NCBI GenBank assembly: GCA_963718515.1
Contig: OY970354.1
Span: 502,808-566,807 of the forward strand
DNA: 64,000 nucleotides
Reading direction: 5' to 3'
Origin: an uncultured bacterium
GTDB taxonomy: Bacteria > Patescibacteriota > Minisyncoccia > UBA6257 > 2-01-FULL-56-20
In this document: one piece after another, positions 1 to 64,000 of the stretch
How positions within the stretch are numbered: the stretch's first letter is position 1
Layout: every line of letters starts with the position of its first letter
Made by a program: the position numbers and the translations under genes
Notes under the pieces: generated by a model
Seen by the model: the letters and a program-made list of their open reading frames with translations, nothing else
The model's database searches: none
What the model was told of the DNA's origin: nothing

Positions 1-1
1 T

Positions 2-1090
2 CCTTCAGAAGCGTTGCCTATTTCTGTTGATACGGATGGGTATGAGATCAACGAGGAGATGCGGCTCAAGTATCGCTATCTCGATCTTCGCCGCGAGCGG
101 CTGGCGCATAACCTTGCATTCCGCCATCATATCATCACTTTTATTCGTAACTTTTTGAATGAGCGGGGTTTTTTGGAAATTGAAACGCCGAACCTTACGC
201 GTTCGACGCCCGAAGGCGCACGCGATTATCTGGTGCCATCGCGCATACAGAAGGGGAGTTTCTACGCCTTGCCGCAATCGCCCCAGCAGTACAAGCAACT
301 GCTCATGGTGGCGGGAGTGGATAAGTATTTCCAGATCGCGCGGTGCTTCCGCGACGAGGACACCCGCGGCGACCGCCAGCCGGAATTTACCCAGCTTGAT
401 ATGGAAATGAGCTTTATCGAGCAGGAGGATATTTTGGCGTTGAACGAAGAACTTTTGATAAAACTCGTCAAGGCGCTTGCGCCGGAAAAAAAGATCCAGG
501 AGATTCCTTTTCCGCGCATCACGTATAAGGAAGCGATGGAAAAATATGGCACCGACCGACCGGATATGCGTACCGATAAGGAAGACAAAGACCTTCTGGC
601 GTTCTGCTGGGTGATCGATTTTCCTTTCTTTGAAAAAACGGAAGAAGGCGGATGGACGTTCACGCATAATCCTTTCTCTGCACCAAAGCCGGAATTTATG
701 AACGATCTTTTGGAGAAAAAGAATATCGGCGAGATCCTTACCACTCAATACGACGTAGCGATGAATGGATTGGAGATCGGCGGCGGAAGCATCCGCAATC
801 ACGAAGCGAAGGCGCTCGAAGCGGTGTTCGAGATCATGGGATTCGAGAAGGAGCGGATCCATAAGAATTTCGGGCACATGCTTGAAGCATTCAGCTACGG
901 CGCGCCGCCGCATGGTGGGATCGCGTGGGGTCTTGACCGGCTGATTTCACTGCTTGCCGCCGAGCCGAACATCCGCGAGGTCATCCCATTTCCAAAGACC
1001 GGTGACGGGCGCGATCCGATGATGGAATCGCCGGCACCGGTGGACAAGAAGCAGTTGGATGAGCTAGGATTGGAAATAAAGAAAAAATAA
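2..1090 (+). CDS. aspS: aspartate--tRNA ligase, C-terminal ~360 aa (5' end lies outside the window)
   Basis: The frame is open to the window edge. Class II AspRS motifs are present: FYALPQSPQQYKQ, QIARCFRDED, GGGSIR, PPHGGIAWGLDR. Confidence 0.9.
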   Translation, partial: PSEALPISVDTDGYEINEEMRLKYRYLDLRRERLAHNLAFRHHIITFIRNFLNERGFLEIETPNLTRSTPEGARDYLVPSRIQKGSFYALPQSPQQYKQLLMVAGVDKYFQIARCFRDEDTRGDRQPEFTQLDMEMSFIEQEDILALNEELLIKLVKALAPEKKIQEIPFPRITYKEAMEKYGTDRPDMRTDKEDKDLLAFCWVIDFPFFEKTEEGGWTFTHNPFSAPKPEFMNDLLEKKNIGEILTTQYDVAMNGLEIGGGSIRNHEAKALEAVFEIMGFEKERIHKNFGHMLEAFSYGAPPHGGIAWGLDRLISLLAAEPNIREVIPFPKTGDGRDPMMESPAPVDKKQLDELGLEIKKK

Positions 1091-1100
1091 AATAATTAAT

Positions 1101-1580
1101 ATGAATCATCCCAAAGAGGAACAGACGCTCGTTTTGTTGAAGCCCGATGCATTACAGAGAAATTTGCTGGGCGAAATACTTCATCGTTTTGAACGAAAGG
1201 GCTTGAAGATTATTGGTTTAAAGATGCTTCACATGGATGAAGTGCTTCTCAAGGAGCATTATGGAAAATATTCTGACAAGCCCTTTTTTAATGGGTTAAA
1301 GAAATATATGTCTGCCTCTCCGCTGGTTGCCGTTGTTATTTCCGGTATCGGTGCGGTTGTCACCGTGCGTACGATAGTCGGCTCTACTCGAGGGAGCGAA
1401 GCTGCTGGGGGCACTATTCGTGGTGATTTCGCGATGAGCATCCAAAGTAATCTTATTCATGCTTCTGATCCTGCGGAAAATCCAAAGGAAGAAATTGCAC
1501 GTTTCTTTAAGCCTCACGAACTTTTCTCCTATCAGCGTATCGACTTCGAAACGGTATATAGCGACGAAGAGAGAAATTAG
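1101..1580 (+). CDS. ndk: nucleoside-diphosphate kinase
   Basis: 159 aa. Contains LVLLKPDA, RGDF and the active-site NLIHASD typical of NDK. Confidence 0.9.
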   Translation: MNHPKEEQTLVLLKPDALQRNLLGEILHRFERKGLKIIGLKMLHMDEVLLKEHYGKYSDKPFFNGLKKYMSASPLVAVVISGIGAVVTVRTIVGSTRGSEAAGGTIRGDFAMSIQSNLIHASDPAENPKEEIARFFKPHELFSYQRIDFETVYSDEERN

Positions 1581-1585
1581 GAAGT

Positions 1586-2059
1586 ATGGAGCTTGATCCG
1601 CGCCTTCATATAGTAGCGGTCACTGCTATCATCGAAAAAGACGGGAAATTTTTGATATCGAAGCGCGCAGACAACGAAAAAGTTTTTCCAGGAAAGTGGA
1701 CTGCTCCGGGAGGCAAATTGGTGTTCTCGGAATATCATCATTTGCCTTCTTCGGCATCGAGCCATCCGCAGTGGTATAACATGGCCGAATGGGCCGTCAG
1801 AAAAGAGGTTCGGGAGGAAGTGGGGCTTGAGATCGAGAAACCACACTACCTTACCGATCTTGTTTTCGTGCGGCCCGACGGCTATCCCGTATTTACGATA
1901 TCGTATTGGGCAAAATATAAAAGCGGAGAGGTTACGCTCAACCACGAAATGAGCGATTTTAAATGGATCGATGCAAAAGATGCAAAGAGTTATGACATGA
2001 TCGAGGGAATTGCAGAAGAGATCGAGGAAGCCGAGAAGGCGATACTATCATTGGGATAG
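1586..2059 (+). CDS. NUDIX hydrolase
   Basis: 157 aa. Nudix box-like GKWTAPGGKL...AVRKEVREEVGLE. Confidence 0.75.
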   Translation: MELDPRLHIVAVTAIIEKDGKFLISKRADNEKVFPGKWTAPGGKLVFSEYHHLPSSASSHPQWYNMAEWAVRKEVREEVGLEIEKPHYLTDLVFVRPDGYPVFTISYWAKYKSGEVTLNHEMSDFKWIDAKDAKSYDMIEGIAEEIEEAEKAILSLG

Positions 2060-2785
2060 TTACTTCACCTCCTCAAACGCCTTTACAATCGGATCCATTT
2101 CGCCCTCGAGGATCTTTTCGATGTTGTGCCACTTCTTGCCGATGCGGTGATCGGTGATGCGGTCGTCGGGGAAGTTATAGGTGCGGATCTTTTCCGAGCG
2201 GTCGGCGGTGCCGATCTGGTCGCGGCGGTCTTGGGCGATGTTGCCGGCGGCGCGGATCTGTTCGATCTCGTAGAGCTTGGCGCGAAGCACATCCATCGCT
2301 TTTTCCCGGTTCGCATACTGCGAGCGCTCCTCGCGTGAGGCGACGACGATGCCGGTCGGCTTGTGGAGTATCCGCACCGCCGTCTCCACTTTGTTCACGT
2401 TCTGTCCGCCCGGGCCGCCGGCGCGCGAGAACGTCACTTCAAGATCGCCGAGATTAATGTTCACTTCGCGCGCCTCCACGATCGGCAGAATGGCAACGGA
2501 TGCGGTGGACGTGTGCACCCGTCCCGCCTTTTCCGTTTTTGGAATCCGTTGCACGCGGTGGACGCCGGATTCATGCTTCAAAGCCTCATAACATCCTTCA
2601 CCTTTTATCTCCGCGGTCAGGCTCTTATATCCCTGCGAGTTCTCGCTGGAATCGAGTATTGAAAAGCTCCAGCCTCGCTTTGCGGCATAGCGCTGGTACA
2701 TGCGCGCGAGGTCGGCGGCAAAGATAGAGGCTTCGTCGCCGCCCGCCCCGGCGCGTATTTCTATGATGATCTTGTTGGTACTCAT
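2060..2785 (-). CDS. prfA: peptide chain release factor 1-like protein lacking N-terminal domain 1
   Basis: The protein starts directly at the domain-2 motif [12 protein letters not shown]. It has the RF1-type tripeptide PKT ([14 protein letters not shown]) and the GGQ motif (GPGGQNVNK). An alternative GTG start lies at 2806. Only 38 nt separate that alternative start (59 nt from the called ATG at 2785) from the divergent gene at 2845, so no room exists for a domain 1. Confidence 0.8.
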
Positions 2786-2844
2786 GAGGTCTCTATTTTC
2801 CCTCACTATGGTATCATAATAGTGAAGAAATCTTAAGTTCAGCC

Positions 2845-3235
2845 ATGGACGAAACCCCTCTCATTCTTATCGTTGATGACGAAGCGGCATTTCGCGAGAT
2901 TTTCAGCGCCAAGCTTGGCGCTGACGGATATCGCGTTGAGACGGCCGAGAACGGCGAAATCGGATTGGCAAAAGCCAAAGCGCTCAAACCGAGCCTCATT
3001 CTTATGGACGTCCGGATGCCGGTAATGGATGGTCCTACCGCGGTGCTGAAACTTCGCGAAGATCCGGAGACCAAAGATATAAAAGTGGCGTTTCTTACCA
3101 GCTCTCGGCGATCCGCGCATGGAGATGCAGGAAATGAGCGCCAAGATGGCGCAGGATTTTGGCGCACAAGGATATCTCCGAAAAACGGACGATCTCGATT
3201 TGTTGAACGATAGAATAAAAGCGTTTCTCCAATGA
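2845..3235 (+). pseudogene. single-domain response regulator (REC), one frameshift as assembled
   Basis: The N-terminal part LILIVDDE...LILMDVRMPVMDG...VAFLTS is in one frame. It continues as LGDPRMEMQEMSAKMAQDFGAQGYLRKTDDLDLLNDRIKAFLQ in the +1 frame from about 3100. The TGA stop at 3233-3235 overlaps the next ATG. Confidence 0.75.
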
Positions 3236-3627
3236 GGCCACGGCCGCTTATCCTCGTCGTCGATGATGAACACGATCTTCTCGAGATCATGTCCTTGAAG
3301 CTCGCCGCTTCAGGATTCGATGCGGTCGTTGCTTACAGTGCCAAGGAGGCTGTCGATGCGGCCAAGAAGATCCACCCCGACCTTATCCTTATGGATATCC
3401 ATATGCCCGGCGCATCGGGCACCGACGCGGCGCTTGAGATCAAGCAAAATCCGGAGACAAAAAATATCAGGATCGCGTTTTTGAGCAATATGAAGGATCC
3501 GTGGCCGCAGACAACATCGCCGCGCAATGCCCTCGCAAAATCGCTTGGTATGGACGACTTTATTGATAAGACCGGTGATCTGAATCTGATCGTGGCAAAA
3601 GTGCGGGAGATCCTGGGGCGAAAATAA
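3232..3627 (+). CDS. single-domain response regulator (REC)
   Basis: 131 aa. Motifs LILVVDDE, LILMDIHMPGASG, IAFLS. It has the same extra DP-containing insert after beta-5 as the upstream paralog. Confidence 0.8.
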   Translation: MRPRPLILVVDDEHDLLEIMSLKLAASGFDAVVAYSAKEAVDAAKKIHPDLILMDIHMPGASGTDAALEIKQNPETKNIRIAFLSNMKDPWPQTTSPRNALAKSLGMDDFIDKTGDLNLIVAKVREILGRK

Positions 3628-3686
3628 AAAATAGCCGTATTCGCCTCCTTGCAGATGATAGTTCGGCAAGCGAGAGCGCTATTTTT
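3626..3686 (-). repeat. conserved-loop hairpin, copy A
   Basis: The minus strand reads CCGAACTATCATCTGCAAGGAGG (plus-strand 3644-3666). It is enclosed by the outer stem AAAAATAGC/GCTATTTTT. It lies between the convergent REC gene and rpmE. Confidence 0.5.
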
Positions 3687-3691
3687 AGTCT

Positions 3692-3934
3692 TTACTGTTT
3701 CTTGGGGCGGATCTTTTTCGGTTTCGGTTCAACCTTAGCGGCGCGGCGTGACTTGAACTTCTCCACGCGGCCTGCGGTGTCGATCAACTTTTCCTCACCC
3801 GTGTAGAACGGATGGCACTGTGCGCAAATTTCAACGCGGATCTCTTCTTGAGTAGCGCCTGTTGTGAAGGTGTTGCCGCACGCGCAGATGACCGTTGCGT
3901 GAGGGAAATATTTAGGATGCACGTTTGTTTTCAT
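3692..3934 (-). CDS. rpmE: 50S ribosomal protein L31
   Basis: 80 aa: MKTNVHPKY...CAC...[10 protein letters not shown], the zinc-ribbon type L31. Confidence 0.9.
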
Positions 3935-3990
3935 GATGCTGTCTATTATATGCGATAAAAATTAGTTAGTCAAATTTATTTAAAAGTGAA

Positions 3991-4012
3991 GGACCTCCGT
4001 TGGGGGAGGTCC
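3991..4012. terminator. perfect 8-bp GC-rich hairpin
   Basis: GGACCTCC-gttggg-GGAGGTCC. It lies just downstream of the small minus-strand ORF 4039..4176. Confidence 0.4.
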
Positions 4013-4038
4013 TGTGGTTTGCCGGTGTCGGCGGCCGA

Positions 4039-4176
4039 TCAGTGGGGGTGTATTGCTATGATGAGGAACACAATCGCGAGGACGCCGAGGAGGATGTCGA
4101 TGTGTTTCTCGTGCACGATCTTTGCCTGGCGCTCATCAAGCATCACTAGTCCGACATTCTGGTCGTGGGGATTCAT
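4039..4176 (-). CDS. small membrane protein, 45 aa (below the ORF-track length cutoff)
   Basis: Translates as MNPHDQNVGLVMLDERQAKIVHEKHIDILLGVLAIVFLIIAIHPH with a C-terminal TM helix. TAAGGAG lies 6 nt upstream of the ATG and the hairpin 3991-4012 lies downstream. Confidence 0.4.
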   Translation of the reverse strand: MNPHDQNVGLVMLDERQAKIVHEKHIDILLGVLAIVFLIIAIHPH

Positions 4177-4271
4177 GGAAAACTCCTTATCCCTAGTTGG
4201 GATTACCAAGGTGACTATAACATATAAATCGCCGCTTTGTCAAATATCACAAGACACTATGTAGCTAGAGA

Positions 4272-4330
4272 GAAAAGAAGGGTCTCGTACCGAACTATCA
4301 TCTGCCAGGAGGTACGAGACCCTTCTTTTC
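4272..4330 (+). repeat. conserved-loop hairpin, copy B
   Basis: A perfect 20-bp stem (4272-4291 with 4311-4330) encloses the 19-nt loop GAACTATCATCTGCCAGGA. It sits immediately upstream of the rRNA promoter. Confidence 0.6.
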
Positions 4331-4337
4331 TTGGGGA

Positions 4338-4365
4338 TTGACACCATCTCACCATTTGATACAAT
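4338..4365 (+). promoter_or_regulatory. sigma-70-type promoter for the 16S rRNA
   Basis: TTGACA (4338-4343), 16-nt spacer, TACAAT (4360-4365), about 165 nt upstream of the 16S 5' end. Confidence 0.55.
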
Positions 4366-4418
4366 AGACCTCGTTGTATCGAGCCGTCCCTTTACATGAT
4401 ATTGGTAAGGAAATAAAG

Positions 4419-4441
4419 AGAGTTTTTTAGTTGTCCCAATT
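4419..4441 (+). other. 5' arm of the pre-16S processing stem
   Basis: AGAGTTTTTTAGTTGTCCCAATT pairs over 23 nt (one G-U) with 6157-6179. This is a typical RNase III-type stem bracketing an rRNA. Confidence 0.6.
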
Positions 4442-4529
4442 TATTCTTTTGGCAACATTTAGAAGTAAAAAAATGTTGCAATGAATTTTTACTGGGCGTT
4501 TGAAGGTTTTGAGTCTTCAAGCAACCTTT

Positions 4530-6075
<1,546 letters not shown>

Positions 6076-6156
6076 AATATATAAAAATTTATTTTTATAT
6101 AGTCGAACTTTCTTCTCTTTGGCCAGCGATCGATCGCAGGCGAAAGCGAGGGAGGT

Positions 6157-6179
6157 AATTGGGACAACTAAAAAGCTCT
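6157..6179 (+). other. 3' arm of the pre-16S processing stem
   Basis: AATTGGGACAACTAAAAAGCTCT is complementary to 4419-4441. Confidence 0.6.
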
Positions 6180-6217
6180 TTGATGATATAGGTTGTATTT
6201 TGTGTTAAAATAAAACT

Positions 6218-6596
6218 ATGGCAAACGAGCCTAAGAAAATCATGATCATAGAGGACGACCGTTTTCTGTCGTCTTTGATGAAAGCCCGCCTCGAGAAGGA
6301 GGGATTTCTCATCGCCCAGGCGTTCGATGGCGAGGAGGCGATGCAGGCGCTCAAGACCGAGTTGCCGGCACTCATCATCCTCGACCTCATCATGCCGCAG
6401 GTAACGGGATTCGAGGTTTTGCAAACGATCTCGATCACGCCGCAGCTTGGACAAAGTGCCGGTCGTTATCCTTACCAATCTCGCGCAGGATTCCGACATC
6501 AAGAAAGCACAGGAGCTGGGTGCGAAGGAATATTTCGTAAAGGTGAAGGTTTCGATCGATGATCTCATTGGAAGGATAAAAACATTGGTGGCATAG
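6218..6596 (+). pseudogene. single-domain response regulator (REC), one frameshift as assembled
   Basis: IMIIEDD...LIILDLIMPQVTGFEVL is in one frame. From about 6446 it continues as LDKVPVVILTNLAQDSDIKKAQELGAKEYFVKVKVSIDDLIGRIKTLVA in another frame, ending at the TAG at 6594-6596. Confidence 0.75.
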
Positions 6597-6617
6597 TGCA
6601 AAAATATAGATAAAAAA

Positions 6618-6920
6618 ATGGTCTCAGGAGAAATTCTCAAAAAAATAAAGCCGGGTGCGAAGGTTAAAGTGTACGAGGGCAAGACCCCGTTCGCTGGTTT
6701 GGTGATCGCACGCAAACATGGTTCCGAACCGGGCGCGACGTTCACCGTCCGCACCGTTCTCGCGGGCGTCGGCGTGGAGAAGGTGTATCCCATCCATTCT
6801 CCCTCGATCGTCAAGATTGACGTCGTCTCAAGCCCCAAGAAAGTGCATCGCTCCAAGCTGTATTTCGTCCGGAATGTTTCGGGCGCTAAGATCAGGCAGA
6901 AGTTGGACGTGTCGATGTAG
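6618..6920 (+). CDS. rplS: 50S ribosomal protein L19
   Basis: 100 aa. The pattern KPGAKVKV...GLVIARKHGS...TFTVR...GVEKVYPIHSP is typical of L19. Confidence 0.85.
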   Translation: MVSGEILKKIKPGAKVKVYEGKTPFAGLVIARKHGSEPGATFTVRTVLAGVGVEKVYPIHSPSIVKIDVVSSPKKVHRSKLYFVRNVSGAKIRQKLDVSM

Positions 6921-6940
6921 GGGTAGCGTGAAATTCCCAG

Positions 6941-6967
6941 AAAAACCGCCGCTTGCCGGTTTTTTGG
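6941..6967 (+). terminator. intrinsic terminator after rplS
   Basis: AAAAACCG...CGGTTTTTTGGTTTT: a GC stem followed by a T-run. Confidence 0.55.
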
Positions 6968-7003
6968 TTTTGATGATATACTTCTCGCAGTAGGAGGTTC
7001 TCT

Positions 7004-7396
7004 ATGGGCAATATACTTCCTTGGGATCCGGGAGAGTTCAAAGAATTGTACGCTGAAGCAGTAGAGGAATGGCGGCTTTTTAATGACTTTACCGCTGATG
7101 TGTTGAGGCAGTGTAGCGCTAATACCGACCTACCAACTGCATTGGAAAGCTATGAAAAGGCCAACGTCCACTATTGGAAAGCCATCAAAGCGGTAGCCCG
7201 GATCTCGCTTCGTTTTTATAGAGGGACTGCTGGCGAGGTCTTTGATCACACGAAAGAAGAAGAAATTCAACTTTCTGCTCTTTCGGGAATGTTGTCGAGA
7301 TCTATGAATAATCTTCTTTCCGTTCATAAGATTTCTCTGCAAAGAGATCAGAATGCAAAATTGGCGGCATTGCGTAAGAGTCAGAGTGCTTCATAG
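7004..7396 (+). CDS. hypothetical helical protein, 130 aa
   Basis: Intact ORF with a perfect AGGAGG 6 nt upstream. It is visibly more AT-rich than its neighbours. I recognise no family. Confidence 0.5.
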   Translation: MGNILPWDPGEFKELYAEAVEEWRLFNDFTADVLRQCSANTDLPTALESYEKANVHYWKAIKAVARISLRFYRGTAGEVFDHTKEEEIQLSALSGMLSRSMNNLLSVHKISLQRDQNAKLAALRKSQSAS

Positions 7397-7455
7397 ATTC
7401 TATGAGGCACTGTATTTTTTTTAGTGCATCATATATCATTGAGCTTGAAGTTTTT

Positions 7456-7536
7456 GCGCGGGTGGCGAAATGGCAGACGCACTACCTTGAGGTGGTAGCG
7501 CCGAAAGGCGTGGAGGTTCGACTCCTCTCCCGCGCA
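7456..7536 (+). tRNA. tRNA-Leu (anticodon GAG)
   Basis: Acceptor GCGCGGG/CCCGCGC, anticodon arm CTACC-TTGAGGT-GGTAG, long variable arm CGCCGAAAGGCG, T-loop TTCGACT. CCA is not encoded. Confidence 0.85.
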
Positions 7537-7742
7537 CAACATGTCAAAAAAATCACGCCACATATGACTTCATTTTAGCAGAAAATAAAACGGCGCATCA
7601 GGGGTGCGTCGGGAATCTATACTACGCTTGGTTCGTGCGCCATAATCAGGTGGGCGCGCGTTCGCGTAAGCGTAGTATAGCAGTTGTGGACACGGAAAGT
7701 CCAGTGGTTGCCGCAAGGGAGAAATATGGTACTATAAACGTA

Positions 7743-8900
7743 ATGAAATCCCGAGACGGATTCGCGGCGGCGCTTGTGATATTTCTGGTTCTCGTATTGG
7801 TCATAATAGGCGCTGTTTTGTGGGTGCATTACTATTACCTCCCCAAAATGGCTGCGGAGAATTCTTCGACATCGGCAGGTTCGACGACATCGGTTCCTGC
7901 AGCTCCCTCGTTATCCGCTACATCTTCCCAGTCCGCGCCTGCTTCGGAAGGCGCGACTCCTGCTGGATGGGCGACGCATCAGAACAATGCTGGTGGATTT
8001 TCCATTGCTTATCCTTCCGGATATTCAAGCAACGACAAAGTTATCATCAGCGGTACGGGCGAGACGGATATTTACCCTGCATCAAATCCGAGCGCGCCAC
8101 TGGTTGTGGTAAATTATTCTTCCGCCGCCGGGCAGACCGCACAGTCGGCGTTCGATACCATCACTTCTGAAATTCCGCTTATCCGCCAGAGGTTCCCATC
8201 CGTCGTTGTGGCTACGAGTACGGCGTCTATTGGTTCGTTCTCGGCGCAGGTATTAACCACTTCTGGTAGTGGCCAAGATGATGCGGCGTATGTCTTTGAG
8301 GCAGGGAATGCCATCTATCAGGTTTCCATGAACTACGATGCGGGTGGTGCGGCGAATGTTTCATCCAATAAGACCCTCGCGGATAGTATCCTTGCTACTT
8401 TTCAGTTGATTTCATCATCGGCGGGGACAACTAGTAATTCCAGTTGGCAGTCGTATACTGATTCTCAGTTTGGAATAACATTCCCGTATCCACCCGGCTA
8501 CTGGGTTCAGTCGAGCATCGCTGATGCGGGATCGGAGGATATCACCGTGAGGCCCAGTGATGTACCTCAATTGAGCGGTATCGAACTCATGAAGCTTAGT
8601 ATTACGCCTGCGGGTACTGATAGCGTTCAGTCGGAAGTCGCGCAATGGACGAGCAATCTGCAATATGGGCGATATACTTTCGCAACCAGCACGGCAACAA
8701 TCGCGGGCTACTCAGCACAGCGGTTTTCGCTTTCAAAACCGGATGACAATGGTGCGCTCTATATTTTTACCAATGGGAAATCTATATTCGTAGTCTCTGC
8801 CTACTATGACAACGCCTCATCGGCTCCCAATTCTTCTTCCGTGGAGGCAACAAACGAGTCAATGGCTAACAAGATTATCGCAGGTATTGTTTTGAATTGA
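7743..8900 (+). CDS. membrane-anchored secreted protein with an internal domain duplication
   Basis: An N-terminal TM helix (AAALVIFLVLVLVIIGAVLWV) is followed by an S/T/A-rich linker. Two related modules each open with GGFSIAYPSGY or QFGITFPYPPGY. The ORF-track start at 7635 looks too early. Confidence 0.6.
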   Translation: MKSRDGFAAALVIFLVLVLVIIGAVLWVHYYYLPKMAAENSSTSAGSTTSVPAAPSLSATSSQSAPASEGATPAGWATHQNNAGGFSIAYPSGYSSNDKVIISGTGETDIYPASNPSAPLVVVNYSSAAGQTAQSAFDTITSEIPLIRQRFPSVVVATSTASIGSFSAQVLTTSGSGQDDAAYVFEAGNAIYQVSMNYDAGGAANVSSNKTLADSILATFQLISSSAGTTSNSSWQSYTDSQFGITFPYPPGYWVQSSIADAGSEDITVRPSDVPQLSGIELMKLSITPAGTDSVQSEVAQWTSNLQYGRYTFATSTATIAGYSAQRFSLSKPDDNGALYIFTNGKSIFVVSAYYDNASSAPNSSSVEATNESMANKIIAGIVLN

Positions 8901-8904
8901 CCTC

Positions 8905-9450
8905 ATGCAGATAGCGCACAGCAAAACTCGCGATCAATTTCCGCTCAGCGAGCGAAAAATTTGGAAGAAGACTATTGCGGCGATTTTTATGTGGATCGTC
9001 ATTCTTCTTGTCGTTGCTGGACTGCCGATGCTTGAAGCGGCCATGATGCCCACTGGCGTGGCCGCGCAGCGATTGCCTTATATATCTTTGGCGGCTCTGG
9101 CGATTCTTATAGTCGTTTTTATCATCACATACTGTTATCAGTATTGGTATTTCAAAGTATATTATTACGATCTTGGCGATGATTTTGTTGTCGTCAGAAA
9201 AGGCCCTATCGCTCCACGAGAAATCACTATTCCATGGGAACGCATACAGGATATCTATGTGGACCAAGACATCTGGGATCGGATGTTTGGTCTCTATGAT
9301 GTCCATCTTTCGAGCGCCACATTCGCGTCCGGCATGGAGGCGCACATTGACGGCGTGGGGAAAGACGCGGCCGATGGGTTAAAAGCTCTACTCCTTCAGA
9401 CGGTACGCCAGAAAATAGGTCGCAAACAAAAACAAAACGCAACCTCCTAA
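8905..9450 (+). CDS. membrane protein with a bacterial PH domain (DUF304/YdbS-like)
   Basis: Two TM helices are followed by VVVRKGPIAPREITIPWERIQDIYVDQDIWDRMFGLYDVHL. Confidence 0.65.
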   Translation: MQIAHSKTRDQFPLSERKIWKKTIAAIFMWIVILLVVAGLPMLEAAMMPTGVAAQRLPYISLAALAILIVVFIITYCYQYWYFKVYYYDLGDDFVVVRKGPIAPREITIPWERIQDIYVDQDIWDRMFGLYDVHLSSATFASGMEAHIDGVGKDAADGLKALLLQTVRQKIGRKQKQNATS

Positions 9451-9451
9451 T

Positions 9452-10075
9452 ATGCCCATTACCGAAGAGAACTATCCCATTCGCGGCGCGTATTTTGGAA
9501 AGCTTTGGGTAAGCTTCTTCATTTCTCTCATTATTGGAGGCGTTTTGGTGTTGATCGGAATACAACCCGCTGTTCAGGCGATGGTGTTATGTAATAAGGG
9601 AAATTGTAATCAAGGCGGGATGAGTTATGTATTGTACGCATTCACAATTTTCTTCGTGATTTTTGCTTTTTATTTCCTTATCCATGCAGTTAGTATGAAG
9701 GTCAATTTCCACTATGCCCTCGACGACTCCAACATCAGCGTGAAGAAGGGTTTATTTTCACGGCAAGAGCAATACATGCCTTACGAGACGATCCAGAATG
9801 TATGGATCGTTCAGGGGCCACTCGATAAAATGTTTGGAATTGCATCGCTAAGGGCACGGAACGCTGCGGCCGCTTCTGCGGCAGCTACCGGGGCCGCAAA
9901 GCAGACGATGTGGAGTGGTCCATCAAGAAGGGATCGCGAACAAGAGGCCGCAACGGTTTGGAATAACACGATAGACATTCCCGGTCTCGCGCGACAGGAT
10001 GCAGAGACATTGAGAGATGCTGTCTTGCAAAAGATGCAACAAAACCCTCCGGCGGACACAGGAGCGGGGCTTTAA
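9452..10075 (+). CDS. membrane protein with a bacterial PH domain (DUF304/YdbT-like)
   Basis: TM helices are followed by ISVKKGLFSRQEQYMPYETIQNVWIVQGPLDKMFGIASL. It is adjacent to its paralog (1 nt separates the stop from the ATG). Confidence 0.65.
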   Translation: MPITEENYPIRGAYFGKLWVSFFISLIIGGVLVLIGIQPAVQAMVLCNKGNCNQGGMSYVLYAFTIFFVIFAFYFLIHAVSMKVNFHYALDDSNISVKKGLFSRQEQYMPYETIQNVWIVQGPLDKMFGIASLRARNAAAASAAATGAAKQTMWSGPSRRDREQEAATVWNNTIDIPGLARQDAETLRDAVLQKMQQNPPADTGAGL

Positions 10076-10107
10076 GGGCTAATACTAACGGGATTGTTGG
10101 AGCGCAA

Positions 10108-10542
10108 TCAGCGTTCCAACTTCGTCCCATCTGGTGCACAATCGACGTGTTTATGATCCGAGTCGATCGGATGGAATCGTCCATTCCACGTGTACATTTC
10201 GTAATCGATAAATTCCTGGATAATGACACACAGTGACCGCCATAAGAGAGCGGTAAATCCGAGTATCATCCATGAAATAAAAAGATAAATGAACGGATCC
10301 AGTATTGATGGAACGATTGGTTGCATGGTCGGGAGCCAGCCGTTTAATGGATTGAAAACGATCAGCGCACCAAGCGAGAACCAATAAGTGAAGCAGAAGC
10401 CGCAGGTTAAAGCCCGACTTATAGGGTAGGGGACGTGCGCCTTAATGCCTTCGCGAAGCGATGGCAGGTCATTTAATAATTTTCGCCAGATCACTGTAAT
10501 GCTCCCAATGATGAGGCCGGTCATAATAAGATTAAAGATCAT
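10108..10542 (-). CDS. hypothetical integral membrane protein, ~144 aa
   Basis: The start is chosen at MIFNLIMTGLIIG. It has 3-4 hydrophobic helices. The upstream extension in the ORF track is Arg/His-rich and implausible. Confidence 0.5.
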   Translation of the reverse strand: MIFNLIMTGLIIGSITVIWRKLLNDLPSLREGIKAHVPYPISRALTCGFCFTYWFSLGALIVFNPLNGWLPTMQPIVPSILDPFIYLFISWMILGFTALLWRSLCVIIQEFIDYEMYTWNGRFHPIDSDHKHVDCAPDGTKLER

Positions 10543-10607
10543 TTGAGTGTTTTGATTTATGGATAAAGTTGTGGTGCCCGACCCGGATGGGATCGAGCAC
10601 CGTTTGC

Positions 10608-11000
10608 TCAACAATCTGCCGATGCGAGCACTCCATTTTGCAGCATGACCTGTTCGCGCATGGTCATGTGCATCTCCTCGTGGGTAGGGGCTACGACAAC
10701 GCCGCAGCAATTATAGAGTCCGAAGGCAACGCCGAGATCCCGCTCGACGATACCCCGGGCGATGTCGGTTCCCAAAAGGCGGATCAACTGTTTGCCGACG
10801 GCCGAATTGGGATCTTCCGCCTCAAGAAAGCGCCTTCCCGTCCGTTTCACGGTGTTTGCGACTCGCTTGAGATACGACATTCCGATACTGAGATCCCGGA
10901 CGAACGCTTCCTTGAGCACGTTTTCAAGTTCGGCGTCGTTCGCGGTGTCGAGATTAACCCTTCGTTCCGTGAGCACTGCAACCACCGAAGGATACGACAT
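10608..11000 (-). CDS. hypothetical protein, 130 aa, divergent from fur
   Basis: The start at MSYPSVVAVL is preceded by GGAGGG 5 nt upstream. I recognise no family. Confidence 0.45.
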   Translation of the reverse strand: MSYPSVVAVLTERRVNLDTANDAELENVLKEAFVRDLSIGMSYLKRVANTVKRTGRRFLEAEDPNSAVGKQLIRLLGTDIARGIVERDLGVAFGLYNCCGVVVAPTHEEMHMTMREQVMLQNGVLASADC

Positions 11001-11121
11001 ATTTTCCCTCCTAAAGAGCGATGTGCTGGCTCCCAATGGAACCAGTGTCTTCATTCTCAAGTCCAAAGAATGACGCGTCAATTTATTTGCAAATAGTTCG
11101 CAATTAGAATATTATGCGATT

Positions 11122-11574
11122 ATGGCATCCAAACGGGAATTCAAGCACATTCTTCGGAAAGGGGGTCTTAAAGCGACATCGGCGAGAGTTGCCATCCTTG
11201 AAACCTTGAAGGCGGTGAAAAAACCTATGAGCGCACAGGCGATCTTCGAAATGCTTGCCAAAGACCTTGATCGGGCGACGGTATATCGAACCGTAAAATC
11301 CCTTAAGGAAAAAGGCATCATCGTTCCTATCGATCTGCGGCATAACCACGCACATTACGAATTTGCGAACCTTGCCGAACACCATCACCTTATCTGTATC
11401 AAGTGCGGTAGAGTGGAGGATGTACATCACTGCGGCCTGGAGGAGGCGCAATCAAAAGTGCTCCGCTCATCGAAACATTTTGCGAAGATCACCGAACATG
11501 CCTTGGAATTCTACGGTGTATGCAGGAAGTGCGATCGGAACACGGGGATTGAACACGCCGATTTTCACGCTTAG
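11122..11574 (+). CDS. fur: Fur family transcriptional regulator
   Basis: Winged-helix segment ARVAILETL...MSAQAIFEML...ATVYRTVKSL, then HHHLICIKCGRVEDV and CRKC metal sites. Confidence 0.85.
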   Translation: MASKREFKHILRKGGLKATSARVAILETLKAVKKPMSAQAIFEMLAKDLDRATVYRTVKSLKEKGIIVPIDLRHNHAHYEFANLAEHHHLICIKCGRVEDVHHCGLEEAQSKVLRSSKHFAKITEHALEFYGVCRKCDRNTGIEHADFHA

Positions 11575-11597
11575 GAATACTGTTATACCATTAAGCG

Positions 11598-12101
11598 ATG
11601 CAGGAATACGTGACGGATGCGGTCATATTAAGAAAAGACAGTCTCGGCGACCTCGATGGCCGCTATACCCTTTTTACGAAGCGGTTTGGCAAGATCATCG
11701 GGAAGGCGAAGAGCTCGCGGAAAATTACCTCAAAGCTCGCCCCGCATCTTGAGCCCGGTATCGTTGCAAAAGTGCGATTCGTGGAAGCGAAGGGGACGCA
11801 GATCATTGACGCACTTAAATCCCGGCGCCTGGAAATGCTTCTTAACGATCTTCATTGTCTGGGGCAGCTTCTTCCGGACGCCCAGCCCGAAGAAGATCTA
11901 TGGCATCTGCTTGCGAGCGGTGGCTTTTCTTGGGCCAGGGCGCTCGCCATATTGGGATGGGATCCGGAACATGCGGAATGCATCGGATGCGAAGCCGTCC
12001 GTCCCGAATATTTTTATATCCCCCGCCAGGAATTTTATTGCAACCGGTGCGCTTCAAAAGTGCGCCGCGATGCGGTAATATCAATATATGCCCGATTATA
12101 A
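11598..12101 (+). CDS. recO: DNA repair protein RecO (short form)
   Basis: 167 aa. An OB-fold-like N-terminus (AVILRKDSLGDLDGRYTLFTKRFGKI) is followed by the C-terminal zinc motif CIGC...CNRC. Confidence 0.6.
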   Translation: MQEYVTDAVILRKDSLGDLDGRYTLFTKRFGKIIGKAKSSRKITSKLAPHLEPGIVAKVRFVEAKGTQIIDALKSRRLEMLLNDLHCLGQLLPDAQPEEDLWHLLASGGFSWARALAILGWDPEHAECIGCEAVRPEYFYIPRQEFYCNRCASKVRRDAVISIYARL

Positions 12102-14001
12102 TCCGAATTCGATCTGGGGAAGTAAAGAGAAAAAATATACTTACGATACTAAAAATTCCCCGGCGCAGAAGCCGGCGGATGGGGGAACGCAACCAACACG
12201 ACAGCAACCGACCCCACCAGGCCACGAGGATATCGAACAAAGGCCCCCATCATTCTTTCACCGGCATCGCCTGCTTTTTTTTACCATAGGATTATTGCTC
12301 GGCCTCGCACTCATCGCACTCGTTGCGTATTTAATACTTCCCGCACCGACGCCGAATGTGGCCATATCCTTCTCCAATCCGGGAATCATAGTGGTCGGCG
12401 TTCCATTCCCGCTTACCATCACCGTTTCTAATAAATCAAATAGCGTTCTCCAGAACGGGGAGTTGAACATCACTCTCCCGAGTGGCATTGTGCTCGCGGG
12501 CGACGACCCGAGCGCGCCACAAAGCGTCATTACGGAAGCCATCGGTACGCTTAGCTCGCAAACGATAAATCCCCCGGAGACCGTCCAACTGATCGTCACG
12601 GGGAATCCTGGCACCTCGCAATCCATCAGCGCCGGTCTTACGTACCAAACCGCCGCTACGGACAACACCCAGTTTGAATCAAGTGCGAATACGTCGCTCG
12701 TGATCGGGTCGCAATCCGCGCTCTCACTCTCATATACCGGGCCATCGAGCATCTTTAGTGGACAAAATTTTGACCTTGCGGTCAATTATCAAAATAACAC
12801 CACAAGCACCTTGCAAGGGGTAGAGCTCAAAATGCAGTATCCGCCAGCATACACTTTTGTGAGTGCGAGCGGCAGTTCGCCGACCAATGGGGGAGGCACT
12901 CTATGGAATCTGGGCACGCTGGGGCCGAACGCGACGGGGACCCTTATCCTTACGGGAAATATCGTGGGACCGACCCAGGCGCAATACCAATTGACCGGTA
13001 CGATGAGCGCAAATTTTTCGGGGCAAAATTATCCGGCGTATAGCGCAGCGGCGAATTTTGCCATCGCCGCATCGCCGCTCTCTCTTTCGATCAGTCTTAA
13101 TAATTCACCAACGTATGTTAGTAATGAAGGAGATACGCTCGATTACACGCTGACCTATACCAATAATTCGGATGTGGTATTCCAAACGTTGAACATCTCC
13201 GCTGCACTCCTTGGGCAAATGTACGATTTTTCATCACTCAAAAGCGACGGTTCGTTTAACTCGCAGAACAATACCATCACCTGGTACGCGGCGAATGCGC
13301 CGCAGTTGCTCTCGCTTGCCCCCGGACAATCGGGATCCGTCAATTTTACCGTAAATACCTTGCCATCATTCCCCATCCGTTTGCCGAGCAATAAAGATTT
13401 CTCACTGAATGTGACGGCACAGATCGAATCACCGACGGTACCGCCGAACACGGCCGGATCGAATACGGTTTCCATCACCTCGCTCACTACCAAAGTCGGT
13501 GGGGATATCGCGCTTGCGGCCACGGGATATTCCCATGAACCGACAAGGGGGATAACAAACACCGGTCCTTATCCGCCCAAGGTCAACATGCCGAGTGAGG
13601 ACACGATCCACTGGGACATTACCAATTATTCAACCGACGCGGAAAATGTTACCGTATCTGCGTACCTTGAATCGGGCACCACGTTCACCGGCGTTTCTAC
13701 GAGCAGCATCCCATCATCCACGCCGACGTATAATGCGGGTACCGGACTTATCAGCTGGACCATCCCATACATTCCGGCGACGACAGGGGTGATCAGCCCA
13801 CCGGCACAAATGGTATTTCAGGTGACGAATACGCCCGCGGTCAATCAAGTTGGCCAGACCGTCACGCTTCTTGGGCCGACGACGCTTACCGCCACCGACG
13901 TCTTCACGAGCTCTACCGTGCAAGCATCGGCCGCCGAAGTCACTACGCAATTCCCCAATGATCCATCGATTACGGGCGGCACGGGAGATGTAACACAATA
14001 A
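12088..14001 (+). CDS. large surface protein with DUF11-like repeats
   Basis: 637 aa. One N-terminal TM helix is followed by repeated beta-rich modules ([30 protein letters not shown]). Confidence 0.7.
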
Positions 14002-14012
14002 GGATTAAAAAT

Positions 14013-15439
14013 ATGGAAAAAGCCAAAAAAAATGATAGCGGACTTATGGAAAAAATAGTTTCACTCGCCAAGCGACGCGGGTTTGTTTTTCCAGGATCAG
14101 AGATTTATGGCGGGTTGGCAAATTCGTATGAATATGGTCCGGTGGGCGTGGAGCTCAAAAAAAATATCCAGGATGAATGGTGGCGAGTGTTCGTGCGCGA
14201 GCGAAGCGATATGGTCGGCCTCGATTCATCTATTATTTTGCATCCCAAAGTATGGGAAGCGTCGGGGCACGTGGCGGGACTCGTGGATGCGATGGTGGAA
14301 TGCAAACATTGCCACACGCGCACGCGGGCGGACCATTTGATAGAGAATCATTTCGAGGCAAAGGGCGAAAAGATCAGCGTGGAAGGGAAAACCGAGAAAG
14401 GAGCTCGACGAGATCATTCATGAAAATAAGATAAAATGCCCGACGTGCGGGAAGTTTGATTGGACGCCGGTACGAAAGTTCAATTTATTATTCGAGACGA
14501 ATGTCGGCATCGTGCCGGAGGCGCAATCAAAAGTATATCTTCGCGGCGAAACCGCGCAGGGGATATTCATCAGCTTTCAAAAATATCTTCGACTCCACGC
14601 GCGTCCGATTGCCGTTCGGCGTCGGCCAGATCGGCAAGAGTTTTCGCAATGAGATCACGAAAGGTAATTTTATTTTCCGCACGCTCGAATTTGAACAGGC
14701 GGAGATAGAATATTTCTTTGATCCCGAGGAAGCCGATTGGAAAAAACTATATGAGCAGTGGAAGGGCGATGTTAAAAGTTTTGTGACGGGAAATTTGGGT
14801 ATTAAAGAAGATGCTTGCGCTGGCGCGAGCACGGTGACGAAGAGCGAAGTTTTTATAGCAAGCGGACGGAAGACTTGGAATATAAATTTCCGTTTGGGTT
14901 CAAGGAATTATGGGGCTTGGCGTATCGCACGGATTATGATTTGAACCAACATATGAAGCATTCCGGTGTGGATCTTTCATACACCGATCCGACGAGCGGC
15001 AAGAAGTTCGTGCCGCACGTGATAGAGCCTGCTGTGGGCATAAATCGGCTTATGGCGATGGTCATGCTCGATGCCTACACCGAAGACGGCGACCGTGTAT
15101 ACCTCAAGCTCAAGCCCCGCCTCGCGCCCTATAAAGCGCCGTGTTTCCACTTCTCGCCAACAAACCGGAGCTCGTTGGATCGCGCCCGCGAAGATCTATG
15201 ATCATCTCCAAAAGCAGTTTCTCGTCGCCTGGGATGACCGCGGTAACATCGGCAAGCGCTATTATGCGCAGGACGAGATCGGCACACCGTTCTGTATCAC
15301 GGTGGATTTCGATACGCTTGGCGAAGGCGAAGCGCAAAATAAAAATACGGTGACGGTACGCGACCGCGACACCGGCACGCAAGAACGCGTGGCAATAGAT
15401 GAGCTTCCGGAATTCCTCCATGGCAAAATTTATAATTAA
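14013..15439 (+). pseudogene. glyQS: glycine--tRNA ligase (alpha2 type), about 5 frameshifts as assembled
   Basis: GlyRS sequence runs through the frames in the order 0,1,2,1,0,2. Segments: [13 protein letters not shown]... / [17 protein letters not shown]...[10 protein letters not shown] / [45 protein letters not shown] / [10 protein letters not shown]...[19 protein letters not shown] / VFPLLANKPELVG / IAPAKIYDHLQKQF...GIGKRYYAQDEIGTPFCITVD. Shifts are near 14398, 14577, 14812, 15138 and 15178. Confidence 0.85.
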
Positions 15440-16728
15440 AGGCGGGAAACCGCTGTTCGGCGAGGTCACTATCGCCGGGGCAAAGATGGGCGCGCCTCAA
15501 AAATGATGGTCGCATCGCTTCTTACGGAAGAGCCCTGCATATTGGAAAATGTTCCAAATATCGGGAGATACGATCCATCATCGTAGAGTTACTGCAAAAC
15601 GATTGGAAGTGACGTAGAAATAGCAGGCTCGACCGCAAAGCTCACGACGCCAACCATAAAAAATAATCGCGTATCCACGCTCACGCGGCGCAACCGCATT
15701 CCCATCTTGGCACTTGGGCCATTGCTCGCGCGCACGGGTGAGGCGGAAGTGCCCGTTCTCGGCGGTGATAAGATTGGCGCGCGGCCGGTGGATATCCATC
15801 TTGAGGGATTGGCCAAGCTTGGCGCGCAAATCCAGATAACAAAAGACAGCTATCACGCGTGGGCGAAGGACGGCTTGCACGGCGCGGAAATAGAATTGCG
15901 ATTCCCAAGCGTCGGCGCTACCGAAAATATCATGCTTGCCGCGGTATTGGCAAAAGGCAAAACCGTCATCAAGAATGCCGCGCTCGAGCCGGAGATAATA
16001 GAGCTCGATGAAAATGCTGCAAAAGATGGGCGCGATCGTGGAACTCTGCCCGCCGCGCACGATCACTATCGAAGGCGTCGACGAAGTTGCACGGCGTCAC
16101 GCATCGCGTGATTGCCGACCGCAACGAGGCGGTTTCTATGGCGTGTCTTGCCATCGCAACGAACGGCCGCATCGTGCTGAAAGGCGCCGTTCAGGAACAT
16201 CTCATCACTTTTTTGAACGCCGTGCGGCGACTCGGCGGGGAATACGAGGTAGCGGACGATGGCATCGCGTTCTCTAAAACTCGCGCAGCCGCACTAAAAC
16301 CCCTCGAGATCCGCACCGATGTCCACCCCGGCTTCATGACCGACTGGCAACAGCCGCTCGCAGTGCTCCTTACGCAGGCGCATGGCATATCGAGTATCCA
16401 CGAAACCATTTACGAGGACCGCTTCGCCTACGCGCTCGATCTCAACGAAATGGGCGCAAAGATAAAAGTGACGACCGACTGTCCACCGAACGACCCATGC
16501 CGCTTCAATGGCAAAGGCGCATATCACTTTGCCGTGATCGACGGACCCACCACGCTCGCGAGCAAAAACCTCGCCGTGCGCGATCTCCGCTCCGGCATGG
16601 TCGACATCCTCGCCGCACTCGTCGCGAACGGCGTCTCGGAAGTGGAAGGCGTGGAAGAGATCGACAGGGGATACGAACGAATCGATGAGCGCTTGCGCCA
16701 GTTGGGCGCGGATATCACGAGGAAATAA
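15420..16728 (+). pseudogene. murA: UDP-N-acetylglucosamine 1-carboxyvinyltransferase, about 5 frameshifts as assembled
   Basis: Segments: MAKFIIKGGKPLFGEVTIAGAK / ASKMMVASLLTEEPCILENVPNIG / IIVELLQN / [10 protein letters not shown]...[17 protein letters not shown]...[35 protein letters not shown] / [11 protein letters not shown] / [14 protein letters not shown]...RGYERIDERL. Shifts are near 15490, 15562, 15598, 16000 and 16085. The last 640 nt are intact. Confidence 0.85.
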
Positions 16729-16770
16729 ACGGTCTCGACTTTCATCTCGTTTTCGCATAAAATATATCTC

Positions 16771-17779
16771 ATGTTTGGAAAGAAAATCGGCATCGATTTG
16801 GGCACGGCGAACACCGTCGTTTTTGTGCCGGGCAAGGGATTTATCATCAACGAACCGACGATCGTGGCGCTCACGCAGCCCGACAATACCGTGCTCGCGG
16901 TTGGCGCGGAAGCGAAGGAAATGATCGGCCGCACGCCTGATGAGATCGTGGCATACCGCCCGCTGAAAGACGGCGTGATCGCCGATTATTATATTACGAA
17001 GGCGATGCTCACATATTTTATCTCGAAGGCATCGGGCTGGTTCAATATCATAAAACCGGATGTCGTCATTTCCGTTCCCGCAGGCATCACGCAAACCGAA
17101 CGCCGCGCAGTGATGAACGCCGCGCGCGAAGGCGGAGCGGGCAATGCGTTCATCGTGCGCGAACCGATCCTCGCCGCGCTCGGCGCCGGCATCCCGATCA
17201 ACGCGCGCAGTGGAAACATGATCATGAACATTGGCGGCGGAACCTCCGAGCAGGCGGTGATCGCGCTCGGCAACATCGTTTCGTGGAACAGTCTTCGCAT
17301 CGCCGGCAATAAATTCGACCAGGCGATCATGGATTACATTAAAAAGAAATATGCGCTCGCGATCGGCGAGCAAACCGCCGAGCAAGTCAAGATCGCGATC
17401 GGTTCCGCCATGCCCACAAAGGAAAAAATGGAATATCAGGTGCGCGGCCGTGACCTCGTGACCGGCCTTCCCAAAGATATCGTTATCAATTCCAATGAGA
17501 TCGCCGAAGCACTTGAATCCGCTTCTTATCGAGATCGCCACGTCCGTGCAAAACGTCTTCAATGTGACGCCGCCGGAACTCGTGGCGGACATTATGGAAA
17601 AGGGAATCATCCTTTCCGGCGGCAGTGTCCAGCTCCATCATCTTCCGGAATTCTTTGAGCGATTTTTGGGCGTGCAGGCGTACGTCGCCGAAGATCCGTT
17701 GTTCTGTGTCGCAAAAGGCACCGGCCTCATTTTGAATCATTTGGACACATATAAGCGCACGCTCTTGAACAAACACTAA
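16771..17779 (+). pseudogene. mreB: rod shape-determining protein MreB, one frameshift as assembled
   Basis: IGIDLGTANTVV...NIGGGTSE...EIAEALE is in one frame. From about 17518 it continues as PLLIEIATSVQNVFNVTPPELVADIMEKGIILSGGS...AEDPLFCVAKG in the next frame. Confidence 0.85.
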
Positions 17780-17781
17780 GA

Positions 17782-18645
17782 ATGATAGGGCACGAGGCGG
17801 CCATTCATGATCTGAAAGATCTATACGAGCGCGCGGCACTCGGCCACGGATATATTTTAGTCGGACCGGCGATGGTGGGAAAGCGTACGCTCGCGATATC
17901 GCTTGGACATTATCTTGAAAAGGGAGTGTTCGAGTTGCCGCGAGAAGGCGAAGTGCTTCAGGAGATGAAGTTGATAGACGTCGCATTCATGCGATCGCTC
18001 GACCCGGCCGCGAGCGGTGATTCGATCGGCATTGATGCCGCGCGCGAGGTAAAGAACTTTTTATGGCAAAAACCGAACGCGAGCGCGCGGCGGACGCTCA
18101 TTATTGATAATGCGGAGCTTCTTACGACGGAAGCACAGAATGCATTGCTCAAGATCACCGAAGAACCGCCGGCATCATCACTCCTTATATTAATAACCTC
18201 TGATATAGAAAGTATTTTGCCGACGATCGCCTCGCGCTTGCCAAAAATATATTTAGGAGCCGTGACGCAGACGGCAATCACGCAATGGCTCATCGATGGA
18301 GAAGGTATGACAAAAGCGAAGGCCGAGGCGTTGGCAAAGTGCTCTCTCGGTAAACCCGGCATCGCGTGGAGGTTGTTGCACGATGCGGTATTTCAGGAAA
18401 ATCTCGCGTTGGCGGAACAATTCCTAAAAACGGTGCCGACCGCACGCCGTGACTTCATTAAAAAACTTATCGAGCCCGACGACTTTAATTTACGCATATT
18501 CCTCGATGCTGTTATAATGACCCTTGCATGGGAGAAAACCTCAAAAACAAAAGCCGAGTTTTGGCACAAAACATTAAAATTGTATGAGGGCGTAAATAAC
18601 TTCAGCCTCAACCCACGACTTCAATTGGAAGCACTTATGAAATAA
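17782..18645 (+). CDS. holB: DNA polymerase III subunit delta'
   Basis: 287 aa. AAA+ clamp-loader pattern HGYILVGPAMVGKRTLA, then IIDNAELLTTEAQNALLKITEEPP and IASRLPK. Confidence 0.7.
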   Translation: MIGHEAAIHDLKDLYERAALGHGYILVGPAMVGKRTLAISLGHYLEKGVFELPREGEVLQEMKLIDVAFMRSLDPAASGDSIGIDAAREVKNFLWQKPNASARRTLIIDNAELLTTEAQNALLKITEEPPASSLLILITSDIESILPTIASRLPKIYLGAVTQTAITQWLIDGEGMTKAKAEALAKCSLGKPGIAWRLLHDAVFQENLALAEQFLKTVPTARRDFIKKLIEPDDFNLRIFLDAVIMTLAWEKTSKTKAEFWHKTLKLYEGVNNFSLNPRLQLEALMK

Positions 18646-18650
18646 TTATA

Positions 18651-19211
18651 ATGACCATTTCCGAACAGATAACAAAGGATCTCGAAGTCGCGCTCGGCAG
18701 CATTACGACAAAGCTCAAACAGGACTTTTCGCAAATCCGTGGCAACCGCCCGTCGCCGGACATGATCCAGGATATCCGGCTTAGCCTCTACGATCAGATG
18801 CTCACCATTCGCGAGCTTGGGTCGCTGAACGTTCTTCCGCCACGCACCATCCAGATCACCGTCTGGGATCCGGGCGCGATCGCCGCGATCATGAAGGCGA
18901 TCGACGATGCGCACCTTGGTCTCTCCACTAACAACGACGGCAACACGATCCGCGCGACGCTCTCGCCGCTCGGCGACGAACGCCGCGACGAAATGACGAA
19001 GCTCGTCAAAAAGATCTCCGAAGCGGCACGCATCCAGATCCGCGCACGACGCGACGACGCGATGAAGCGACTTAAGGATTCGGAAAGTAAAAAAGAGATA
19101 ACGGAAGACGATTCATTCCGTGGTAAAGAAAAGATCCAGAAGGCGACCGACAAGGCAAACGGGGAAGTGGAGGCAATGGTAGACGGAAAGTTAGCAGAGC
19201 TAGGCGAATAG
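18651..19211 (+). CDS. frr: ribosome recycling factor
   Basis: 186 aa. Motifs FSQIRGNRPSPDMI...IQITVWDPG...LSPLGDERRDEMTKLVKK...IRARRDDAMK. Confidence 0.9.
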   Translation: MTISEQITKDLEVALGSITTKLKQDFSQIRGNRPSPDMIQDIRLSLYDQMLTIRELGSLNVLPPRTIQITVWDPGAIAAIMKAIDDAHLGLSTNNDGNTIRATLSPLGDERRDEMTKLVKKISEAARIQIRARRDDAMKRLKDSESKKEITEDDSFRGKEKIQKATDKANGEVEAMVDGKLAELGE

Positions 19212-19255
19212 AAAAGCCGCCTCAGGATCGCTCCGGAGACGGCTTGTTGAATCGG

Positions 19256-19516
19256 TCAGGTTTTGGATGGCTGTGGCCACCTCGTCGCTAAGAAAAGCGA
19301 ATCGGCCGCCAACAGTAAGAAGGTTGCCCACGCGAACAGTGCTGCCTTGTTAAGGGAGTTAAGAGCGGGAGGGATATCTTTTATGACCCCCAGGTCGAGA
19401 CCCAGCATCACACCCAACACGCTGAAAAAGAGAAATCCGAGCGCCAGCGGTATTACCAACAATGCCGCCAGCAGGTGGAAGATCGGGATTTTTGGGATCT
19501 TCATGCGCACACGCAT
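19256..19516 (-). CDS. hypothetical small membrane protein, 86 aa
   Basis: Three hydrophobic segments. No recognisable family. Confidence 0.4.
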   Translation of the reverse strand: MRVRMKIPKIPIFHLLAALLVIPLALGFLFFSVLGVMLGLDLGVIKDIPPALNSLNKAALFAWATFLLLAADSLFLATRWPQPSKT

Positions 19517-19617
19517 TCCACACCTCTTAATTGAACTTATAGTATTAAAACAAATCAGGGAGTAAAGTCAAGTTTTATTATTGAGCCCCGTCTGTTAGAC
19601 TTAATGGGATTTTTACC

Positions 19618-20688
19618 GTGTCTATCCTTATTATCATTCTCGTTATCATTGGACTTTCATTCCTGATCCTCGGCCACGAAGCAGGACATTTTTTTGCGGC
19701 CAAGGCGTTCGGGTTAAAGGTGGATGAATTCGGTATCGGCTTCCCTCCGCGCATCGTGGCGAAAAAATTCGGTGACACGGAATACAGCATCAACTGGCTA
19801 CCCTTCGGCGGCTTTGTGCGCATCTCGGGCGAACGGGGAGAATTTGAGGGAGTCAGCCCGGAAAAAAATGACGTAACCAGCACAACGGACGCTACCGCCG
19901 ACACGGACCGCCTCTTCTACAAACAGCCCACGTGGAAAAAGAGTATCATCGTGCTCGCCGGAGTATTTATGAATTTTATCCTTGGGTGGTTGCTCATCGC
20001 CGCCGTGCTCATGGTCGGCGTGCCGCAAACACTCGTGATCTCGGGTATCGAAACGGGCTCGCCCGCGGCGGCGGCCGGCATCCAGGCGGGGGATATCGTA
20101 AAGGGATATACCGACTCGCAGAGCTTCATTAATTTTGTGGATGCACATAAAGGCACGCCGATAACACTTACCGTCACGCGTAACGATAAAGACGAGAGCT
20201 TCACCGTCACTCCGCGTACGGACGCGCCGCCCGACCAGGGCGCGCTCGGCGTGGCACTTGAGGACGGCGGCGCGGCGCGGGAAAATCCCTTCGCGGCGAT
20301 CCGGGACGGACTCGAGGACGCCGCGATCATCTCATGGCTTACCCTCCAGGCCTTCTATGAGCTAATAAAACAGCTCTTCGTCCACGCGACGATCCCTGCG
20401 GATGTCGTTGGTCCCGTCGGCATTTTCGGCATCGCAGAAGAGACGGGGAAGATCGGCCTGGCATATCTTTTACAATTCCTCGGTATCATCTCGATCAACC
20501 TCATGATTGTCAATTGTATCCCATTCCCGGCGCTCGACGGCGGGCGTTTCCTCATGATCATCATCGAAAAAATAAAGGGTTCTGCGCTGTCATATAAAAT
20601 GGAGACGGTGGTGAACGGCATTGGCTTCGCGCTCATCATCGCGCTCATGGTGGTGCTCACCGTACGGGATATACATGGGTTGCTATAA
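19618..20688 (+). CDS. rseP: RIP metalloprotease RseP (site-2 protease)
   Basis: GTG start. Has the HEAGH zinc motif (LGHEAGHFFAAKAFG), a PDZ segment (GSPAAAAGIQAGDIV) and the C-terminal NLMIVNCIPFPALDGG. Confidence 0.85.
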   Translation: MSILIIILVIIGLSFLILGHEAGHFFAAKAFGLKVDEFGIGFPPRIVAKKFGDTEYSINWLPFGGFVRISGERGEFEGVSPEKNDVTSTTDATADTDRLFYKQPTWKKSIIVLAGVFMNFILGWLLIAAVLMVGVPQTLVISGIETGSPAAAAGIQAGDIVKGYTDSQSFINFVDAHKGTPITLTVTRNDKDESFTVTPRTDAPPDQGALGVALEDGGAARENPFAAIRDGLEDAAIISWLTLQAFYELIKQLFVHATIPADVVGPVGIFGIAEETGKIGLAYLLQFLGIISINLMIVNCIPFPALDGGRFLMIIIEKIKGSALSYKMETVVNGIGFALIIALMVVLTVRDIHGLL

Positions 20689-20701
20689 TCATTAAAAGAT
20701 C

Positions 20702-22174
20702 ATGAAAATTTCCCTTGCGCAAAAACCGGGCAAAAAAGATGGTTTTATTTTCTTTTTATTCGATAAAGAAGATATCACGAAGAAATTACTGTTTACCTTC
20801 CTTAATAAAACAGAACGGTCTTATCTTCAAAAGATCCGTGCAACCGCTCCATTAAAAGACCAAGAAGTAAAAATAGTCACCCTGCCGGATTCGATGCGAA
20901 AGATAATTCTTATCGGGATGGGAACGGTAGCGGAGTTTGTTCCCCGAAAAGCGGCTCTCGGAATAAGAATTGCAGCACAGACTGCGCGAAGCGAAAAAAT
21001 ACCAGCCCTGGCTGTTTCCGCTCCTCTCATGGCCGATCCGAGAAATACCATAGATTTCTATGAGCTCATTGCTACAAACGCAATCATGGCGAATTTCGAA
21101 TTCATACAATATAAGACCGCGCCGCCCGAAGGCTTCTTTTTTATTAAAGAGATTACGTGCGTTGCGTTGCGCCCCGACCCGAATATTAAAGAAGGCCTAC
21201 GCCGGGGCATGATCATCGGCGAAGAGACGAATGAGTGTCGCAGGTTATCCAACACGCCTGGGGGCGACATGACCCCGGCGACGCTCGCGGCGCATGCATT
21301 AAAAGTTGCTAAAAAGAACGGTATCAGCGCAACCATTCTTGATGAAAAAAATATGAAAGCGCTTAAGATGGGCGGTGTTCTAGGAGTTGGAAAAGGATCA
21401 GACTCGCCGCCGCGTTTTATTATTCTTGAGTATATGAAAGGGCCGAAAAGTCAGAAACCGGTGGTGCTCGCTGGTAAAGGTGTTACCTTTGATACGGGCG
21501 GCCTTAATTTAAAACCGAGTGAGCACATTTATGAGATGCACATGGATATGTCGGGCGGCGCGGCGGTGATCCACACGATCGTAGCGGCGGCGCGGTTGAA
21601 ACTAAAGAAAAATATTATAGCCCTCGTGCCCGCGGTGGAAAACATGCCTTCTGGATCAAGTTACCGCCCCGGCGATCTGCTTCGCACTATGAATGGAAAA
21701 ACGATCGAGGTACTGAACACCGACGCCGAAGGTCGTGTAATATTGGCGGATGCGCTTGAATATGCAAAAAAATATGACCCGGGGCTCGTGATCGACGTGG
21801 CGACACTGACCGGAGCCGCCATAACGGCACTCGGACTATTCTATTCCGCACTATTCGCAACGGATAAAAAATTGGAAGAGCGCTTTCGTGCGATCGGAGA
21901 GGCAGTGGATGATCGCGTATGGCCGTTGCCGCTTTCCACGGACTATGAAGATGGCATTAAGGGCACGTTCGGAGATTGGGCAAATACCGGGAAAAACGGC
22001 GAGGGCGGTGGCGCCAGTAATGGTGCGGTCTTCCTTTGGCAGTTCATAAAAGGCTATCCATGGATACACTTGGACATCGCACCCCGCATGACGACGGTCA
22101 AACAGGATTTCCTGGCAAAAGGCGCTACTGGCGCTCCCGTGCGCCTGCTCGTACGATTCCTATCCCAAGAATAA
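20702..22174 (+). CDS. pepA: leucyl aminopeptidase (M17)
   Basis: 490 aa. Motifs VLAGKGVTFDTGG, MDMSGGAAV, NTDAEGRVILADAL. Confidence 0.85.
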   Translation: MKISLAQKPGKKDGFIFFLFDKEDITKKLLFTFLNKTERSYLQKIRATAPLKDQEVKIVTLPDSMRKIILIGMGTVAEFVPRKAALGIRIAAQTARSEKIPALAVSAPLMADPRNTIDFYELIATNAIMANFEFIQYKTAPPEGFFFIKEITCVALRPDPNIKEGLRRGMIIGEETNECRRLSNTPGGDMTPATLAAHALKVAKKNGISATILDEKNMKALKMGGVLGVGKGSDSPPRFIILEYMKGPKSQKPVVLAGKGVTFDTGGLNLKPSEHIYEMHMDMSGGAAVIHTIVAAARLKLKKNIIALVPAVENMPSGSSYRPGDLLRTMNGKTIEVLNTDAEGRVILADALEYAKKYDPGLVIDVATLTGAAITALGLFYSALFATDKKLEERFRAIGEAVDDRVWPLPLSTDYEDGIKGTFGDWANTGKNGEGGGASNGAVFLWQFIKGYPWIHLDIAPRMTTVKQDFLAKGATGAPVRLLVRFLSQE

Positions 22175-22192
22175 GCGCGATATAATAAGGCT

Positions 22193-23371
22193 ATGATCCA
22201 ACGTGGCATAGCTTCCTTCGGACTTGATTCAGGCCACTGCCCGCCGTGGCTTTTTGAGCGCATGGTAAAGCTCGGACGCGAAATGATGTACGTGCTCGTG
22301 GCCGAATATGGCCCGGAGGAATTCATAAAACGCATCGCGGACCCGGTATGGTTCCAATCACTCGGCACTGTTTTGGCGTTCGATTGGAATGCCTCAGGCC
22401 TAACCACCATTTTAACGGCGGCATTAAAAGAAGCGATCCGTGGCCATGAAGCGGATTTTGGCATTGTGATCGCTGGTGGAAAAGGAAAGACATCGCGCAA
22501 AACGCCGGACGAAATATTGGCGTGGGGTGAGCGGCTGTCATTGCCCGTTGCGCAGGCGAACAACCTTGTTTATAACTCCAAGATGAGTGCAAAAGTGGAT
22601 AGCGCGCTTGTGCAGGATGGGTTCCAGCTTTATCATCACGCGTTCTTTTTTTCGCGCGGCGGCGCGTGGGCCGTCGTCCAGCAGGGGATGAACACCGAAA
22701 AAGCATCCGCGCGGCGCTATCACTGGTATTCAGAAAATGTGAATGACTTGGTCTCCGAACCGCACTCCGGCATTTCATCGCCGGTCACGCTAAAAACCGT
22801 TCTCGATCTGAGCGCACAGAAAAGCGACAAGACCCGTGAGATCTCGACCGAGCTCACGCAAGCAGGCTATGCGACGCTCATGAAAGACATCACATTGCTC
22901 CGCAAATATTCTTCAGAGCTTTCACAAATGGCGAAGATACAGATCGGTGGCGACGGCAGAAACAGTCAGCAACTTACCTTGCTCAATTTAGAGTCCGTGG
23001 AATTCACCCATCACCCCGTCGTTTTTGAAGATTTCTCTAAAAGCAAATATCTGGAAAAGATATTGGCCAAGGTGACCGACCGGAAACCGAAAAACTATGA
23101 ACAACTGGTGGCGATCGAGGGTGTTGGCGCAAAGACGGTCCGTGCGCTCGCGCTCGTTGGTGAGGTTATCTACGGCGCATCGCCATCCTATGAGGACCCT
23201 GCGCGTTACAGCTTTGCCCACGGTGGCAAAGATGCCACGCCCTATCCGGTGGATCGCACCACGTACGACGAGACGATCATGATGCTCGGCCGCGCGGTGA
23301 GGAAGACAAGGCTACCGACGGTGGATAAGGAAAAAGCGCTCAGCCGACTAAACGACACGCATATGGTATAA
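22193..23371 (+). CDS. DUF763 domain protein
   Basis: 392 aa. The N-terminus CPPWLFERMVKLGREMMYVLVAEYGPEEF...LAFDWNASGLTT matches my memory of DUF763. The function is unknown. Confidence 0.55.
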   Translation: MIQRGIASFGLDSGHCPPWLFERMVKLGREMMYVLVAEYGPEEFIKRIADPVWFQSLGTVLAFDWNASGLTTILTAALKEAIRGHEADFGIVIAGGKGKTSRKTPDEILAWGERLSLPVAQANNLVYNSKMSAKVDSALVQDGFQLYHHAFFFSRGGAWAVVQQGMNTEKASARRYHWYSENVNDLVSEPHSGISSPVTLKTVLDLSAQKSDKTREISTELTQAGYATLMKDITLLRKYSSELSQMAKIQIGGDGRNSQQLTLLNLESVEFTHHPVVFEDFSKSKYLEKILAKVTDRKPKNYEQLVAIEGVGAKTVRALALVGEVIYGASPSYEDPARYSFAHGGKDATPYPVDRTTYDETIMMLGRAVRKTRLPTVDKEKALSRLNDTHMV

Positions 23372-23380
23372 TCCGCATAT

Positions 23381-23656
23381 ATGAACACACTCGTCCATGC
23401 GGACATATTTTTCTTTGTGACGACGATCGCCGTCGTGATCGTTTCGATAGCGCTTACGGTTGCGCTCATTTACCTTGCAAAAGTATTAAGCGATATCAAA
23501 GATATCACCAAGCAAGTAAAAGAAGAAACGGTTTTGTTTCGAGAAGACATCAAAGGATTGCGGGGTGATATTAAAAAAGAAGGATTCCGGGTAGAACGTT
23601 TCATCATGTTCATCCGTAATCTTTTCAAGAAAACCAGCACAAGGTCGAAGAAATAA
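23381..23656 (+). CDS. hypothetical small membrane protein (DUF948-like)
   Basis: 91 aa. One TM helix followed by a charged coiled segment. Confidence 0.4.
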   Translation: MNTLVHADIFFFVTTIAVVIVSIALTVALIYLAKVLSDIKDITKQVKEETVLFREDIKGLRGDIKKEGFRVERFIMFIRNLFKKTSTRSKK

Positions 23657-23678
23657 TTATTGAATAATCATTATCATT

Positions 23679-24071
23679 ATGGCAACAAAAAAGAAGATCA
23701 CAAAAAGGGGGAGTAGCACAAAGGCGTGGGAAATCGGTGGCGCAGTGACTGCCGCCGCCATCGCCGCCGCGGCAGGAGCATACTTGCTGTCGGATAAAAA
23801 GACCAAAGCGAAAACCAAGAAATGGGTTCACGATGCAAAGAAAAAAATCGTAGAACACGCCAAAACCGCAAAAAAGCTCGGTGAAAAAGAATATGGCCGC
23901 ATCGTTGAGCAGGCCATCAAGCACTATGGCTCGATGGAAAAATTGAGCGCGGCGGATCTTATAAAAGCGGGCAAGGAGCTAAAAGGTGAGTGGAAAAAGA
24001 TCCAAGCCGAAGCAAAGAAAGCCAGACATTCCATACGGAAGATTGCGCACAAGAAAAAAGCCCGCCAATAA
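23679..24071 (+). CDS. hypothetical lysine-rich protein (YtxH-like)
   Basis: 130 aa. An A-rich hydrophobic segment followed by a K/E-rich helix. Confidence 0.4.
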   Translation: MATKKKITKRGSSTKAWEIGGAVTAAAIAAAAGAYLLSDKKTKAKTKKWVHDAKKKIVEHAKTAKKLGEKEYGRIVEQAIKHYGSMEKLSAADLIKAGKELKGEWKKIQAEAKKARHSIRKIAHKKKARQ

Positions 24072-24105
24072 AACCCCCGCTCCACAACCGTAGTAGAAAA
24101 TATCT

Positions 24106-24150
24106 TATATTGTTTGTCGAACTATCATCCCCAGGGAGGCAAACAATATA
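24106..24150 (+). repeat. conserved-loop hairpin, copy C
   Basis: A 13-bp stem TATATTGTTTGTC/GGCAAACAATATA (one G-U) encloses the loop GAACTATCATCCCCAGGGA. It lies between convergent gene ends. Confidence 0.55.
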
Positions 24151-24161
24151 GGATATTTTAT

Positions 24162-25409
24162 TTATTCGTACCGGAGGGCATCGATCGGACTCTTTTTCGC
24201 CGCCTGGCGCGCAGGATAGATGCCGAAGGCAATGCCGGTAACGCTCGAGACCGCGACTGCGAGCAGAATCGCGGACAATGGAAATTCGAACGACCACGCG
24301 ACGGCGAGCGCCTTTGCGATGATTAAGTACGCCAGGCCGACCACAAGGCCGCCGATCGCGATGCCGATCACGCCGCCGATGAAAGTGAGCATTACCGATT
24401 CCACAAGAAATTGCTGGAGAATATCATTGTTCGTGGCACCGACTGCCTTGCGCAGGCCGATCTCTTTTGTGCGTTCGATCACCGAAACCAACATGATGTT
24501 CATGATGCCGATGCCGCCGACGATGAGTGAAATCGACGCGATTGCGGCGAGGAATAACGTCAAGATAGAGGTAATGTTGCCGAGCAATGAAAGCACATCC
24601 TGTTGGGTTTCAATGGTAAAATCATCCTTGTTTGGATCGGTGATCCCATGGTCCTGTTCCAAAATGGATTCCACACGCGCCTGCGCAAACGTGATGTTGT
24701 AGCTGCTGTTTGCCTGCACCATGATGTCGCTAAAATAATTGATACCGAGCATCTGCGTTTGCGCAACAGTGATGGGAACCATCACAAGATCATCCTGGTC
24801 AATGCCGAACGCGCCGGTGCCTTTTGCTGCAAGCACGCCGACCACTTTGAATTGTATGTTCTTTACCTCTATATATTGCCCGAGGGGATCCGATCCAGCC
24901 CCAAAGAGCGTATTGGCAAGGTCGGAACCGATCACCGCAACGTGATTATACGCTTGCACATCATCATCGGTGAATGGATATCCCTGTGCTACCACAAAGT
25001 TGCGTACACTAAAGAAATTAGCCGGTACGCCATCAAAGGTGATGGATTCACTGTTATCACCGAACGCCGCGTCAGCTTGTCCGCGCGCCTCCTCCGTGAC
25101 CGCCGCCACCGACGGGTCGCGCGAGAGCGCGTCCACATCCTGTTGGACCAAGCTTGTCACGATGATGCCCTGCGCCGCGGCAGGGGATGAGAATCTGCCA
25201 TTGCCCGATCCTCCGGGAATAATAATAATCAAATTCGATCCCAACCCTTGTACCTGGTTCAAAATATACGCCTGCGCAGAGGCGCCGATGGACATCAGAA
25301 TGATCACGGACGAGATGCCGATGACGATGCCAAGCATCGTCAAAAGCGACCGCATCTTGCCATGCTTCAGTGTCGCCTGTGACGACTTGATGAGATCGTT
25401 AATACGCAT
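24162..25409 (-). CDS. ABC transporter permease, MacB/FtsX family
   Basis: 415 aa. An N-terminal TM, a large extracytoplasmic domain and a C-terminal FtsX-type 3-TM bundle (RTKEIGLRKAVGAT). Confidence 0.85.
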   Translation of the reverse strand: MRINDLIKSSQATLKHGKMRSLLTMLGIVIGISSVIILMSIGASAQAYILNQVQGLGSNLIIIIPGGSGNGRFSSPAAAQGIIVTSLVQQDVDALSRDPSVAAVTEEARGQADAAFGDNSESITFDGVPANFFSVRNFVVAQGYPFTDDDVQAYNHVAVIGSDLANTLFGAGSDPLGQYIEVKNIQFKVVGVLAAKGTGAFGIDQDDLVMVPITVAQTQMLGINYFSDIMVQANSSYNITFAQARVESILEQDHGITDPNKDDFTIETQQDVLSLLGNITSILTLFLAAIASISLIVGGIGIMNIMLVSVIERTKEIGLRKAVGATNNDILQQFLVESVMLTFIGGVIGIAIGGLVVGLAYLIIAKALAVAWSFEFPLSAILLAVAVSSVTGIAFGIYPARQAAKKSPIDALRYE

Positions 25410-25424
25410 ACGCGAAGATATAAT

Positions 25425-26135
25425 TTATTTGGTAAATTGTTCTTTTGAATGGCGTGGATTTTTTACCGGCGTGTCGCTCTCGATGACGCCGTCCCGCAAA
25501 CGGATGATGCGATCAGCAAATTCCGCGGTGGCCGTCTCGTGCGTAACGAGTATCACGGTATGCCCTTCGTGATTCAACCCGTCGAGAATATCCATCACCT
25601 GAGCACCGGAAACAGAATCAAGATTTCCCGTCGGCTCGTCGGCAAAGATGATATCCGGATCGTTCACGAGGGCGCGCGCGATCGCGATGCGCTGTTTTTG
25701 TCCGCCGGACAATTTTGCCGTCTCGACGTGCAGTTTATCCGTGAGGCCCACGGAACGCACCGCGTCTTCGATCAGTTTTTTACGCGACGCCGGAGCCACG
25801 TTGGAATAGATGAGCGGTATCTCCACGTTTTCATATACCGTTAGGCGCGTAAGAAGATTGAACGATTGGAACACGAATCCCAGGCTTTTATTACGGACGT
25901 GCGCGAGTTCGACATCCGACATCTCATCGATATTTTTACCGTTGAACGTATACGTACCGCCCGTCGAGCGGTCGAGGAAGCTCAATATCTGCACAAGCGT
26001 CGACTTGCCTGAACCGGACGGCCCCATGATCGAAACAAAATCACCTTTTTTGATGGTGAAGGAAACGCCCCGAAGCGCGGAAGTCACTTCGCCTTCGTCG
26101 GTATAATCCTTTTTAAGGTCTTTAACGACGATCAT
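25425..26135 (-). CDS. ABC transporter ATP-binding protein (MacB/LolD-like)
   Basis: Walker [10 protein letters not shown], signature LSGGQKQR, Walker B IIFADEPT. Confidence 0.9.
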
Positions 26136-26140
26136 TCAAA

Positions 26141-27703
26141 TCAATCTTTAAGGCCGACATTTACGACCTGCTCGCCATCGGTCACGCCCGAAGTAACTTC
26201 CACATTCCCGTTCTGGTCGCGGATACCGAGTACGACGGGAACCTGCGTTTCTGTGCCATTATTGACCACCTCTACAAATGTACCCGTTGCATTCTGTATG
26301 ATCGCAAATTGTGGAAGGATCAAGGCGTTCTGGTCCGTCTGCGAGTTGATGTTGAGATTTGCGGTAAGGCCGCTCTTAATGCGTGGATCGGCGGTATCGA
26401 AGGAAACTTTCACGAGATAATCAACGACGCCGGACTCGATCGTTTGGGCGGGATCGATATAGAATACTTTTCCGGTGAAGGTTTCTCCGGGGAAGGCATC
26501 GAACGTCATATCCACAACATTCCCAATAGAAACTTTGCCGATATCCGTTTCCGGAACGTACGCATCAACCTCAAAATCGTCAGCGGAAATGATCGATGTT
26601 ATCGTTTGTCCCGCGGTGGCGAGCTGGCCGACCTTCGCATTCTGTACCGTGACGATGCCAGCGATGGGGGAAACGAGAGATGCGTCTGCGATATTCACCT
26701 GAATGCTTTGCACGTTCGCCTGCGCCGACGCAACCTGCGCCTGCTGTGCGGCGATCGCCTGCGCGGTGGAACCCGCGAGCGTCTCATTTAATTGCGCTTG
26801 TGCTTGCGCGACCGCCGCGCCCTCAGAAGCGATATTCTGCTGAAGCGTGTTGAGGTCGCTCGCGGCGGTATCCACTTCTGTCACGGCACTCGCGATATCG
26901 GTCTTATAGGCACTCGCCGTCGCGGGAGTCAGATTATTTGCATCAACGATCGCCGTCGCGTCGGTCGTAAACATTATCTCGATCACGGAAAGATGTTCCG
27001 TCGAGGAAGCGAGTGATTGCAAAAGCGTTGAGGTAGGAGATGTCGGTGAAAGAAGCGCTAATTCGTTCTGCCAATTATCCAGTTCCTCTGTGACCTGTTC
27101 ACGTTCGGAGTTGGCATTATTAAGAATTTGGGAGTCGTTGACGGTGAAGGTGAGTTGTGGGGCATTCGAGTCGGGTTCGCTATAAAATGCCGATATCTGA
27201 TTGCGAACCGCATCGTTCGCTTTTGCGTATGCGCTCGTCACGGCATCATCGATGCTCGCGTAACTGTTCGCCAGTGTCTGCTCGGCGCTCGTGACCGCCG
27301 CCTGCGAGACTTGGACCGCCTGTGGCGTCGGCCCCGCCTGGAGATTCTCGAGCGTCGCCTGCGCCGCATCGACGCTTGCCTGCGCCTGTGCAAGTTGTGC
27401 CTGCAAGCCGCTCGTATCGAGGCTCACCAGCGCATCGCCGGCATTCACACTATCTCCGGCATTCTTATATACCGCGGCGACAGTGCCGCCGGTCTCAAAC
27501 GAAAGATCGAGGCTCTGCACCGGTGTGGTATTGCCGGTCACACTCACCACTTCGGTGATCGTGCCCTGCGTGACGGTGACAAATTGATACTTGCCGCCAG
27601 CGCTATGCGATATCAAAAAATAAATCCCTCCGACTACCACGACTAAAAGAACGACCGCGCCGATCGTTTTCTTTCTTCCGAATTTTGTTATTATTCTCCC
27701 CAT
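26141..27703 (-). CDS. efflux periplasmic adaptor (HlyD/MacA family)
   Basis: 520 aa. An N-terminal TM anchor, a long A/Q-rich coiled coil and a C-terminal beta-barrel segment (DAYVPETDIGKVSIGN). Confidence 0.75.
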   Translation of the reverse strand: MGRIITKFGRKKTIGAVVLLVVVVGGIYFLISHSAGGKYQFVTVTQGTITEVVSVTGNTTPVQSLDLSFETGGTVAAVYKNAGDSVNAGDALVSLDTSGLQAQLAQAQASVDAAQATLENLQAGPTPQAVQVSQAAVTSAEQTLANSYASIDDAVTSAYAKANDAVRNQISAFYSEPDSNAPQLTFTVNDSQILNNANSEREQVTEELDNWQNELALLSPTSPTSTLLQSLASSTEHLSVIEIMFTTDATAIVDANNLTPATASAYKTDIASAVTEVDTAASDLNTLQQNIASEGAAVAQAQAQLNETLAGSTAQAIAAQQAQVASAQANVQSIQVNIADASLVSPIAGIVTVQNAKVGQLATAGQTITSIISADDFEVDAYVPETDIGKVSIGNVVDMTFDAFPGETFTGKVFYIDPAQTIESGVVDYLVKVSFDTADPRIKSGLTANLNINSQTDQNALILPQFAIIQNATGTFVEVVNNGTETQVPVVLGIRDQNGNVEVTSGVTDGEQVVNVGLKD

Positions 27704-27828
27704 ATGGTGTAGTATACCATAGAAGCCGCAGAGACCTATCTCTTATTGCCGCCATAATAGCACTTATCCACAGGGTTAGTTAAGTGAATTAACAGTTATG
27801 GTTTATAATTAAAGTACGTTCACGATCC

Positions 27829-28629
27829 ATGGAAAACATCATTGAGGTAGATCACCTCGTCAAAAAATTCGGGGATTTCACCGCGGTTGAAGATATATCG
27901 TTTCACGTCAAAAAAGGCGAAATCTTCGCTTTTTTGGGGCCGAATGGGGCAGGGAAGTCCACCACGATCAAGATGCTGACCACCATCCTTAACCCCACGG
28001 GCGGGAGCATCGTGCTGAATGGGCACAACGCGGCAAAGGATGCCGATGACGTGCGGCATTCCTTCGGCATCGTCTTTCAGGATCCCAGCCTGGACGACGA
28101 CCTTACCGCGCTCGAGAACATGAACCTCCACGGCGTGCTCTACGGCGTGCCGAGCAAGGTTCGCAAAGAGCGGATAGAGCAATTACTTAATTTTGTGGAA
28201 CTCTGGGACCGTCGCAACAGCCAGGTGAAAGATTTCTCCGGCGGCATGAAACGCCGTCTCGAGATCGCGCGCGGATTGTTGCATCATCCAGCCGTATTGT
28301 TCTTGGATGAACCAACACTCGGCCTTGACCCGCAGACACGCAACCACATGTGGAGCTATCTCCAGGAGCTCAACAAGACCGAAGGTATCACGGTGTTCTT
28401 CACCACCCATTATATGGAAGAGGCTGAGCGCATCGCCCAGCGGATCGCGATCATTGATCACGGGAAGATCATCGCGTCCGGCACCGCCGATGAATTAAAG
28501 AAAAAAACAGAGACCAATTCCCTGGAAGACGCATTCCTAAAATTGACCGGTACGGTGATCCGCGATGAAGATGTGAGCTCGACCGATCGTTTGCGCTTAC
28601 AAAGTAAAATGTGGCGCGGGCGGAGATAA
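27829..28629 (+). CDS. ABC transporter ATP-binding protein (DrrA/ABC-2 type)
   Basis: Walker A GPNGAGKST, signature FSGGMKRR, Walker B LFLDEPT. Confidence 0.9.
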   Translation: MENIIEVDHLVKKFGDFTAVEDISFHVKKGEIFAFLGPNGAGKSTTIKMLTTILNPTGGSIVLNGHNAAKDADDVRHSFGIVFQDPSLDDDLTALENMNLHGVLYGVPSKVRKERIEQLLNFVELWDRRNSQVKDFSGGMKRRLEIARGLLHHPAVLFLDEPTLGLDPQTRNHMWSYLQELNKTEGITVFFTTHYMEEAERIAQRIAIIDHGKIIASGTADELKKKTETNSLEDAFLKLTGTVIRDEDVSSTDRLRLQSKMWRGRR

Positions 28630-28641
28630 CATCAAAATTCC

Positions 28642-29388
28642 ATGAAAACGATCTATATATTATGGCTCCGCGAGATCAAGCGCTATTTGCGGTCGCGGTC
28701 GCGCATCATCGGTTCGCTCGGACAGCCGATCCTGTTCCTGCTTGCGCTCGGATATGGCCTTGGCTCGGTGTTTGCAAAAGCGGGGGAGGGGAATTATTTC
28801 CAATTCCTTGCGCCGGGCATCATCGGCATGAGCATCATCTTTACGGCGATATTCTCGGGCGTCCAGATAATCTGGGACCGGCAGTTCGGATTTCTTAAGG
28901 AGACGCTTGTCGCGCCCGTGAACCGTCTCAATATCATGATCGGCCGCACGCTCGGCGGAGCGACCGTTGCCACCATGCAGGGCCTCCTCGTGCTTATCCT
29001 CGTGACAATCTTCGGGTTCCGCCCTTACAACTGGGCGCTTGTGCCAGTCGCGATTCTCTTTATGCTGCTTGTCGCGCTCCTCTTCGCCGCGCTCGGCGCG
29101 ATGATCGGATCTCTGCTTGACGACATGCAGGGATTCCAGCTCATCATGAACTTCCTCGTAATGCCACTTTTCTTCCTCTCCGGCGCACTTTTTCCACTGA
29201 ACGGATTGCCTGCGATCCTTAGCGGCATCGTCAAGTTCGATCCACTTTCGTATGGCGTTGATTCATTTCGCATCCTGCTCGTGAACTCCGGCAGTTTTGG
29301 CCTCGGCGTCGACTTTACCGTCCTCGCCGTCGTCACCGCCATTTTCCTTGGCTTTGGCAGCTATTTTTTCTCGAAGATACAGGTATAG
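28642..29388 (+). CDS. ABC-2 type transporter permease
   Basis: 248 aa with 6 predicted TM helices, directly downstream of the ATPase. Confidence 0.8.
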   Translation: MKTIYILWLREIKRYLRSRSRIIGSLGQPILFLLALGYGLGSVFAKAGEGNYFQFLAPGIIGMSIIFTAIFSGVQIIWDRQFGFLKETLVAPVNRLNIMIGRTLGGATVATMQGLLVLILVTIFGFRPYNWALVPVAILFMLLVALLFAALGAMIGSLLDDMQGFQLIMNFLVMPLFFLSGALFPLNGLPAILSGIVKFDPLSYGVDSFRILLVNSGSFGLGVDFTVLAVVTAIFLGFGSYFFSKIQV

Positions 29389-29410
29389 TGGTTTGTTGTA
29401 GTATTAGAGA

Positions 29411-30310
29411 ATGTCGGAAATAACATCCCTCACCATCGGAACCAGAGGAAGCAAGCTTGCGCTTGCCCAAACCCAATTGGTTGCGGAAGCCTTGAAGCAA
29501 AAACATCCCGGGATCGAGATAAAAACGAAAGTTATCGTGACGAAGGGAGACGTCAATCAATCCCCAATACCTCTCGATACCATAGGGAAAAATTGGTTCA
29601 CTGCCGAAATAGAAGATGCCCTTCTAAGGGGTGAGATTGACATTGCGGTCCATAGCATGAAAGATCTGCCGCCGGATATTTCGAGAGATCTCATTACGCT
29701 CCCGGTGCTCGAACGCGCCGACGCGCGCGACGTTCTCATTACAAGATCAGGGGCTTCGCTGAAAGACCTTCCGCATGGCGCCGTCATTGGCACCGACAGC
29801 ATCCGGCGGAAAATATTACTCCTCGAACAAAGGCCCGATCTTGTGGTAAAGAGCATCCGGGGAAATGTCGACACCCGGCTACAAAAATTACGCGATGAAC
29901 CATATGATGCGATCATGCTCGCCGCCGCCGGATTGCAACGCCTTGGGATGGCGGACCGTATTACTGAATTTTTAGATCCATCGAAATTTATCCCCGCCAT
30001 CAGCCAGGGAATATTGGCCGCACAAACAACGGACCGGGGCGACGCGAGCGGTGTATTGGCGATGCTCAGGCGTATTCAACATATGCCCACGCAGGTGGCC
30101 GCCGAAGTCGAACAGCTATTTTCACAGACGGTCGGCGGCGGCTGTAAAGTTCCTATAGGATGCTATGCGCGAATTGCCGATGATCTTATCCACATCGATG
30201 CCTTTATCCAAGACGCCGATGGGGAAGTGATAAAAAGGAAATCGAAAGTTGACGAGATTACCTCTGCGCCAACCATCGGCGAGGTACTGGCACGGGAATT
30301 GTTGGCATGA
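29411..30310 (+). CDS. hemC: hydroxymethylbilane synthase
   Basis: Motifs IGTRGSKLALAQT, AVHSMKDLP, RGNVDTRL and the cofactor cysteine in GGGCKVPIG. Confidence 0.9.
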   Translation: MSEITSLTIGTRGSKLALAQTQLVAEALKQKHPGIEIKTKVIVTKGDVNQSPIPLDTIGKNWFTAEIEDALLRGEIDIAVHSMKDLPPDISRDLITLPVLERADARDVLITRSGASLKDLPHGAVIGTDSIRRKILLLEQRPDLVVKSIRGNVDTRLQKLRDEPYDAIMLAAAGLQRLGMADRITEFLDPSKFIPAISQGILAAQTTDRGDASGVLAMLRRIQHMPTQVAAEVEQLFSQTVGGGCKVPIGCYARIADDLIHIDAFIQDADGEVIKRKSKVDEITSAPTIGEVLARELLA

Positions 30311-31044
30311 AACGGATAGTGCTGACGCGAAGTGCCTCGGGAAATCGTGCTTGGAAAGATTATTTTGTGGCTCGGGGATTCTATGTGTATTTATTTCCGA
30401 CGATCGAAATGATCCCCGTGAAGCCGAGTGCCAAGGTGATCGATGTGTTAAAAAACATCGATGCTTTTGATTGGGTGATCATCACGAGCATCGAAGCCTT
30501 GCGCGCCGCGCAAACCATCGCGAAACAATCGGACATCAACTTGTCGGCACATCATATAAGGTCGCTCGGGGTACTGGGGAAAGAAACCGCGGTCGCCGCG
30601 CGTGCCATGGGGTATCGCGTCGCTTTCCGGCCCCCCAGGCCGATGAGTGAGACCCTAGCCCAAGAACTTCCCCTGGCCAAGAAGTCTTCGGTACTATTCT
30701 TACGAAGCACGATTGCTTCGCGGACGATCCCAAATGTCCTTACCAAACGAGGCGCGAAAGTGACCGATCTCGCTGTGTATCGAACGGTATCCGTTGGCAC
30801 TTCCGATCTTCGTTTCGAGCGGTTATTAAAAGAAGGGGCTATTCACTATCTCACCTTTGCAAGCCCTTCGGCAGTGCAAGGTTTTTTTAAACGCATCGAC
30901 GGGAAAATATCTAAAAAAGCACTCGCTATTCCGGTCGTTGCAATCGGGCCCACCGTGGCCAAAACTCTCAAAAAATGGGGCTTTAAAGATATTCATGTTG
31001 CGAACGATCCCAACCCCAAGAGTATGGCAGAAGCCATGGTATAA
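30307..31044 (+). CDS. hemD: uroporphyrinogen-III synthase
   Basis: 245 aa with a HemD-like two-lobe pattern. Its start overlaps the hemC stop (ATGA), and its position within a heme operon supports the call. Confidence 0.7.
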   Translation: MKRIVLTRSASGNRAWKDYFVARGFYVYLFPTIEMIPVKPSAKVIDVLKNIDAFDWVIITSIEALRAAQTIAKQSDINLSAHHIRSLGVLGKETAVAARAMGYRVAFRPPRPMSETLAQELPLAKKSSVLFLRSTIASRTIPNVLTKRGAKVTDLAVYRTVSVGTSDLRFERLLKEGAIHYLTFASPSAVQGFFKRIDGKISKKALAIPVVAIGPTVAKTLKKWGFKDIHVANDPNPKSMAEAMV

Positions 31045-31724
31045 TGACCCCTATGGATAGCCATCCCTATCACCATTATTTATTTTTTAATCTAGGCAAC
31101 GAGTTCTATCAATTGCCAAAAGGGGAACAAGATCAGCTGAAAATGGAATTTTTGGCATTCCTTTCCGCCGTTGATCACCTCATCATCGTTTCCTATGCGA
31201 CGCTCGGTTTGAAAGCGAAAACAACGTTTATGCTATGGTGTCGGGCGAAAGATCCGGGAGAGATATCCATAATGCTCGGCCATCTGTTCCGTACGAAACT
31301 CGGCCGCTACCTCAGCGTCGAATACACATTTTTTGGTATCGTACGTAATTCCGAATATAGCGGGCGAACCGGGAAGCCGGAACAAGTGATGCAAAATTAT
31401 CCGGACCGGCTTCCGTATTTTATCCTCTATCCATTCACGAAAACTTCGGAGTGGCACCTGCTTGATCGCGAGAATCGTTCCGCCATTATGGGACAGCATA
31501 TAAAAGTCGGCCTGGGCCATCCGGAAATCAGACAATGCCTTTTATACTCATACGGCGTTGATGATTACGAATTCATCGTGTCGTATGAGACAAAGACGCT
31601 GGAAGAGTTTCAGGACCTTGTGATCGAGATGCGAAGGACCGTCGGACGCAAATATACGCTCGTCGACACCCCGACATTCACGTGCATCTATAAACCATTG
31701 GCGGAGCTTATAGGATCCCTGTGA
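31044..31724 (+). CDS. hemQ: chlorite dismutase family protein, probable coproheme decarboxylase (HemQ/ChdC)
   Basis: 226 aa. Motifs YFILYPFTKTSEWHLLDRENRSAIMGQHIKVG and YSYGVDDYEFIVSYET are typical of the Cld/HemQ family. Confidence 0.75.
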   Translation: MTPMDSHPYHHYLFFNLGNEFYQLPKGEQDQLKMEFLAFLSAVDHLIIVSYATLGLKAKTTFMLWCRAKDPGEISIMLGHLFRTKLGRYLSVEYTFFGIVRNSEYSGRTGKPEQVMQNYPDRLPYFILYPFTKTSEWHLLDRENRSAIMGQHIKVGLGHPEIRQCLLYSYGVDDYEFIVSYETKTLEEFQDLVIEMRRTVGRKYTLVDTPTFTCIYKPLAELIGSL

Positions 31725-32737
31725 CGATGTTCAATGACAGCTTTTTGCGCGCATGCCGGAGAGAACCAACCGAGCGCGTTCCGGTATGGTTCATGCGGCA
31801 GGCGGGCAGATCCCTCCCCGGCTATCGTGCGATCCGCCAGGAATACGACGTCCTTACCATTGCGCGGACGCCCGAACTTGCGGCGCGGGTGAGCATGGAA
31901 CCGGTGGGACTCCTCGGCGTTGATGCCGCCATTTTATTTGCCGATATCATGCTGCTACCGCTCGCCATGGGCGTCGATCTGCGGATCGTGGAAGCGGTCG
32001 GCCCGGTCATCGAAAGACCGATCGCGAGCGCCCAAGACATAAAAACACTTCTGCCATTCGATCCTGCACGCGCTGATTATCTGCAAAAAACAATAAAAAT
32101 TCTTCGCACGGAACTGCAGATCCCTGTTATAGGATTTTCCGGCGCGCCATTTACGCTTGCGAGCTATCTTATTGAAGGAAAGCCGACGAGGCAATGGATA
32201 AAAACGAAGCGCTTTATGATGGAAGAGTCTGAAGCATGGAATGAACTCATGAAAAAACTTTCCGACGCGATCATTGGATATCTTTCGTTGCAGATCGATG
32301 CGGGCGTTCAGGCAATACAACTTTTCGATAGTTGGGTGGGATGTCTCAGCCCCGCCGATTACCGGACGTACGTACTGCCTCATGTGCAATATATTTTTTC
32401 TGCGCTCAAACAAAAAAATATTCCGCGCATCCACTTTGGTACCGACACCGGCGGTATGCTCGCGGACTTTTCAAATGTTGATTGTGAGGTGATCGGGCTC
32501 GACTGGCGAATAGATCTTGGATACGCAAAGACGATGATCGGCGCCAAAGCATTGCAAGGGAATTTGGATCCCGTAGCCCTCCTCGGAAACGAATCCGTCA
32601 TACGGAAGAATGTCGACCGTATCTTTGCATCGCTACCCTCGCGGCAGGGGTTTATATTCAATCTCGGGCATGGCGTTTTGCCCGAAACGGACGACAAAAA
32701 AATAAAATATTTAGTGGATTATATCCATGGAAAATAA
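31721..32737 (+). CDS. hemE: uroporphyrinogen decarboxylase
   Basis: Has the UROD signature VPVWFMRQAGRSLPGY, plus FDSWVG and GNLDP. A GTG at 31721 or the ATG at 31727 is the start. Confidence 0.9.
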   Translation: MTMFNDSFLRACRREPTERVPVWFMRQAGRSLPGYRAIRQEYDVLTIARTPELAARVSMEPVGLLGVDAAILFADIMLLPLAMGVDLRIVEAVGPVIERPIASAQDIKTLLPFDPARADYLQKTIKILRTELQIPVIGFSGAPFTLASYLIEGKPTRQWIKTKRFMMEESEAWNELMKKLSDAIIGYLSLQIDAGVQAIQLFDSWVGCLSPADYRTYVLPHVQYIFSALKQKNIPRIHFGTDTGGMLADFSNVDCEVIGLDWRIDLGYAKTMIGAKALQGNLDPVALLGNESVIRKNVDRIFASLPSRQGFIFNLGHGVLPETDDKKIKYLVDYIHGK

Positions 32738-33671
32738 CCCCGACGAACGCACGACCGGTGTTGTCCTCATGACCTACGGCTCGGCGACGACCGCCGAACA
32801 CGTCCCCGAATATTTTGAACATATCTATCATGGCAAAGCTTCCGCTGACTTGATCAGAGATTTTGAGGAGCGCTACCGATTGGTCGGGCATTCGCCACTG
32901 ACGGAGATAACCCAAAAACAAGCACATTTATTGGAGGATATGCTCGGTCAAAAAGGGAAGGGGCGTTATATCGTCCGCGTGGGAATGCTTCACTCAAAGC
33001 CATTCATCGAGGAGGCTGTTCGGGATTGCAAAAATGCCGGCGCAGAGCGCTGTATCGGCATCATTCTCTCGCCACAGTTCTCATCGTTTATCATGGAAGC
33101 GTACCGCTCCCGGTTTACCCTCGCCGCCCGCGAGTGCGGCTTTCGGGAAGAGGATATTTTTGTGGTTAAGCCGTGGCCAACGGAACCGAACTTTATACGA
33201 TTGCTCGGCGATCATATCCGGGCATCACTCAAAGAGCTGGAGCGCGCTCATCAGGGAAAAGTTCCCGTAATATTCACCACTCACAGCCTGCCCAAACGCG
33301 TGGTTGAAAAAGATCCGGGCTATCTCGACCAATTGCGATCGACCATAGACGCCACTGTCGAATATATCGCGGATCCCACGCTCGAATGGTATGCCGGATA
33401 TCAAAGCGCAGGGCACACTTCCGAAGAATGGCTGAAGCCGGACCTTGCGGATATTCTTGCTGACCTTCAGAAAGATGGAAAAACAACGGTCCTTATCGCG
33501 CCGATACAATTTTTGGCCGACCATCTGGAGATTCTATACGATCTTGATATAGCGGCGAAAAAACAATGTGAAGACCTCGGGATCGCCTATCACCGCATTC
33601 TATTGCCAAATATCGACCCATTATTCATTAAAAGCCTTGCGTCGCTGGTCGAAAATGCATATGACCATTGA
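32727..33671 (+). CDS. hemH: ferrochelatase / coproporphyrin ferrochelatase
   Basis: 314 aa. GVVLMTYGS, IFTTHSLP and QFLADHLEILYDLD match the ferrochelatase family. Confidence 0.85.
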   Translation: MENNPDERTTGVVLMTYGSATTAEHVPEYFEHIYHGKASADLIRDFEERYRLVGHSPLTEITQKQAHLLEDMLGQKGKGRYIVRVGMLHSKPFIEEAVRDCKNAGAERCIGIILSPQFSSFIMEAYRSRFTLAARECGFREEDIFVVKPWPTEPNFIRLLGDHIRASLKELERAHQGKVPVIFTTHSLPKRVVEKDPGYLDQLRSTIDATVEYIADPTLEWYAGYQSAGHTSEEWLKPDLADILADLQKDGKTTVLIAPIQFLADHLEILYDLDIAAKKQCEDLGIAYHRILLPNIDPLFIKSLASLVENAYDH

Positions 33672-33692
33672 ATAGGGTATAATTAAAAAATC

Positions 33693-34409
33693 ATGAGCAA
33701 TCTTGAATGGAACAAAGTAACGTGGTATTCGAAGCTTCTAGCCCTTATCCTTTTTGTGGCCTTGCCGTTCCTTTTCTTTTATTACGGAACGCAGTATGGA
33801 GAAACGGTTTTTTATATTCAGCAAAACGCGCCGACAAGCACGGCGGTCACCAGTATGGGCTCTGGTTACTATAACGACCCCGCCGAATGGCAAAATGACA
33901 CCAATAACACAAAGGGGGGATTCAGCATTAGCTATCCGACGGATTTTTCCTACGCAGATAATTATCCCGCAACACCTTCCACCGATTGGCGGATAAATTC
34001 CAACAACGAGCCGGGGGTTAAATATTTTACCCTTACCGTACCGCCTTCTTTTGAACCACAGACGAACTTTGCAGATGCGACGCTGACCGTCGGTGCAAGC
34101 GGCAATAACGGCGCGGTGTCGCAATGCATGACGCCCGATCAAAGCGGGGGATCGGTCACCGCGACCTCAAGCGTAACGATCAATGGGATCCCATTCATCG
34201 TCTTTAAATCGAATAGCGCAGGTGCAGGAAGCATCTACGAGACGACGAGCTATCGCATGCTCCATGCTGGGCAATGCTACGCCATCGAATACACGGTACA
34301 CTCGAGCCAAATCGCGAATTGGCCTTCTTCATATAACCTCCAACCATTCAGCGAAAGCCAGATAGATTCATTGATGAACACGATCGTCGGCACATTTAAA
34401 TTCCTTTAA
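33693..34409 (+). CDS. hypothetical secreted protein
   Basis: 238 aa with an N-terminal TM/signal anchor. Its module opens with GGFSISYPTDF, like the protein at 7743..8900. Confidence 0.55.
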   Translation: MSNLEWNKVTWYSKLLALILFVALPFLFFYYGTQYGETVFYIQQNAPTSTAVTSMGSGYYNDPAEWQNDTNNTKGGFSISYPTDFSYADNYPATPSTDWRINSNNEPGVKYFTLTVPPSFEPQTNFADATLTVGASGNNGAVSQCMTPDQSGGSVTATSSVTINGIPFIVFKSNSAGAGSIYETTSYRMLHAGQCYAIEYTVHSSQIANWPSSYNLQPFSESQIDSLMNTIVGTFKFL

Positions 34410-34424
34410 TCATTTTCGTTTGTT

Positions 34425-35114
34425 ATGAAACGGACCAATAAGATCATCGTCATTGTAGTGCTCGTGGTCATCGTCCTGTTTGGCGTCGGGCAGTTTTTCG
34501 CATCATCGAACATCGTCGCACCGGGGGCGAACCAGACCACATCCACCGCAACACAAGTACCGCCCATCCCGGATGCCACGCAGGTCGTCGCGTATGTTCC
34601 TTTGCCGCCAGCGAGCTCCACGCCGACCGAAAGCGGCTCCTGCTGGACGAGTTCCATCGCCGCACCGTTCCGCACTGACGCATGGCGTTGTGCGGTGGGG
34701 AATGGCATTAGCGATCCATGCTTCCAAATCCCGAACAGTAATAATTTGCTGTGCGGCGTGAACCCGACCGAGCCCAATTCGACATCTACGTTCGTATTGA
34801 AGCTTACCCAGGCACTTCCGACGCCCGAGGCCCCGCAAGTAGTGCCACCCTCCGATTGGGCATGGCTCGTGGAGCTTCAGGATGGGACTCTCTGCACACC
34901 ATTCACGGGGACATTGCCGTTCACTGCCGATGGGCAATCCGCCAACTATGGCTGTGCGCCGGGACCGCTCGGCACTAACCTTCTTATTTTTGGCGAGCTG
35001 AATGCATCGAGTAGTGTCTGGACGGCAAATATAGGAACGCTTTCACAAACGACATCAAGCCTGCCAAGTATCGCGACGTCATCCACTGTTCCGGTCATCA
35101 CGGTGTGGCAATAA
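34425..35114 (+). CDS. hypothetical secreted cysteine-containing protein
   Basis: 229 aa with an N-terminal TM anchor and 7 Cys in the ectodomain. It has no CXXCH motif. Confidence 0.55.
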   Translation: MKRTNKIIVIVVLVVIVLFGVGQFFASSNIVAPGANQTTSTATQVPPIPDATQVVAYVPLPPASSTPTESGSCWTSSIAAPFRTDAWRCAVGNGISDPCFQIPNSNNLLCGVNPTEPNSTSTFVLKLTQALPTPEAPQVVPPSDWAWLVELQDGTLCTPFTGTLPFTADGQSANYGCAPGPLGTNLLIFGELNASSSVWTANIGTLSQTTSSLPSIATSSTVPVITVWQ

Positions 35115-35119
35115 AGGCA

Positions 35120-35190
35120 AAATAAAATAGCCAGGGTATTGAGGGACGTTCCTACGTCGGAGCGAAATACCCTGGCTATTTTATTTTTTT
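35120..35190. terminator. bidirectional terminator-like hairpin
   Basis: A perfect 20-bp stem AAATAAAATAGCCAGGGTAT/ATACCCTGGCTATTTTATTT with a 27-nt loop, followed by TTTT. It lies between convergent genes. Confidence 0.6.
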
Positions 35191-35197
35191 AGCTTAA

Positions 35198-36082
35198 CTA
35201 CTGAACGGACGTTGAGGCGGAGGCTGATACAGAAACCGTCCCGGAAGCATTTCCTCCCTGGCCGGCTTTTTCAAAACCCATGAGCGCCTTGATGATGCTT
35301 TGCGCATCGGTTCGCGCGGTCATAAGGTCCTGCTGTGCGGTCTGGATCTTCGAGCGCGCGTCCTTCAGCGCCGCCGTATTGGCCTGCATTTGGGCGGTAA
35401 CGCCGCCATCCGGCACGAGCGACGCCACTTCGGCCGTGGCCGCATTCGCTTGCGTATTTGCATCGGCGATCTTTGCGTTGAAGTCGGCGAGAGTTGCCTG
35501 AACTGTCGTCACATCCGCTCCTGCGGATTGTGCCGTGGTAATGCGTGCCGAGAATGCGGCGGAAAGATTGCCCATCGTGCCGGCCACGTCCAAGACGCGA
35601 TCTGCTGCGGCCTCAATGGCCCCCTGCGGAATGACGAGCGCAAATATCCGGTACGATCCCGTGATGGACTTCACGTCGGAAAGAAGGCTCGTCGTGCTGT
35701 TCGCCGCCGCGTCGGCAGTTATCTGCGTCTGCAAGGTGTTCATCGCGGTAATCTGCGCCTGGATCGTCGCCACGAGGCTGGCTTGATCCGCGCTAGATAT
35801 TTTCTGCATTGCGGTCACACGAGCGCTCAGGGCATTCAGCGCATTGATCCGGCGGGTGATCTCTTCGTTCGCGCGGGTCTGAATATTATTGATGCGCGCG
35901 GTGAGAGCAGCGCTGATCCTTGCGCCGAGACCCACATTTGTGCCGCTGGCCGATATTCCCACGCCTACCCCCGCCGTCACGCCAAGCGTACTCGTCTCTG
36001 CAAATACGGGAACTATCATCACTCCAGCGATAAGCATGCCGGCGACGGTCGCCGCAAAACCAATCTTTAATGTATTTTTCAT
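35198..36082 (-). CDS. hypothetical alanine-rich coiled-coil secreted protein
   Basis: 294 aa with an N-terminal signal/TM, then an A/T/Q-rich heptad-like sequence. The long antisense ORFs here are GC artefacts. Confidence 0.5.
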   Translation of the reverse strand: MKNTLKIGFAATVAGMLIAGVMIVPVFAETSTLGVTAGVGVGISASGTNVGLGARISAALTARINNIQTRANEEITRRINALNALSARVTAMQKISSADQASLVATIQAQITAMNTLQTQITADAAANSTTSLLSDVKSITGSYRIFALVIPQGAIEAAADRVLDVAGTMGNLSAAFSARITTAQSAGADVTTVQATLADFNAKIADANTQANAATAEVASLVPDGGVTAQMQANTAALKDARSKIQTAQQDLMTARTDAQSIIKALMGFEKAGQGGNASGTVSVSASASTSVQ

Positions 36083-36100
36083 GTTTTTATTGGAGGATGA

Positions 36101-36424
36101 TTATTGACCTTGCGGAACGGGCTGATCGTTCAAGCCCGAGTTGATACTTGCGGAATCGGAAGAAAAATTATTCATCTGGGAATTTGCCGCATTCAATTCT
36201 GCATTCATCGCCGCATCGGAATCATTTGATGCGGATGCAGAAGGGGATGTGACAGTTGAACTCGCGGTGGAGGATGCAGTAGGAGCAGGATTGGTCGAAG
36301 TCTGATTATTCATCTGCATTCCTACGGGCATGGCGCTATTTCTGCTGGACATCCACCACCATATGCCACCACCGACGATAACAATGGCCACGGCGGCGAT
36401 GATTACTTTTGTTGTATTAGACAT
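36101..36424 (-). CDS. hypothetical small membrane-anchored S/A/N-rich protein
   Basis: 107 aa with one TM helix and a low-complexity tail. Confidence 0.4.
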   Translation of the reverse strand: MSNTTKVIIAAVAIVIVGGGIWWWMSSRNSAMPVGMQMNNQTSTNPAPTASSTASSTVTSPSASASNDSDAAMNAELNAANSQMNNFSSDSASINSGLNDQPVPQGQ

Positions 36425-36511
36425 ATATTACGTTTATTTTTATGAACGATTATGGTTTATATAAGGCGACCTTTCGGCGGATATATGTTTCCGTATTGCC
36501 ATATTATAATA

Positions 36512-37303
36512 TCATATATACCCCACTTTTTTTAACCATATTTCATTTTCCCATTCCCAAAGCTTTTTTGCCCCAAGAAATCCAGTGAAATCATCGTGCC
36601 AAGAGGGAAATTCCTGCAATTCGATATCCCCATAGAGCTCGGACCACTCGTGTATGCACCCACGCATGACGGAATTCTTCCAATCAGTTTTGATCTTTTC
36701 CCGGCCGCCTTTTAAGCGCCGAATCGCACCACACTTTACGCATTTTTGTATCTGGTCGATCTTTAATATCCAGCGCGTGGACAGTTCTTCGAATTCGTTC
36801 TTGAGCGCATCCATATACGCCGAGGTTTGCAGGCAATAGTCGCGGTAGATTGACTGCGATGTTTTGATATCAAGCACGCCGAGCTTGCCACCGATACGCG
36901 CGATCGCATCGACCGTTCCCGCATAGCGATGGTCGCGGTTCACGATACGTCGCTCCACAAGTTCCGGCGTTACCGCAATATGGTTCTTCTCAAAAAACTC
37001 CCGGAATGAGCGCACCGCGGGCGCAACCGCTTCCGGGATCGGATCCATTTTGCCGAGCAATAGTCCCTCCACCGCCTCATGCAACATCGTGCCCTCCTGC
37101 GCCGACCGTTCGGTCATTTCTTGTGCGGCGCGGTAGCTCTTTGCCTCACCATAATAATAATAGAGCGCGGGTTTGGCCTTGATCGTGACGATCTTTGTGA
37201 CGCGCGGATACCAATCGCCGCCGATCGTATAGCCACACTGGTCTTTGAAATCGTTGACATCTTTAAATTCGTCGAAGAGAGACATATTTCTATTGTGTTT
37301 CAA
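36512..37303 (-). CDS. PD-(D/E)XK nuclease family protein with a C-terminal Cys cluster
   Basis: Contains YAGTVDAIARIGGKLGVLDIKTSQSIYRDYCLQTSAYMDAL (D...D-x-K, Q..Y motifs), then CVKCG...GCIHEW. Confidence 0.6.
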   Translation of the reverse strand: MKHNRNMSLFDEFKDVNDFKDQCGYTIGGDWYPRVTKIVTIKAKPALYYYYGEAKSYRAAQEMTERSAQEGTMLHEAVEGLLLGKMDPIPEAVAPAVRSFREFFEKNHIAVTPELVERRIVNRDHRYAGTVDAIARIGGKLGVLDIKTSQSIYRDYCLQTSAYMDALKNEFEELSTRWILKIDQIQKCVKCGAIRRLKGGREKIKTDWKNSVMRGCIHEWSELYGDIELQEFPSWHDDFTGFLGAKKLWEWENEIWLKKVGYI

Positions 37304-37307
37304 TAAA

Positions 37308-38675
37308 TTATTTCAACAGCTTTTTAGTGAGGTCGGCAATATCGCCGGCACCCATCATAACGACGACCGGGGAGTGGGTAAGTTGTCCCATAAGAGCGGT
37401 TTTTATTTTTCGGAGCTCAGTAAGGTAGAAGATCGGTTTTTGTGGCGATCGTTTTTGTAGCGCACGGACGAGAGCCGCCGAATCGTGCAGGAATTTTTCA
37501 TCACGGCCCAATACTTTGTAGATCGGCAAAATAAATACCTTATCGGCCGCGTCGAATGCTCGGGTAAAATCCTTAAAGAGCAATTCCAACCGCTTTGCCT
37601 GATGAGGCTGGAAGACGCATACAAGCGGCGAATGCGGGAACTTTTCTTTGAATGCGGCAAGGGTCGCCCGTATCTCTGCCGGATGATGGGCATAATCATC
37701 ATAGACAAGCGCCCCGTGAATTTTTCCCTTAAATTCCATCCGCCGCCAGGCGCCGCGATACGAACCGATCGCCGCCAATATCTTTTTTTCAGGAATTTTT
37801 AATACTTTACCAAGCTCGGCAACCGCGAGTGCATTCGAGATATTGTGGCCGCCGGGAATCGGTATGATTCGTTTTATCTTTTTTGCCATCTGCGATGATG
37901 TAGTGCTGTACATCGAATGCCAGATGACCCTCAAATGATTTTTTTTAGCGAGGTGTATGATAGGCGCCTTCAGCGAATATAGTGGCACATCGTCGCGATT
38001 TAATATCAGAGTGCCGCCCGGCCGTGTCCTCGCTAAAAATTGTAGAAATGCGCGCTTTACGTTCGTAAAATTTTTATAAAAATCCATATGCTCGCGGTCG
38101 ATATTCGTCACGATGGAAATGGAAGGGGAGTACTCCAGAAATGCCGCGCCGTAATCATCCGCCTCGAGGACGAGATACGGCCTATGTCCCACGCGAATGT
38201 TTTTCCCCCCAAGATCGACGAGTTTTGTGCCGATCAAAATAGTGGGATCCAATCCACCACGCATGAGCGCAAGTCCCGCGAGCGCCGTGGTCGTACTTTT
38301 GCCGTGCGCGCCGGTGATGGCGATCGTTGTGTAATCTTCCGTGATGCGGCCAAGTGCCCGGGCGTAAGACATCACCACCATGCCCTTATTTTGATGGGCA
38401 GCCCGGAGTTCGGGGTTATTGGAGGGGATGGCCCTGTTATAGATGACGAGCCCTGTGCCAGCAGGTATATTGGCCTTTTTATGCCCAATTTTGACCTCTA
38501 CGCCCTCTTTTATAAGCTCATCCGTCATTGGGCTCTTTGTGGCGTCGGAGCCTGAAACCAGCCACTTTTTACCACCCTTGGATAATGCCAAAAAATAGCG
38601 GGCGAGGCCGCTCATTCCTATCCCACCGATGCCGATAAAGTGGACGCGGACGCATTCTTTTTTATCATCACTCAT
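37308..38675 (-). CDS. murC: UDP-N-acetylmuramate--L-alanine ligase
   Basis: 455 aa. Motifs HFIGIGGIGMSGLA and ITGAHGKSTTTAL, with a Mur ligase C-terminal domain. Confidence 0.9.
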   Translation of the reverse strand: MSDDKKECVRVHFIGIGGIGMSGLARYFLALSKGGKKWLVSGSDATKSPMTDELIKEGVEVKIGHKKANIPAGTGLVIYNRAIPSNNPELRAAHQNKGMVVMSYARALGRITEDYTTIAITGAHGKSTTTALAGLALMRGGLDPTILIGTKLVDLGGKNIRVGHRPYLVLEADDYGAAFLEYSPSISIVTNIDREHMDFYKNFTNVKRAFLQFLARTRPGGTLILNRDDVPLYSLKAPIIHLAKKNHLRVIWHSMYSTTSSQMAKKIKRIIPIPGGHNISNALAVAELGKVLKIPEKKILAAIGSYRGAWRRMEFKGKIHGALVYDDYAHHPAEIRATLAAFKEKFPHSPLVCVFQPHQAKRLELLFKDFTRAFDAADKVFILPIYKVLGRDEKFLHDSAALVRALQKRSPQKPIFYLTELRKIKTALMGQLTHSPVVVMMGAGDIADLTKKLLK

Positions 38676-38710
38676 TGGATACTAGTATACACCCAAAATT
38701 TAATTGTCTT

Positions 38711-39355
38711 TTAATAAATAGTTCCGAGATATTTCAAAGGATCGACATCTTTGCCCTGGGGATACGGACCGCATCCGTGCGCGGGAGCCATGCTGAATCC
38801 TGCGGCCTCAAAAATAGAAAAGTGCAGGTGTGGTCCCGTTTCGTCGCCGCTAGTGCCGATCGTGCCGATAAGATCGCCTTGTTTTACCGTCGTGCCCGAC
38901 TGGACGGCAATTCTATCGAGATGCGCAAATAGAAGCATGAGGTGGTTGGTATTATCTTGTAAGACAATAAATCGTCCGAAAGCGATGTGCGGACAATAAT
39001 TATCCTGGTCTCCCGTCGCGAGGACCGTTGCGGTGGTGGGCGAGTAGACGGGTGCGCCATAGTTGGCGGCGAGATCGATCCCGTTATGCCAATGATCGAT
39101 ATACATATATGAGTACGGCGTGTTTCCATAGCCCTGAGTAATATATTCATCTCCGTCGCCATTCTTTGCGAAGAGCACGTTGAGATTAACGGAGGTCAGA
39201 CTGCCACGGGCCTGATTGACGAGGGGAGGGGTGGCGAGAGCCATGAATGAGAATGCTGAACCGGATGTGAGCGCACGCGCGGCTGTGGCCACAAGGTCAT
39301 AGCCAATAACGATAGCGAAGAAAACTGCGCAGACGATCAAAAGTCGTTTTGTCAT
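38711..39355 (-). CDS. M23 family metallopeptidase
   Basis: Motifs HNGIDLAANYGAPVYSP and GTSGDETGPHLHFSIF, with an N-terminal signal anchor. Confidence 0.85.
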   Translation of the reverse strand: MTKRLLIVCAVFFAIVIGYDLVATAARALTSGSAFSFMALATPPLVNQARGSLTSVNLNVLFAKNGDGDEYITQGYGNTPYSYMYIDHWHNGIDLAANYGAPVYSPTTATVLATGDQDNYCPHIAFGRFIVLQDNTNHLMLLFAHLDRIAVQSGTTVKQGDLIGTIGTSGDETGPHLHFSIFEAAGFSMAPAHGCGPYPQGKDVDPLKYLGTIY

Positions 39356-39481
39356 AGGGTCATTGTGCCTTAATGGAGGCCGCTAGGGAATAGGACTATT
39401 TGAATATCTTATCTGTCGCACAATATACCTTTTACGTCATATATATGGCAAGAATAGCTTCTCCGGCCATTTTGTCTTCCT

Positions 39482-39913
39482 TTAATGGAATAATCCTAGA
39501 AGCCAATTCACTACGTCCTCTGCCAAATGCAGGCACCACAGGATCGCGTTCAGTAAGACAAAAAATATTCCCGACAAGCGCACTCCGGTGAGTCCATAAA
39601 ACCAATTGTCGAATTCCGTTAACCACCCCACCAAAATGTTTTTCAGACCGGATGAAATGTTTAACGACGGTAATGTTGTGCTGGCTGCTGGTAGGCTGAT
39701 GGATACGTTATTACTCCCCTGGAGATCCTCAATGAAGCCGTCGAATGGCGAAAGAAGGTTCTGGAACGAGGTGCTGACGCTATAGTCATTGCCAGGAGTG
39801 TCCGAACCGATCGCATATGCTTCTGCGTGCGGTGCGGATGCAAAAGAAAAAATAAAAATAGCAAATATGCTGATAGCCACCACGGTAAAGGACGTTGAGG
39901 CGTTCCTGTTCAT
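39482..39913 (-). CDS. hypothetical membrane protein
   Basis: 143 aa with N-terminal and C-terminal hydrophobic segments. It is AT-richer than its neighbours. Confidence 0.4.
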   Translation of the reverse strand: MNRNASTSFTVVAISIFAIFIFSFASAPHAEAYAIGSDTPGNDYSVSTSFQNLLSPFDGFIEDLQGSNNVSISLPAASTTLPSLNISSGLKNILVGWLTEFDNWFYGLTGVRLSGIFFVLLNAILWCLHLAEDVVNWLLGLFH

Positions 39914-39946
39914 CGCTCTATGATTATTATTCTAGCACAACTCTCG

Positions 39947-41428
39947 CTATGCGGATTTCTTGATGGCCGTATCGATGCGCCGTAGAGATTCATCCTTACC
40001 GATCACCGCCATAATTTCCAATGGATCAGGGGACGTAGCCTGCCCCGAAAGTGCCACACGGAGAGGCCAGAGCACTATTCCCCTGCTCTTATCACCCACC
40101 ATGGTCGGCAATAACGCCGCGAGGGTGTCTTTGTTAAAATCTTCCGCAGGAACCTTATCGAGGATATTTTTTGTGTTCAATAAGATCAGTTCAACTTCTT
40201 TGAGCGTTGATGAATCCTTCCAGATCAAAAGCTTTACGTCATATTCCGGAACAGTAAAAAATAATCCGCTTAAGACGGCGAGCTCATCGAGCGTTTTCGC
40301 ACGGCCCACCTGCACGCCGATCGCGCGCTTCAACATATCGTTGTCTTTTACGATGATATTATTTTTTTCGAAGAATGACGCGGCAAGTGCGGCGAGTTTG
40401 TCGAGCGGCAGGAGCTTCATATGCTCGCGGTTCAACCAATCAAGTTTTTCCTCGTTGAATATCGCTCCAGCCTGCTGTACGCGCTCCAGATCGAACGCCG
40501 CAATGAGTTCTTCCATAGAAAAGATTTCCTTATCCCCCGTCGGATGCCATCCCATAAGCGCCAAAAAGTTGATCATCGCTTCCGGCAAATATCCCCGCTC
40601 GCGATAACTCACCAATGCGGTGTCCGAAAACCGTTTGGACATTTTGGTCCGGTCGGGATTGAGAATGAGTGGAATGTGGGCAAAGATAGGCTCGTTAAAT
40701 CCCAGCGCGCGATCCATAAGGATCTGCTTTGGAGTATTGGAAAGATGCTCTTCGCCGCGGATGACATGGCTGATCTTCATCAGCGCATCGTCGACCACGA
40801 CCGCAAAGTTATACAGCGGTGATTCAATATCTTTTGCGATGACCATATCGCCAAAGAGCGCCGCATCGAAGACGACCTTGCCGCGCACGAGATCTTTGAA
40901 CTCAACCTTTATCTCCGGCGTTTTAAATCTGATGACTTCAGGGTTTTTGCCTTCGGGCGGCGCGCTGAGATTTCGGCAATGGCCGTTATATTTTGGCGGC
41001 AATCCTTGCGCGAGCATCGACTGGCGCATGGCCTCGATGTCATCTTTCGAACAATAGCAATAATAGGCATCGCCGCTCGCAAGCAATTGTTCCAAATATT
41101 TTCTATAGATCGCGGTACGCTCGCTTTGGCGATACGGGCCATACTCACCTTTTTCGCCACCCAGTTCCAGCTGGTCACCATCGCCAATTGGTTGAGGGCC
41201 TTCGTCCCAGTCCAAACCTGCCCATGAAAGCCCTTTCAACAACTCATCCTCATATTTTTTTTCTGAGCGCTCTTTGTCCGTATCTTCAATACGAAGCACG
41301 AATGTGCCACCGTACTTCCGGGCAAACAACCAATTAAAAAGCGCCGACCGAATGCCGCCGATATGGATCGGCCCGGTAGGACTCGGCGCGAAGCGCACGC
41401 GGATAGACTTAGGCGCAAAAGCTTCCAT
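39947..41428 (-). CDS. gltX: glutamate--tRNA ligase
   Basis: 493 aa. Motifs RFAPSPTGPIHIGGIRSALFN (HIGH) and KMSKR. Confidence 0.9.
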   Translation of the reverse strand: MEAFAPKSIRVRFAPSPTGPIHIGGIRSALFNWLFARKYGGTFVLRIEDTDKERSEKKYEDELLKGLSWAGLDWDEGPQPIGDGDQLELGGEKGEYGPYRQSERTAIYRKYLEQLLASGDAYYCYCSKDDIEAMRQSMLAQGLPPKYNGHCRNLSAPPEGKNPEVIRFKTPEIKVEFKDLVRGKVVFDAALFGDMVIAKDIESPLYNFAVVVDDALMKISHVIRGEEHLSNTPKQILMDRALGFNEPIFAHIPLILNPDRTKMSKRFSDTALVSYRERGYLPEAMINFLALMGWHPTGDKEIFSMEELIAAFDLERVQQAGAIFNEEKLDWLNREHMKLLPLDKLAALAASFFEKNNIIVKDNDMLKRAIGVQVGRAKTLDELAVLSGLFFTVPEYDVKLLIWKDSSTLKEVELILLNTKNILDKVPAEDFNKDTLAALLPTMVGDKSRGIVLWPLRVALSGQATSPDPLEIMAVIGKDESLRRIDTAIKKSA

Positions 41429-41481
41429 TTCCCCTATTTTACTATAAAAATGGGCGGATTTCTAGGGTGTTATCTAGTCTC

Positions 41482-42651
41482 CTATTTGGTGCTGATTGCC
41501 ATCAGCCCTTCCGCGATCTTTTCCGCAGCGCCCGGAATGAAGAACGCGCTCGAGGCGGCGGTCATCTTTGCGCGAAAGTCGGTGTCGCCTAAAATTTGTT
41601 TGAGTTGGGTAAAGAAAATGCCGGGCAGAAGATTCGCCTCTTCTATGACGATCGCGGCGCCAGACTTGGCGAATTCGTAGGCGTCTACGCGTTGGTGATC
41701 GTTGGCGGATTCGGTGAGTGGAATGAGGATGGCCGGGAGGCCGAATGCCGCAAGCTCACACACGGAACTCCCGGAGCGCGCGACGACGAGGTCCGCGGCG
41801 GTGAGCGCGGTGACCATGTCATCGCCAAAGTATCCGACAGCAACGTAGCGATACGTTATTGGCGCGTTCGCGAGCGCGACCGAAGATAATTTTTGCACTT
41901 CTGTAAAGTTCGCCGCGCCGGTCTGATGTAGCACCGAGGTTTGGGTAACAAACTGCTGTAGATTGCCCAATATAAATTCATTGATGCGCTGTGCGCCTTG
42001 CGAGCCACCGAGGATGAGCGTGAGCGGCTGGGCCCTGTCGAATCCCATGATCTCCTTTGCCGCGTCTTTTGAGGTCCGCTCGCCGAGCAATTCGGTGCGT
42101 AGCGGCTGGCCACTTACTTCCACTTTTGCCCGGGCAAAGTACGCCGCCGCGCGCTCAAAACTTACGAATACTTTTGTGGCAAAGCGGCCGGAGGCAATAT
42201 TAGTAAGTCCCGGCTGGGCATCGGAATCATGGATCGCAATGGGGATGCGATAGAACCATGCGGCAACGACGACGGGCAAGGCTCCTGTCCCGCCTTTTGA
42301 AAACACAACGTCGGGCATGATGAAATAAAGCTTAAAAAGTGCTTGCAAAAATCCGATCACGAACTTTGGCGCATCCAAAAAGTTCTCCACGGAAAAATAG
42401 CGGCGCACCTTGCCGGACACGATCGGATGGACGGGAATACCACGATTGGAAAGTAAAACACTATATGCATCGTTCGGGCCAAGATATGCAAATTCTATGG
42501 GAGCTTTCAATTCCGCAAGTCGCTTCTCCAGTACTTCGGCAACGGCAAGCAGTGGATAGACGTGTCCCCCGCTCCCTCCGCCAGTGAAGACCACCCTGAA
42601 TTTTGTATCACTCATACCATTAGCTATATATTTAACTATACCGCGAAACAT
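41482..42651 (-). CDS. murG: undecaprenyldiphospho-muramoylpentapeptide beta-N-acetylglucosaminyltransferase
   Basis: Has FTGGGSGGHVYP and a C-terminal glycosyltransferase 28 domain. The likelier start is MSDTKF at 42615; the longest ORF starts at 42651. Confidence 0.85.
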   Translation of the reverse strand: MFRGIVKYIANGMSDTKFRVVFTGGGSGGHVYPLLAVAEVLEKRLAELKAPIEFAYLGPNDAYSVLLSNRGIPVHPIVSGKVRRYFSVENFLDAPKFVIGFLQALFKLYFIMPDVVFSKGGTGALPVVVAAWFYRIPIAIHDSDAQPGLTNIASGRFATKVFVSFERAAAYFARAKVEVSGQPLRTELLGERTSKDAAKEIMGFDRAQPLTLILGGSQGAQRINEFILGNLQQFVTQTSVLHQTGAANFTEVQKLSSVALANAPITYRYVAVGYFGDDMVTALTAADLVVARSGSSVCELAAFGLPAILIPLTESANDHQRVDAYEFAKSGAAIVIEEANLLPGIFFTQLKQILGDTDFRAKMTAASSAFFIPGAAEKIAEGLMAISTK

Positions 42652-43746
42652 TGAGGGCTATGCCGCTCATCGTGACGAATACCGCGAGCGCCGTACCGCC
42701 ATAGCTTACAAATGGCAATGGGACACCGGTGAGCGGAATGATCCCCGAGATCGATGCCATATTGACGAATGCCTGCAAGGCGATGACCGTGCCAAACCCG
42801 ATCAAGAGCAATCGCCCGAACTGGTCCCCCACCTTTCGCGCGAGCCAGAACATGCGGAATGTGACGATCGCGAAAAGTGCGACGAGTGCGCCGGCACCGA
42901 CGAATCCCAGCTCTTCCGCGACGACGGCAAATATAGAGTCATCGATCGGCGTCGGAAGGTAACTGCCTTTTGTGGCGGATTCGCCATACCCCACGCCGAA
43001 GAATCCACCCGACCCGATCGCGATCAGGGCCTGGTCGACCTGATAGTTTTGCCCCTGCGCATTCTGGCTTTGGTCAAGATATCCCAGAATGCGCGCACGG
43101 CGGTACGGCGTCACTGCGATCACGAGCGTTATCGCGACAAGCGCGATTGCGATGATTCCCAATACATATTTCCACGGGGCACCGCTCACGAAATACACGA
43201 TGAGACCCGAGCCCAAAAGGATCGCGACCGTACTCGTCGCCGGCTGAAGGATTAACAAAACGGCGATAAGTCCGGAAATGATCGCAAATGGCAAAAGTCC
43301 TGACTGAAAGTCGGTGGCGCGCTTGAACTTTGGATTCGAAAGCCATGCGGCGAGATACATAATATAGGTGAGTTTCATGAGTTCCGCGGGTTGGAAGCTC
43401 AGCGGCCCAAGCGAAGCCAGCGATTCGTGCTGTTCACAAGCGAACCGAGTGGCGTGAAGACGAGCACGAGCGCGATCAAACTTATAAGTAAAAGGATGAA
43501 TGCAATATTTTTGAATTTCTGATAGGGAATAAAATATCCCAATAAAAAACCCACGATACCGATAGAGAGTCCAAAAAGGATCTGATGCTCAAGATAATAA
43601 TAGCTGTTGTTGAACTGCGTCTTCCCCAAGTCGGAGGACGCCGAAGCGAGCATCGCAAGCCCGAACACCAAAAGTATGAAAAACGCTGCCATCAAAAAAT
43701 AATCAGGCTTACCGGCACTTGTCCTTCGTGAGGTCGTTGTGGCCAT
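42632..43746 (-). pseudogene. ftsW: SEDS family peptidoglycan polymerase FtsW/RodA, one frameshift as assembled
   Basis: The N-terminal 115 aa end in NRWLRLG. The protein continues as PLSFQPAELMKLTYIMYLAAWLS in the next frame. The shift is at the CCC run 43406-43408. Confidence 0.8.
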
Positions 43747-43763
43747 GATCAGTTGTTATATTT

Positions 43764-45296
43764 CTATCGTTTTGTTGGCCGTCGGCGTAGCGCATGTCCC
43801 GCGAATAGGGATTGAAATGCGGAATCTTTTTCCACCACTCTGCCATTCAGAACGGTGAATTTTGTCTCTGTTCCCTTAAAACATACAAGGTCGGCAATAT
43901 TCCCTTCTTTTATCTCTCCCCTGCCCGCGAGACCAAACTTTTTTGCGGGATCGATCGTGATCTTGCGGATCGCGTCCGCAAAAGGCATTGCGTTTTGTTC
44001 CTCCACGAGAGATAAAAATGCAGAAAACGTATTTTTATTACGTTCGGACGTTAAGCGCCCGTTGCCGATCACCGCATCATTGCCGATAATACTTGGCGCA
44101 TTGGAAGCGATGAGGCTTCGCGGTGACGCAATCGCACGGGCGATAAGCTCAACGTTAAGATTTCTATAGAGAATGCTTCCTCTCAGTTGGAGGGTATGCA
44201 TAAGACGCAATAACGCATCGTGCGCATCCTTAAATCCATAGATGTCTTTTATCTGCCTCAGCGATTTTCCCACAAAAAATTCATTCCCCGGTGCCTGTGC
44301 CACAATAAAATTATCTTCGTCGAGGCTGGGAATGTCTTTTTTTACTCGCTGGACCAACCACTCATCTGAGATATTGGCAAGCATGATATTGAGTCCGCCC
44401 GTCTGCACCCATTCTGGCAGAAAAGTGTAAATAGGAAGTAACATGCTGGCCGACGGATAAATATCAAAGCGCAGGTCTACGCTTGAGGGAAGTTCTTCGA
44501 TGAGCGCAAGCGCCTCTTTGTATTCTTCTTCCGCGCCCACGACCGGCACAAAATGGCTTATCAATCCCGAAACGCCGGTCTCTTTTACAAGCTTTATTGT
44601 TTCCTCGACCGATGCTTTGATACCAACGTTCATCTGCCGGAGGTGGGTCGCATATATGCCGTCATATTTCTTTACGATCTCGGCAAGCGTCCGCAATTCC
44701 GCGTACGGAGTTTTTCGCGCGTGCACATAGCCAAGTCCGGTTGAGAGTCCGAACGCGCCCTCCGCGAGCGAGGACTCAAGTGTCCGGCAAAAAACGCCGA
44801 GTTCGTTTTTGGTGAGCTCCCGAAGCGCTTCGCCAATGATAGCCCGACGCACCGTTGCGTGGCCCACAAGCGTCCCAAAATTCACTCCCACCGGATGCTG
44901 GTCAAGCACCGCGAGAAATTCTTTCATCGTGTGCCAATTGACGTTCACGTGATCCGTCACGCCCCACTTTTGTATGGATTCAAGGCTTCCGTACAACAAC
45001 GGCGCAAGCGAAGCACCGCACATCCCTCCAAAGATGGTCGTGACCCCTTGTCGGAGAAAATCTTCTTGGCTGGGATCATTGAACAACGTCAGGTAGTGAT
45101 CTGAGTCGGTATTGCTGTCTATAAAGCCCGGGCTCAGGTATGCACCCTGGCCATCGAGGATGATATCGGCTTTTTTATTGGAAAAACTTCCTATCGCGGA
45201 GATCTTATCGTTATTAACAAACACGTCGGATTTCTCGCCGAAGGCGCGAGCGCCGCCCACGATCTGTACATTCTTGATGAGCAATGTCATGTTCAT
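43764..45296 (-). CDS. amidohydrolase family protein (D-aminoacylase-like) with a degenerate metal motif
   Basis: 510 aa. It is D-aminoacylase-like throughout, but reads GFIDSNTDSDHY where I expect the usual GFID-H-x-H motif. Confidence 0.65.
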   Translation of the reverse strand: MNMTLLIKNVQIVGGARAFGEKSDVFVNNDKISAIGSFSNKKADIILDGQGAYLSPGFIDSNTDSDHYLTLFNDPSQEDFLRQGVTTIFGGMCGASLAPLLYGSLESIQKWGVTDHVNVNWHTMKEFLAVLDQHPVGVNFGTLVGHATVRRAIIGEALRELTKNELGVFCRTLESSLAEGAFGLSTGLGYVHARKTPYAELRTLAEIVKKYDGIYATHLRQMNVGIKASVEETIKLVKETGVSGLISHFVPVVGAEEEYKEALALIEELPSSVDLRFDIYPSASMLLPIYTFLPEWVQTGGLNIMLANISDEWLVQRVKKDIPSLDEDNFIVAQAPGNEFFVGKSLRQIKDIYGFKDAHDALLRLMHTLQLRGSILYRNLNVELIARAIASPRSLIASNAPSIIGNDAVIGNGRLTSERNKNTFSAFLSLVEEQNAMPFADAIRKITIDPAKKFGLAGRGEIKEGNIADLVCFKGTETKFTVLNGRVVEKDSAFQSLFAGHALRRRPTKR

Positions 45297-46189
45297 TTAT
45301 TATACAACAAAAAGTGCCCATGATCGGGAAAAATCCCTATTGTGCCGCTTTGCGCGGTGCCAAGAATGGTCACTTTCGTCGAAGATGCCAGGTTTTGGAT
45401 CATCGCCTTTGACGGAGCACTTGGGGTGTTCTTTATGCCAGGCGCAATGACCATGATGTTCGGGTCAACTGTTTTCAAAAAATCGCCTCCCGCGACGGTG
45501 TTCAACCCGGAAAGAGGAGCTTTTAGGATAGCGGCGCGGAGAGTGGCATGATTCGAGAGAAGAATATTCTCCACATTGGTGCCAACGTCGCTCGCAAGCA
45601 GTGCGCGGAACTCTTGTGTGATCACATACTGAACGATGGCCGCATCGCTCGGCTCTGCGCTACCCACAAAATATTTATTCGGCGAAATGATGTCTATCTC
45701 ATCACGGCCATAATGGATACTATCCCCCGCTCCGATCGTGATAAGCGGAATATGTTTGGCGTTAATCTGTAACACGAGCGCCTGCCAATCTCTCGTGTCA
45801 TTGCTATCATTCCGGCCATCATATAAAAATGCGCCGACGGCATCATGATCAAGTAGAGAAGTGTATCCATTATAATCACCCGACTGCGGATACGATATGA
45901 CGGCGAGGTCAATATACGAAGGCATGTCGCGCGAAGAGAATATTTTTTGCACCGCCTCTGCCGCTGTGCCGTCAGACCCAGCGTCCGTCATAATGGTCAC
46001 GCCATCCGGCAATATGGTCAGCACGGACTCTCCTTGAGAAACGGCTAAAAAATATATGCCAGGCGCGGCTGGACCGCCCGCAGTAGTAATGGAAAAAATG
46101 TCATACCAGAGCGTCCCATCGAGCGTGATCAAAGCAAGGAGAATGATAGCACTCCAGACATCAATAATTTTCTTGCGATGGCGTGGCAT
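45293..46189 (-). CDS. MBL-fold protein corresponding to the ComEC C-terminal domain
   Basis: 298 aa. One TM helix is followed by IYFLAVSQGESVLTILPDG...MTDAGS, which resembles the ComEC lactamase_B domain. Confidence 0.6.
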   Translation of the reverse strand: MPRHRKKIIDVWSAIILLALITLDGTLWYDIFSITTAGGPAAPGIYFLAVSQGESVLTILPDGVTIMTDAGSDGTAAEAVQKIFSSRDMPSYIDLAVISYPQSGDYNGYTSLLDHDAVGAFLYDGRNDSNDTRDWQALVLQINAKHIPLITIGAGDSIHYGRDEIDIISPNKYFVGSAEPSDAAIVQYVITQEFRALLASDVGTNVENILLSNHATLRAAILKAPLSGLNTVAGGDFLKTVDPNIMVIAPGIKNTPSAPSKAMIQNLASSTKVTILGTAQSGTIGIFPDHGHFLLYNK

Positions 46190-47579
46190 AGTAGTACGCG
46201 AAAATAAGGAGTGCGGCGTAATAGAGCACGATGACCTCGACGGAACCGAATATGGCGGGCGTCGGAATAACGAATCGGGAAAATAGGGCGATGATCCATA
46301 GTTCGTACCGCAGAAGCGTTTTTACGACCTGCACAATAAAAAGTGCCGCATATGACGAGATGGATCCAAGAACGATGATGCTTGCACCGCCCGCTAAGAG
46401 CAGTGGCCATGGGATCATGATAAATACGTTTGATATGAACGAGGTAAGTGAAAAACTTCCGAACGTACGCATCGTGATCGGGAGAATGGCAAGGTTGGTG
46501 GAAAGAGAGAGCAATGTGTGCTCCTTCCAATGGAGAACCCCTTTATCGCTCCAATGAAAAAGATTTTTGAGCGGCGGCCCGAGGTGATAGATGCCAAAAA
46601 AACTAAGAAATGAAAGCTGAAATGCGGCGTCGGTGAGGATCGTGGCATTCGCGAGGACCATTCCCATCGCGGCGAATGTGAGTGCGTTCCGAGCACTGAA
46701 TACCCTCCCCGAACCGCGGGCGATGAGCGCGAACGATCCCATGATCGCGGCGCGGATGGCAGAGATGCTCCCATCGGTCGCTATCACAAATAGTGAGATG
46801 GCGATCAATGTGATAAATACCATTATTTTGCGGGGAACACGATCCTTCAGTCCCGTCGTGAGCGCAAGCGAAATGATGGCGATCTTATATCCATACATCC
46901 CAACGATATATGAGGTTCCGGAAGCTTCCATCTGTGCTTTTAGCGTCGCGCTTAACGTGCTTGTCGTACCAATGACGATCCCGGCGAGGAGCGCGGCCTG
47001 GTCTGCCGAAAACATCCCATCAAATTTTTGAATAATAAAGTTTTTTGCAGCGATCAATGATTCTTCCAATCTTGAACCATCGTGCTCTGCGACCGTCCTT
47101 GTTTGCGGAAAAAACATCGTCGGGATCTCATCCCCATTTTTTTGCGCATCGATCGTTCCCTTTATCCATAAAAGTTCGCCGTAATGAAACTGGCTATGCG
47201 GTGACGCAAAAAGATCGATCATACCGGCGTAGGGGTGCTGTGCATTCACCTTTATCATCATAAAATCGCCAGCACTGTGCGGCTCATCCACGACGATCCC
47301 AAGGAAGGTGGCTTCCTTACCACTCGGAAGGTTCATGGAGGATGCCTGCCAAGAAATATATGCATGATAATAGCCGACGCCGATGGTGGCGGTGCACAAG
47401 AGAGATAAAATGAATTTACCCATGAATTGACCTCTGAAGAACAACAAAAATAAGACGCAACACACTACGGCGCTGGTGGCCAATAGATAACTATTCCAAC
47501 CGATATTGGCGGCAAAGACCCCAAAAAGAAAAGCTATGGCAACGCAGAAGGCCCAATCCCCTGTTGATATCCCTTTCAT
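46161..47579 (-). CDS. comEC: ComEC/Rec2 DNA internalisation channel (N-terminal OB plus competence domain)
   Basis: 472 aa, polytopic. The arrangement is DUF4131-like N-terminus then a competence domain. It overlaps the following MBL ORF by 29 nt. Confidence 0.7.
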   Translation of the reverse strand: MKGISTGDWAFCVAIAFLFGVFAANIGWNSYLLATSAVVCCVLFLLFFRGQFMGKFILSLLCTATIGVGYYHAYISWQASSMNLPSGKEATFLGIVVDEPHSAGDFMMIKVNAQHPYAGMIDLFASPHSQFHYGELLWIKGTIDAQKNGDEIPTMFFPQTRTVAEHDGSRLEESLIAAKNFIIQKFDGMFSADQAALLAGIVIGTTSTLSATLKAQMEASGTSYIVGMYGYKIAIISLALTTGLKDRVPRKIMVFITLIAISLFVIATDGSISAIRAAIMGSFALIARGSGRVFSARNALTFAAMGMVLANATILTDAAFQLSFLSFFGIYHLGPPLKNLFHWSDKGVLHWKEHTLLSLSTNLAILPITMRTFGSFSLTSFISNVFIMIPWPLLLAGGASIIVLGSISSYAALFIVQVVKTLLRYELWIIALFSRFVIPTPAIFGSVEVIVLYYAALLIFAYYYATPSQENY

Positions 47580-47613
47580 ATCGCCATAATAGCGAATGAG
47601 GGATTAAAAGAAG

Positions 47614-48282
47614 CTAAAAAGAAAGGAGTTTCTGTTTACTGTTTTTCTTCCGCCATTCAGCGACGCGCTTATGGTCGCCGGACAATAGAACGCCGGGCAC
47701 ATCCCATTTTTTTCCTTTTTTCGGAACGAAAGATTCGGGCCGGGTATACGTGGGGAATGAGCCATTGTGCTCCTCGAGTGATTCTTCTTTACCTAAAAAT
47801 CCGGGGATATGCCGGCTCACCGCTTCCATGAGCACGAGCGCTGGGATCTCTCCGCCGGAGAGCACAAAATCACCAATCGAGATCTCCTCGTCGGCAATAT
47901 GCTCCGCGACGCGCTCATCAACGCCTTCGTAGCGCCCGCAAATCAAAATAAGATCATCGTATTTTGCCAAACGCTGGGCGAGTTTGCCGTCCAATCGTTT
48001 TCCGCGGGTAGAAAAAAGTATTACCCGCGTTTTACGCATTTTTAATGCCGGGCTTTTTATTTTTTTTAATGCATCCCACACCGGCTGGACTTTGAGCACC
48101 ATCCCCGGGCCGCCACCAAACGGCCGATCGTCAACTTTTTTGTGCCGGTCTTTCGTAAAATTGCGAAGGTCATATGTGCGAACCGAGACAACCTTATTTT
48201 TTTGGGCGCGTTTAAAAAGCGACTCACCAAGATATGAATCGAACATGTCCGGAAATATGGTGACGACGTGAAAGCGCATCAC
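47614..48282 (-). CDS. trmD: tRNA (guanine37-N1)-methyltransferase
   Basis: Motifs VVTIFPDMF, RPFGGGPGMV, ICGRYEGVDERV and SIGDFVLSGGE. Confidence 0.9.
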   Translation of the reverse strand: MMRFHVVTIFPDMFDSYLGESLFKRAQKNKVVSVRTYDLRNFTKDRHKKVDDRPFGGGPGMVLKVQPVWDALKKIKSPALKMRKTRVILFSTRGKRLDGKLAQRLAKYDDLILICGRYEGVDERVAEHIADEEISIGDFVLSGGEIPALVLMEAVSRHIPGFLGKEESLEEHNGSFPTYTRPESFVPKKGKKWDVPGVLLSGDHKRVAEWRKKNSKQKLLSF

Positions 48283-49980
48283 ACCTCGTCTGGGGATTTT
48301 TCCGCCTGCTGTTTGAGCGATTCATTGATGGAACGGCGCAGTTCATTGATATCCACCTTTGGGCGGATGAATTGCTTTGACGTGGAGGCCGGCGCAGGAG
48401 CAGAGACCGGGGCGGCGGGAGATGTGGAAGTGACAGCCACAGGCGCTGTCTCGCGCGGCGCTTCTTTTGTGGCGCCCGCCGAATCCGCTGCTATTGGAGC
48501 GCGAGCTGGGAAGCCGGTGGATGCCGTATGCGGCCGCGACGTTGGCGGTGTGGGCGCTGCCGGGCGCGTTGCGGAATATGGCCGGGCAGTGCGTGGTGCG
48601 TCCGGGCGTAAAACCTGTGAAAGCGATTTCTCATCGCGCCGGCCGATCTTTTCGTTAATGGCCATATCACTGTTCGTCTGCCATTCGCTCGCGATTTTTT
48701 CCTCCACCATTTTGCGTGGCACCGCATAATGTTGGCGTGTGTTCTTTATAATAATATCCTTATAAGAGACGAGCGGTTCGGTGTGTGGTGGAAGTGTCGT
48801 CGCCGAAAACGGTTTGGATGAGACACCATCGATCATAAGCTTGATATAGATATTGGCCTTCGCCAAATTCACCAGATCGTTCTGCAAAAATTCCGGCATA
48901 AATTCTTTTTCGAGAAATTCTCCGTCGGCCGCACCCACGCGGAATGTGATGATCGTGCCCACGTTGCCAAAGACCGCATCACGGACTTTGGTGTTGCCAT
49001 CGTTCGTGACGAGCTGGCCGATGTATTGGTGCGCAAGCGTGAGACTCAAGTGGTATTTGCGAGCCTCGGAAAGGATGCTCGCAAAGGAATCTGTCGCAAA
49101 GTTTTGGAACTCGTCCACATACATGAAGAAGTCGCGGCGCTTATCCTCCGGAATATCCACGCGCGACATCGCCGCGAGCTGGAGCCGCGAGATGATCATC
49201 GCACCAAGCAGGGCGGAGTTATCTTCCCCCATTTTTCCCTTGGAAAGGTTCACGATGAAAATTTTCCCCGTGTCCATGATCTCGCGCATATTGATCGTCG
49301 AGCGAGACTTGGCCCAGAATATTGCGGATCAATGGATTCGATACGAACTGCCCTACTTTGTTTTGAATGGCGGCGAGCGCTTCCGTTTCGAGCTTTTGGC
49401 TGTAACGTGCGAACTCGTTCTGCCAGAACGCTTTAATGACCGGGTCTTGCAGATTATCCACGATCTTTTTACGGTACGGCGGCTCGGCAAACATCCTCAA
49501 AACACCCAACAGGGTCGAGTTAGGAAATTCAAGCAGGGCGAGAAGCGTGTTGTTTAAAATATATTCCATACGCGCGGACCACGCGTCCACCCAGATCTTT
49601 TTGAAAACGCCCATGATGCCTGACGCGACAAGATGGCGGAACTCGTTTCCCACCTGTTCCATCGGATTGAACGCGATCGGATATTCCATGTCGGATGGAT
49701 CGAAATAGATCACGTCATCCAAGCGCTCCTCGGGAATAAAATCCAAAAGTTTCTCTGCGGACTCGCCGTGCGGATCGATGAACGCGATGCCTTTGCCCGC
49801 CTCAATGTCCGCGATCGCCATATTTTCAAGCAGGGTGCTTTTTCCCACACCGGTCTTTCCGACAACGTAGACATGACGCCGGCGATCGTCCACTTTGACG
49901 CCAAACTTCTGATCGCTGTTGCCGCGATAATTATGGTATCCGATCGGCGTGATATCTTGTGGTGATTTTCCGTTTGCCAT
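48279..49980 (-). pseudogene. VirD4/TraD-like type IV coupling-protein ATPase, one frameshift as assembled
   Basis: Walker A VVGKTGVGKST, then FIDPHGE and LTLAHQYIGQL. The frame changes at the CCC run 49313-49315 (NILG / AKSRSTINMREIMDTGKIFIVNLSKG). It has a P/A-rich C-terminal tail. Confidence 0.7.
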
Positions 49981-49995
49981 ATGTTAATTATCCCC

Positions 49996-51276
49996 TTATT
50001 CCTCGATGATGGGAAGCGTTGCCGGCGGACTGCCACGTCGTGAATCGATCTTTTCAAGTTCGGTCGTTGAAACAACGCCGAGCGGGAAGTGAAATACTGT
50101 CGCCAGTTCTTCGATATTCAATATCGATTCGTGGTGTGCGGGAAGGAAATGGCGATAATGCTCAAAGATAAGCCGCTTCCTCGCCCGGATGCGGGTTTTT
50201 TTGAAAAGTCCTTTGACGGAATACGATGCGGTGGAAGTGGGGCTGTTCGGCTTCAGGGAGTTCAAATTCTGCGTGTTGAACTGGCGGATAAATCCGTGGA
50301 TGGAATTCGTATGTCCCGGATCGGAAGTGCTCTCGCGTTTCTCAATATAGATAAAGCGGAGCGTTGCCTCGAACGCAATCTTCGATATTTTGAGGTGGAT
50401 CGCCTCCGCGCGCTCTTTCTCGACGGGCGTCTGCAGGAAGCGCTGAGGCTTATCTTTTTTGTCTTCCTTATGCGCGCTTGCCTCGCCAGGATGCTGGAAC
50501 GGGCCGCGCACGATCTCGCCCGGCGTAAGGCCAAGATCAAAATCCGGCCACATGCTCGGTTTTTTCTTTTTTTCTACGCCGAGAAGTTTATTGATCTCTT
50601 CCTCCCCTTCTTTTCTAAACTCCTCCCCGGTGGGTTTTATGAGCACCTGAAACCAGAGCTGTTCGTCGCCCTTCAACTTTGACATTGCCTCCATAAGCGG
50701 GGCGATCGTATCAATGCGCCGCTCTTCCACCGATTCTTCGAACATCGGATAGGTGCGGATCGGCAAATAATTCTCATGGCGCAGAACCTCTTCAAGGCCG
50801 GAGAGATCAAATTGCGGGTTCGGCAGGGTGTGCGGCAACTCTTCAAGGTAGTCATCAACTTCATTGATCTCCGCCTCGGGATATTGGGCGTAGATCGCGG
50901 ACTCCATCATGTTGCGGAACTGTGAAGGCACTCTGAGGTAAAAATGGGTCTCGCCAGCACGGCCAATCAGCTCAAACACCATCCAATATTCCTCCTGTCC
51001 CTTCCAATATTTATTATAAAAAGGAATGCCATACGAATACGGCGCGTGCGCGGCGGCAAATATCTGCTCCATCGCCTTCGGCGTTTTTAAGACATTCTTT
51101 GGCACCTTGATCTCGAGCAACTTCCATTTGATGTCGCCCACGAATTTATGATGCAGATGCAGTTTCCACCCTTCCCAAAAGATAATGATGGCGATGATCG
51201 GAAGCACGATCCACCACAATACGCCCCAAACGGCGAATATGCTCTGTATGATGCCTACCAGGAAGTTATTGCCCAT
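49996..51276 (-). CDS. hypothetical membrane protein paired with the coupling-protein-like ATPase
   Basis: 426 aa. Two N-terminal TM helices are followed by a large soluble domain (ELIGRAGETHFYLRVPSQFRNMMESAIYAQYP). It lies 15 nt upstream of the ATPase. Confidence 0.55.
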   Translation of the reverse strand: MGNNFLVGIIQSIFAVWGVLWWIVLPIIAIIIFWEGWKLHLHHKFVGDIKWKLLEIKVPKNVLKTPKAMEQIFAAAHAPYSYGIPFYNKYWKGQEEYWMVFELIGRAGETHFYLRVPSQFRNMMESAIYAQYPEAEINEVDDYLEELPHTLPNPQFDLSGLEEVLRHENYLPIRTYPMFEESVEERRIDTIAPLMEAMSKLKGDEQLWFQVLIKPTGEEFRKEGEEEINKLLGVEKKKKPSMWPDFDLGLTPGEIVRGPFQHPGEASAHKEDKKDKPQRFLQTPVEKERAEAIHLKISKIAFEATLRFIYIEKRESTSDPGHTNSIHGFIRQFNTQNLNSLKPNSPTSTASYSVKGLFKKTRIRARKRLIFEHYRHFLPAHHESILNIEELATVFHFPLGVVSTTELEKIDSRRGSPPATLPIIEE

Positions 51277-51335
51277 ATATCAATTATCGACTGCAAAACG
51301 ACAAAGTGCAAAGTGGCCCGTTCGTCGTAACGATC

Positions 51336-52367
51336 TTAGGATTCCCGTACGCGATACCTGCCATCGTTCATGCGCTCAAAGAAGTTCCGGTTTTGGAGGT
51401 TTATCAGGATCGTGTTCGCCTTAAAGAAGCGCTGTTGGTTCACGTGGGTAACCACATCGTTCGCCTTGAGCGGACCCTTGGTTTTCAATACTTTGGCGAT
51501 CACTTCACGCGCGGTGCCCGCTTCATACCCGTGCTCTTTGAGGCCATAAATGCCGCGTCCAACGAGGACGAAGCGAGCATCTTTGATGAGCTCGTTGTGA
51601 ACAGTAGGAGCAAGCGCTTCTTGTTCATCAAAACCGACTTTGTTGATGTGCTTTGCAATATCTTCAAAGTGAAGCGGCTCGTTTTTCTTTTTAAGCACAA
51701 GATAGATCTTGTCGCGGACGGTCGACGGATTGATCTCGGGCCACTCGTAAAGTCCGGCATCGCCGTAAGGGTTCGTGCCGATCTGCTTCGAGATGCCGAG
51801 GTAGTTCTCTGCGATCTCCGTCACTACCGGCTTCGTCTTAAGAAAACTCGCAAGCTGAACCTGATATGAATCGCTAAATACCTTTTCTTTATGGTTCTTC
51901 AAAAAGCTCACCCACGAATTTACGAACGCGCCGGCGGTCTTAAGGTCTTTTTCCGTAACATAATAGAAAGGATTGAATGCATCATCCTCCCGATAAAGGT
52001 TGAACGCTCCCGATGCCTCTGCGAGGAAATCAAGATGATTCTCCCGAACGCCGCTCGCGATGGACGACGCAAACTGGACCACGTCGGCCTTCTTTGAAAC
52101 GCCGCCGCGGGCGATGATGAATTTCTTGATCTTCTCAAGAATGACCCCCGCCTCGGGGTTCTTGCTGATATTGGTTTTTACAACCACGATGGCGCCATTC
52201 TCTATCTGGCGAACACGCTCGCGGGTAACGTTAAGCCGCTCCCCGATCGCGGCGAGAGTCTCTCCGTCCGTTTTACCATCCAAGCCAAAACGAGCCGTAA
52301 TAACCTCCTTTTGACGGGGATTTAGGCCAGCGAGCGCTGTATTTATAAGTTTCACTATTGATGCCAT
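51336..52367 (-). CDS. DNA-binding protein with a sigma-70 region-4-like HTH and HARE-HTH-like domains
   Basis: The N-terminus LNPRQKEVITARFGL...TLAAIGERLNVTRERVRQIE is followed by LHFEDIAKHINKVGF...VLVGRGIYGLKEHGY. The start is chosen at MASIVKL because the ORF-track TTG start is the -35 box. Confidence 0.6.
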   Translation of the reverse strand: MASIVKLINTALAGLNPRQKEVITARFGLDGKTDGETLAAIGERLNVTRERVRQIENGAIVVVKTNISKNPEAGVILEKIKKFIIARGGVSKKADVVQFASSIASGVRENHLDFLAEASGAFNLYREDDAFNPFYYVTEKDLKTAGAFVNSWVSFLKNHKEKVFSDSYQVQLASFLKTKPVVTEIAENYLGISKQIGTNPYGDAGLYEWPEINPSTVRDKIYLVLKKKNEPLHFEDIAKHINKVGFDEQEALAPTVHNELIKDARFVLVGRGIYGLKEHGYEAGTAREVIAKVLKTKGPLKANDVVTHVNQQRFFKANTILINLQNRNFFERMNDGRYRVRES

Positions 52368-52385
52368 GATTTTGTACGTTTCGCT

Positions 52386-52415
52386 ATTATAAACTATATT
52401 ATAGATAAATGTCAA
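52386..52415 (-). promoter_or_regulatory. sigma-70-type promoter heading the long minus-strand gene array
   Basis: On the minus strand: TTGACA (52415-52410), 18-nt spacer, TATAAT (52391-52386), 18 nt upstream of the ATG at 52367. Confidence 0.45.
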
Positions 52416-52523
52416 GTATCTCGGCGGAGCCTCTCGACAGGAACGCCTACTTGTACTCTTCTATCGTAAACAATATTAAACTATTTTATACGTATAGTCA
52501 AGAAACTGGGGATAACTTCCCTG

Positions 52524-53423
52524 CTATGCGTTTTCCTTCGGGCTCACCAATACCAACGCCGGACTTGCAATAAATATCGATGAATAAATGCCGGTCGTAA
52601 CTCCCACGAGCAATGTGAGGACGAAATATTGCAAATCTGCCGGGCCGACGAAGTAGAGCGCGAGCAAGACAAGAATAAGGGTGAGCGATGTGTTTATAGA
52701 ACGCGCGAGCGTCTGGTTGACGCTGTTGTTGATGATCGTGGAGAACGGTATCTTGCCCCGGTGGTTCAAAAGGTTTTCGCGGATGCGGTCAAAGACCACA
52801 ATCGTGTCGTGCACCGAGAAGCCCATCACAACGAGCAATGCGACGATGAAATCCGAGTCGATCTGCACGTTTTTGAAATGTCCGAGGATCGCAAGCATGC
52901 CGGCAGGGATCGCGACGTCGTGGAACAACGTGATGAGCGTGATCCACCCATATTTCCAGGAACTGATCGGTCGTGAAGCCTTCCGGAATGCAAACGCAAT
53001 ATAAAGCGAAATGCCGATCAATACGAGGATGATCGCGATGATGGAATTATTACGAAGGTTCACGCCCACTGAAGGACTGATGGATTGGAAACTCAATTCC
53101 TGGAAGGATGGCCATACGGTTGTGAGCTCGTTCAGATACTGCTGATGCGTAGGTTCATCGATCGAATCGAAACGCACAAGGAACGACTGGTCGCCGTTAT
53201 CCATATTCACTTCCGCATCGGCAATGTGTAAATTGTTGGTAAGTTCATTCTGCACGTCGGCCACCGAAAGGGTTTGCCCGGGAATTTTAAATTCCCACAG
53301 CGTGCCACCCTTCAATTCGGCGCTTTCCTGGAAACCGTATGTGGCGATGGCAAGCACTGCGATGCCCACCAGAATGATGGATATCGTGAACCAGATCTTT
53401 TTATGTCCTACAATGTTGAGCAT
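52524..53423 (-). CDS. secF: protein translocase subunit SecF
   Basis: 299 aa with SecF topology. Motifs FHDVAIPAGMLAILG and VHDTIVVFDRIRE. Confidence 0.9.
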   Translation of the reverse strand: MLNIVGHKKIWFTISIILVGIAVLAIATYGFQESAELKGGTLWEFKIPGQTLSVADVQNELTNNLHIADAEVNMDNGDQSFLVRFDSIDEPTHQQYLNELTTVWPSFQELSFQSISPSVGVNLRNNSIIAIILVLIGISLYIAFAFRKASRPISSWKYGWITLITLFHDVAIPAGMLAILGHFKNVQIDSDFIVALLVVMGFSVHDTIVVFDRIRENLLNHRGKIPFSTIINNSVNQTLARSINTSLTLILVLLALYFVGPADLQYFVLTLLVGVTTGIYSSIFIASPALVLVSPKENA

Positions 53424-53432
53424 GATAATAGT

Positions 53433-54671
53433 TTACGATTTTACTGTTTTATCCTTAAGGAAGAAGCGCAAGAATAGCCGCGTCGTTGTTATGGCGCTGA
53501 ATAAGCTTACAAGCGTTCCGATGCCAAGGGTCAATGCAAAACCCTGGACAAAGCTCGAAGTGAAGAAATACAGGATGAACGCGGTGATGATGGTGGAGGT
53601 ATTTGAATCGCGAATGGACGGCCACGCGCGGCGGAACCCTTCTTCGATGGCGGACGCCTTGGGTAATCCCCGCTTCAGCTCTTCTTTGATGCGTTCAAAT
53701 ATAAGTACGTTCGCATCCACAGCGGTACCTATCGTAAGCACAAATCCCGCGAGGCCGGCGAGGCTGAGCGTAACCGAGATCAATTTAAATACGCCAAGCG
53801 TGAGGGCGATATAGATGATGAGCGCAAGCGCGGCGAAGACGCCGAGCAGGCGGTAGTAGAAGATCATGAACAGCATAACGAGCAGGGTGCCGATGAGGCC
53901 GGCGATCATCATCTGTTTTAAAGAGTTTGAGCCGAGAGACGGACTGATCGTCTGCTGGCTCACGAGCGTGATCGGTGCGGGCAATGCGCCGGCGTTGAAC
54001 CGCTCGGCCAACTGTTGCGCCGCCGCCACGGTGAATCCCCCGCTGATCACCGCCTGGCCGCCGGAGATCGCCTGCTGAACGATCGGCGCCTCGATCTCGG
54101 TTCCGTCGAGGAATATCGCGAGCGGCTTGCCCACGTTCGCCGCCGTCATCTCCTGGAATATCTGCGCGCCATCTTTATTGAATGAGATCGAGACCTGTGG
54201 AGCGTTCGTCGTCTGGTCGAACGTCAGCTGGGCGCCCGTGATGTATTGTCCGGTAAGATTCGTCTGTACGTACTGTGTGGTGGAGCCGCTCGTATCAACC
54301 TCCTCGAACTCCAGAAGCGGCGTCTGGCCGATTTCGTTAATGGCGTCGCTAATATTATTGATGCCAGCGAGATCCACAAAAAGTTGTGCCTGATTCCCAT
54401 TCTGCGAAGTATAAATATCCGGTTCGCTCACGCCGAACAGGTTGACGCGCTTTTCGATGACGTCACGGAGTCCGGAGACGACCGAGGATTGGTCAGTAGA
54501 CGAAACATTTGAGAGATCGATCTGATAGACCAAATGGCTCCCGCCAACGAGATCAAGGCCCAATTTCCACGGCTCCACTTTTGAGCCGATTCCCTTTGGG
54601 TAAACGAACACCGCCGCGATGATCGCGACGACAACGATAAGCGATAAAAATAGGCCTGGATGGCGCCTCAT
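53433..54671 (-). CDS. secD: protein translocase subunit SecD
   Basis: 412 aa. Motifs LGLDLVGGSHLVYQ and TAVDANVLIFERIKEE. Confidence 0.9.
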   Translation of the reverse strand: MRRHPGLFLSLIVVVAIIAAVFVYPKGIGSKVEPWKLGLDLVGGSHLVYQIDLSNVSSTDQSSVVSGLRDVIEKRVNLFGVSEPDIYTSQNGNQAQLFVDLAGINNISDAINEIGQTPLLEFEEVDTSGSTTQYVQTNLTGQYITGAQLTFDQTTNAPQVSISFNKDGAQIFQEMTAANVGKPLAIFLDGTEIEAPIVQQAISGGQAVISGGFTVAAAQQLAERFNAGALPAPITLVSQQTISPSLGSNSLKQMMIAGLIGTLLVMLFMIFYYRLLGVFAALALIIYIALTLGVFKLISVTLSLAGLAGFVLTIGTAVDANVLIFERIKEELKRGLPKASAIEEGFRRAWPSIRDSNTSTIITAFILYFFTSSFVQGFALTLGIGTLVSLFSAITTTRLFLRFFLKDKTVKS

Positions 54672-54679
54672 TGAAAATG

Positions 54680-54707
54680 ATTATAGCAGGTTCTCTTAAA
54701 AGAACAA
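54680..54707 (-). promoter_or_regulatory. candidate promoter giving a leaderless or near-leaderless secD mRNA
   Basis: On the minus strand: TTGTTC, 16-nt spacer, TATAAT (54685-54680), then 8 nt to the ATG at 54671. Confidence 0.35.
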
Positions 54708-54728
54708 GGATTTACCCAAAGAGGGTTT

Positions 54729-54797
54729 TGGTGCGGGGTATCGGACCAGGTTCGAACCTATTTTGCCATAAACTTCCCGTTTTCTAGTTCCGATACC
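54729..54797 (-). other. tRNA-like long hairpin (not a callable tRNA)
   Basis: On the minus strand GGTGAGGTATCGGA pairs with TCCGATACCCCGCACC (14 bp, one mismatch, a 2-nt bulge). The helix encloses a GGTTCGAACC T-loop-like motif and ends in GCACCA. There is no anticodon arm. Confidence 0.3.
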
Positions 54798-54808
54798 TCA
54801 CCTCTCCC

Positions 54809-55507
54809 CTAATCCGCTGTTGGTTCTTTAGCGATAGTAATTGTACCGTCATCATTAATAGTCGCGTAGAACAAAACTTTAGAAGGATCGTCCACGCTAA
54901 AATCTAATCGTGTAGATGTGCCGATTGGGAATGTAGCCGTTTGTATTTGATTCATGGTCGTCGGATCATTTTCCCAAAAGAACGACGACGTGGAAGTGAT
55001 GGGCTTCATAGAATTTCCATATTCGTCATATATCATCTGCAAATTTTGAACTACCGAGTACGTAGCTGAATTTGCGGATGATACGATCGGGGATACCCTA
55101 AAGAAAAGGGTTAAAATTCTGCCTTCAAATACCGGGCTCTTGGTTCTTATGTCCAAAGCATGCGCCCCGACAACATCAACCTCTGACTGCCCTTCCACCC
55201 ACGTCACTGGAGCCGGTTGAGGAGATAAATATACAGTATTCGCCACGTTCCTCCCATAATCACATCCATGAGTGCAACTGAATATCGGTACGGCGAATGA
55301 AGAGGTATTTGTGGAAGTGCTTAAACCCGTCGGCGTTAAGAGATTTTGTATCGTAGTCGTCGTGGACGGACTAGTAATATTATCACTATGACCCGCTGGG
55401 ATTACCCGAGGGGCAGATTGGTTCCTACCATAATAAAGAAGTCCGATCATTATAAAAATTCCGATCGCGGCGAAGCATGTAATAGCTATCCAAGGCCATT
55501 TTTTCAT
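54809..55507 (-). CDS. hypothetical secreted protein
   Basis: Start at MKKWPWIAITCFAAIGIFIMIGLL (signal anchor). The ORF-track start at 55564 lies inside tRNA-Tyr. Confidence 0.5.
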   Translation of the reverse strand: MKKWPWIAITCFAAIGIFIMIGLLYYGRNQSAPRVIPAGHSDNITSPSTTTTIQNLLTPTGLSTSTNTSSFAVPIFSCTHGCDYGRNVANTVYLSPQPAPVTWVEGQSEVDVVGAHALDIRTKSPVFEGRILTLFFRVSPIVSSANSATYSVVQNLQMIYDEYGNSMKPITSTSSFFWENDPTTMNQIQTATFPIGTSTRLDFSVDDPSKVLFYATINDDGTITIAKEPTAD

Positions 55508-55530
55508 CTCTTTAATTCTAACAAACCTTG

Positions 55531-55614
55531 TGCGCCGGGCAGGATTCGAACCTGCGTAGCCCATAGGGCGCGAGATTTACAGTCTCGAGCATTTGACCGC
55601 TCTGCCACCGACGC
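55531..55614 (-). tRNA. tRNA-Tyr (anticodon GTA)
   Basis: Acceptor GCGTCGG/CCGGCGC, anticodon loop CTGTAAA, long variable arm CGCCCTATGGGCT, T-arm GCAGG-TTCGAAT-CCTGC. CCA is not encoded. Confidence 0.85.
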
Positions 55615-55616
55615 AT

Positions 55617-55965
55617 TTAGATCACCCTATACTTTCTATATTTTTCTGCATCAACAGTCAATTCATTGCGAATGTCTACTGTCTTCCAAGGGATTATATA
55701 ACATTCTGTTCTCGCTGTATATATGAAGAGAATATCAAAATCATTTTCACCATATTTTTTAGCATATGTGTAGGATTGATTTCCGCCAGTAATTCTTAAT
55801 CCAGCTTGGCATCTATTTCGTTTAACAGAAAATCCAGCATATTTGATCTGAACTCGCGACAATTGATCTTTTATCCCCAATAGGCAGGCATACCTCATAG
55901 CCATGAGAAAGATAGTATGAGATTGCGAATCCTACAGCAATATCTCCACGTTCTTTGGTATTCAT
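55617..55965 (-). pseudogene. small PD-(D/E)XK endonuclease (homing/intron-associated type), one frameshift as assembled
   Basis: MNTKERGDIAVGFAISYYLSHGYEVCLPIGDK is in one frame. It continues as DQLSRVQIKYAG...FDILFIYTARTECYIIPWKTV in the next. The shift is in the A4/G4 runs near 55867-55878. The gene is AT-rich and its stop lies 2 nt from the tRNA-Tyr 5' end. Confidence 0.5.
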
Positions 55966-56032
55966 ATCTAATACTTACCAAAGAATGCTCCACTCTACAA
56001 AAAAGATTATTTAATCAAATTTTAACCCTTCC

Positions 56033-56356
56033 CTATTCTTCTTCCCTCTCCTTCTGCCCGCTAATCTCTTTAAAATCAATGTTGGGACGCTTATCTTCTT
56101 CCGGTTTTATCTTTTGCAAGTGCCTGGCCAAAGCATTGTCCAACTTTAATACCATCACTTTTATTTTCCGCAAAAACTTAAGCAAGAAGTTGTCGAACGC
56201 GGCGTCGATCTTTTCCGGGATCTCGGAGTGCGCCCAGCGTTCAAAAAGCGTGCGTTCTGGGGTAGGCGCCTCTTCAATGCGAGGCAACGCCTGCACCATA
56301 AGATAGAGCACGGTGCCCAGGCATATCATCAAAACAATGGTAAAGATGAATTCCAT
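56033..56356 (-). CDS. hypothetical small membrane protein
   Basis: 107 aa with one N-terminal TM helix and a charged C-terminus. Confidence 0.4.
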   Translation of the reverse strand: MEFIFTIVLMICLGTVLYLMVQALPRIEEAPTPERTLFERWAHSEIPEKIDAAFDNFLLKFLRKIKVMVLKLDNALARHLQKIKPEEDKRPNIDFKEISGQKEREEE

Positions 56357-56363
56357 TTAGACT

Positions 56364-56825
56364 TTACGCTTCAATGCGATAGAACTGTCCCACGGAAACA
56401 TTCTCCCCTACCTTTGCGATCACTTCGTTGATAAGATCTTTAACCGTCTTTGATTCGTCTTTTATGTACGGCTGGGCGAGAAGCTCCTCGTTGTCTTTCG
56501 GTGCCGCCGCGGCGATCTGCATCGCAACCTCGTGCGCCAGTTCTTTGAACGGCTCTGAGCGGACCACAAAGTCCGTTTCCGCGCTCAAGCGAACCAGGAC
56601 GCCAATGCGTTCGTTATGCACATACGTTTGAACGAGCCCCGCGCCCGTTTCACGACCGGAGCGCTTTTCTACCTTTACCAAGCCTTTCTCGTGGATGATC
56701 TTGACCGCCGCGTCGATGTCGCCGTTCGCTTCAATCAGCGCTTTGCGGCAATCCATCACGCCGGCGCTCGTCATCTCCCGCAATTTTTGCACGGCCTCCG
56801 CCGTCACTTCCGTTTTTGTTTCCAT
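56364..56825 (-). CDS. tsf: elongation factor Ts (short form, 153 aa)
   Basis: Start at METKTEVTAEAVQKLREMTSAGVMDCRKALIEANGDIDAAVK (UBA-like N-terminus), then VRLSAETDFVVRSEPF. Confidence 0.85.
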   Translation of the reverse strand: METKTEVTAEAVQKLREMTSAGVMDCRKALIEANGDIDAAVKIIHEKGLVKVEKRSGRETGAGLVQTYVHNERIGVLVRLSAETDFVVRSEPFKELAHEVAMQIAAAAPKDNEELLAQPYIKDESKTVKDLINEVIAKVGENVSVGQFYRIEA

Positions 56826-56862
56826 AGTTGTTAATAATACACCTCCCGCAAATATTTTCCAG

Positions 56863-57654
56863 TTACTTCCCGAGCGGAGCCACCGGTGCAATCTCTGCTT
56901 CTGGCTTTGCAACTACCGCCCGTGCGGCGACGCCTTCCTCGTATGCCTTTCCCACCCGCTCTAAAAACCATTCGATGCTCTTTTTTGCCTTATCGTTGCC
57001 GGGAACCACATAATTGATCTTATCCGGATCTGCGTCAACATTTGCGAGCGCGACCACCGGGATCTTTTTTGTGATCGCTTCGGCGAGTGCCGTGTGGTGG
57101 AGGATCGGATCGATGAGCACGAGTACATCAGGCTCTTTCGTCATGTTCTCAAGGCCGCCCATCAGGTCTTCAAGGCGCTTCATTACACGCTCCATCTCAA
57201 GACGCTCCTTTTTTGTGTATTTATCGACGAGCGCGCCAGAGGCGAGGTCCGTGCGAAGGGTTTTGAGATACTCAATGCGCTTTGCGATGATTTTGAAGTT
57301 CGTGATCGCGCCGCCGACCCAGCGGGTGGTGACGTATGGGATGCCGAGCTTCTTTGCGAGTGCCGTGAGGCTTGTTTCCGCCGCCGGCTCGGTGCCCACG
57401 AGCAATACGAGGCCGTTATTCCGCACGCGCTCTTTTATGAATGCCGCGGCACTATCCATCATTTCTTCCGTTTTTTGGAGATTGATGATCTCAATACCTC
57501 CGCGATTCCCTAAAATAAAGCCGCGCATTTTTGGATTGGTCTTGCTCTTTTTGCGGCCATAAAAAACGCCCGCATCCATCATTTCGCGGGACCCTTCCGC
57601 CGGATATCCGGACGTTTGATTGTTCTCTGTGCTGATTATTGTCTCTTCTGGCAT
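56863..57654 (-). CDS. rpsB: 30S ribosomal protein S2
   Basis: 263 aa. Motifs AGVFYGRKKSKTNPKM, LLVGTEPAA and YVTTRWVGGAITNF. Confidence 0.9.
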   Translation of the reverse strand: MPEETIISTENNQTSGYPAEGSREMMDAGVFYGRKKSKTNPKMRGFILGNRGGIEIINLQKTEEMMDSAAAFIKERVRNNGLVLLVGTEPAAETSLTALAKKLGIPYVTTRWVGGAITNFKIIAKRIEYLKTLRTDLASGALVDKYTKKERLEMERVMKRLEDLMGGLENMTKEPDVLVLIDPILHHTALAEAITKKIPVVALANVDADPDKINYVVPGNDKAKKSIEWFLERVGKAYEEGVAARAVVAKPEAEIAPVAPLGK

Positions 57655-57661
57655 AGGAGAA

Positions 57662-57689
57662 AGTATAACAAATGGCTGAAGATAGTCAA
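57662..57689 (-). promoter_or_regulatory. near-consensus promoter positioned for a leaderless rpsB mRNA
   Basis: On the minus strand: TTGACT (57689-57684), 16-nt spacer, TATACT (57667-57662), then only 7 nt (TTCTCCT) to the ATG at 57654. Confidence 0.55.
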
Positions 57690-57690
57690 C

Positions 57691-58751
57691 TTATCTCGAT
57701 AAGAAAAATATCACAAGCCCGAGCGCGCAGAAGATCGCCGAGATGATCCAAAAGCGCATGGTGACCTGCGACTCGGGCCAGCCGAGCGCTTCAAAGTGGT
57801 GATGGATGGGCGTCGAGCGGAATACTTTCTTTCCATGTCGTAGCTTTTTGGAAGCAATTTGGATAATGACGGAGAGCGATTCGAGGACGAGGATGATGGT
57901 GAACAATGGAAGGATAAGCGTCGTGTTCGTAAGCATCGCGATGACGCCGATCGTGATGCCGAGCGACATCGAGCCGGTATCCCCCATAAAAAATTTTGCC
58001 GGATAGATGTTGAACCAGAGGAATGCGAGCAATGCGCCGATAATGGCACCGCAAAACGCTGCAAGGTCATAGCTGTGCAGGACGAATGCCACCGTGGCGA
58101 GGGATACGAACGCAAAAAGCGAAACGCCACCAAGCAGACCATCCAGACCATCTGTTTCGTTCGCAGAAAATGCGCTGGCAAAAATAATGAAGATAAAGAT
58201 CGGGATGTACCACCAGCCGATCGTGATGTTGCCCACGAACGGGATGAATAATATGTTCCATCCGAGGCGGAAATAAAACCACCAGGCACCGATGAGCGCA
58301 ATGAGCAGTATAGACGATCGATTTTTGCCGGATTTTTAATCCCCCGCCGGATGCGCCGCCGAGCTTGAGCACGCCGAGCCAGTCGTCGAGCAATCCGAGA
58401 AGTGCGGCGATGAGGAACGCGGCGATGCGGCAGATACGTTTGTGCGCGATCAATAAAATTAAAATAGTGCCACACGCCCCCAAACAGATGATTCAAAATA
58501 TCGAAGAAAATGGCCATCCCGATTACCGTCGTCCAGATGATAATGCCACCGCTCGTCGGCGTACCTTTTTTGTTCTTATGTAGCTCGCGAAAACCGGCGT
58601 GTCCGAAGCGTCGCGCAAGATGCTTCCCGAATTTATATTTGACGATGAATGTATACCAGAGTGGCGTAACGAGCAGTGCAATCACGAACGCAAGCGTCGT
58701 TAAAACAGTGACCCGTACCGCCTCGCTGAGTAAAAGTGATTGCATCAACAT
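57691..58751 (-). pseudogene. mraY: phospho-N-acetylmuramoyl-pentapeptide transferase, at least 2 frameshifts as assembled
   Basis: MraY sequence uses all three frames. Segments: N-terminus to ...NFIDRA / RICRIAAFLIAALLGLLDDWLGV / LLIALIGAWWFYF...SANETDGLDGL...FMGDTGSMSLG...PIHHHFE. Shifts are near 58440 and 58315. Confidence 0.85.
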
Positions 58752-58753
58752 AA

Positions 58754-59755
58754 TTATGTAAAATTCGCCTTGAACCAGGCAAATAATTTTGACGTGTCGC
58801 CGAACCGGTCGACGGTATTGAGCACAATAATGAGGACCGGATGGCCGTTGTGATCGAAGATCGAAAGAAGATTTCCGCTCGCCTGGTCCGTGTGCCCGGT
58901 CTTTCCGCCGACAAAGTTCGGCTCGCCGGCAAAGTCGTTGATGCTCGTCACGAGCACTTTTTTCCCGCTGTTCAGTTCGGTGATGGTCGTTTGGTGAGTA
59001 TCGGTGATCGCAAGAATGCTCGGATAATCGTTATATACGTGTTGGGCGAGGATCAGCAGATCATTCGCCGTCGATTCGTTTGCTGCCGAAATGCCAGATG
59101 GATCCTGAAAATATGTGTCCGTCATCCCCCACGCCTGCGCGCGAGCATTCATCTCCTCCATAAATTGTGTTTCGCCCAGAAAATCCGCCATCGCTTGGGC
59201 CGCGACGTTGCTTGATGGCATGAGCATCACATGCAAAAGATCTTCTACGGTATAGCGCCCGCCGATCACGAGCGTCTCTTCCGTCGGATCCGCGGCGAAC
59301 ATTGTGGGCGTGATCGTGATCTCCGTGCTCGTCGCGAGCTGGTCGAGTACGAGCGTTGCCGTCATCAATTTAGTGAGCGATGCCGTTGGCCATCGGGTCG
59401 CGGTATTTGATCCCGAAAGGACGGCACCCGTCGTGAGGTCTGCAATCATATAGTCCTGGGTGTTTATAGCGGGTAATGGAGTGCTCGCGACCCTGATAAA
59501 CAGCGAATCGCCGGTAGCGGTTGTTGTCGGGTCGGCCGCCGGATCTTGGCCGTTCGCGCTCGCGACCGATGTTTCGGGCAGAGTGAGTAATGGAGGATTC
59601 GTTTGTATCTGCGCCTGTGTTTGCGCCGCTGCGGTTTCCGACTGGTCAGCCGTCGAAAGTTGTGGGAGTCCGGAAATATTCGGATACATCATGCGCGCAA
59701 AAAAAACGGCACCCGTCACTACAAATAAAAAAATAAACTTTTCGGAATGCTTCAT
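58754..59755 (-). CDS. D-alanyl-D-alanine carboxypeptidase (S11, PBP5/6-like)
   Basis: SxxK motif (ASLTKLMT), SxN motif (PSSN), KTG motif (GGKTGHT) and an N-terminal signal anchor. Confidence 0.8.
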   Translation of the reverse strand: MKHSEKFIFLFVVTGAVFFARMMYPNISGLPQLSTADQSETAAAQTQAQIQTNPPLLTLPETSVASANGQDPAADPTTTATGDSLFIRVASTPLPAINTQDYMIADLTTGAVLSGSNTATRWPTASLTKLMTATLVLDQLATSTEITITPTMFAADPTEETLVIGGRYTVEDLLHVMLMPSSNVAAQAMADFLGETQFMEEMNARAQAWGMTDTYFQDPSGISAANESTANDLLILAQHVYNDYPSILAITDTHQTTITELNSGKKVLVTSINDFAGEPNFVGGKTGHTDQASGNLLSIFDHNGHPVLIIVLNTVDRFGDTSKLFAWFKANFT

Positions 59756-60303
59756 TGTGTAGTGGTGCCGTTCGCCTGATCGAATACTTTCAACAATTCC
59801 TGGAATTTTTCGAAATCCGGAAGGTGGTGCTTTTCTTTTATGCCAAGATGTTTCATAAGGTCGAATGTGCCGCGATAGAGAAAGCTGGTAGGATGTTCCG
59901 GATCGGGAAAGCGCTCAACGAGGCCGCGGATCATAAGGCTTCGGAGAATAACGATCGAATTCACGCCCCGCAGGTATTCCAACCGCGCACGAGAGATGGG
60001 TCCGAGGTATGCAATTATAGAGAGCGCCTCAAGGCTCGCTGGCGAAAGATCTTCGGAAATCTCCTCTTTTACAAAGCTTTCGAGGATGCTGTTGAATTCG
60101 GGCTTTGTAGCGAGCTGGATCTTCTCCCGGTCGGATACAAGTTGCAAGCCACGGCTATCGCTCTCGAGCTCGCGCTTGAGTTCTTCAATGATTATCTCGA
60201 GCTCTTCTTTTTCTATCCCCAAAACCGACGCGATTTTTTTATACGTAAGTGGTTCGCCGTGGATGAATAATAATGCTTCTAAGGATGCGCGTGCGTTTTT
60301 CAT
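59752..60303 (-). CDS. scpB: segregation and condensation protein B
   Basis: 183 aa. LEALLFIHGEPLTYKKIA and ALSIIAYLGPISRARLEYLRGV match ScpB winged helices. Confidence 0.85.
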   Translation of the reverse strand: MKNARASLEALLFIHGEPLTYKKIASVLGIEKEELEIIIEELKRELESDSRGLQLVSDREKIQLATKPEFNSILESFVKEEISEDLSPASLEALSIIAYLGPISRARLEYLRGVNSIVILRSLMIRGLVERFPDPEHPTSFLYRGTFDLMKHLGIKEKHHLPDFEKFQELLKVFDQANGTTTQ

Positions 60304-60308
60304 AGGCG

Positions 60309-61073
60309 TTATTTTTTCTTCACCATTATATCAGAAAAATTATCCATTTGCTCAAGGAGTACCAACTGCTCACGCGCCAAATGCAGAATGGCGAGGAAGA
60401 CCACGATCATCTCACCACGAGATTTCTCTCCGGAAAGATTATTGAAGTGCATATCCCCTTCTTTTTGGATACGCCCGAGTACCTCGGATATCTTTTCCTC
60501 AAGCGTGACGATCTTTTCCCGTATGGTGTCTGTCTCTATCTCATAGGTTTTTATCGTGTCGAAGATGTTCGAAAGTGCGGCGGCCATCGATTCGACATTG
60601 AGTGTTTTTCCTGGATAAAATACGGTGGTTCCCGGAATGAGTGATGTACCCTTTCCGATAAAATACTGCCGGCTGTACGATTTATGGCTCGTGTGCCATA
60701 GGCGATTCAAGATCTTGATCGCGGGTTTGAGCTGTTGATAGATGTTTAGGCGCGCCTCAAGATCTTTGATGTCCGCCTCTTCCTCTTCCGTAAGCGCAAG
60801 GCCCGGCAATAAATATTTCGATTTTAAAAATATAAGTTTGCTTGCGACGGAAACAAAATCGGCGAGTATGCGAAGGTCTACACGAAACGCATCCTCCGTT
60901 CGCGAAGCGGCATCTACATCCAGTTCTTTTTTAAATTTCTCCAGATAGCGCAAAAAATCGTCCGTGACTTTGGCCAAGCTTACCTCGCTGATATCTAGTT
61001 TTTGGCCTTCAATAAGCTCCAGCAGTTTCTCGAGCGGGCCGCTGAATTCCCCTACGCGCGTTTCATATTCCAT
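60309..61073 (-). CDS. scpA: segregation and condensation protein A
   Basis: 254 aa. F.GPLEKLLELIEGQKLDISEVSLAKVTDDFL and the C-terminal VVFLAILHLAREQ match ScpA. Confidence 0.85.
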   Translation of the reverse strand: MEYETRVGEFSGPLEKLLELIEGQKLDISEVSLAKVTDDFLRYLEKFKKELDVDAASRTEDAFRVDLRILADFVSVASKLIFLKSKYLLPGLALTEEEEADIKDLEARLNIYQQLKPAIKILNRLWHTSHKSYSRQYFIGKGTSLIPGTTVFYPGKTLNVESMAAALSNIFDTIKTYEIETDTIREKIVTLEEKISEVLGRIQKEGDMHFNNLSGEKSRGEMIVVFLAILHLAREQLVLLEQMDNFSDIMVKKK

Positions 61074-61112
61074 AATGGATGTCTATCCAATCATCATATA
61101 TAATAGGGTTAC

Positions 61113-62249
61113 ATGGCACAAGCACTCTATCGCAAATATCGGCCGCAGAAGCTGGATGACGTCCTCGGCCAAGAGACGAATGTCGAGATTCTCAAGAATG
61201 CCGCAAAGGCTGGCCAGCTTGGTCAGGCATATATTTTTTATGGCGCACGCGGGACGGGAAAGACGACGACCGCGCGGCTGATCGCAAAGTTGCTCAATTG
61301 CGAAAAGCGCCGCACCGATCCAGCAGTTCGCCGCGCTCGGCGAGCCGTGCAACGAGTGCCGCGAATGCCTGGCGATCGATGCGCAGAATTCTTTCGACGT
61401 CGTGGAGATCGACGCCGCATCCAATCGTGGCATCGACGAGATCCGCAACCTCAAAGAGAACATCCGCACCTCCCCCGCTTCCGCCGAGCACAAAGTTTAT
61501 ATTATAGATGAGGCGCACATGCTCACCGGCGCGGCGTTCAATGCGCTCTTAAAAACTTTGGAAGAACCGCCCGAGCACGCGGTGATCATTTTGGCCACCA
61601 CGGAATTCGAAAAGCTTCCGCCGACGATCACTTCCCGCGCCCAGCGCTTTGTTTTCAAGAAATTGACCAAAGCGACGATCATCGAAAAACTCACGTCGAT
61701 CGCAAAGACGGAAAAGATAAAGATCGATGCGTCTGCGATCGAGCTCATCGCCGCCGCCGCCGAAGGAAGTTTCCGTGATGCCGAATCGTTGCTCGACCAG
61801 ATCTCATCGATCAGCGGCGCCGCCGAAGGCAACGCCGCCGCAAAAGGCATCACGCTCGCCGACGCAGAGCGCGTGACCGGCCGCACCGGCCTCAAAAAAG
61901 TGCACGAGATGGCGGAATTCATAGTTGCAAAAGATATTAAAGGTGCGCTTGGATTTTTAGATGAACTTAATGAAGAAGGCCATAACCTGGTGCAGTTCAC
62001 GAAAGACCTTATCCATTATTTGCGCAAAGTGCTGTCGCTTAAGATCAATCCATCGCTCAAGGCGATCATGGAGCGAGACCTGACGCGCGACGAGGTTGCT
62101 GCGGCGCAATCGCGCTCGGCGCGGATGCCGACACGGCCACGCTCGTGAAAATCATCAAAGCCCTCATCCGCGCGTACGCGGAGATGCGTTACTCCCCTTT
62201 CGCTATTGTTCCGCTCGAAGTGGCGCTCGTGGAAAATCTTTCTTCGTAG
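61113..62249 (+). pseudogene. dnaX: DNA polymerase III subunit gamma/tau, 2 frameshifts as assembled
   Basis: YRPQKLDDVLGQ...YGARGTGKTTTARLIAKLLNCEK is in one frame. GEPCNECRECLAIDAQNSFDVVEIDAASNRGIDEIR...IIDEAHML...TSRAQRF is in the next, and IALGADADTATLVKIIKALIRAY...TAG in a third. Shifts are near 61300-61322 and 62105. Confidence 0.85.
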
Positions 62250-62276
62250 ACAAAAATCCTGCGGCGTGCGTATAAT
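62247..62276 (+). promoter_or_regulatory. candidate promoter for tRNA-Gln
   Basis: TAGACA, 18-nt spacer, TATAAT (62271-62276), 21 nt upstream of the tRNA 5' end. Confidence 0.4.
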
Positions 62277-62297
62277 GAAAGGCGTTCGCAACACCAT

Positions 62298-62371
62298 TGC
62301 CGGATCATCTAATGGTAGGATAGTGGACTCTGAATCCATTCATCTTGGTTCGAATCCAAGTCCGGCAGCCA
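62298..62371 (+). tRNA. tRNA-Gln (anticodon CTG)
   Basis: Acceptor TGCCGGA/TCCGGCA (U1-A72), anticodon arm GTGGA-CTCTGAA-TCCAT, T-arm CTTGG-TTCGAAT-CCAAG. The 3' CCA is encoded. Confidence 0.85.
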
Positions 62372-62544
62372 CTTAGGACGCGAGTTCGTGCGTCCAGGGA
62401 GCGTCATACGCTCCTAGATTTCATGGGACGAATTTTTGATTTTCTGACCCTCTTCGGACGCGGTATCGGGAGAAAAATTGTAGTACGGGTCCTGGTCCCA
62501 GAACTAAATTCAATTCCGTTGCGTTTAATGTTCTAATTAATGAT

Positions 62545-63162
62545 ATGGAAATACTCCTCCTCTGCGGAATGATCGCCGGGCCATTGTTCGTGATCGTTTT
62601 TCTTATCGAAGGATCTTTGCGAGAAAACTATGATGTCCTCCGCCAACCCGTGAGTGCGCTCGCGATCGGCAAGCGCGGATGGATACAACAAGCCAACTTT
62701 ATAGTGGTCGGCATACTCATGCTCGCCTATGCATTCGGACTCAACATGGCGCTTGCCGCCTACGGCGGATCATTTTGGATACCGTTCCTCGTCGGACTCT
62801 ATGCCATTGGCCTCATCGGCGCTGGCATATTCGTTACCGACAAAACCGGCATACCAAGCAATGCACCCGCGCCCCAAAAGCGTGATGTTGGCGCCGCTAT
62901 CCATGATCTTTGTTCGCTGATTGTTTTCATACCCCTCTTTATCGCCTGCTTCGTATTCGCCCATCTCTTCGCGGCGTCAGGTTCATTGGGCTGGCACATA
63001 TATTCCGTAACAACGGGAATCCTCTTTGGCGTCGGATTCGTCCTCTTCGCGAGAGGATTCACCAAGAACGAAAAGTTCGCGGGGCTACTTCAACGCCTCA
63101 CGATAGCAATCGGATGGATATGGCTTGCACTTGTTGCGGCCCACCTACTTGCCCTGATTTAA
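62545..63162 (+). CDS. DUF998-like integral membrane protein
   Basis: 205 aa with 6 hydrophobic helices. The family assignment comes from memory of the N-terminal pattern only. Confidence 0.5.
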   Translation: MEILLLCGMIAGPLFVIVFLIEGSLRENYDVLRQPVSALAIGKRGWIQQANFIVVGILMLAYAFGLNMALAAYGGSFWIPFLVGLYAIGLIGAGIFVTDKTGIPSNAPAPQKRDVGAAIHDLCSLIVFIPLFIACFVFAHLFAASGSLGWHIYSVTTGILFGVGFVLFARGFTKNEKFAGLLQRLTIAIGWIWLALVAAHLLALI

Positions 63163-63189
63163 ATATGGGCTGAGTATCGAAATGGTTGC

Positions 63190-63645
63190 CTAGCGCTTAG
63201 TCTCTTTTTCAAAAGGCTGTCCCTTTCCACCAGTAATCAAACTCTGCAAACTGCCGTTAATTATAGAACTCCATGCATCCGAGCATTTATTGAAGCATTC
63301 AATTGCGGGAGCGAGGCCCACGTGCGTGAAGCGGACTTCGGTTTTATCACCATTTTTAGAGATGTCAAAAACGATATCCGTACCGTTCCACTCGGTCTTG
63401 TCTTCGACAAATTTAAGATAGCTGTCTAAAACATGCCAAACGACTTTCTTGCCTGGAACGAGTTCGGTTATCTTTTGCTTGCTGCGATGGATGTCTTTAT
63501 AACGGTAAGTCCATTCAGCACCAAGTTTGTCCGTATCGCCTTCGATTTCTCCCGACCACCATCCGCGAACGTTGTTGATGGCGGCAAAAACTTCTTCCGG
63601 AGTTTGGTCGACCGTAAAGGCAGTCGTGTAATTTTGATCGTTCAT
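63190..63645 (-). CDS. SRPBCC family protein (AHSA1/YndB-like)
   Basis: 151 aa. PEEVFAAINNVRGWW...ITELVPGKKVVWHV...TEVRFTHVGL matches the Aha1/START-like fold family. Confidence 0.7.
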   Translation of the reverse strand: MNDQNYTTAFTVDQTPEEVFAAINNVRGWWSGEIEGDTDKLGAEWTYRYKDIHRSKQKITELVPGKKVVWHVLDSYLKFVEDKTEWNGTDIVFDISKNGDKTEVRFTHVGLAPAIECFNKCSDAWSSIINGSLQSLITGGKGQPFEKETKR

Positions 63646-63695
63646 TACTTAATTTTATCTGTTTTTGGATAATATGTAAAAATATTACCCGACCG

Positions 63696-63980
63696 TTACT
63701 TAAAGTATTTCCACTTTGTTCCGATATAGATCGCGAAGAAAATCGCGAGTGCCGTGCCGACGATTATGGAAAAGGTTTGAAGGAAGGAATCAAGCGGATA
63801 CAAGCCGAATACAACCAAAGAGATGCGCCCGACGACGACAAGGACGAGACATATCTCGGCAACTGCCGCCGCCCATTTTTTCATGGCCAAAAGGAAGAAG
63901 CCTCCTATAGCGTAAAGGGTGCCGACGATTACGCCTCCGTACGTGGAAGCGTTTGCCGTAGCGGTGGAGACAAGCCCCAA
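63696..63980 (-). CDS. hypothetical membrane protein (N-terminus may extend past the window end)
   Basis: Three hydrophobic helices. The frame may remain open towards position 64000. Confidence 0.4.
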   Translation of the reverse strand: MGLVSTATANASTYGGVIVGTLYAIGGFFLLAMKKWAAAVAEICLVLVVVGRISLVVFGLYPLDSFLQTFSIIVGTALAIFFAIYIGTKWKYFK

Positions 63981-64000
63981 GAAGTTATGGGTAAAGCCAG

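Follow-up and report, generated by a model that had tools for sequence, protein, structure and literature searches.

Hairpins that share a conserved 19-nt loop form a real multi-copy family of the Paceibacterota, in the candidate phyla radiation (CPR), and it is the loop, not the stem, that is conserved; the searchable literature, queried with the loop sequence and for CPR palindromic repeats, yielded no description of the family. A first-pass annotation of the 64,000-nucleotide stretch of DNA analysed here (the window) had reported three such hairpins and had proposed a covariance-model search for more; model and pattern searches of other genomes and metagenomes brought the family to about 26 distinct loci (orthologs counted once), with the same loop on hairpins whose stems, of 13-29 bp, are unrelated.

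Within the window, GAACTATCATCYNCMRGGA closed by (G)CC on the 5' side and GG(C) on the 3' side occurs exactly three times, in each case within a hairpin and at the place first reported. The pattern GAACTATCATCNNCNNGGAGG, allowing up to three mismatches, matches copies A, B and C only, where 0.16 matches are expected by chance, and three matches were reached in none of 100 shuffles of the window; a covariance model run with its filters off returns the same three copies (59.5, 57.5 and 37.6 bits), followed by the opposite strand of copy B at 17 bits, and neither degenerate nor additional copies were found in the 64 kb. Copy B (4271-4331, plus strand) has a fully complementary stem of 21 bp, one more than first counted, in which 4271-4291 pairs with 4311-4331 around the 19-nt loop GAACTATCATCTGCCAGGA (4292-4310), with an A-rich and a T-rich tract at the stem base; folded as RNA it reaches -38.9 kcal/mol (z = -7.6). 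Copy C (24097-24159, plus strand) carries the loop GAACTATCATCCCCAGGGA (24119-24137) on 22 pairs including two G.T (arms 24097-24118 and 24138-24159), so that the 13-bp stem originally described is the perfect inner part of a longer one; its RNA folds at -23.0 kcal/mol (z = -5.9). Copy A (3626-3686, minus strand) presents the loop GAACTATCATCTGCAAGGA at 3664-3646 on a 5-bp inner stem, TTGCC/GGCGA, followed by an internal loop, the outer stem AAAAATAGC/GCTATTTTT (3686-3678 paired with 3635-3627) and a T-tract, with a folding energy of -18.5 kcal/mol (z = -2.7). As had been claimed, copies A and C lie between convergent gene ends: A between the gene of ribosomal protein L31 (3692-3934, minus; PF01197), whose stop codon and the hairpin base are 5 nt apart and whose nearest homologs are in Paceibacterota/Pacebacteria, and a response-regulator receiver ORF (3232-3627, plus; identified by eye), C between a 130-aa ORF (23679-24071, plus) and a MacB/FtsX permease (24162-25409, minus).

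Copy B lies between the -35 boxes of two divergent promoters, those of the 16S rRNA and of a small membrane-protein ORF, which are the top promoter matches in the first 20 kb. The 16S promoter (4338-4365, plus; TTGACA, 16 nt, TACAAT with TG; 11 of 12 matches) is conserved in six genomes, and its TTGACA begins 6 nt past the end of copy B, in agreement with the claim that the hairpin stands just upstream of the rRNA -35 box; the divergent promoter (4214-4243, minus) has a -35 and an extended -10 box likewise conserved in six genomes. The ORF that it serves encodes a small single-helix membrane protein of 47-86 aa (4039-4209, minus, in the window; 619-879, minus, in the relative L006; gene calls also in L069, L070, L072 and L075), has a strongly conserved promoter of its own, gave no Pfam match, and keeps its position between the 16S promoter and L31. 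The 16S gene (4530-6075) is followed not by a 23S gene but by a minus-strand ORF (6095-6856) and a tRNA-Leu (7456-7537), so the rRNA genes are unlinked; about 80 nt past this tRNA, a perfect 13-bp inverted repeat with a 38-nt G+C-rich spacer (7617-7680) overlaps the start of ORF 7635-8900. The cumulative GC skew of the window peaks near 24 kb, and at about 35 kb the strand on which most genes lie changes from plus to minus; the region of ~24-35 kb may mark a replication terminus, the amplitude of the skew being small.

Beyond the window, scans with the exact pattern yielded 31 stretches of species-representative genomes and 37 of metagenomes. Long-hairpin loops account for 11 of the former, all from three MAGs (DATJLR and DATKHM, labelled Candidatus Paceibacterota, and the unclassified CAWHOC), and for 15 of the latter, from soil and peat metagenomes, while the remaining matches show 0-2 bp of flanking complementarity, as expected of a chance background; the family is taxon-restricted. 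In the alignment of 20 copies from which the family covariance model was built, 97.9% of stem cells are paired, against 64% when shuffled; since these copies were selected for pairing, the informative contrast is that with the stem-less chance matches. The model turned up further copies with GAACGGTCATCT-type loops (L006 502-544, L002 7374-7416, L075 6964-7006); one copy, L009 2281-2315, has its closing pairs swapped to GGC...GCC with the loop intact, and at one orthologous site the loops have diverged (L130, L134). Among viral contigs, 54 relaxed-pattern matches were found, with flanking pairing of at most 5 bp and none of them a family hairpin, and a phage origin was discarded on this basis. 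Rfam 15 gave no match at gathering score, and at E <= 10 returned only shape-driven noise (miRNA precursors, a CRISPR repeat) at 14-20 bits, compared with cut-offs of 33-95.

The family consensus is (Y)(Y)GCC-GAAC(TA/GG)TCATCYNCMRGGA-GGC(R)(R), and conservation weakens by degrees along the stem, outward from the loop (GCC first, Y and Y next, none beyond), and is gone within about 5 bp. The loop has GA at both its start and its end, and on the strand as first written these terminal GAs could engage in purine-purine stacking. The stems, of 13-29 bp, are often perfect, and nearly all copies run from a 5' A-tract through stem, loop and stem to a 3' T-tract; with an A-rich start and a T-rich end, a hairpin followed by a U-tract is read from either strand, which is the shape of a bidirectional intrinsic terminator. 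Two further hairpins may be mentioned here: L012 2502-2535, a short 10-bp hairpin just past a tRNA-Ile with the loop CAAGCATCATCTGT, looks like a miniature or decayed tip of this family in the usual orientation to the upstream gene, and L035 1605-1676, a perfect 27-bp hairpin whose 18-nt loop is closed by GGC...GCC and has a reverse complement (GAATTATTCTTATCACGA) loosely resembling the family loop, may be a distant relative.

The first-pass annotation had taken a conserved loop on covarying stems as the mark of a selected structure. The hairpins are indeed a selected family with the loop as the conserved part, and compensatory change is found between orthologs; the stems of paralogous copies, on the other hand, are non-homologous sequences, and their differences are not covariation. 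At the L15-SecY site, six orthologs have 96.9% of their cells paired, with double changes at 7 of 22 pairs and a deletion of 1 bp mirrored in both arms; none of 500 shuffles pairs as well and slid controls reach 36-45%, the four-fold sites of L15 in the same genomes being 50-65% identical. Copy B and its ortholog in L006 have arms that differ extensively, both perfect (20-21 bp), and loops that differ at 1 of 19 positions, where the four-fold identity of L31 between the same two genomes is 39%.

Much of the apparent loop invariance is ascertainment, most copies having been fetched with a fixed pattern; the orthologs L130 and L134, retrieved through their proteins, have loops about 70% identical to that of L002, barely above four-fold sites. 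The L130 and L134 loops are nevertheless identical to each other at 17 of 19 positions with a four-fold identity of 51%, which argues that the loop evolves as conserved subfamilies and not by free drift. Three such subfamilies, GAACTATCATCT, GAACGGTCATCT and GARCGRTCCATCT, each span diverged lineages, and they persist across lineages that are close to saturation at four-fold sites.

Both whole hairpins and tips alone turn over, as insertions and deletions at three places and exchanges at a fourth indicate. Site B is filled in the window and in L006, and empty in L069/L070, L072 and L075, where an unrelated spacer of 40-50 nt is found instead. The L15-SecY spacer measures 15 nt when empty (L135/L136) and 87-105 nt when it holds the hairpin (L002, L032, L038, L067, L130-L134). 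L006 has an extra copy, absent from the window, between the plain terminator of the small gene and the L31 promoter. At the L31 terminator an outer stem, AAAAATAGC.../AAAATACCCC..., is common to the relatives and the tip differs: the window has the family loop, L072-74 another module, of 30 nt, L069/70 a third insert, and L006 and L075 a small loop. No target-site duplication is visible in the three filled/empty comparisons, and no conserved target was seen. Some non-orthologous copies have an inner stem of 10-12 bp in common (CAGTCCYTTGCC and CACCYYTTCGCC), which suggests that the copied unit may be the tip with a short stem. The contrast originally drawn with REP/MITE-type repeats, in which the stem is conserved, is right in that the stems are unrelated and too sharp in its implication, since presence or absence at three orthologous sites and inner stems shared by non-orthologous copies are the behaviour of a dispersed or propagating repeat.

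These shared inner stems, together with the gradual decay of conservation from loop to stem, the drift of the loop in some lineages (L130, L134) and the several unrelated apical modules seen at one terminator, would also suit concerted evolution without function, in which neutral tips on ordinary terminators are homogenised by short-patch gene conversion among identical cores of 29-43 nt, a process that would also carry inner-stem sequence outward. We consider this improbable: loop positions 12-16 are, by eye, no more alike within than between genomes, two loop subtypes occur together in one genome, the strand bias described below is left unexplained, and the first spread to new loci would still require an insertion mechanism.

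The genes beside the hairpins, identified with Pfam and ARAGORN, have little in common. The stop codons that copies adjoin or overlap are those of L31, L15, PNPase, an AAA-domain (FtsH-like) ATPase, CorA, NrdB, RecA and SmpB, and one copy follows a tRNA-Gly; many copies sit between convergent genes. Conserved structure with covariation, and a copy adjoining the 16S promoter in two genomes, are what a gene-specific cis-regulatory RNA or an element linked to the rRNA promoter would display, on a narrow reading of the hairpins. This diversity of context (L31, L15/SecY, NrdB, CorA/CysS, YbeY/FtsA, PNPase, RecA, SmpB, tRNA-Gly) largely refutes such a role; four relatives keep the same two conserved promoters without copy B, the site of copy A is occupied in relatives by other modules or by none, and Rfam offers no match, so that regulation of a particular gene appears extremely improbable and the tie between copy B and the rRNA promoter does not survive.

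Transcription and translation signals in these genomes bear on the demand for terminators. Genes downstream of co-directional copies have their own -10-like boxes, often TGnTAnAAT, a few nt before the ATG; among the 56 ATG-start ORFs of the window, TATAAT-like hexamers are concentrated 5-9 nt 5' of the ATG, and Shine-Dalgarno-like motifs precede 3 of the 56. The 3' tail of the 16S rRNA (window 6027-6075) reads GGAUCAAUUAAACUA rather than GGAUCACCUCCUUA and is devoid of CCUCC, as had been noticed; the same tail in five related genomes (the window, L006, L070, L072 and L075) indicates that the anti-Shine-Dalgarno is genuinely absent from the clade. On these sequences the clade would seem largely leaderless, with promoters before many individual genes, and leaderless single-gene transcription units imply a high demand for terminators.

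The occurrence in the hairpins of the very motif missing from the 16S tail, offered originally as a curiosity, does not stand. The CC/GG closure given as part of the consensus holds in all three window copies; these bases are, however, stem pairs, swapped to GGC...GCC in one relative (L009 2281-2315) whose loop is intact, so AGGAGG/CCUCC is not the conserved feature. An anti-Shine-Dalgarno role was accordingly set aside, the CC of CCUCC being stem-closing bases and genes that look leaderless having no need of a substitute. A mini-ORF starting at the AUG of the loop (MIVR...) and coupled to the next gene was also rejected: its stop often lies 4-17 nt ahead of the next start codon, and the same holds for frame 2, since stops occur in every frame of the A+T-rich start regions.

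When sites with a known upstream co-directional gene are counted, orthologs once (n = 12), the mRNA carries the reverse complement of the motif in 10 of 12 (two-sided binomial p ~ 0.04), so that the strand on which the motif was first written is usually not that of the mRNA. The ten are L15>SecY, small membrane protein>L31, YbeY>FtsA, CorA>CysS, NrdB>next gene, 99-aa ORF>T2SSE ATPase, permease>UDG, tRNA-Gly, PNPase and the AAA-domain (FtsH-like) ATPase; the two with the motif itself are response regulator>histidine kinase (L047) and a 66-aa upstream ORF (S1-like by eye) in L035. The wobble pairs of the stems run the other way, with ~18 G.T against 8 A.C in favour of the strand as first written, that is, the non-mRNA strand, and this conflict is hard to reconcile with a role at the mRNA level alone. 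Orientation does not strictly follow replication, copies A and B lying 600 bp apart in the same positive-GC-skew stretch in opposite orientation.

A strand bias is also what lagging-strand mechanisms acting on single-stranded DNA (ssDNA) predict, and the family could be a selfish ssDNA element, its hairpin the substrate of an HUH/Y1-type nuclease or transposase, its loop the site of recognition or cleavage and any terminator activity incidental. REP-RAYT, IS200/IS605 and rolling-circle origins, the last with a conserved nick site in the loop, would be its models. The preference of the wobble pairs for the non-mRNA strand, the presence or absence of copies at three orthologous sites, the copy in a promoter spacer that needs no terminator, and the general geometry of rolling-circle origins, a conserved loop on a variable stem, all favour a selfish element, and TGATA in the reverse-complement loop, reminiscent of nick sites of the pC194/phiX174 type, is a lead only. 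Such an origin is still unlikely: no HUH, Y1 or Rep gene occurs among the Pfam-annotated genes of ~150 kb of flanking DNA, old orthologous copies retain a loop that should decay in a dead selfish copy, neither target-site duplication nor conserved target is visible, copies A and B are oppositely oriented within one GC-skew stretch, and viral contigs contain no family copies.

Transcripts carrying the loop in both orientations, with 19 nt of perfect complementarity between the two classes and a loop predicted to be largely unpaired, might instead meet by loop-loop kissing, with each other or with another cellular RNA, in a trans-acting network coupling mRNA stability or decay. This is a very improbable account of the family, as there is no sign of a dedicated small-RNA gene, copy B has no own-strand promoter upstream, the 16S rRNA has no complementary 7-9-mer, and the strongest duplex with a window tRNA, at -18.2 kcal/mol, would have to form on the closed stem of the tRNA-Leu anticodon arm and lacks significance once multiple testing is allowed for (6 of 500 shuffles as good, with 8 tests). 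Pairing of the loop with 16S rRNA or window tRNAs was dropped, no 7-9-mer complementarity of note having been found. Comparison by eye with consensus sequences of the K-turn, box C/D, an anticodon-loop mimic, CsrA, IHF, Fur and the LexA-box gave fits of at most 4-6 nt.

Among known systems, bidirectional intrinsic terminators, which can act on both strands, are similar in their A-tract, G+C-containing stem and T-tract and in their location after stop codons or between convergent genes. A stable hairpin with a T-tract is present in nearly all copies (-18 to -39 kcal/mol), and most copies are located where a transcription unit ends, copy B and its ortholog in L006 standing between divergent promoters. 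The differences lie in the stem, 13-29 bp compared with a typical ~5-12 bp, in the loop, 19 nt and sequence-conserved across loci and genomes compared with the usual 3-8 nt, and in the one copy between divergent promoters; a consensus terminator scan, with loops of 3-8 nt, does not call the family hairpins.

The REP/BIME/REPIN repeats, for which roles in termination or in the stabilisation of mRNA have been suggested, resemble the family as intergenic hairpins found in many copies next to gene ends and as elements that one relative may have and another lack (PMC3733652, PMC3116915). REPs have a conserved stem, a GTAG/CGTC head, tens to hundreds of copies and a RAYT gene (PMC3733652, PMC3116915), whereas in the present family the stems are unrelated beyond the 3-5 bp next to the loop, the loop is conserved and the density is about 1 per 20-60 kb. 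As for the GTAG/CGTC head (PMC3733652), only copies B and C have a GTAG, a few nt on their 5' side, and the Pfam-annotated genes of the flanks that were fetched include no RAYT (Y1 transposase) gene. MITEs have terminal inverted repeats common to their copies and a target-site duplication; the family has arms that differ from copy to copy and no visible duplication at three filled/empty sites. Integron attC sites have conserved R/L boxes at the base and a variable tip, the opposite of the family, with its conserved tip and its base of variable A/T tracts.

Hairpins with a conserved loop on a stem free to vary are known from the replication origins of rolling-circle replicons and CRESS-DNA viruses, where the loop is read by a sequence-specific protein on ssDNA and a single hairpin is found per replicon, beside the Rep gene; the present family shares the first property and differs in its many chromosomal copies at gene ends, with no Rep/HUH gene nearby. 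A further parallel may be sought in the very small dispersed repeats (SDRs) of cyanobacteria, reportedly described by Elhai et al. in 2008. These are conserved units of ~20-30 nt that appear inserted in otherwise orthologous sequence and are often nested in other structures, with families unrelated in sequence and similar in shape, and the family would resemble them in these respects; SDRs, however, occur in many contexts, including heptamer repeats and HIP1, whereas the family unit invariably caps a long hairpin of terminator shape. The apical swap within the L31 outer stem fits such nesting, while at site B and L15-SecY it is the whole hairpin that is inserted or deleted. Cyanobacterial SDRs are mentioned in PMC2884548 and PMC3116915. 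The family would seem to join the shape of a bidirectional intrinsic terminator to a spread like that of REP/BIME or very small dispersed repeats.

Other conserved tips occur on similar hairpins. In the window, a perfect 22-bp hairpin flanked by A/T-tracts (35119-35187, plus strand) carries a 25-nt apical module, GAGGGACGTTCCTACGTCGGAGCGA; its GAG(CGAGT)GGACGTNCYTACGTCGGAGCGA pattern recurs on unrelated stems of 22-23 bp at L072 5284-5357 and L072 1943-2018, which cap the L31 and L19 terminators. This second family is a related class distinct from the 19-nt-loop family, and its loop has no match in viral contigs. On the 3' side of SecY, orthologous 19-bp hairpins (L135 11739-11787, L134 11813-11861) have a 17-nt tip, UAGUG(UU/CG)-NAGA-(AA/CG)CAAC, in which the mini-stem shows covariation from one genome to the other. 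Tips of 30-37 nt with yet other sequences top the long hairpins at L069 1136-1192/L070 3408-3464 and at L069 3515-3592, one of which occupies the L31 terminator, where the window has copy A. At least two singleton modules are counted besides the second family and the SecY-3' module, and the 19-nt-loop family appears to be the most widespread case of a wider habit of conserved hairpin tips in the clade.

The explanation that we favour, tentatively and at somewhat less than even confidence, is that of a terminator cassette that propagates and has a 19-nt tip which a putative trans-acting factor would recognise. The cassette would be a Paceibacterota intergenic inverted repeat with A-tract and T-tract ends, capped by the 19-nt module closed by GCC/GGC. 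Hairpin and U-tract would end or insulate transcription units, terminating transcription or protecting 3' ends, in a genome type whose many short leaderless transcription units would create the need for many terminators. The tip seems too large and too conserved for a passive loop and would offer a sequence-specific surface, presenting 5'-UCCYNNN-AGAUGAUAGUUC-3' in most transcripts; its reader would most probably be a putative protein binding single-stranded nucleic acid at the hairpin tip. Cassettes, or the apical module with 5-12 bp of inner stem, would have spread by being copied to new intergenic sites and onto the tips of existing terminators, and such copying would account for the small-dispersed-repeat behaviour.

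Several points tell against the terminator cassette: intrinsic terminators do not typically have a loop of 19 nt, which should make them weaker, nothing obvious calls for termination between the divergent promoters that flank copy B and its L006 ortholog, the L15-SecY copy has a weak U-tract in the mRNA direction, and no candidate tip-binding protein was identified. A broader proposal, which we regard as distinctly unlikely, is that leaderless, anti-Shine-Dalgarno-less Paceibacterota use modular terminator caps, each read strand-specifically by a dedicated putative factor, that would tag housekeeping 3' ends for a common fate (stabilisation, decay or localisation) and be copy-pasted between terminators; the 19-nt-loop family, the GGACGU..ACGUC-GGAGCGA family and the SecY-type module would, with the same considerable doubt, be its modules.

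CPR bacteria are uncultured, and the punctuation and control of their transcription are hardly known. The family gives this field a concrete, searchable element, with about 26 loci, a covariance model and a clear consensus, in which a terminator architecture, a sequence-constrained tip and presence/absence turnover between relatives come together. Should the tip serve as a binding site, a factor that binds RNA or ssDNA and acts on many housekeeping genes would be expected; should the element be selfish, it would be an unusually small repeat spreading inside the hairpin tips of otherwise streamlined genomes. On either reading, the family inverts the usual rule of bacterial palindromic repeats, whose stems are conserved and whose loops vary freely.

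Follow-up and report, generated by a model that had tools for sequence, protein, structure and literature searches.

A five-gene heme operon of the coproporphyrin-dependent type in a Patescibacteria genome

Can a bacterium from a group reported to lack heme synthesis make heme b, and if so, from which precursor and for which enzyme? The question is raised by five adjacent heme genes in a 64-kb stretch of DNA (the window) drawn from an 829,201-bp contig. Several papers state that CPR bacteria lack or scavenge heme, and a genome survey based on GTDB described Patescibacteria as devoid of heme biosynthesis, in keeping with the premise of the initial annotation that genomes of this kind are generally reported to lack tetrapyrrole synthesis. 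Our literature search found no paper describing a heme operon in the CPR. The CPR-like genome context proposed at the outset is borne out by the size of the contig, by a 16S rRNA gene that stands alone in the window and by the closest homologues, which carry the names Candidatus Paceibacterota or Patescibacteria. In our view the five genes probably constitute a functional module for heme b synthesis by the coproporphyrin-dependent route, one that has been kept within the Patescibacteria.

The operon is composed of hemC (positions 29411–30310; 299 aa, hydroxymethylbilane synthase or porphobilinogen deaminase), hemD (30307–31044; 245 aa, uroporphyrinogen-III synthase), hemQ/chdC (31044–31724; 226 aa, coproheme decarboxylase of a Patescibacteria-specific subfamily), hemE (31721–32737; 338 aa, uroporphyrinogen decarboxylase) and hemH/cpfC (32727–33671; 314 aa, a soluble, Firmicutes-type coproporphyrin III ferrochelatase), all on the + strand. 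Every ORF end matches the span of 29411–33671 and the overlaps first assigned to these genes, which amount to 4, 1, 4 and 11 nt at the hemC/hemD, hemD/hemQ, hemQ/hemE and hemE/hemH junctions. The 4-nt hemQ/hemE overlap needs a GTG start at 31721; an ATG at 31727, which is the hemE start in an independent gene call (L001), leaves a 2-nt gap and a 336-residue protein. The overlaps suggest that the five genes are translationally coupled, and they are presumably co-transcribed.

The family scores of these five adjacent ORFs are so high that chance matches are impossible. Three of the five proteins exceed curated equivalog cut-offs: HemC (TIGR00212, 313.7 bits; cut-off 164), HemE (TIGR01464, 392.2 bits; cut-off 302.95) and HemH (TIGR00109, 176.4 bits; cut-off 124.6). 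HemC also matches both PF01379 and PF03900, and HemE matches PF01208 with E = 1e-115. HemD is the most divergent of the five, with 29–43% identity among relatives; NCBIfam equivalog models reach it only below their cut-offs, and the PF02602 HEM4 profile is covered over its whole length (E = 1.1e-48).

HemQ marks the coproporphyrin-dependent branch, as the initial annotation held: it matches PF06778 (E = 1e-44) and keeps those catalytic residues of ChdC that were mapped in it. It falls under both curated NCBIfam HemQ cut-offs (NF042928 HemQ_actino, 109 against 235 bits; PRK12276, 55.6 against 253 bits). Its best matches among solved structures are coproheme decarboxylases, the nearest being actinobacterial ChdC (Corynebacterium diphtheriae, 6xub; 9mhq), with 9mhq at the top (E = 2e-23) and Firmicutes ChdC (5loq/6fxj) distant at E of about 1e-5. 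Tyr129 aligns with the catalytic Tyr135 of C. diphtheriae ChdC and, as in that enzyme, lies in a Y-P-F motif, with His152, aligned with the proximal His, 23 residues further on. The distal side differs. The distal base of the C. diphtheriae enzyme, His118, corresponds to Gly110, leaving HemQ without the distal His, and Gln164 stands where chlorite dismutases have their distal Arg. Firmicutes ChdC likewise has a Gln at the distal position. Tyr129, His152 and Gln164 are invariant among 35 relatives, and Lys133 is also kept. HemQ thus retains the catalytic Tyr and the proximal His but not the Arg of chlorite dismutase.

The nearest solved structures to HemH are the CpfC proteins of Listeria monocytogenes and Bacillus subtilis (E = 8.5e-53), with human protoporphyrin ferrochelatase at 2e-24, and HemH shares with Firmicutes CpfC a short soluble form that lacks a C-terminal extension. 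Tyr17, His186 and Glu268 align with Tyr12, His182 and Glu263 of L. monocytogenes CpfC; Arg29 of that protein aligns with Tyr34. The late enzymes are those of the Firmicutes pathway of B. subtilis and L. monocytogenes, in which HemE is followed by CpfC and ChdC. In contrast, the Firmicutes CgoX/HemY has no counterpart in or near the operon, and the gene order here is C-D-Q-E-H as opposed to hemEHY, the Firmicutes arrangement.

Pathway chemistry was assigned from the established roles of these families, and the five proteins are predicted from their sequences to be active enzymes. HemC would join four porphobilinogens into hydroxymethylbilane, which HemD would cyclise to uroporphyrinogen III and HemE would decarboxylate to coproporphyrinogen III. 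The conversion of coproporphyrinogen III to coproporphyrin III would fall to an enzyme encoded outside the window or occur spontaneously in air. The CpfC-type HemH would then insert Fe2+ to form coproheme, and the ChdC-type HemQ, using H2O2 and its catalytic Tyr, would decarboxylate two propionates to yield heme b.

An assembly chimera, in which the operon of another organism (for example, from Chloroflexota or Firmicutes) has been joined into a CPR contig, was considered and rejected. GlyRS, MurA and FtsW are split across frames in the window, local quality problems that suggest an error-prone assembly. However, a 21-kb contig from an independent short-read assembly (Logan, run ERR11630394) carries the identical operon with both flanks, and in a relative represented by a 483-kb contig (L004) the operon occupies the same chromosomal position and is flanked by the same genes (MacB ATPase, PDDEXK and GltX, 88, 86 and 76% identical). 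The GC and GC3 of the operon are ordinary for the window, and the nearest homologues of the three proteins used for tree-building all fall within the Patescibacteria clade. The chimeric join that the initial annotation had allowed for is not seen at the operon, and we regard this explanation as extremely improbable.

Patescibacteria contigs that carry the C-D-Q-E-H module number in the dozens (Paceibacterota, Kaiserbacteria, Saccharimonadia) and include long ones of 483, 567, 492 and 169 kb. We refer to this order, found at about 26 distinct loci, as type A; in the sister arrangement, type B (hemH-hemB | hemCDQE), the heme cluster includes hemB, which carries names such as Saccharimonadales and Levyibacteriota. 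A neighbor-joining tree of concatenated HemQ, HemE and HemH (82 loci, 831 columns, 60 bootstraps) recovers type A as monophyletic in 59 of the 60 bootstraps and type B in all 60. Types A and B group with four allied loci, again with 60/60 support, apart from Chloroflexota, Gemmatimonadota and Armatimonadota, and the sequence from the window lies inside this Patescibacteria clade. The proviso that the operon might be routine in its lineage therefore holds in part: it is common in a subset of Patescibacteria, but the published view is that CPR bacteria lack or scavenge heme.

The tree also bears on the origin of the module, which appears to have been maintained within the Patescibacteria and not recently acquired. 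The classical hosts of the coproporphyrin-dependent pathway are monoderm Firmicutes and Actinobacteria, and a recent lateral acquisition from either would fit the proximity, among solved structures, of HemH to Listeria and Bacillus CpfC and of HemQ to actinobacterial-type ChdC. These similarities are modest, as the E values for HemQ given above illustrate. Such a transfer is unlikely because types A and B form a well-supported clade apart from other phyla; dozens of Patescibacteria sequences reach 53–86% identity, the chromosomal position is common to the diverged relative L004, and there is no compositional anomaly. We put its probability very low. An ancient transfer into an ancestor of these CPR lineages may have occurred. 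The nearest non-CPR relatives are heme operons in MAGs of Chloroflexota, Gemmatimonadota, Acetothermia and WOR-3 (36–44% identity over concatenated HemQ, HemE and HemH), which have the HemQ-containing gene set in common with the operon described here. Those clusters (hemA-C-D-B-Q-L-E-(Y)-H) include hemA, hemL and hemB, and Dehalococcoidia clusters contain hemY between hemE and hemH, whereas the Patescibacteria clade has no hemA or hemL in the cluster and type A also lacks hemB and hemY.

A candidate for the enzyme that uses the heme comes from the same set of relatives. In six related loci (L039, L167, L045, L034, L092/L093 and L145) the heme genes adjoin a cytochrome bo3-type quinol oxidase operon, and in L039 the genes run cyoABCDE-hemCDQEH on one strand. 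This adjacency is found in only 2 of the approximately 26 type-A loci, and in two Paceibacterota contigs no heme gene lies within 10 kb of cyoABCDE. Relatives of CyoB at 68% identity or more number at least 120, several of them named Paceibacterota among the matches listed; none of the 120 matches listed is a protein on the 829,201-bp contig. The contiguity of heme and cyo genes in relatives makes a cytochrome bo3-type quinol oxidase, encoded outside the window, the likeliest user of the heme, and we infer that this particular genome contains one. The oxidase would use heme b together with heme o made by CyoE. Operons of cyoABCDE have been described in soil Saccharibacteria, Doudnabacteria and Parcubacteria (Nicolas et al. 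2021, PMC8407418; Starr et al. 2018, PMC6031116) in papers that report no heme synthesis genes, and heme scavenging was proposed (Starr et al. 2018, PMC6031116). The same oxidase operon directly adjoins heme genes in the six loci above; the window itself, unlike the soil cases, has no cyo gene.

The genes flanking the operon raise the alternative that it does not supply heme b to enzymes of the cell itself, and that its proteins serve, for instance, chlorite detoxification or the export of coproporphyrin or coproheme, perhaps through an ABC-2 exporter. A drrA/drrB-type exporter pair (27829–29388, + strand; TIGR01188 drrA, 329.5 bits; TIGR01247 drrB, 207.4 bits) lies directly 5′ of hemC with a 22-nt gap and may be co-transcribed with the heme genes, and no heme consumer is present in the window. 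Yet L004 has no drrAB at the corresponding position, and no copy was found beside other type-A operons except for distant DrrA-like matches several kb away in L041 and L061. The replacement of the essential chlorite-dismutase Arg by Gln164 and the invariant ChdC catalytic Tyr speak against chlorite detoxification, and the physical fusion of cyoABCDE to heme genes in relatives argues for in-house use of the heme. We consider a product other than heme b highly unlikely.

On the 3′ side, two further + strand ORFs follow hemH with gaps of 21 and 15 nt, as originally measured: unk1 (33693–34409), a membrane-anchored PsbP-like extracytoplasmic protein, and unk2 (34425–35114), a membrane-anchored Cys-containing protein. 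Neither has a Pfam or NCBIfam match, and AF2 models of both contain an N-terminal helix (H3-34 and H4-26, respectively), although the single-sequence model of unk2, with a pLDDT of 40.7, is too low for use. The unk1 family has 1263 representatives, some of which match PsbP_2, PsbP, MliC or cupredoxin. Unk2 shares 77% identity with an L004 protein and was not detected beside related operons other than that of L004. The two genes probably form a transcription unit separate from the heme module, since both are oriented divergently in L004, where the unk1 homologue points away from hemC, the genes are missing in other relatives, and a TATAAT box is located 12–17 nt 5′ of the unk1 ATG.

The source of the precursor is addressed by what the window and related loci contain. 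Searches of the 64 kb by tblastn for HemA, HemL, HemB, HemY, CyoA–E, NDH-2, CydAB, KatG and KatE returned nothing outside the operon itself; Pfam scans of about 37 of the approximately 66 larger ORFs, and precomputed Pfam calls covering 26–42 kb, returned housekeeping functions only; and the CXXCH motif is confined to ribosomal protein L31 and a GlyRS fragment. The earlier statement that the window has no hemA, hemL, hemB, hemY or hemoprotein thus stands. Up to 10 kb of flank at the approximately 26 type-A loci likewise yielded no hemA, hemL, hemB or coproporphyrinogen oxidase, and no credible hemA or hemL adjoins the heme genes at any of about 52 CPR-clade loci. The two nominal matches depend on short HemE fragments (L126 and L110), and L126 has a full cluster of the non-CPR type. 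Because coproporphyrinogen oxidase, hemB, hemA and hemL are missing from the window and from the surroundings of type-A loci, the pathway as visible at these loci is incomplete. HemB has at least 120 matches, and none of the 120 listed is a protein on the 829,201-bp contig.

The missing genes may lie elsewhere in the 829-kb genome, where hemA, hemL, hemB and a coproporphyrinogen oxidase (CgoX/HemY or CgoN) would complete a de novo pathway. In many non-CPR relatives hemY lies away from the cluster, or is missing from it although the rest is complete (L038, L044, L157), hemB is clustered in the sister type B, gltX is present in the window, and hemY (K00231) is recorded for a few CPR MAGs in a supplementary table of PMC12577380. 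However, non-CPR relatives often cluster the genes as A-C-D-B-Q-L-E-H, so their absence from the cluster in reduced genomes may reflect true loss. The absences at CPR-clade loci and the GTDB survey also count against a complete pathway, which we hold to be a plausible but tentative reading.

Alternatively, the pathway may be truncated and primed from outside, with porphobilinogen (type A) or 5-aminolevulinate (type B) imported from a host or the surroundings. HemC, HemD and HemE would run, coproporphyrinogen III would auto-oxidise in air, and CpfC and ChdC would finish the synthesis. Auto-oxidation of porphyrinogens in air is established chemistry. The pattern of absences is stepwise, with hemA and hemL missing from all CPR-clade clusters and hemB, kept in type B, missing along with hemY from all of type A, and the CPR literature describes an episymbiotic, scavenging lifestyle. 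Conversely, no transporter for 5-aminolevulinate or porphobilinogen came to light, since the ABC systems next to the operon are generic exporters, and absence from 20 kb of surrounding sequence carries little weight for a genome of 829 kb. To our knowledge, porphobilinogen salvage is not a known lifestyle. Heme and porphyrin auxotrophs have an incomplete set that needs an imported intermediate, as would be so here, but known partial pathways usually keep the last steps only, such as ferrochelatase alone in Haemophilus or the last three enzymes in trypanosomatids. A module of five steps that starts at porphobilinogen would be an unusual entry point. We regard external priming as possible but rather doubtful.

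Thus, a bacterium with a tiny genome, from a CPR group to which heme synthesis is not usually credited, has an intact five-gene operon that covers the middle and late steps of the pathway, and the adjacency of cyo genes in relatives gives the heme module an obvious client. If the de novo reading is true, the organism would make heme from glutamyl-tRNA, and the operon would be the clustered part of the pathway.

All five heme genes occupy the frames proposed in the initial annotation, and the same frames appear in the ORF list of the window. On the forward strand these are hemC (29411–30310), hemD (30307–31044), hemQ (chdC; 31044–31724), hemE (31721–32737) and hemH (cpfC; 32727–33671), with junctions, from 5' to 3', of −4, −1, −4 and −11 nt. 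The hemQ/hemE overlap requires hemE to begin with the GTG at 31721; in an independent gene call the ATG at 31727 was chosen. Assignment of the five products by Pfam and NCBIfam profiles is unambiguous: HemC matches TIGR00212 (313.7 bits versus a cut-off of 164), HemD matches PF02602 (E = 1e-48; 165.8 bits versus 27.5), HemQ matches the chlorite dismutase family PF06778 (E = 1e-44), HemE matches TIGR01464 (392.2 bits versus 302.95) and the ferrochelatase HemH matches TIGR00109 (176 bits versus 124.6). Unlike PF02602, every NCBIfam equivalog model for HemD scores below its own cut-off. As judged from these profiles, each of the five enzymes has its orthologues in a well-known family.

The closest solved structures to HemH are the coproporphyrin ferrochelatases (CpfC) of Listeria and Bacillus (E = 8.5e-53), with human PpfC at 2e-24. 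Tyr17, His186 and Glu268 of HemH align with Tyr12, His182 and Glu263 of Listeria monocytogenes CpfC. Of the residues that we take to bind the coproporphyrin propionates in the Listeria enzyme (Arg29, Arg45, Tyr46, Ser53 and Tyr124), the last four are unchanged in HemH, as Arg49, Tyr50, Ser56 and Tyr126, whereas Arg29 is replaced by Tyr34. HemH is therefore predicted to be of the CpfC type and not a protoporphyrin ferrochelatase. Together with HemE and HemQ (ChdC), this CpfC-type enzyme gives the window three of the components by which the coproporphyrin-dependent (CPD) route to heme b is recognized, the fourth being a coproporphyrinogen III oxidase (CgoX/HemY or the O2-independent CgoN).

HemQ covers the PF06778 profile essentially from end to end (positions 4–187 of 189; 152.9 bits), and among solved structures it is closest to coproheme decarboxylases, with 9mhq at the top (E = 2e-23). 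The initial annotation had noted that its reading would be weakened if HemQ lacked its catalytic residues. Both are kept in the alignment with Corynebacterium diphtheriae ChdC, whose residue numbering was calibrated on the W183Y mutant chain: Tyr129 corresponds to the catalytic Tyr135 (the Tyr in ‘VYPF’) and His152 to the proximal histidine. Tyr129, Lys133, His152 and Gln164 are invariant across an alignment of 35 HemQ relatives. The roles of Tyr135 and His118 in the C. diphtheriae enzyme are described in PMC10427985. Actinobacterial ChdC proteins carry the distal His118 (in the sequence ‘NRSHLP’ in C. diphtheriae), whereas HemQ has Gly110 at this position and so does not belong to the actinobacterial subtype; Firmicutes ChdC proteins also lack the distal histidine (PMC10427985). 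HemQ falls short of both curated HemQ equivalogs, scoring 109 bits against 235 for NF042928 (HemQ_actino) and 55.6 against 253 for PRK12276. These scores and the presence of Gly110 place HemQ in a separate subfamily, and the matches listed include at least 120 relatives at 53–86% identity.

We also considered whether HemQ could be a functional chlorite dismutase. Gln164 lies at the position of the distal catalytic Arg173 of Nitrospira defluvii Cld, so HemQ is not expected to act as a chlorite dismutase; we reject this candidate function. The chain 4m09, which has Gln in the Arg173 column and which we take to be the R173Q variant of N. defluvii Cld, outscores the other N. defluvii Cld chains against HemQ.

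The operon could have been joined artificially to the rest of the contig, but three observations rule out a chimeric join. A 21-kb contig in the independent Logan assembly of run ERR11630394 contains an operon and, on both sides of it, flanks that are identical to those of the window. The operon is found between the same neighbours in a syntenic relative (L004, a 483-kb JGI contig), where GltX, MurC, a PDDEXK protein, a MacB-type ATPase and a DUF763 protein are 76, 68, 86, 88 and 91% identical, respectively, to their window counterparts; the operon is inverted relative to these flanks when compared with the window. Finally, the GC and GC3 values of the heme genes fall inside the range of the neighbouring genes.

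The CPR-like genome context described at the outset is likewise supported, as far as gene content and synteny can indicate. Among the matches listed, the closest HemQ homologues that have a name belong to Candidatus Paceibacterota, to the Patescibacteria group or to Saccharimonadales. The window is syntenic with L004 and its source contig spans 829,201 bp. A complete, insertion-free 16S rRNA gene (1546 nt) stands alone in the region 4530–7003; no 23S gene follows it, and the next 930 nt hold neither an Rfam match nor a convincing ORF. The remaining genes of the window are housekeeping genes, encoding aminoacyl-tRNA synthetases, a release factor, RRF, SecDF, MurC, MurG, FtsW, ComEC and TrmD.

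Several genes elsewhere in the window are split. The glycyl-tRNA synthetase gene is split into at least four overlapping frames (14013–14423, 14456–14944, 14815–15201 and 15071–15439) and a MurA-like gene into two (15707–16111 and 16087–16728), and a 438-residue ORF on the strand opposite to these frames (16294–17610) has no family match. The frame breaks across 14013–17610 look like a run of assembly indel errors, real pseudogenes being less likely. FtsW (42632–43746) is present in two pieces, a 115-residue N-terminal ORF and a 248-residue ORF matching profile positions 108–353, and the release-factor ORF (2060–2806) begins only at position 97 of the PCRF profile; both are additional hints that the source assembly contains frameshifts.

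Two ORFs follow hemH on the same strand with the spacings first reported: unk1 (33693–34409) after a 21-nt gap and unk2 (34425–35114) after a further 15 nt. Of the related loci only L004 retains both, and there they are oriented divergently from hemC. Single-sequence structure models of unk1 and unk2 have pLDDT values of 42.7 and 40.7. The unk1 protein belongs to a large family of PsbP-like, membrane-anchored proteins (1263 representatives after clustering at 50%) whose members share a conserved C-terminal domain of ~165 residues and an invariant cysteine pair (Cys145 and Cys195); a few members match PsbP-like models or add MliC or cupredoxin domains. Upstream, an exporter pair of the DrrAB type ends 22 nt before hemC, a position that is not conserved in relatives. 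Perfect TATAAT boxes lie 12–17 nt before the unk1 start (33676–33681) and 20–25 nt before the drrA start (27804–27828 from box to gene), which hints at very short leaders and separate promoters for drrAB-hemCDQEH and unk1-unk2. A promoter and terminator scan of 27.6–35.3 kb gave fewer promoter-like sites than shuffled sequence and no usable operon boundary. We treat unk1-unk2 as a unit separate from the heme module.

The adjacent ABC systems were considered as heme transporters and set aside: their NCBIfam names are those of generic MacAB-like and DrrAB-like exporters, and the DrrAB pair is not conserved at this position. A MacA/MacB-like triplet (YknX-type adaptor, ATPase and FtsX-type permease) is found 0–3 kb from heme or cyo genes in four loci: the window (24162–27703, reverse strand), L004 (12767–16329) and the more distant L039 (~15957–19618) and L178 (14853–18819). 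A role for it in heme efflux is pure speculation, its NCBIfam names being generic only. Some 18 kb from the operon, a Fur-family regulator (11122–11574) has PerR as its best NCBIfam match at 84.6 bits, below the cut-off; such a PerR-like protein might sense peroxide or iron, which would be relevant to an H2O2-using ChdC.

To place the operon among its relatives we took 160 loci from scans of GTDB species representatives and JGI metagenomes, added extra contigs to these, and annotated all of them by tblastn using queries from the window, from Escherichia coli and from the loci themselves. The hemC-D-Q-E-H arrangement (type A) is that of the window and of some 26 distinct loci, whose hosts include Paceibacterota, Kaiserbacteria and MAGs labelled Saccharimonadia. 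In a sister arrangement (type B), hemH-hemB is divergent from hemC-D-Q-E, and hemC and hemD are sometimes fused. Its carriers are Levyibacteriota, Saccharimonadales and several MAGs with the label ‘Gammaproteobacteria’, including a 915-kb chromosome. In a neighbour-joining tree of concatenated HemQ, HemE and HemH (82 loci, 831 columns, 60 bootstraps), type A is supported in 59/60 and type B in 60/60 replicates, and both types group with four allied loci in 60/60, apart from Chloroflexota, Gemmatimonadota, Armatimonadota and others. The window has a median identity of 60% with type A, 49% with type B and 42% with the remaining loci. This distribution and the tree indicate that the operon is a conserved feature of a subset of the CPR, and that Firmicutes or Actinobacteria did not donate it recently.

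The clusters vary in detail. Fused HemC-HemD proteins of ~555 residues are encoded in Saccharimonadia-like type-B loci (L092, 8270–9937; L179, 8246–9916). Two Paceibacterota type-A loci (L031, 9419–10001; L036, 9418–10001) have only ~580 nt between hemC and hemQ, and tblastn detected no HemD there, so that their HemD may be truncated or very divergent. Across 21 CPR loci no extra gene recurs near the operon except hemB and an FTR1-like iron permease, both in type B. This putative FTR1/EfeU-like permease, recognized by its two REXXE-type motifs, lies directly 3' of hemE in type-B clusters that lack hemB (L011, 11670–12497; L012, 4300–5148; L016, 11669–12487; L140, 3749–4561; L166, 1552–1728), which suggests a coupling between iron import and the ferrochelatase step in those clusters. 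Among L034 (the complete 915,171-bp chromosome OZ246414.1), L009, L011, L012, L016, L020 and L038, MAGs labelled ‘Gammaproteobacteria’ carry the type-B Patescibacteria cluster or a closely allied one, and the tree places them with Levyibacteriota and Saccharimonadales; a ‘Thaumarchaeota’ MAG contains a bacterial-type hemACDBQLEH cluster. These taxonomic labels are probably wrong.

Outside the CPR, a single cluster of the relatives often comprises the complete A-C-D-B-Q-L-E-(Y)-H series. The absence of hemA, hemL, hemB and hemY that had been noted in the initial annotation holds under tblastn throughout the 64-kb window, and none of the four lies beside any type-A locus within flanks of up to 10 kb, including modules on contigs of 169–567 kb in unrelated neighbourhoods. 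The tblastn queries for HemY were two Dehalococcoidia sequences, and among the window ORFs covered by Pfam scans none showed an amine-oxidase domain. Type-B clusters retain hemB and lack hemA and hemL. One reading is that the same genome encodes the missing enzymes at other sites; for CgoX this is possible, since the supplementary table of PMC12577380 records hemY (K00231), and only hemY, for a few CPR MAGs. In the other reading, the cells would import porphobilinogen or 5-aminolevulinate (ALA) to prime the pathway, with coproporphyrinogen oxidized spontaneously. The consistent absence of hemA and hemL near the module, and of hemB and hemY as well in type A, raises the question of a host-derived tetrapyrrole precursor.

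A candidate consumer of the heme emerges from six related loci in which heme genes adjoin a cyo operon, encoding a cytochrome bo3-type quinol oxidase. In the type-A locus L039, whose HemE and HemH are 63 and 59% identical to those of the window, cyoA-B-C-D-E-hemC-D-Q-E-H runs along one strand with short gaps or overlaps, and in a second type-A locus (L167) cyoE precedes hemCDQEH by 50 nt. The other arrangements are hemCDQE-cyoABCDE-NDH2 (L045, Saccharimonadales), cyoABCDE next to a type-B cluster (L034), NDH2-cyoEDCBA-hemE-hemQ-hemCD (L092/L093) and cyoBA divergent from hemCDQE (L145). Among the matches listed, at least 120 CyoB relatives share 68% identity or more, several of them named Paceibacterota. 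A CPR HemB profile also gave at least 120 relatives at about this level of identity, and none of the HemB or CyoB matches listed was assigned to the 829,201-bp source contig. Adjacency to cyo is seen in only 2 of the ~26 type-A loci, two Paceibacterota contigs have cyo without heme genes nearby, and tblastn found no cyo gene anywhere in the 64-kb window, which thus contains no super-operon like that of L039. Given the linkage in relatives, the bo3 oxidase is the most plausible client of the pathway, with cyo observed in those relatives and not in the window. In Gemmatimonadota and Fervidibacter (L063, L069, L070, L076, L077 and L079), too, genes for a heme-copper oxidase and heme O synthase occur within a few kb of hemQ, so linkage of HemQ to an oxidase is not unique to the CPR.

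The usual picture of CPR bacteria is one of fermentative symbionts that make no tetrapyrroles, and a survey across GTDB lists Patescibacteria as lacking heme biosynthesis genes. In the literature searched on heme synthesis in CPR, Patescibacteria, Saccharibacteria and Parcubacteria we found no description of this operon. Nicolas et al. (PMC8407418) reported cyo operons in soil CPR and did not mention heme synthesis, and Starr et al. (PMC6031116), in the first genome paper on soil Saccharibacteria, took the heme of the bo3 oxidase to be scavenged. The interest of the operon lies in its occurrence in a lineage reported to be heme-less or scavenging, in the cyo linkage of its relatives and in its consistently truncated gene set.

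One tentative model, which we consider possible but rather doubtful, is that a widespread subset of soil Patescibacteria uses a host-primed, CgoX-independent heme pathway to load the bo3 oxidase. Porphobilinogen would be imported by type-A organisms, and 5-aminolevulinate by the hemB-bearing sister clade; HemC, HemD and HemE would convert the imported precursor, the resulting coproporphyrinogen would be oxidized in air without an enzyme, and CpfC and ChdC would complete heme b for delivery to cytochrome bo3 oxidase. If this model is correct, ultra-small symbionts would have adapted to oxic soil through cross-feeding of tetrapyrrole intermediates, and use of a host-derived precursor would bear on the choice of culture media (ALA, porphobilinogen or heme supplements) as well as on that adaptation. 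The conserved operon, sometimes fused to cyo, indicates that part of the CPR can itself perform at least the steps from macrocycle to heme, and in-house synthesis offers a concrete answer to how CPR oxidases could obtain their cofactor.

Follow-up and report, generated by a model that had tools for sequence, protein, structure and literature searches.

How a ribosome whose 16S rRNA cannot pair with a Shine-Dalgarno (SD) sequence finds its start codons is the question raised by a 64,000-nucleotide stretch of contig OY970354.1 (hereafter the window), in which the gene for ribosomal protein S2, rpsB, has a -10 promoter box 7 nt from its ATG. Loss of the anti-SD sequence from Parcubacteria has been published (Tsurumaki et al., 2022, RNA 28:1041; PMC9297842): the CCUCCU motif was detected in just 48% of Parcubacteria, its absence overlaps with loss of ribosomal protein uL1, and the mode of initiation in the roughly half of the sampled members without it was left open, the word "leaderless" being absent from the paper. 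A search of the literature on leaderless transcripts and SD sequences in CPR, Patescibacteria and Parcubacteria found nothing relevant beyond that study, and no paper linking anti-SD loss in Parcubacteria with a leaderless -10 signature. For one anti-SD-less clade, start codons adjacent to promoters would provide a concrete and testable answer, and an earlier note on the window had proposed one: -10 boxes a few nucleotides from many start codons, with leaderless translation as the default mode.

The 16S rRNA tail and the scarcity of SD words

The organism is a Paceibacterota/Parcubacteria bacterium from soil; the closest relatives of its S2 protein (85-89% identity) are metagenome-assembled genomes labelled Paceibacterota, Parcubacteria or Minisyncoccia, and helix 45 of its 16S rRNA is of the CPR type. 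That this rRNA lacks an anti-SD sequence, as the earlier note held, was confirmed by Rfam alignment: the 3' end reads GGAUCA-AUUAAACU where the consensus has GGAUCA-CCUCCUUU, and with no CCUCC in the tail, the SD:anti-SD helix cannot form. The window thus resembles the Parcubacteria of Tsurumaki et al. (2022) both in affiliation and in a 16S 3' end devoid of CCUCC(U). The tail AUUAAACU, also given for the clade as ATTAAACT, recurs identically in 19-20 independent metagenome contigs (GC content about 50%) that diverge immediately past it. SD-like words are scarce, preceding 3 of 75 window starts (4%) as against 33-65% in E. coli. A wider metagenome scan recovered 120 16S ends without an anti-SD sequence, most of them with a CPR-type helix 45, and the tails were found to differ widely among sister CPR lineages. 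The other anti-SD-less CPR contigs also displayed a puzzling excess of SD-like words.

Promoter elements beside start codons

The rpsB gene, which the earlier note had offered as its best case, was confirmed in every element on the minus strand (Table 1). A 16-nt spacer separates TTGACT from TATACT, no start codon of the ORF precedes the ATG, and the A of the latter is the first purine after the -10 box; one relative (L013) has GTG at this position. The TTGAC[TC] element is kept in about 20 relatives with spacers of 16-18 nt, and TGnTATA[CA]T among relatives with S2 identities of 62-89%, in which the DNA 5' of the -35 element is unrelated. The complete arrangement, TTGAC-N17-TGnTATA[CA]T-N7-10-ATG, is retained in 24 of 27 relatives. 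Insertions have displaced the promoter to 18 and ~40 nt from the ATG in two relatives (L015 and L026), and leadered expression of rpsB is thus viable.

Table 1. Positions of the 16S rRNA tail, promoter elements and associated genes in the window.
Feature	Position	Strand	Remarks
16S rRNA 3' tail AUUAAACU	6068..6075	+	CCUCCUUU replaced, anti-SD absent; Rfam alignment
rpsB -35 element TTGACT	57684..57689	-	conserved in about 20 relatives
rpsB extended -10 element TGT-TATACT	57662..57670	-	hexamer itself 57667-57662
rpsB spacer TTCTCCT	57655..57661	-	7 nt, pyrimidine-only, between -10 box and ATG
rpsB CDS (ribosomal protein S2)	56863..57654	-	ATG 57654; Pfam Ribosomal_S2, E=6.8e-65
tsf -10 box TATTAT	56834..56839	-	8 nt to ATG 56825
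secD extended -10 element TGC-TATAAT	54680..54688	-	8 nt to ATG 54671
dnaX -10 box TATAAT	61099..61104	+	8 nt to ATG 61113
DUF763 gene -10 box TATAAT	22181..22186	+	6 nt to ATG 22193; Pfam domain from residue 5
TATAAT, preceded by TGG	23367..23372	+	8 nt to ATG 23381; holds TAA stop of DUF763 gene
TATAAT	33678..33683	+	9 nt to ATG 33693
murC -10 box TATACT	38684..38689	-	8 nt to ATG 38675
gltX -10 box TAAAAT	41436..41441	-	7 nt to ATG 41428
mreB -10 box TAAAAT	16758..16763	+	7 nt to ATG 16771
ndk box TAAAAT	1088..1093	+	7 nt to ATG 1101; TAA is stop of upstream ORF
Receiver-domain (REC) gene TGT-TAAAAT	6203..6211	+	6 nt to ATG 6218
fur -10 box TATTAT	11110..11115	+	6 nt to ATG 11122
hemC -10 box TAGTAT	29399..29404	+	6 nt to ATG 29411
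TAATAT	12076..12081	+	6 nt to ATG 12088 (DUF11 protein); within upstream ORF
TGG-TACTAT	7727..7735	+	7 nt to ATG 7743
TGG-TATACT	27711..27719	-	7 nt to ATG 27703 (HlyD-like protein); newly found
TGG-TATAAT	31037..31045	+	7 nt to ATG 31053; holds upstream TAA stop; newly found
TATAAT	45299..45304	-	8 nt to ATG 45290; newly found
TATTAT	47586..47591	-	6 nt to ATG 47579 (competence protein ComEC-like)
TTTACA-17-TAAAAT promoter	63652..63680	-	6 nt to ATG 63645
TTTGCA-18-GATAAT, near-consensus box	51283..51312	-	6 nt to ATG 51276
TTCCCA-17-GATAAT, near-consensus box	49987..50015	-	6 nt to ATG 49980
TTGACT-17-TATAAT	3945..3973	-	10 nt to ATG 3934 (L31-like protein); predicted leader ~3 nt
TTGACA-18-TATAAT, perfect promoter	52386..52415	-	18 nt to ATG 52367; leadered gene, counter-example
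Sigma70_r4/HARE-HTH protein gene	51336-52367	-	Pfam; start ATG 52367

All 16 cases that had been listed by hand were reproduced with the same hexamer, spacing and coordinates, and boxes absent from that list were found at further genes (marked as newly found in Table 1). The start codons of the boxed genes are secure, being the first in their ORFs and lying near the onset of Pfam domains. Pfam confirmed the identities of rpsB, tsf, secD, dnaX (as an N-terminal fragment), murC, gltX, fur, hemC, ndk and the DUF763 and REC genes, with domains beginning 1-14 residues from the proposed start in all but S2, where the distance is 25; for dnaX and mreB, there is no alternative start codon downstream. 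Among boxed starts, ATG accounts for 85 of 95 (89%), and for 27 of 28 within the window. In the genes at 7743, 31053, 45290, 55507 and 56825, translation probably does not begin at the most upstream start codon of the ORF.

A hexamer as permissive as TANNNT could collect upstream of start codons for trivial reasons: AT-rich spacers, the stop codons of upstream genes, the in-frame stops entailed by the definition of an ORF start, and hand-picking of examples might together yield matches that have no function. Starts in the window were set by a mechanical rule that takes the earliest start codon in each of 75 ORFs, and the -40 to -1 region of every gene was subjected to dinucleotide shuffling in 2000 runs. 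A TANNNT beginning at -12 to -15 preceded 21 of the 75 ORFs compared to 7.1±2.5 in the shuffles, none of which reached 21; with in-frame TAA and TAG excluded, the values were 16 and 5.3±2.1, respectively. In-frame stops do raise TA[AG]NNT at -15, -12, -9 and -6, and an upstream stop codon lies inside three boxes (1088-1093, 23367-23372, and 31040-31045), but TA[CT]NNT, which can never be a stop, still peaks, with 12, 27, 19 and 25 occurrences at -15 to -12 against approximately 5. No comparable peak was found at the starts of shadow ORFs or at internal ATGs handled likewise, and the same pipeline and caller placed a box at only 2 of 52 starts (4%) in 50 kb of E. coli DNA of similar GC content. 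In a de novo search, TATAAT was the top enriched hexamer at -20 to -5, preceding 44 genes as opposed to 3 and 2 in the control windows, and this enrichment of approximately 15-fold is not shared by AT-rich words at large.

The signal was also found independently of gene calls. An ATG lies 6-9 nt downstream of 12 of the 57 TATA[AC]T hexamers in the window (6.2% expected by chance), and 10 of these 12 pairs open ORFs of at least 90 amino acids. Relatives gave 98 of 377 for the same pairing, and TANNNT at -12 to -15 in 117 of 453 starts of their rpsB neighbourhoods, where about 32 were expected from flanking positions; these loci are partly orthologous, and hence the counts from relatives are not independent. 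Independent contigs of the same clade, recovered by their 16S flanks, had the hexamer at 23 of 99 starts. Of the further controls, the Deinococcus radiodurans megaplasmid, chosen as positive, gave 3-6 of 41 with few genes and noisy starts and offers little calibration, while Peribacteria and Omnitrophota loci, chosen as SD-using negatives, provided 82 genes only and weak signals that were uninformative. The positional peak anticipated by the earlier note stands above shuffled sequence, in-frame stops included or not.

The boxes are, moreover, conserved at 6-9 nt from the ATG where their flanks have diverged, as holds for rpsB, tsf, dnaX and secD. TATAAT or TATACT stands 7-8 nt before the ATG of tsf in 12 relatives, TATA[AC]T stands 6-8 nt before that of dnaX in all 20 relatives recovered, with unrelated upstream flanks, and three relatives (L010, L012, and L015) retain TGT-TANNNT at secD, again with a spacer of 8 nt. 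The secF box was not conserved in relatives and is thus one example of the boxed starts, about 7 of the 75 in the window, that are expected by chance. In the face of the TA[CT]NNT, shuffle, shadow-ORF, internal-ATG and E. coli controls, an artefact of stop codons and AT-richness was rejected as extremely improbable.

Alignment of the boxes revealed their nature. Their free positions conform to TAtaaT, the -10 consensus (T.49, A.60, A.70). Upstream, there is an excess of TG at -3/-2 (T.42, G.50) and of TT at -23/-22, which is where a -35 element with a 17-nt spacer sits. Within the window, TGn precedes 8 of 28 boxes (control, 5%; p=2e-4), and a -35 match of at least 4/6 accompanies 32% of the 28 boxed starts compared to 9.8% (Mann-Whitney p=8e-5), the -35 elements being weak in most boxed cases. 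A generic two-hexamer promoter scan, of which only the top matches were useful, showed no overall enrichment (22 matches vs. 20.2±4.7 shuffled). The boxes are sigma70-type -10 promoter elements and not ribosome-binding sites.

The latter possibility nevertheless deserves to be spelled out, as the altered 16S tail AUUAAACU might pair with a co-evolved A/U-rich motif 6-9 nt before the start. This distance is that of an SD sequence, a coincidence of spacing already remarked for Mycobacterium tuberculosis (PMC6028130); the tail ATTAAACT is unchanged across contigs of the clade, which diverge from the very next base; and, on inspection of the sequences, UAUAAU and AUUAAA could form a duplex with a single mismatch. 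However, no enrichment was found for words that complement the tail: GTTTAA was found 0 times, AGTTT 5 times against 5 and 5, and TTTAAT 9 times against 3 and 1, whereas the values for TATAAT are those of the de novo search given above. The first, second and sixth positions (T, A, and T) are fixed while the middle varies (TATACT, TAAAAT, TAGTAT), a pattern of -10 elements and not of a duplex, and the TGn and -35 features would be irrelevant to pairing. A replacement ribosome-binding site was rejected as very improbable because the complementary words are unenriched and the tails vary between clades.

Predicted transcription start positions and genes served

Given boxes 6-9 nt upstream of start codons, RNA polymerase would be expected to begin at the A of the AUG or 1-3 nt upstream, and the resulting mRNAs would be leaderless or near-leaderless, as the geometry put forward in the earlier note implied. 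The boxes, genuine -10 elements, are likely to give rise to such mRNAs in an anti-SD-less Paceibacterota/Parcubacteria genome, with ribosomes initiating on the putative 5'-terminal AUG. A -10 box 6-9 nt from the start is a known signature of leaderless mRNAs, and no report of it was found for the lineage of the window.

The spacers permit a finer prediction. The two preferred transcription start positions are the 7th and 8th base after a -10 box. Spacers of 6-8 nt are equally common, those of 8 and 9 nt being as common as those of 6 and 7, and perfect TATAAT boxes most commonly have 8 nt, not 6, which suggests leaders of 1-2 nt in place of strictly 5'-terminal AUGs. Boxes of the 8-nt class have A at spacer position 7 in 57% of cases, with G never found there, and C or T at position 6 in 72%. 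In the 7-nt class, a pyrimidine directly precedes the ATG in 85%, in agreement with the Y(-1)R(+1) rule that reportedly governs start-site choice. A shoulder of boxes at 10-12 nt includes the rpmE-like gene at 3934 and ORF 20702. On these features, the promoters, though real, could direct initiation at the usual 7th base, so that most of these mRNAs would have leaders of 1-5 nt and be handled by a 30S-type, SD-independent route and not by 70S ribosomes in the leaderless manner. With spacers of 6 and 7 nt, on the other hand, it is the A of the ATG itself that falls on the 7th or 8th base, and the rpsB spacer has no purine ahead of that A. This alternative is judged unlikely for the boxed genes as a whole; many transcripts may carry a 1-2-nt leader, with their treatment as leaderless by ribosomes being putative. 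Leaders of up to 5 nt are said to be usually counted as leaderless in experimental studies.

By manual tally, the geometry is present at ~26-30 of ~68 evaluable starts in the window; of the 31 genes that are likely to head a transcription unit, ~15-18 have it. These fractions are approximate, the gene models having been refined from the ORF list by a dicodon model and manual review. Since chance alone would account for ~7 of the boxed starts, the real proportion can be put at about 25-40% of all genes and at about half of those that open a transcription unit. The arrangement would thus serve between a quarter and two-fifths of genes, including some within tight co-directional clusters, where the upstream gene would house the promoter in its 3' end and sometimes in its stop codon.

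More than half of the genes have no box. About 15 of these overlap the upstream gene or follow it within 10 nt and are probably translationally coupled. At others (scpA, the sigma-like gene at 52367, and ORFs 3232 and 39913), a conserved promoter stands 15-22 nt ahead of the start, which makes these genes leadered. The remaining genes would be reached either by coupling to the upstream gene across an overlap or a gap of at most 10 nt, or through an SD-independent route on mRNAs that have a leader. Of the earlier claim that leaderless translation is the default mode, the leaderless-type geometry, the missing anti-SD sequence and the scarcity of SD words were upheld, but the predicted reach is narrower, covering only some 25-40% of genes, with others coupled or leadered.

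The need of boxless genes for some SD-independent route lends interest to another role for the boxes, as A/U-rich, unstructured translational enhancers of the protein S1 type, like those of non-SD initiation in Bacteroidota, that act on mRNAs with a leader or with several cistrons, promoter activity being secondary or absent. The -20 to -3 region is generally A-rich and G-poor (A.30-.39, G.17-.20), and boxes occur at 11-16% of genes that overlap the upstream gene or start within 25 nt of it, where read-through transcripts are likely. Yet it is one hexamer with fixed T1, A2 and T6 that is enriched and not A/U-richness, the TGn and -35 hallmarks are present, and the full TTGAC-17-TGnTATACT promoter of rpsB is kept across the clade. 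Box frequency, furthermore, is highest for divergent or well-separated genes (22-33%) and lowest for overlapping ones (11%). Enhancers in place of promoters have, on this evidence, a low probability, while a dual role of the boxes as promoter and RNA-level enhancer is conceivable.

Relation to known leaderless systems

The closest match to the promoter-based reading is found in "group C" of the GeneMarkS-2 survey (Mycobacterium, Streptomyces, and Deinococcus; Actinobacteria), in which starts have a Pribnow box at 6-8 nt and about 25-50% of transcripts are predicted to be leaderless (PMC6028130); CPR are not mentioned in that survey. As in group C, a TANNNT -10 box precedes the first genes of operons by 6-8 nt, starts are dominated by ATG, and the affected fraction of first genes, on approximate models, reaches the ~25-50% of that group. 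The spacer distribution in the window is slightly longer, perfect TATAAT boxes being most often at 8 nt. Unlike group C, where the other genes use SD sites and the 16S rRNA keeps its anti-SD, the window has lost the anti-SD, its SD words are near background, and its boxes occur also inside tight clusters, sometimes over an upstream stop codon.

With the Bacteroidota ("group B"; PMC6028130), the window shares little use of SD pairing and A-richness upstream of starts. The Bacteroidota, however, have kept the anti-SD and carry the same A-rich motif before all genes, including operon-internal ones, where it consequently cannot be a promoter; in the window, the motif is TATAAT, it comes with TGn and -35 features, and first genes have it most often. 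The archaea in which leaderless transcripts dominate ("group D," for example Haloferax and Halobacterium) likewise rely little on SD sequences and, in many of their transcription units, have a promoter at a fixed short distance, but theirs is a box ~22-26 nt upstream read by TBP/TFB, as opposed to the bacterial sigma70 -10 box at 6-9 nt. Among CPR, transcription start-site data exist for Nanosynbacter lyticus (PMC12641261).

Extended to the whole soil/peat Paceibacterota clade that carries the AUUAAACU tail, the proposal is tentative, and somewhat short of an even chance: SD:anti-SD pairing would be wholly absent, most transcription units would be leaderless or near-leaderless, compact promoters would lie in the ends of upstream genes and even in their stop codons such that many genes in dense arrays are transcribed singly, and the rest would be translated by SD-independent coupling or reinitiation. 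Were this reading true, an initiation regime would have been inferred for the first time for anti-SD-less Parcubacteria, and the archaea dominated by leaderless transcripts would have a counterpart among bacteria. Gene finders that assume SD sequences will misplace starts in such genomes, and the -10 box can be used to correct them. So strong a -10 peak belongs to the clade of the window, with its ATTAAACT tail; the peak is much weaker in the other anti-SD-less CPR contigs, and hence a lost anti-SD does not go strictly hand in hand with leaderless signalling.

Enrichment of -10-like hexamers ahead of start codons

The earlier note had listed 16 genes in which a TANNNT-type -10 hexamer (a box) lies 6-9 nt 5' of the start codon; all 16 were reproduced with hexamer and spacer as claimed, and the gene names hold, mreB starting at 16771 (+). 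The start codons of these cases are secure, as each is the first to follow an in-frame stop, and Pfam domains begin 1-14 residues from them (DUF763, 5; hemC and ndk, 7; REC, 8; gltX, 9; murC, 11; fur, 14). With dnaX and mreB, no alternative ATG was found ahead of the conserved N-terminal motifs.

When starts were set by rule at whichever of ATG, GTG and TTG came first in each long ORF, with the box ignored, TANNNT began at -12 to -15 in 21 of the 75 ORFs of the window. Dinucleotide-preserving shuffles of each gene's -40 to -1 region gave 7.1±2.5, with none of 2000 reaching 21, and the positional enrichment anticipated in the earlier note thus held against shuffled controls within these 64 kb. 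The same pipeline returned 2/52 for 50 kb of E. coli DNA of similar GC content. ORFs begin after an in-frame stop, and TA[AG]NNT is therefore artefactually inflated at -15, -12, -9 and -6. Three results speak against this artefact as the source of the peak: 16 cases remained after exclusion of in-frame TAA and TAG (5.3±2.1 in shuffles); TA[CT]NNT, whose first three bases never form a stop codon, occurred 12, 27, 19 and 25 times at -15 to -12 versus approximately 5 elsewhere (528 genes, window and relatives); and no comparable peak was found at shadow-ORF starts or internal in-frame ATGs processed identically.

Independently of gene calls, every TATA[AC]T on both strands was scored for an ATG 6-9 nt 3' (chance, 6.2%). 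The window gave 12/57, independent 16S-flank contigs of the clade 20/104, and relatives' rpsB neighbourhoods 98/377, the loci of relatives being partly orthologous so that their counts are not independent. Almost every ATG so identified starts an ORF of at least 90 aa. The evidence base was 64 kb plus ~0.55 Mb of related DNA.

Promoter character of the boxes

A spacing of 6-9 nt is also that of an SD sequence, and hence promoter and ribosome-binding site had to be distinguished. The most enriched hexamer found de novo in -20 to -5 was TATAAT (44 genes versus 3 and 2 in control windows of equal size), and no enrichment was seen for words able to pair with the new 16S tail (GTTTAA, 0; AGTTT, 5 versus 5 and 5). 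In box-aligned upstream regions, the unconstrained positions match TAtaaT, and there is an excess of T and G at -3/-2 (extended -10) and of TT at -23/-22, the start of a -35 element with a 17-nt spacer. TGn occurs at 8 of the 28 boxed window starts, versus 5% of control TANNNT sites (p=2e-4), and 32% of the boxed starts have a -35 matching at 4/6 or better, versus 9.8% (p=8e-5).

The strongest argument for the promoter reading is conservation. The 263-aa ORF at 56863-57654 (-) is rpsB (Pfam ribosomal protein S2, E=6.8e-65), and the promoter geometry claimed for it, with 7 nt between -10 box and ATG, was confirmed on the coding strand (see table). Its spacer is free of purines, so that the first one met 3' of the box is the ATG's own A. 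The arrangement TTGAC[TC]-N16-18-TGnTATA[CA]T-N7-10-ATG is kept at rpsB in 24 of 27 relatives, with unrelated sequence 5' of the -35 and, in one relative, GTG at the start position. TATA[AC]T lies 6-8 nt 5' of the dnaX ATG in all 20 relatives found, next to wholly different upstream neighbours, and the boxes of tsf and secD are conserved likewise, such that comparison with related genomes found the spacing kept at all four genes. These results indicate that the boxes are promoters and that selection maintains their distance to the start codon.

Among relatives L001-L023, the rpsB spacer is conserved and nearly all pyrimidine (TTCTCCT, TTCTCGT, CTTCCTCGT), a conservation that seems to exceed what start-site choice alone would require. 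Insertions place 18 nt (relative L015, ~9950-10000) or ~40 nt (L026, ~9930-10000) between the rpsB promoter and ATG; the clade evidently tolerates expression of S2 with a leader. Ahead of the S2 Pfam domain lies an N-terminal extension (residues 1-24 of the window product) that differs in length and sequence from one relative to the next, but in every case stays in frame and starts with MPE or MSE.

Coordinates of features in the window
Feature	Position	Strand	Remark
rpsB upstream region	57655-57689	-	flagged interval
rpsB -35, TTGACT	57689-57684	-	16-nt spacer to -10
rpsB -10, TATACT	57667-57662	-	TGT directly 5', hence extended -10
rpsB spacer, TTCTCCT	57655-57661	-	between -10 box and ATG
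GATAAT-6-ATG with -35	ATG 51276		near-miss first gene
GATAAT-6-ATG with -35	ATG 49980		near-miss first gene
TTGACT-17-TATAAT-10-ATG	ATG 3934		near-miss first gene
TATAAT (TA-TAA-T)	23367-23372		overlaps upstream TAA stop
TATAAT (TA-TAA-T)	31040-31045		overlaps upstream TAA stop
TAA-AAT box before ndk	1088-1093		overlaps upstream stop
SD-like AGGAGG-7-ATG	6990-7003, ATG 7004		apparently leadered gene
SD-like AAGGAG-8-ATG	4177-4195, ATG 4176	-	apparently leadered gene
SD-like AAGAGGTG-5-ATG	19517-19535, ATG 19516	-	apparently leadered gene
16S rRNA gene	4530-6075
TAGACA-18-TATAAT	62247-62276	+	near-perfect promoter, 21 nt 5' of tRNA-Gln (62298-62371)

Spacers of 6 or 7 nt make the A of the ATG the seventh or eighth base after the -10 hexamer, the two positions at which E. 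coli RNA polymerase reportedly prefers to start, given a purine at +1 preceded by a pyrimidine (Vvedenskaya et al., 2015). In line with this preference, a pyrimidine immediately precedes the ATG in 85% of 7-nt spacers, and ATG is used at 89% of boxed starts. In the 8-nt class, A occupies position 7 in 57% of spacers and G in none, and 72% have a pyrimidine at position 6; these transcripts may start 2 nt 5' of the AUG. Given this class, the predicted transcripts of boxed genes are described as, most likely, leaderless or near-leaderless (0-3 nt leader).

The geometry is exactly that defining GeneMarkS-2 group C, in which start codons have a Pribnow box at a distance of 6-8 nt and 25-50% of transcripts are leaderless (PMC6028130). 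Typical members of that group are Actinobacteria and Deinococcus (PMC6028130), whereas here no SD system serves as fallback for the remaining genes. The mechanism is of a known kind, and anti-SD loss has already been published; in the literature searched, no paper linking leaderless initiation with CPR, Patescibacteria or Parcubacteria was found, and the only CPR start-site dataset found cited was for a Saccharibacterium.

Share of genes served

Refined gene models, which are approximate given several apparent frameshifts and many shadow ORFs at 50% GC, placed a box at 6-9 nt in ~26-30 of ~68 evaluable starts, with ~7 expected by chance. Of 31 genes judged likely to head a transcription unit, 15 have a box, and three more are near misses (see table). 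Approximately 7 of the 31 have a recognizable -10 at 15-22 nt and hence would be leadered, as exemplified by the sigma-like gene at 52367 with its perfect TTGACA-18-TATAAT. For scpA, another of these (upstream of 61073 (-)), a conserved TATGAT or TATCAT lies ~19-21 nt 5' of the ATG, and the predicted 12-14-nt leader contains no SD-like word; the gene would exemplify SD-independent leadered initiation in the clade. A further ~15 genes without a box overlap the upstream gene or start no more than 10 nt after it, and are probably translationally coupled. Divergent or well-separated genes of relatives have a strong box in 22-33% of cases and tightly packed ones in 11-16%, the latter versus ~2% at a control offset, indicating that internal promoters exist within dense clusters. 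Where the hexamer contains the upstream stop (see table), it closes one gene and could launch the next.

The earlier note had proposed leaderless translation as the default mode. Leaderless-type initiation is indeed the commonest recognizable signal, but "default" is too strong, with a box at 15/31 first genes and others leadered or coupled; it probably serves about half of the transcription units.

The sigma-like gene (51336-52415 (-)) encodes a protein with Sigma70 region 4 and HARE-HTH, has an 18-nt leader, and carries the only perfect TTGACA-18-TATAAT in that part of the window. Its counterparts in relatives L010 and L012 have TATAAT 7 nt 5' of the ATG, so leader length varies among relatives.

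Genes split across reading frames (61113-62148, 14013-15439, 15707-16728, 16771-17779 and 57691-58751) blur the gene-start counts. Compared with L001 and L006, in which dnaX is an intact ORF of 369-370 aa, the window copy carries one inserted nucleotide near 61322, and mreB, the glyS-like and murA-like genes and that at 57711-58751 are similarly fragmented. The pattern suggests indel errors in a long-read assembly and not a biological cause.

Missing anti-SD, and occurrence of SD-like words

An S2 protein scan (one genome per species) identified 26 close relatives, with identities of 52-89%. Every one is a MAG that carries the label Candidatus Paceibacterota, Parcubacteria or Minisyncoccia, and their sources include Danish soils, SPRUCE peat and comparable habitats; the GC content of the window is ~50%. 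Its 16S rRNA does lack the anti-SD, as the earlier note had held: the Rfam alignment ends GGAUCA-AUUAAACU versus the consensus GGAUCA-CCUCCUUU, helix 45 is intact, and the next 150 nt contain no CCUCC. The anti-SD motif was detected in just 48% of Parcubacteria (Tsurumaki et al., 2022; PMC9297842), a study that did not address how translation is initiated in those lacking it. No 23S gene was found downstream in the remaining 58 kb of the window, and thus the rRNA genes are unlinked. Near model position 1156, the 16S has a 44-nt insertion versus 7 nt in the model.

Searching metagenomes for 16S 3' termini with GGATCA followed by non-C yielded 120 contigs, mostly with a CPR-type helix 45. Their tails are A/U-rich and highly variable across lineages (TTTTTTTA, ATTAATTT, TTTATTTT and others), and this variability speaks against a conserved replacement anti-SD. 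The window tail, ATTAAACT, was found in 19-20 contigs that diverge right after it, and neighbouring genes have TANNNT at -12 to -15 in 23/99 cases. In other anti-SD-less lineages the TATAAT peak is weak; there is therefore no one-to-one link between anti-SD loss and leaderless signalling.

The three SD-like cases in the window (see table) are near chance level (expectation, about 1.5 in 75 genes), and a dicodon model gave no coding signal for ORF 7004. Unexpectedly, SD-like words are in excess at -13 to -10 in other anti-SD-less CPR lineages (~12% of genes). Among the metagenome contigs with 16S ends (L035-L154), L048, L076 and L043, for example, carry such words although each bears a 16S without CCUCC, a textbook case being AAAGGAGGTAAAATATG.
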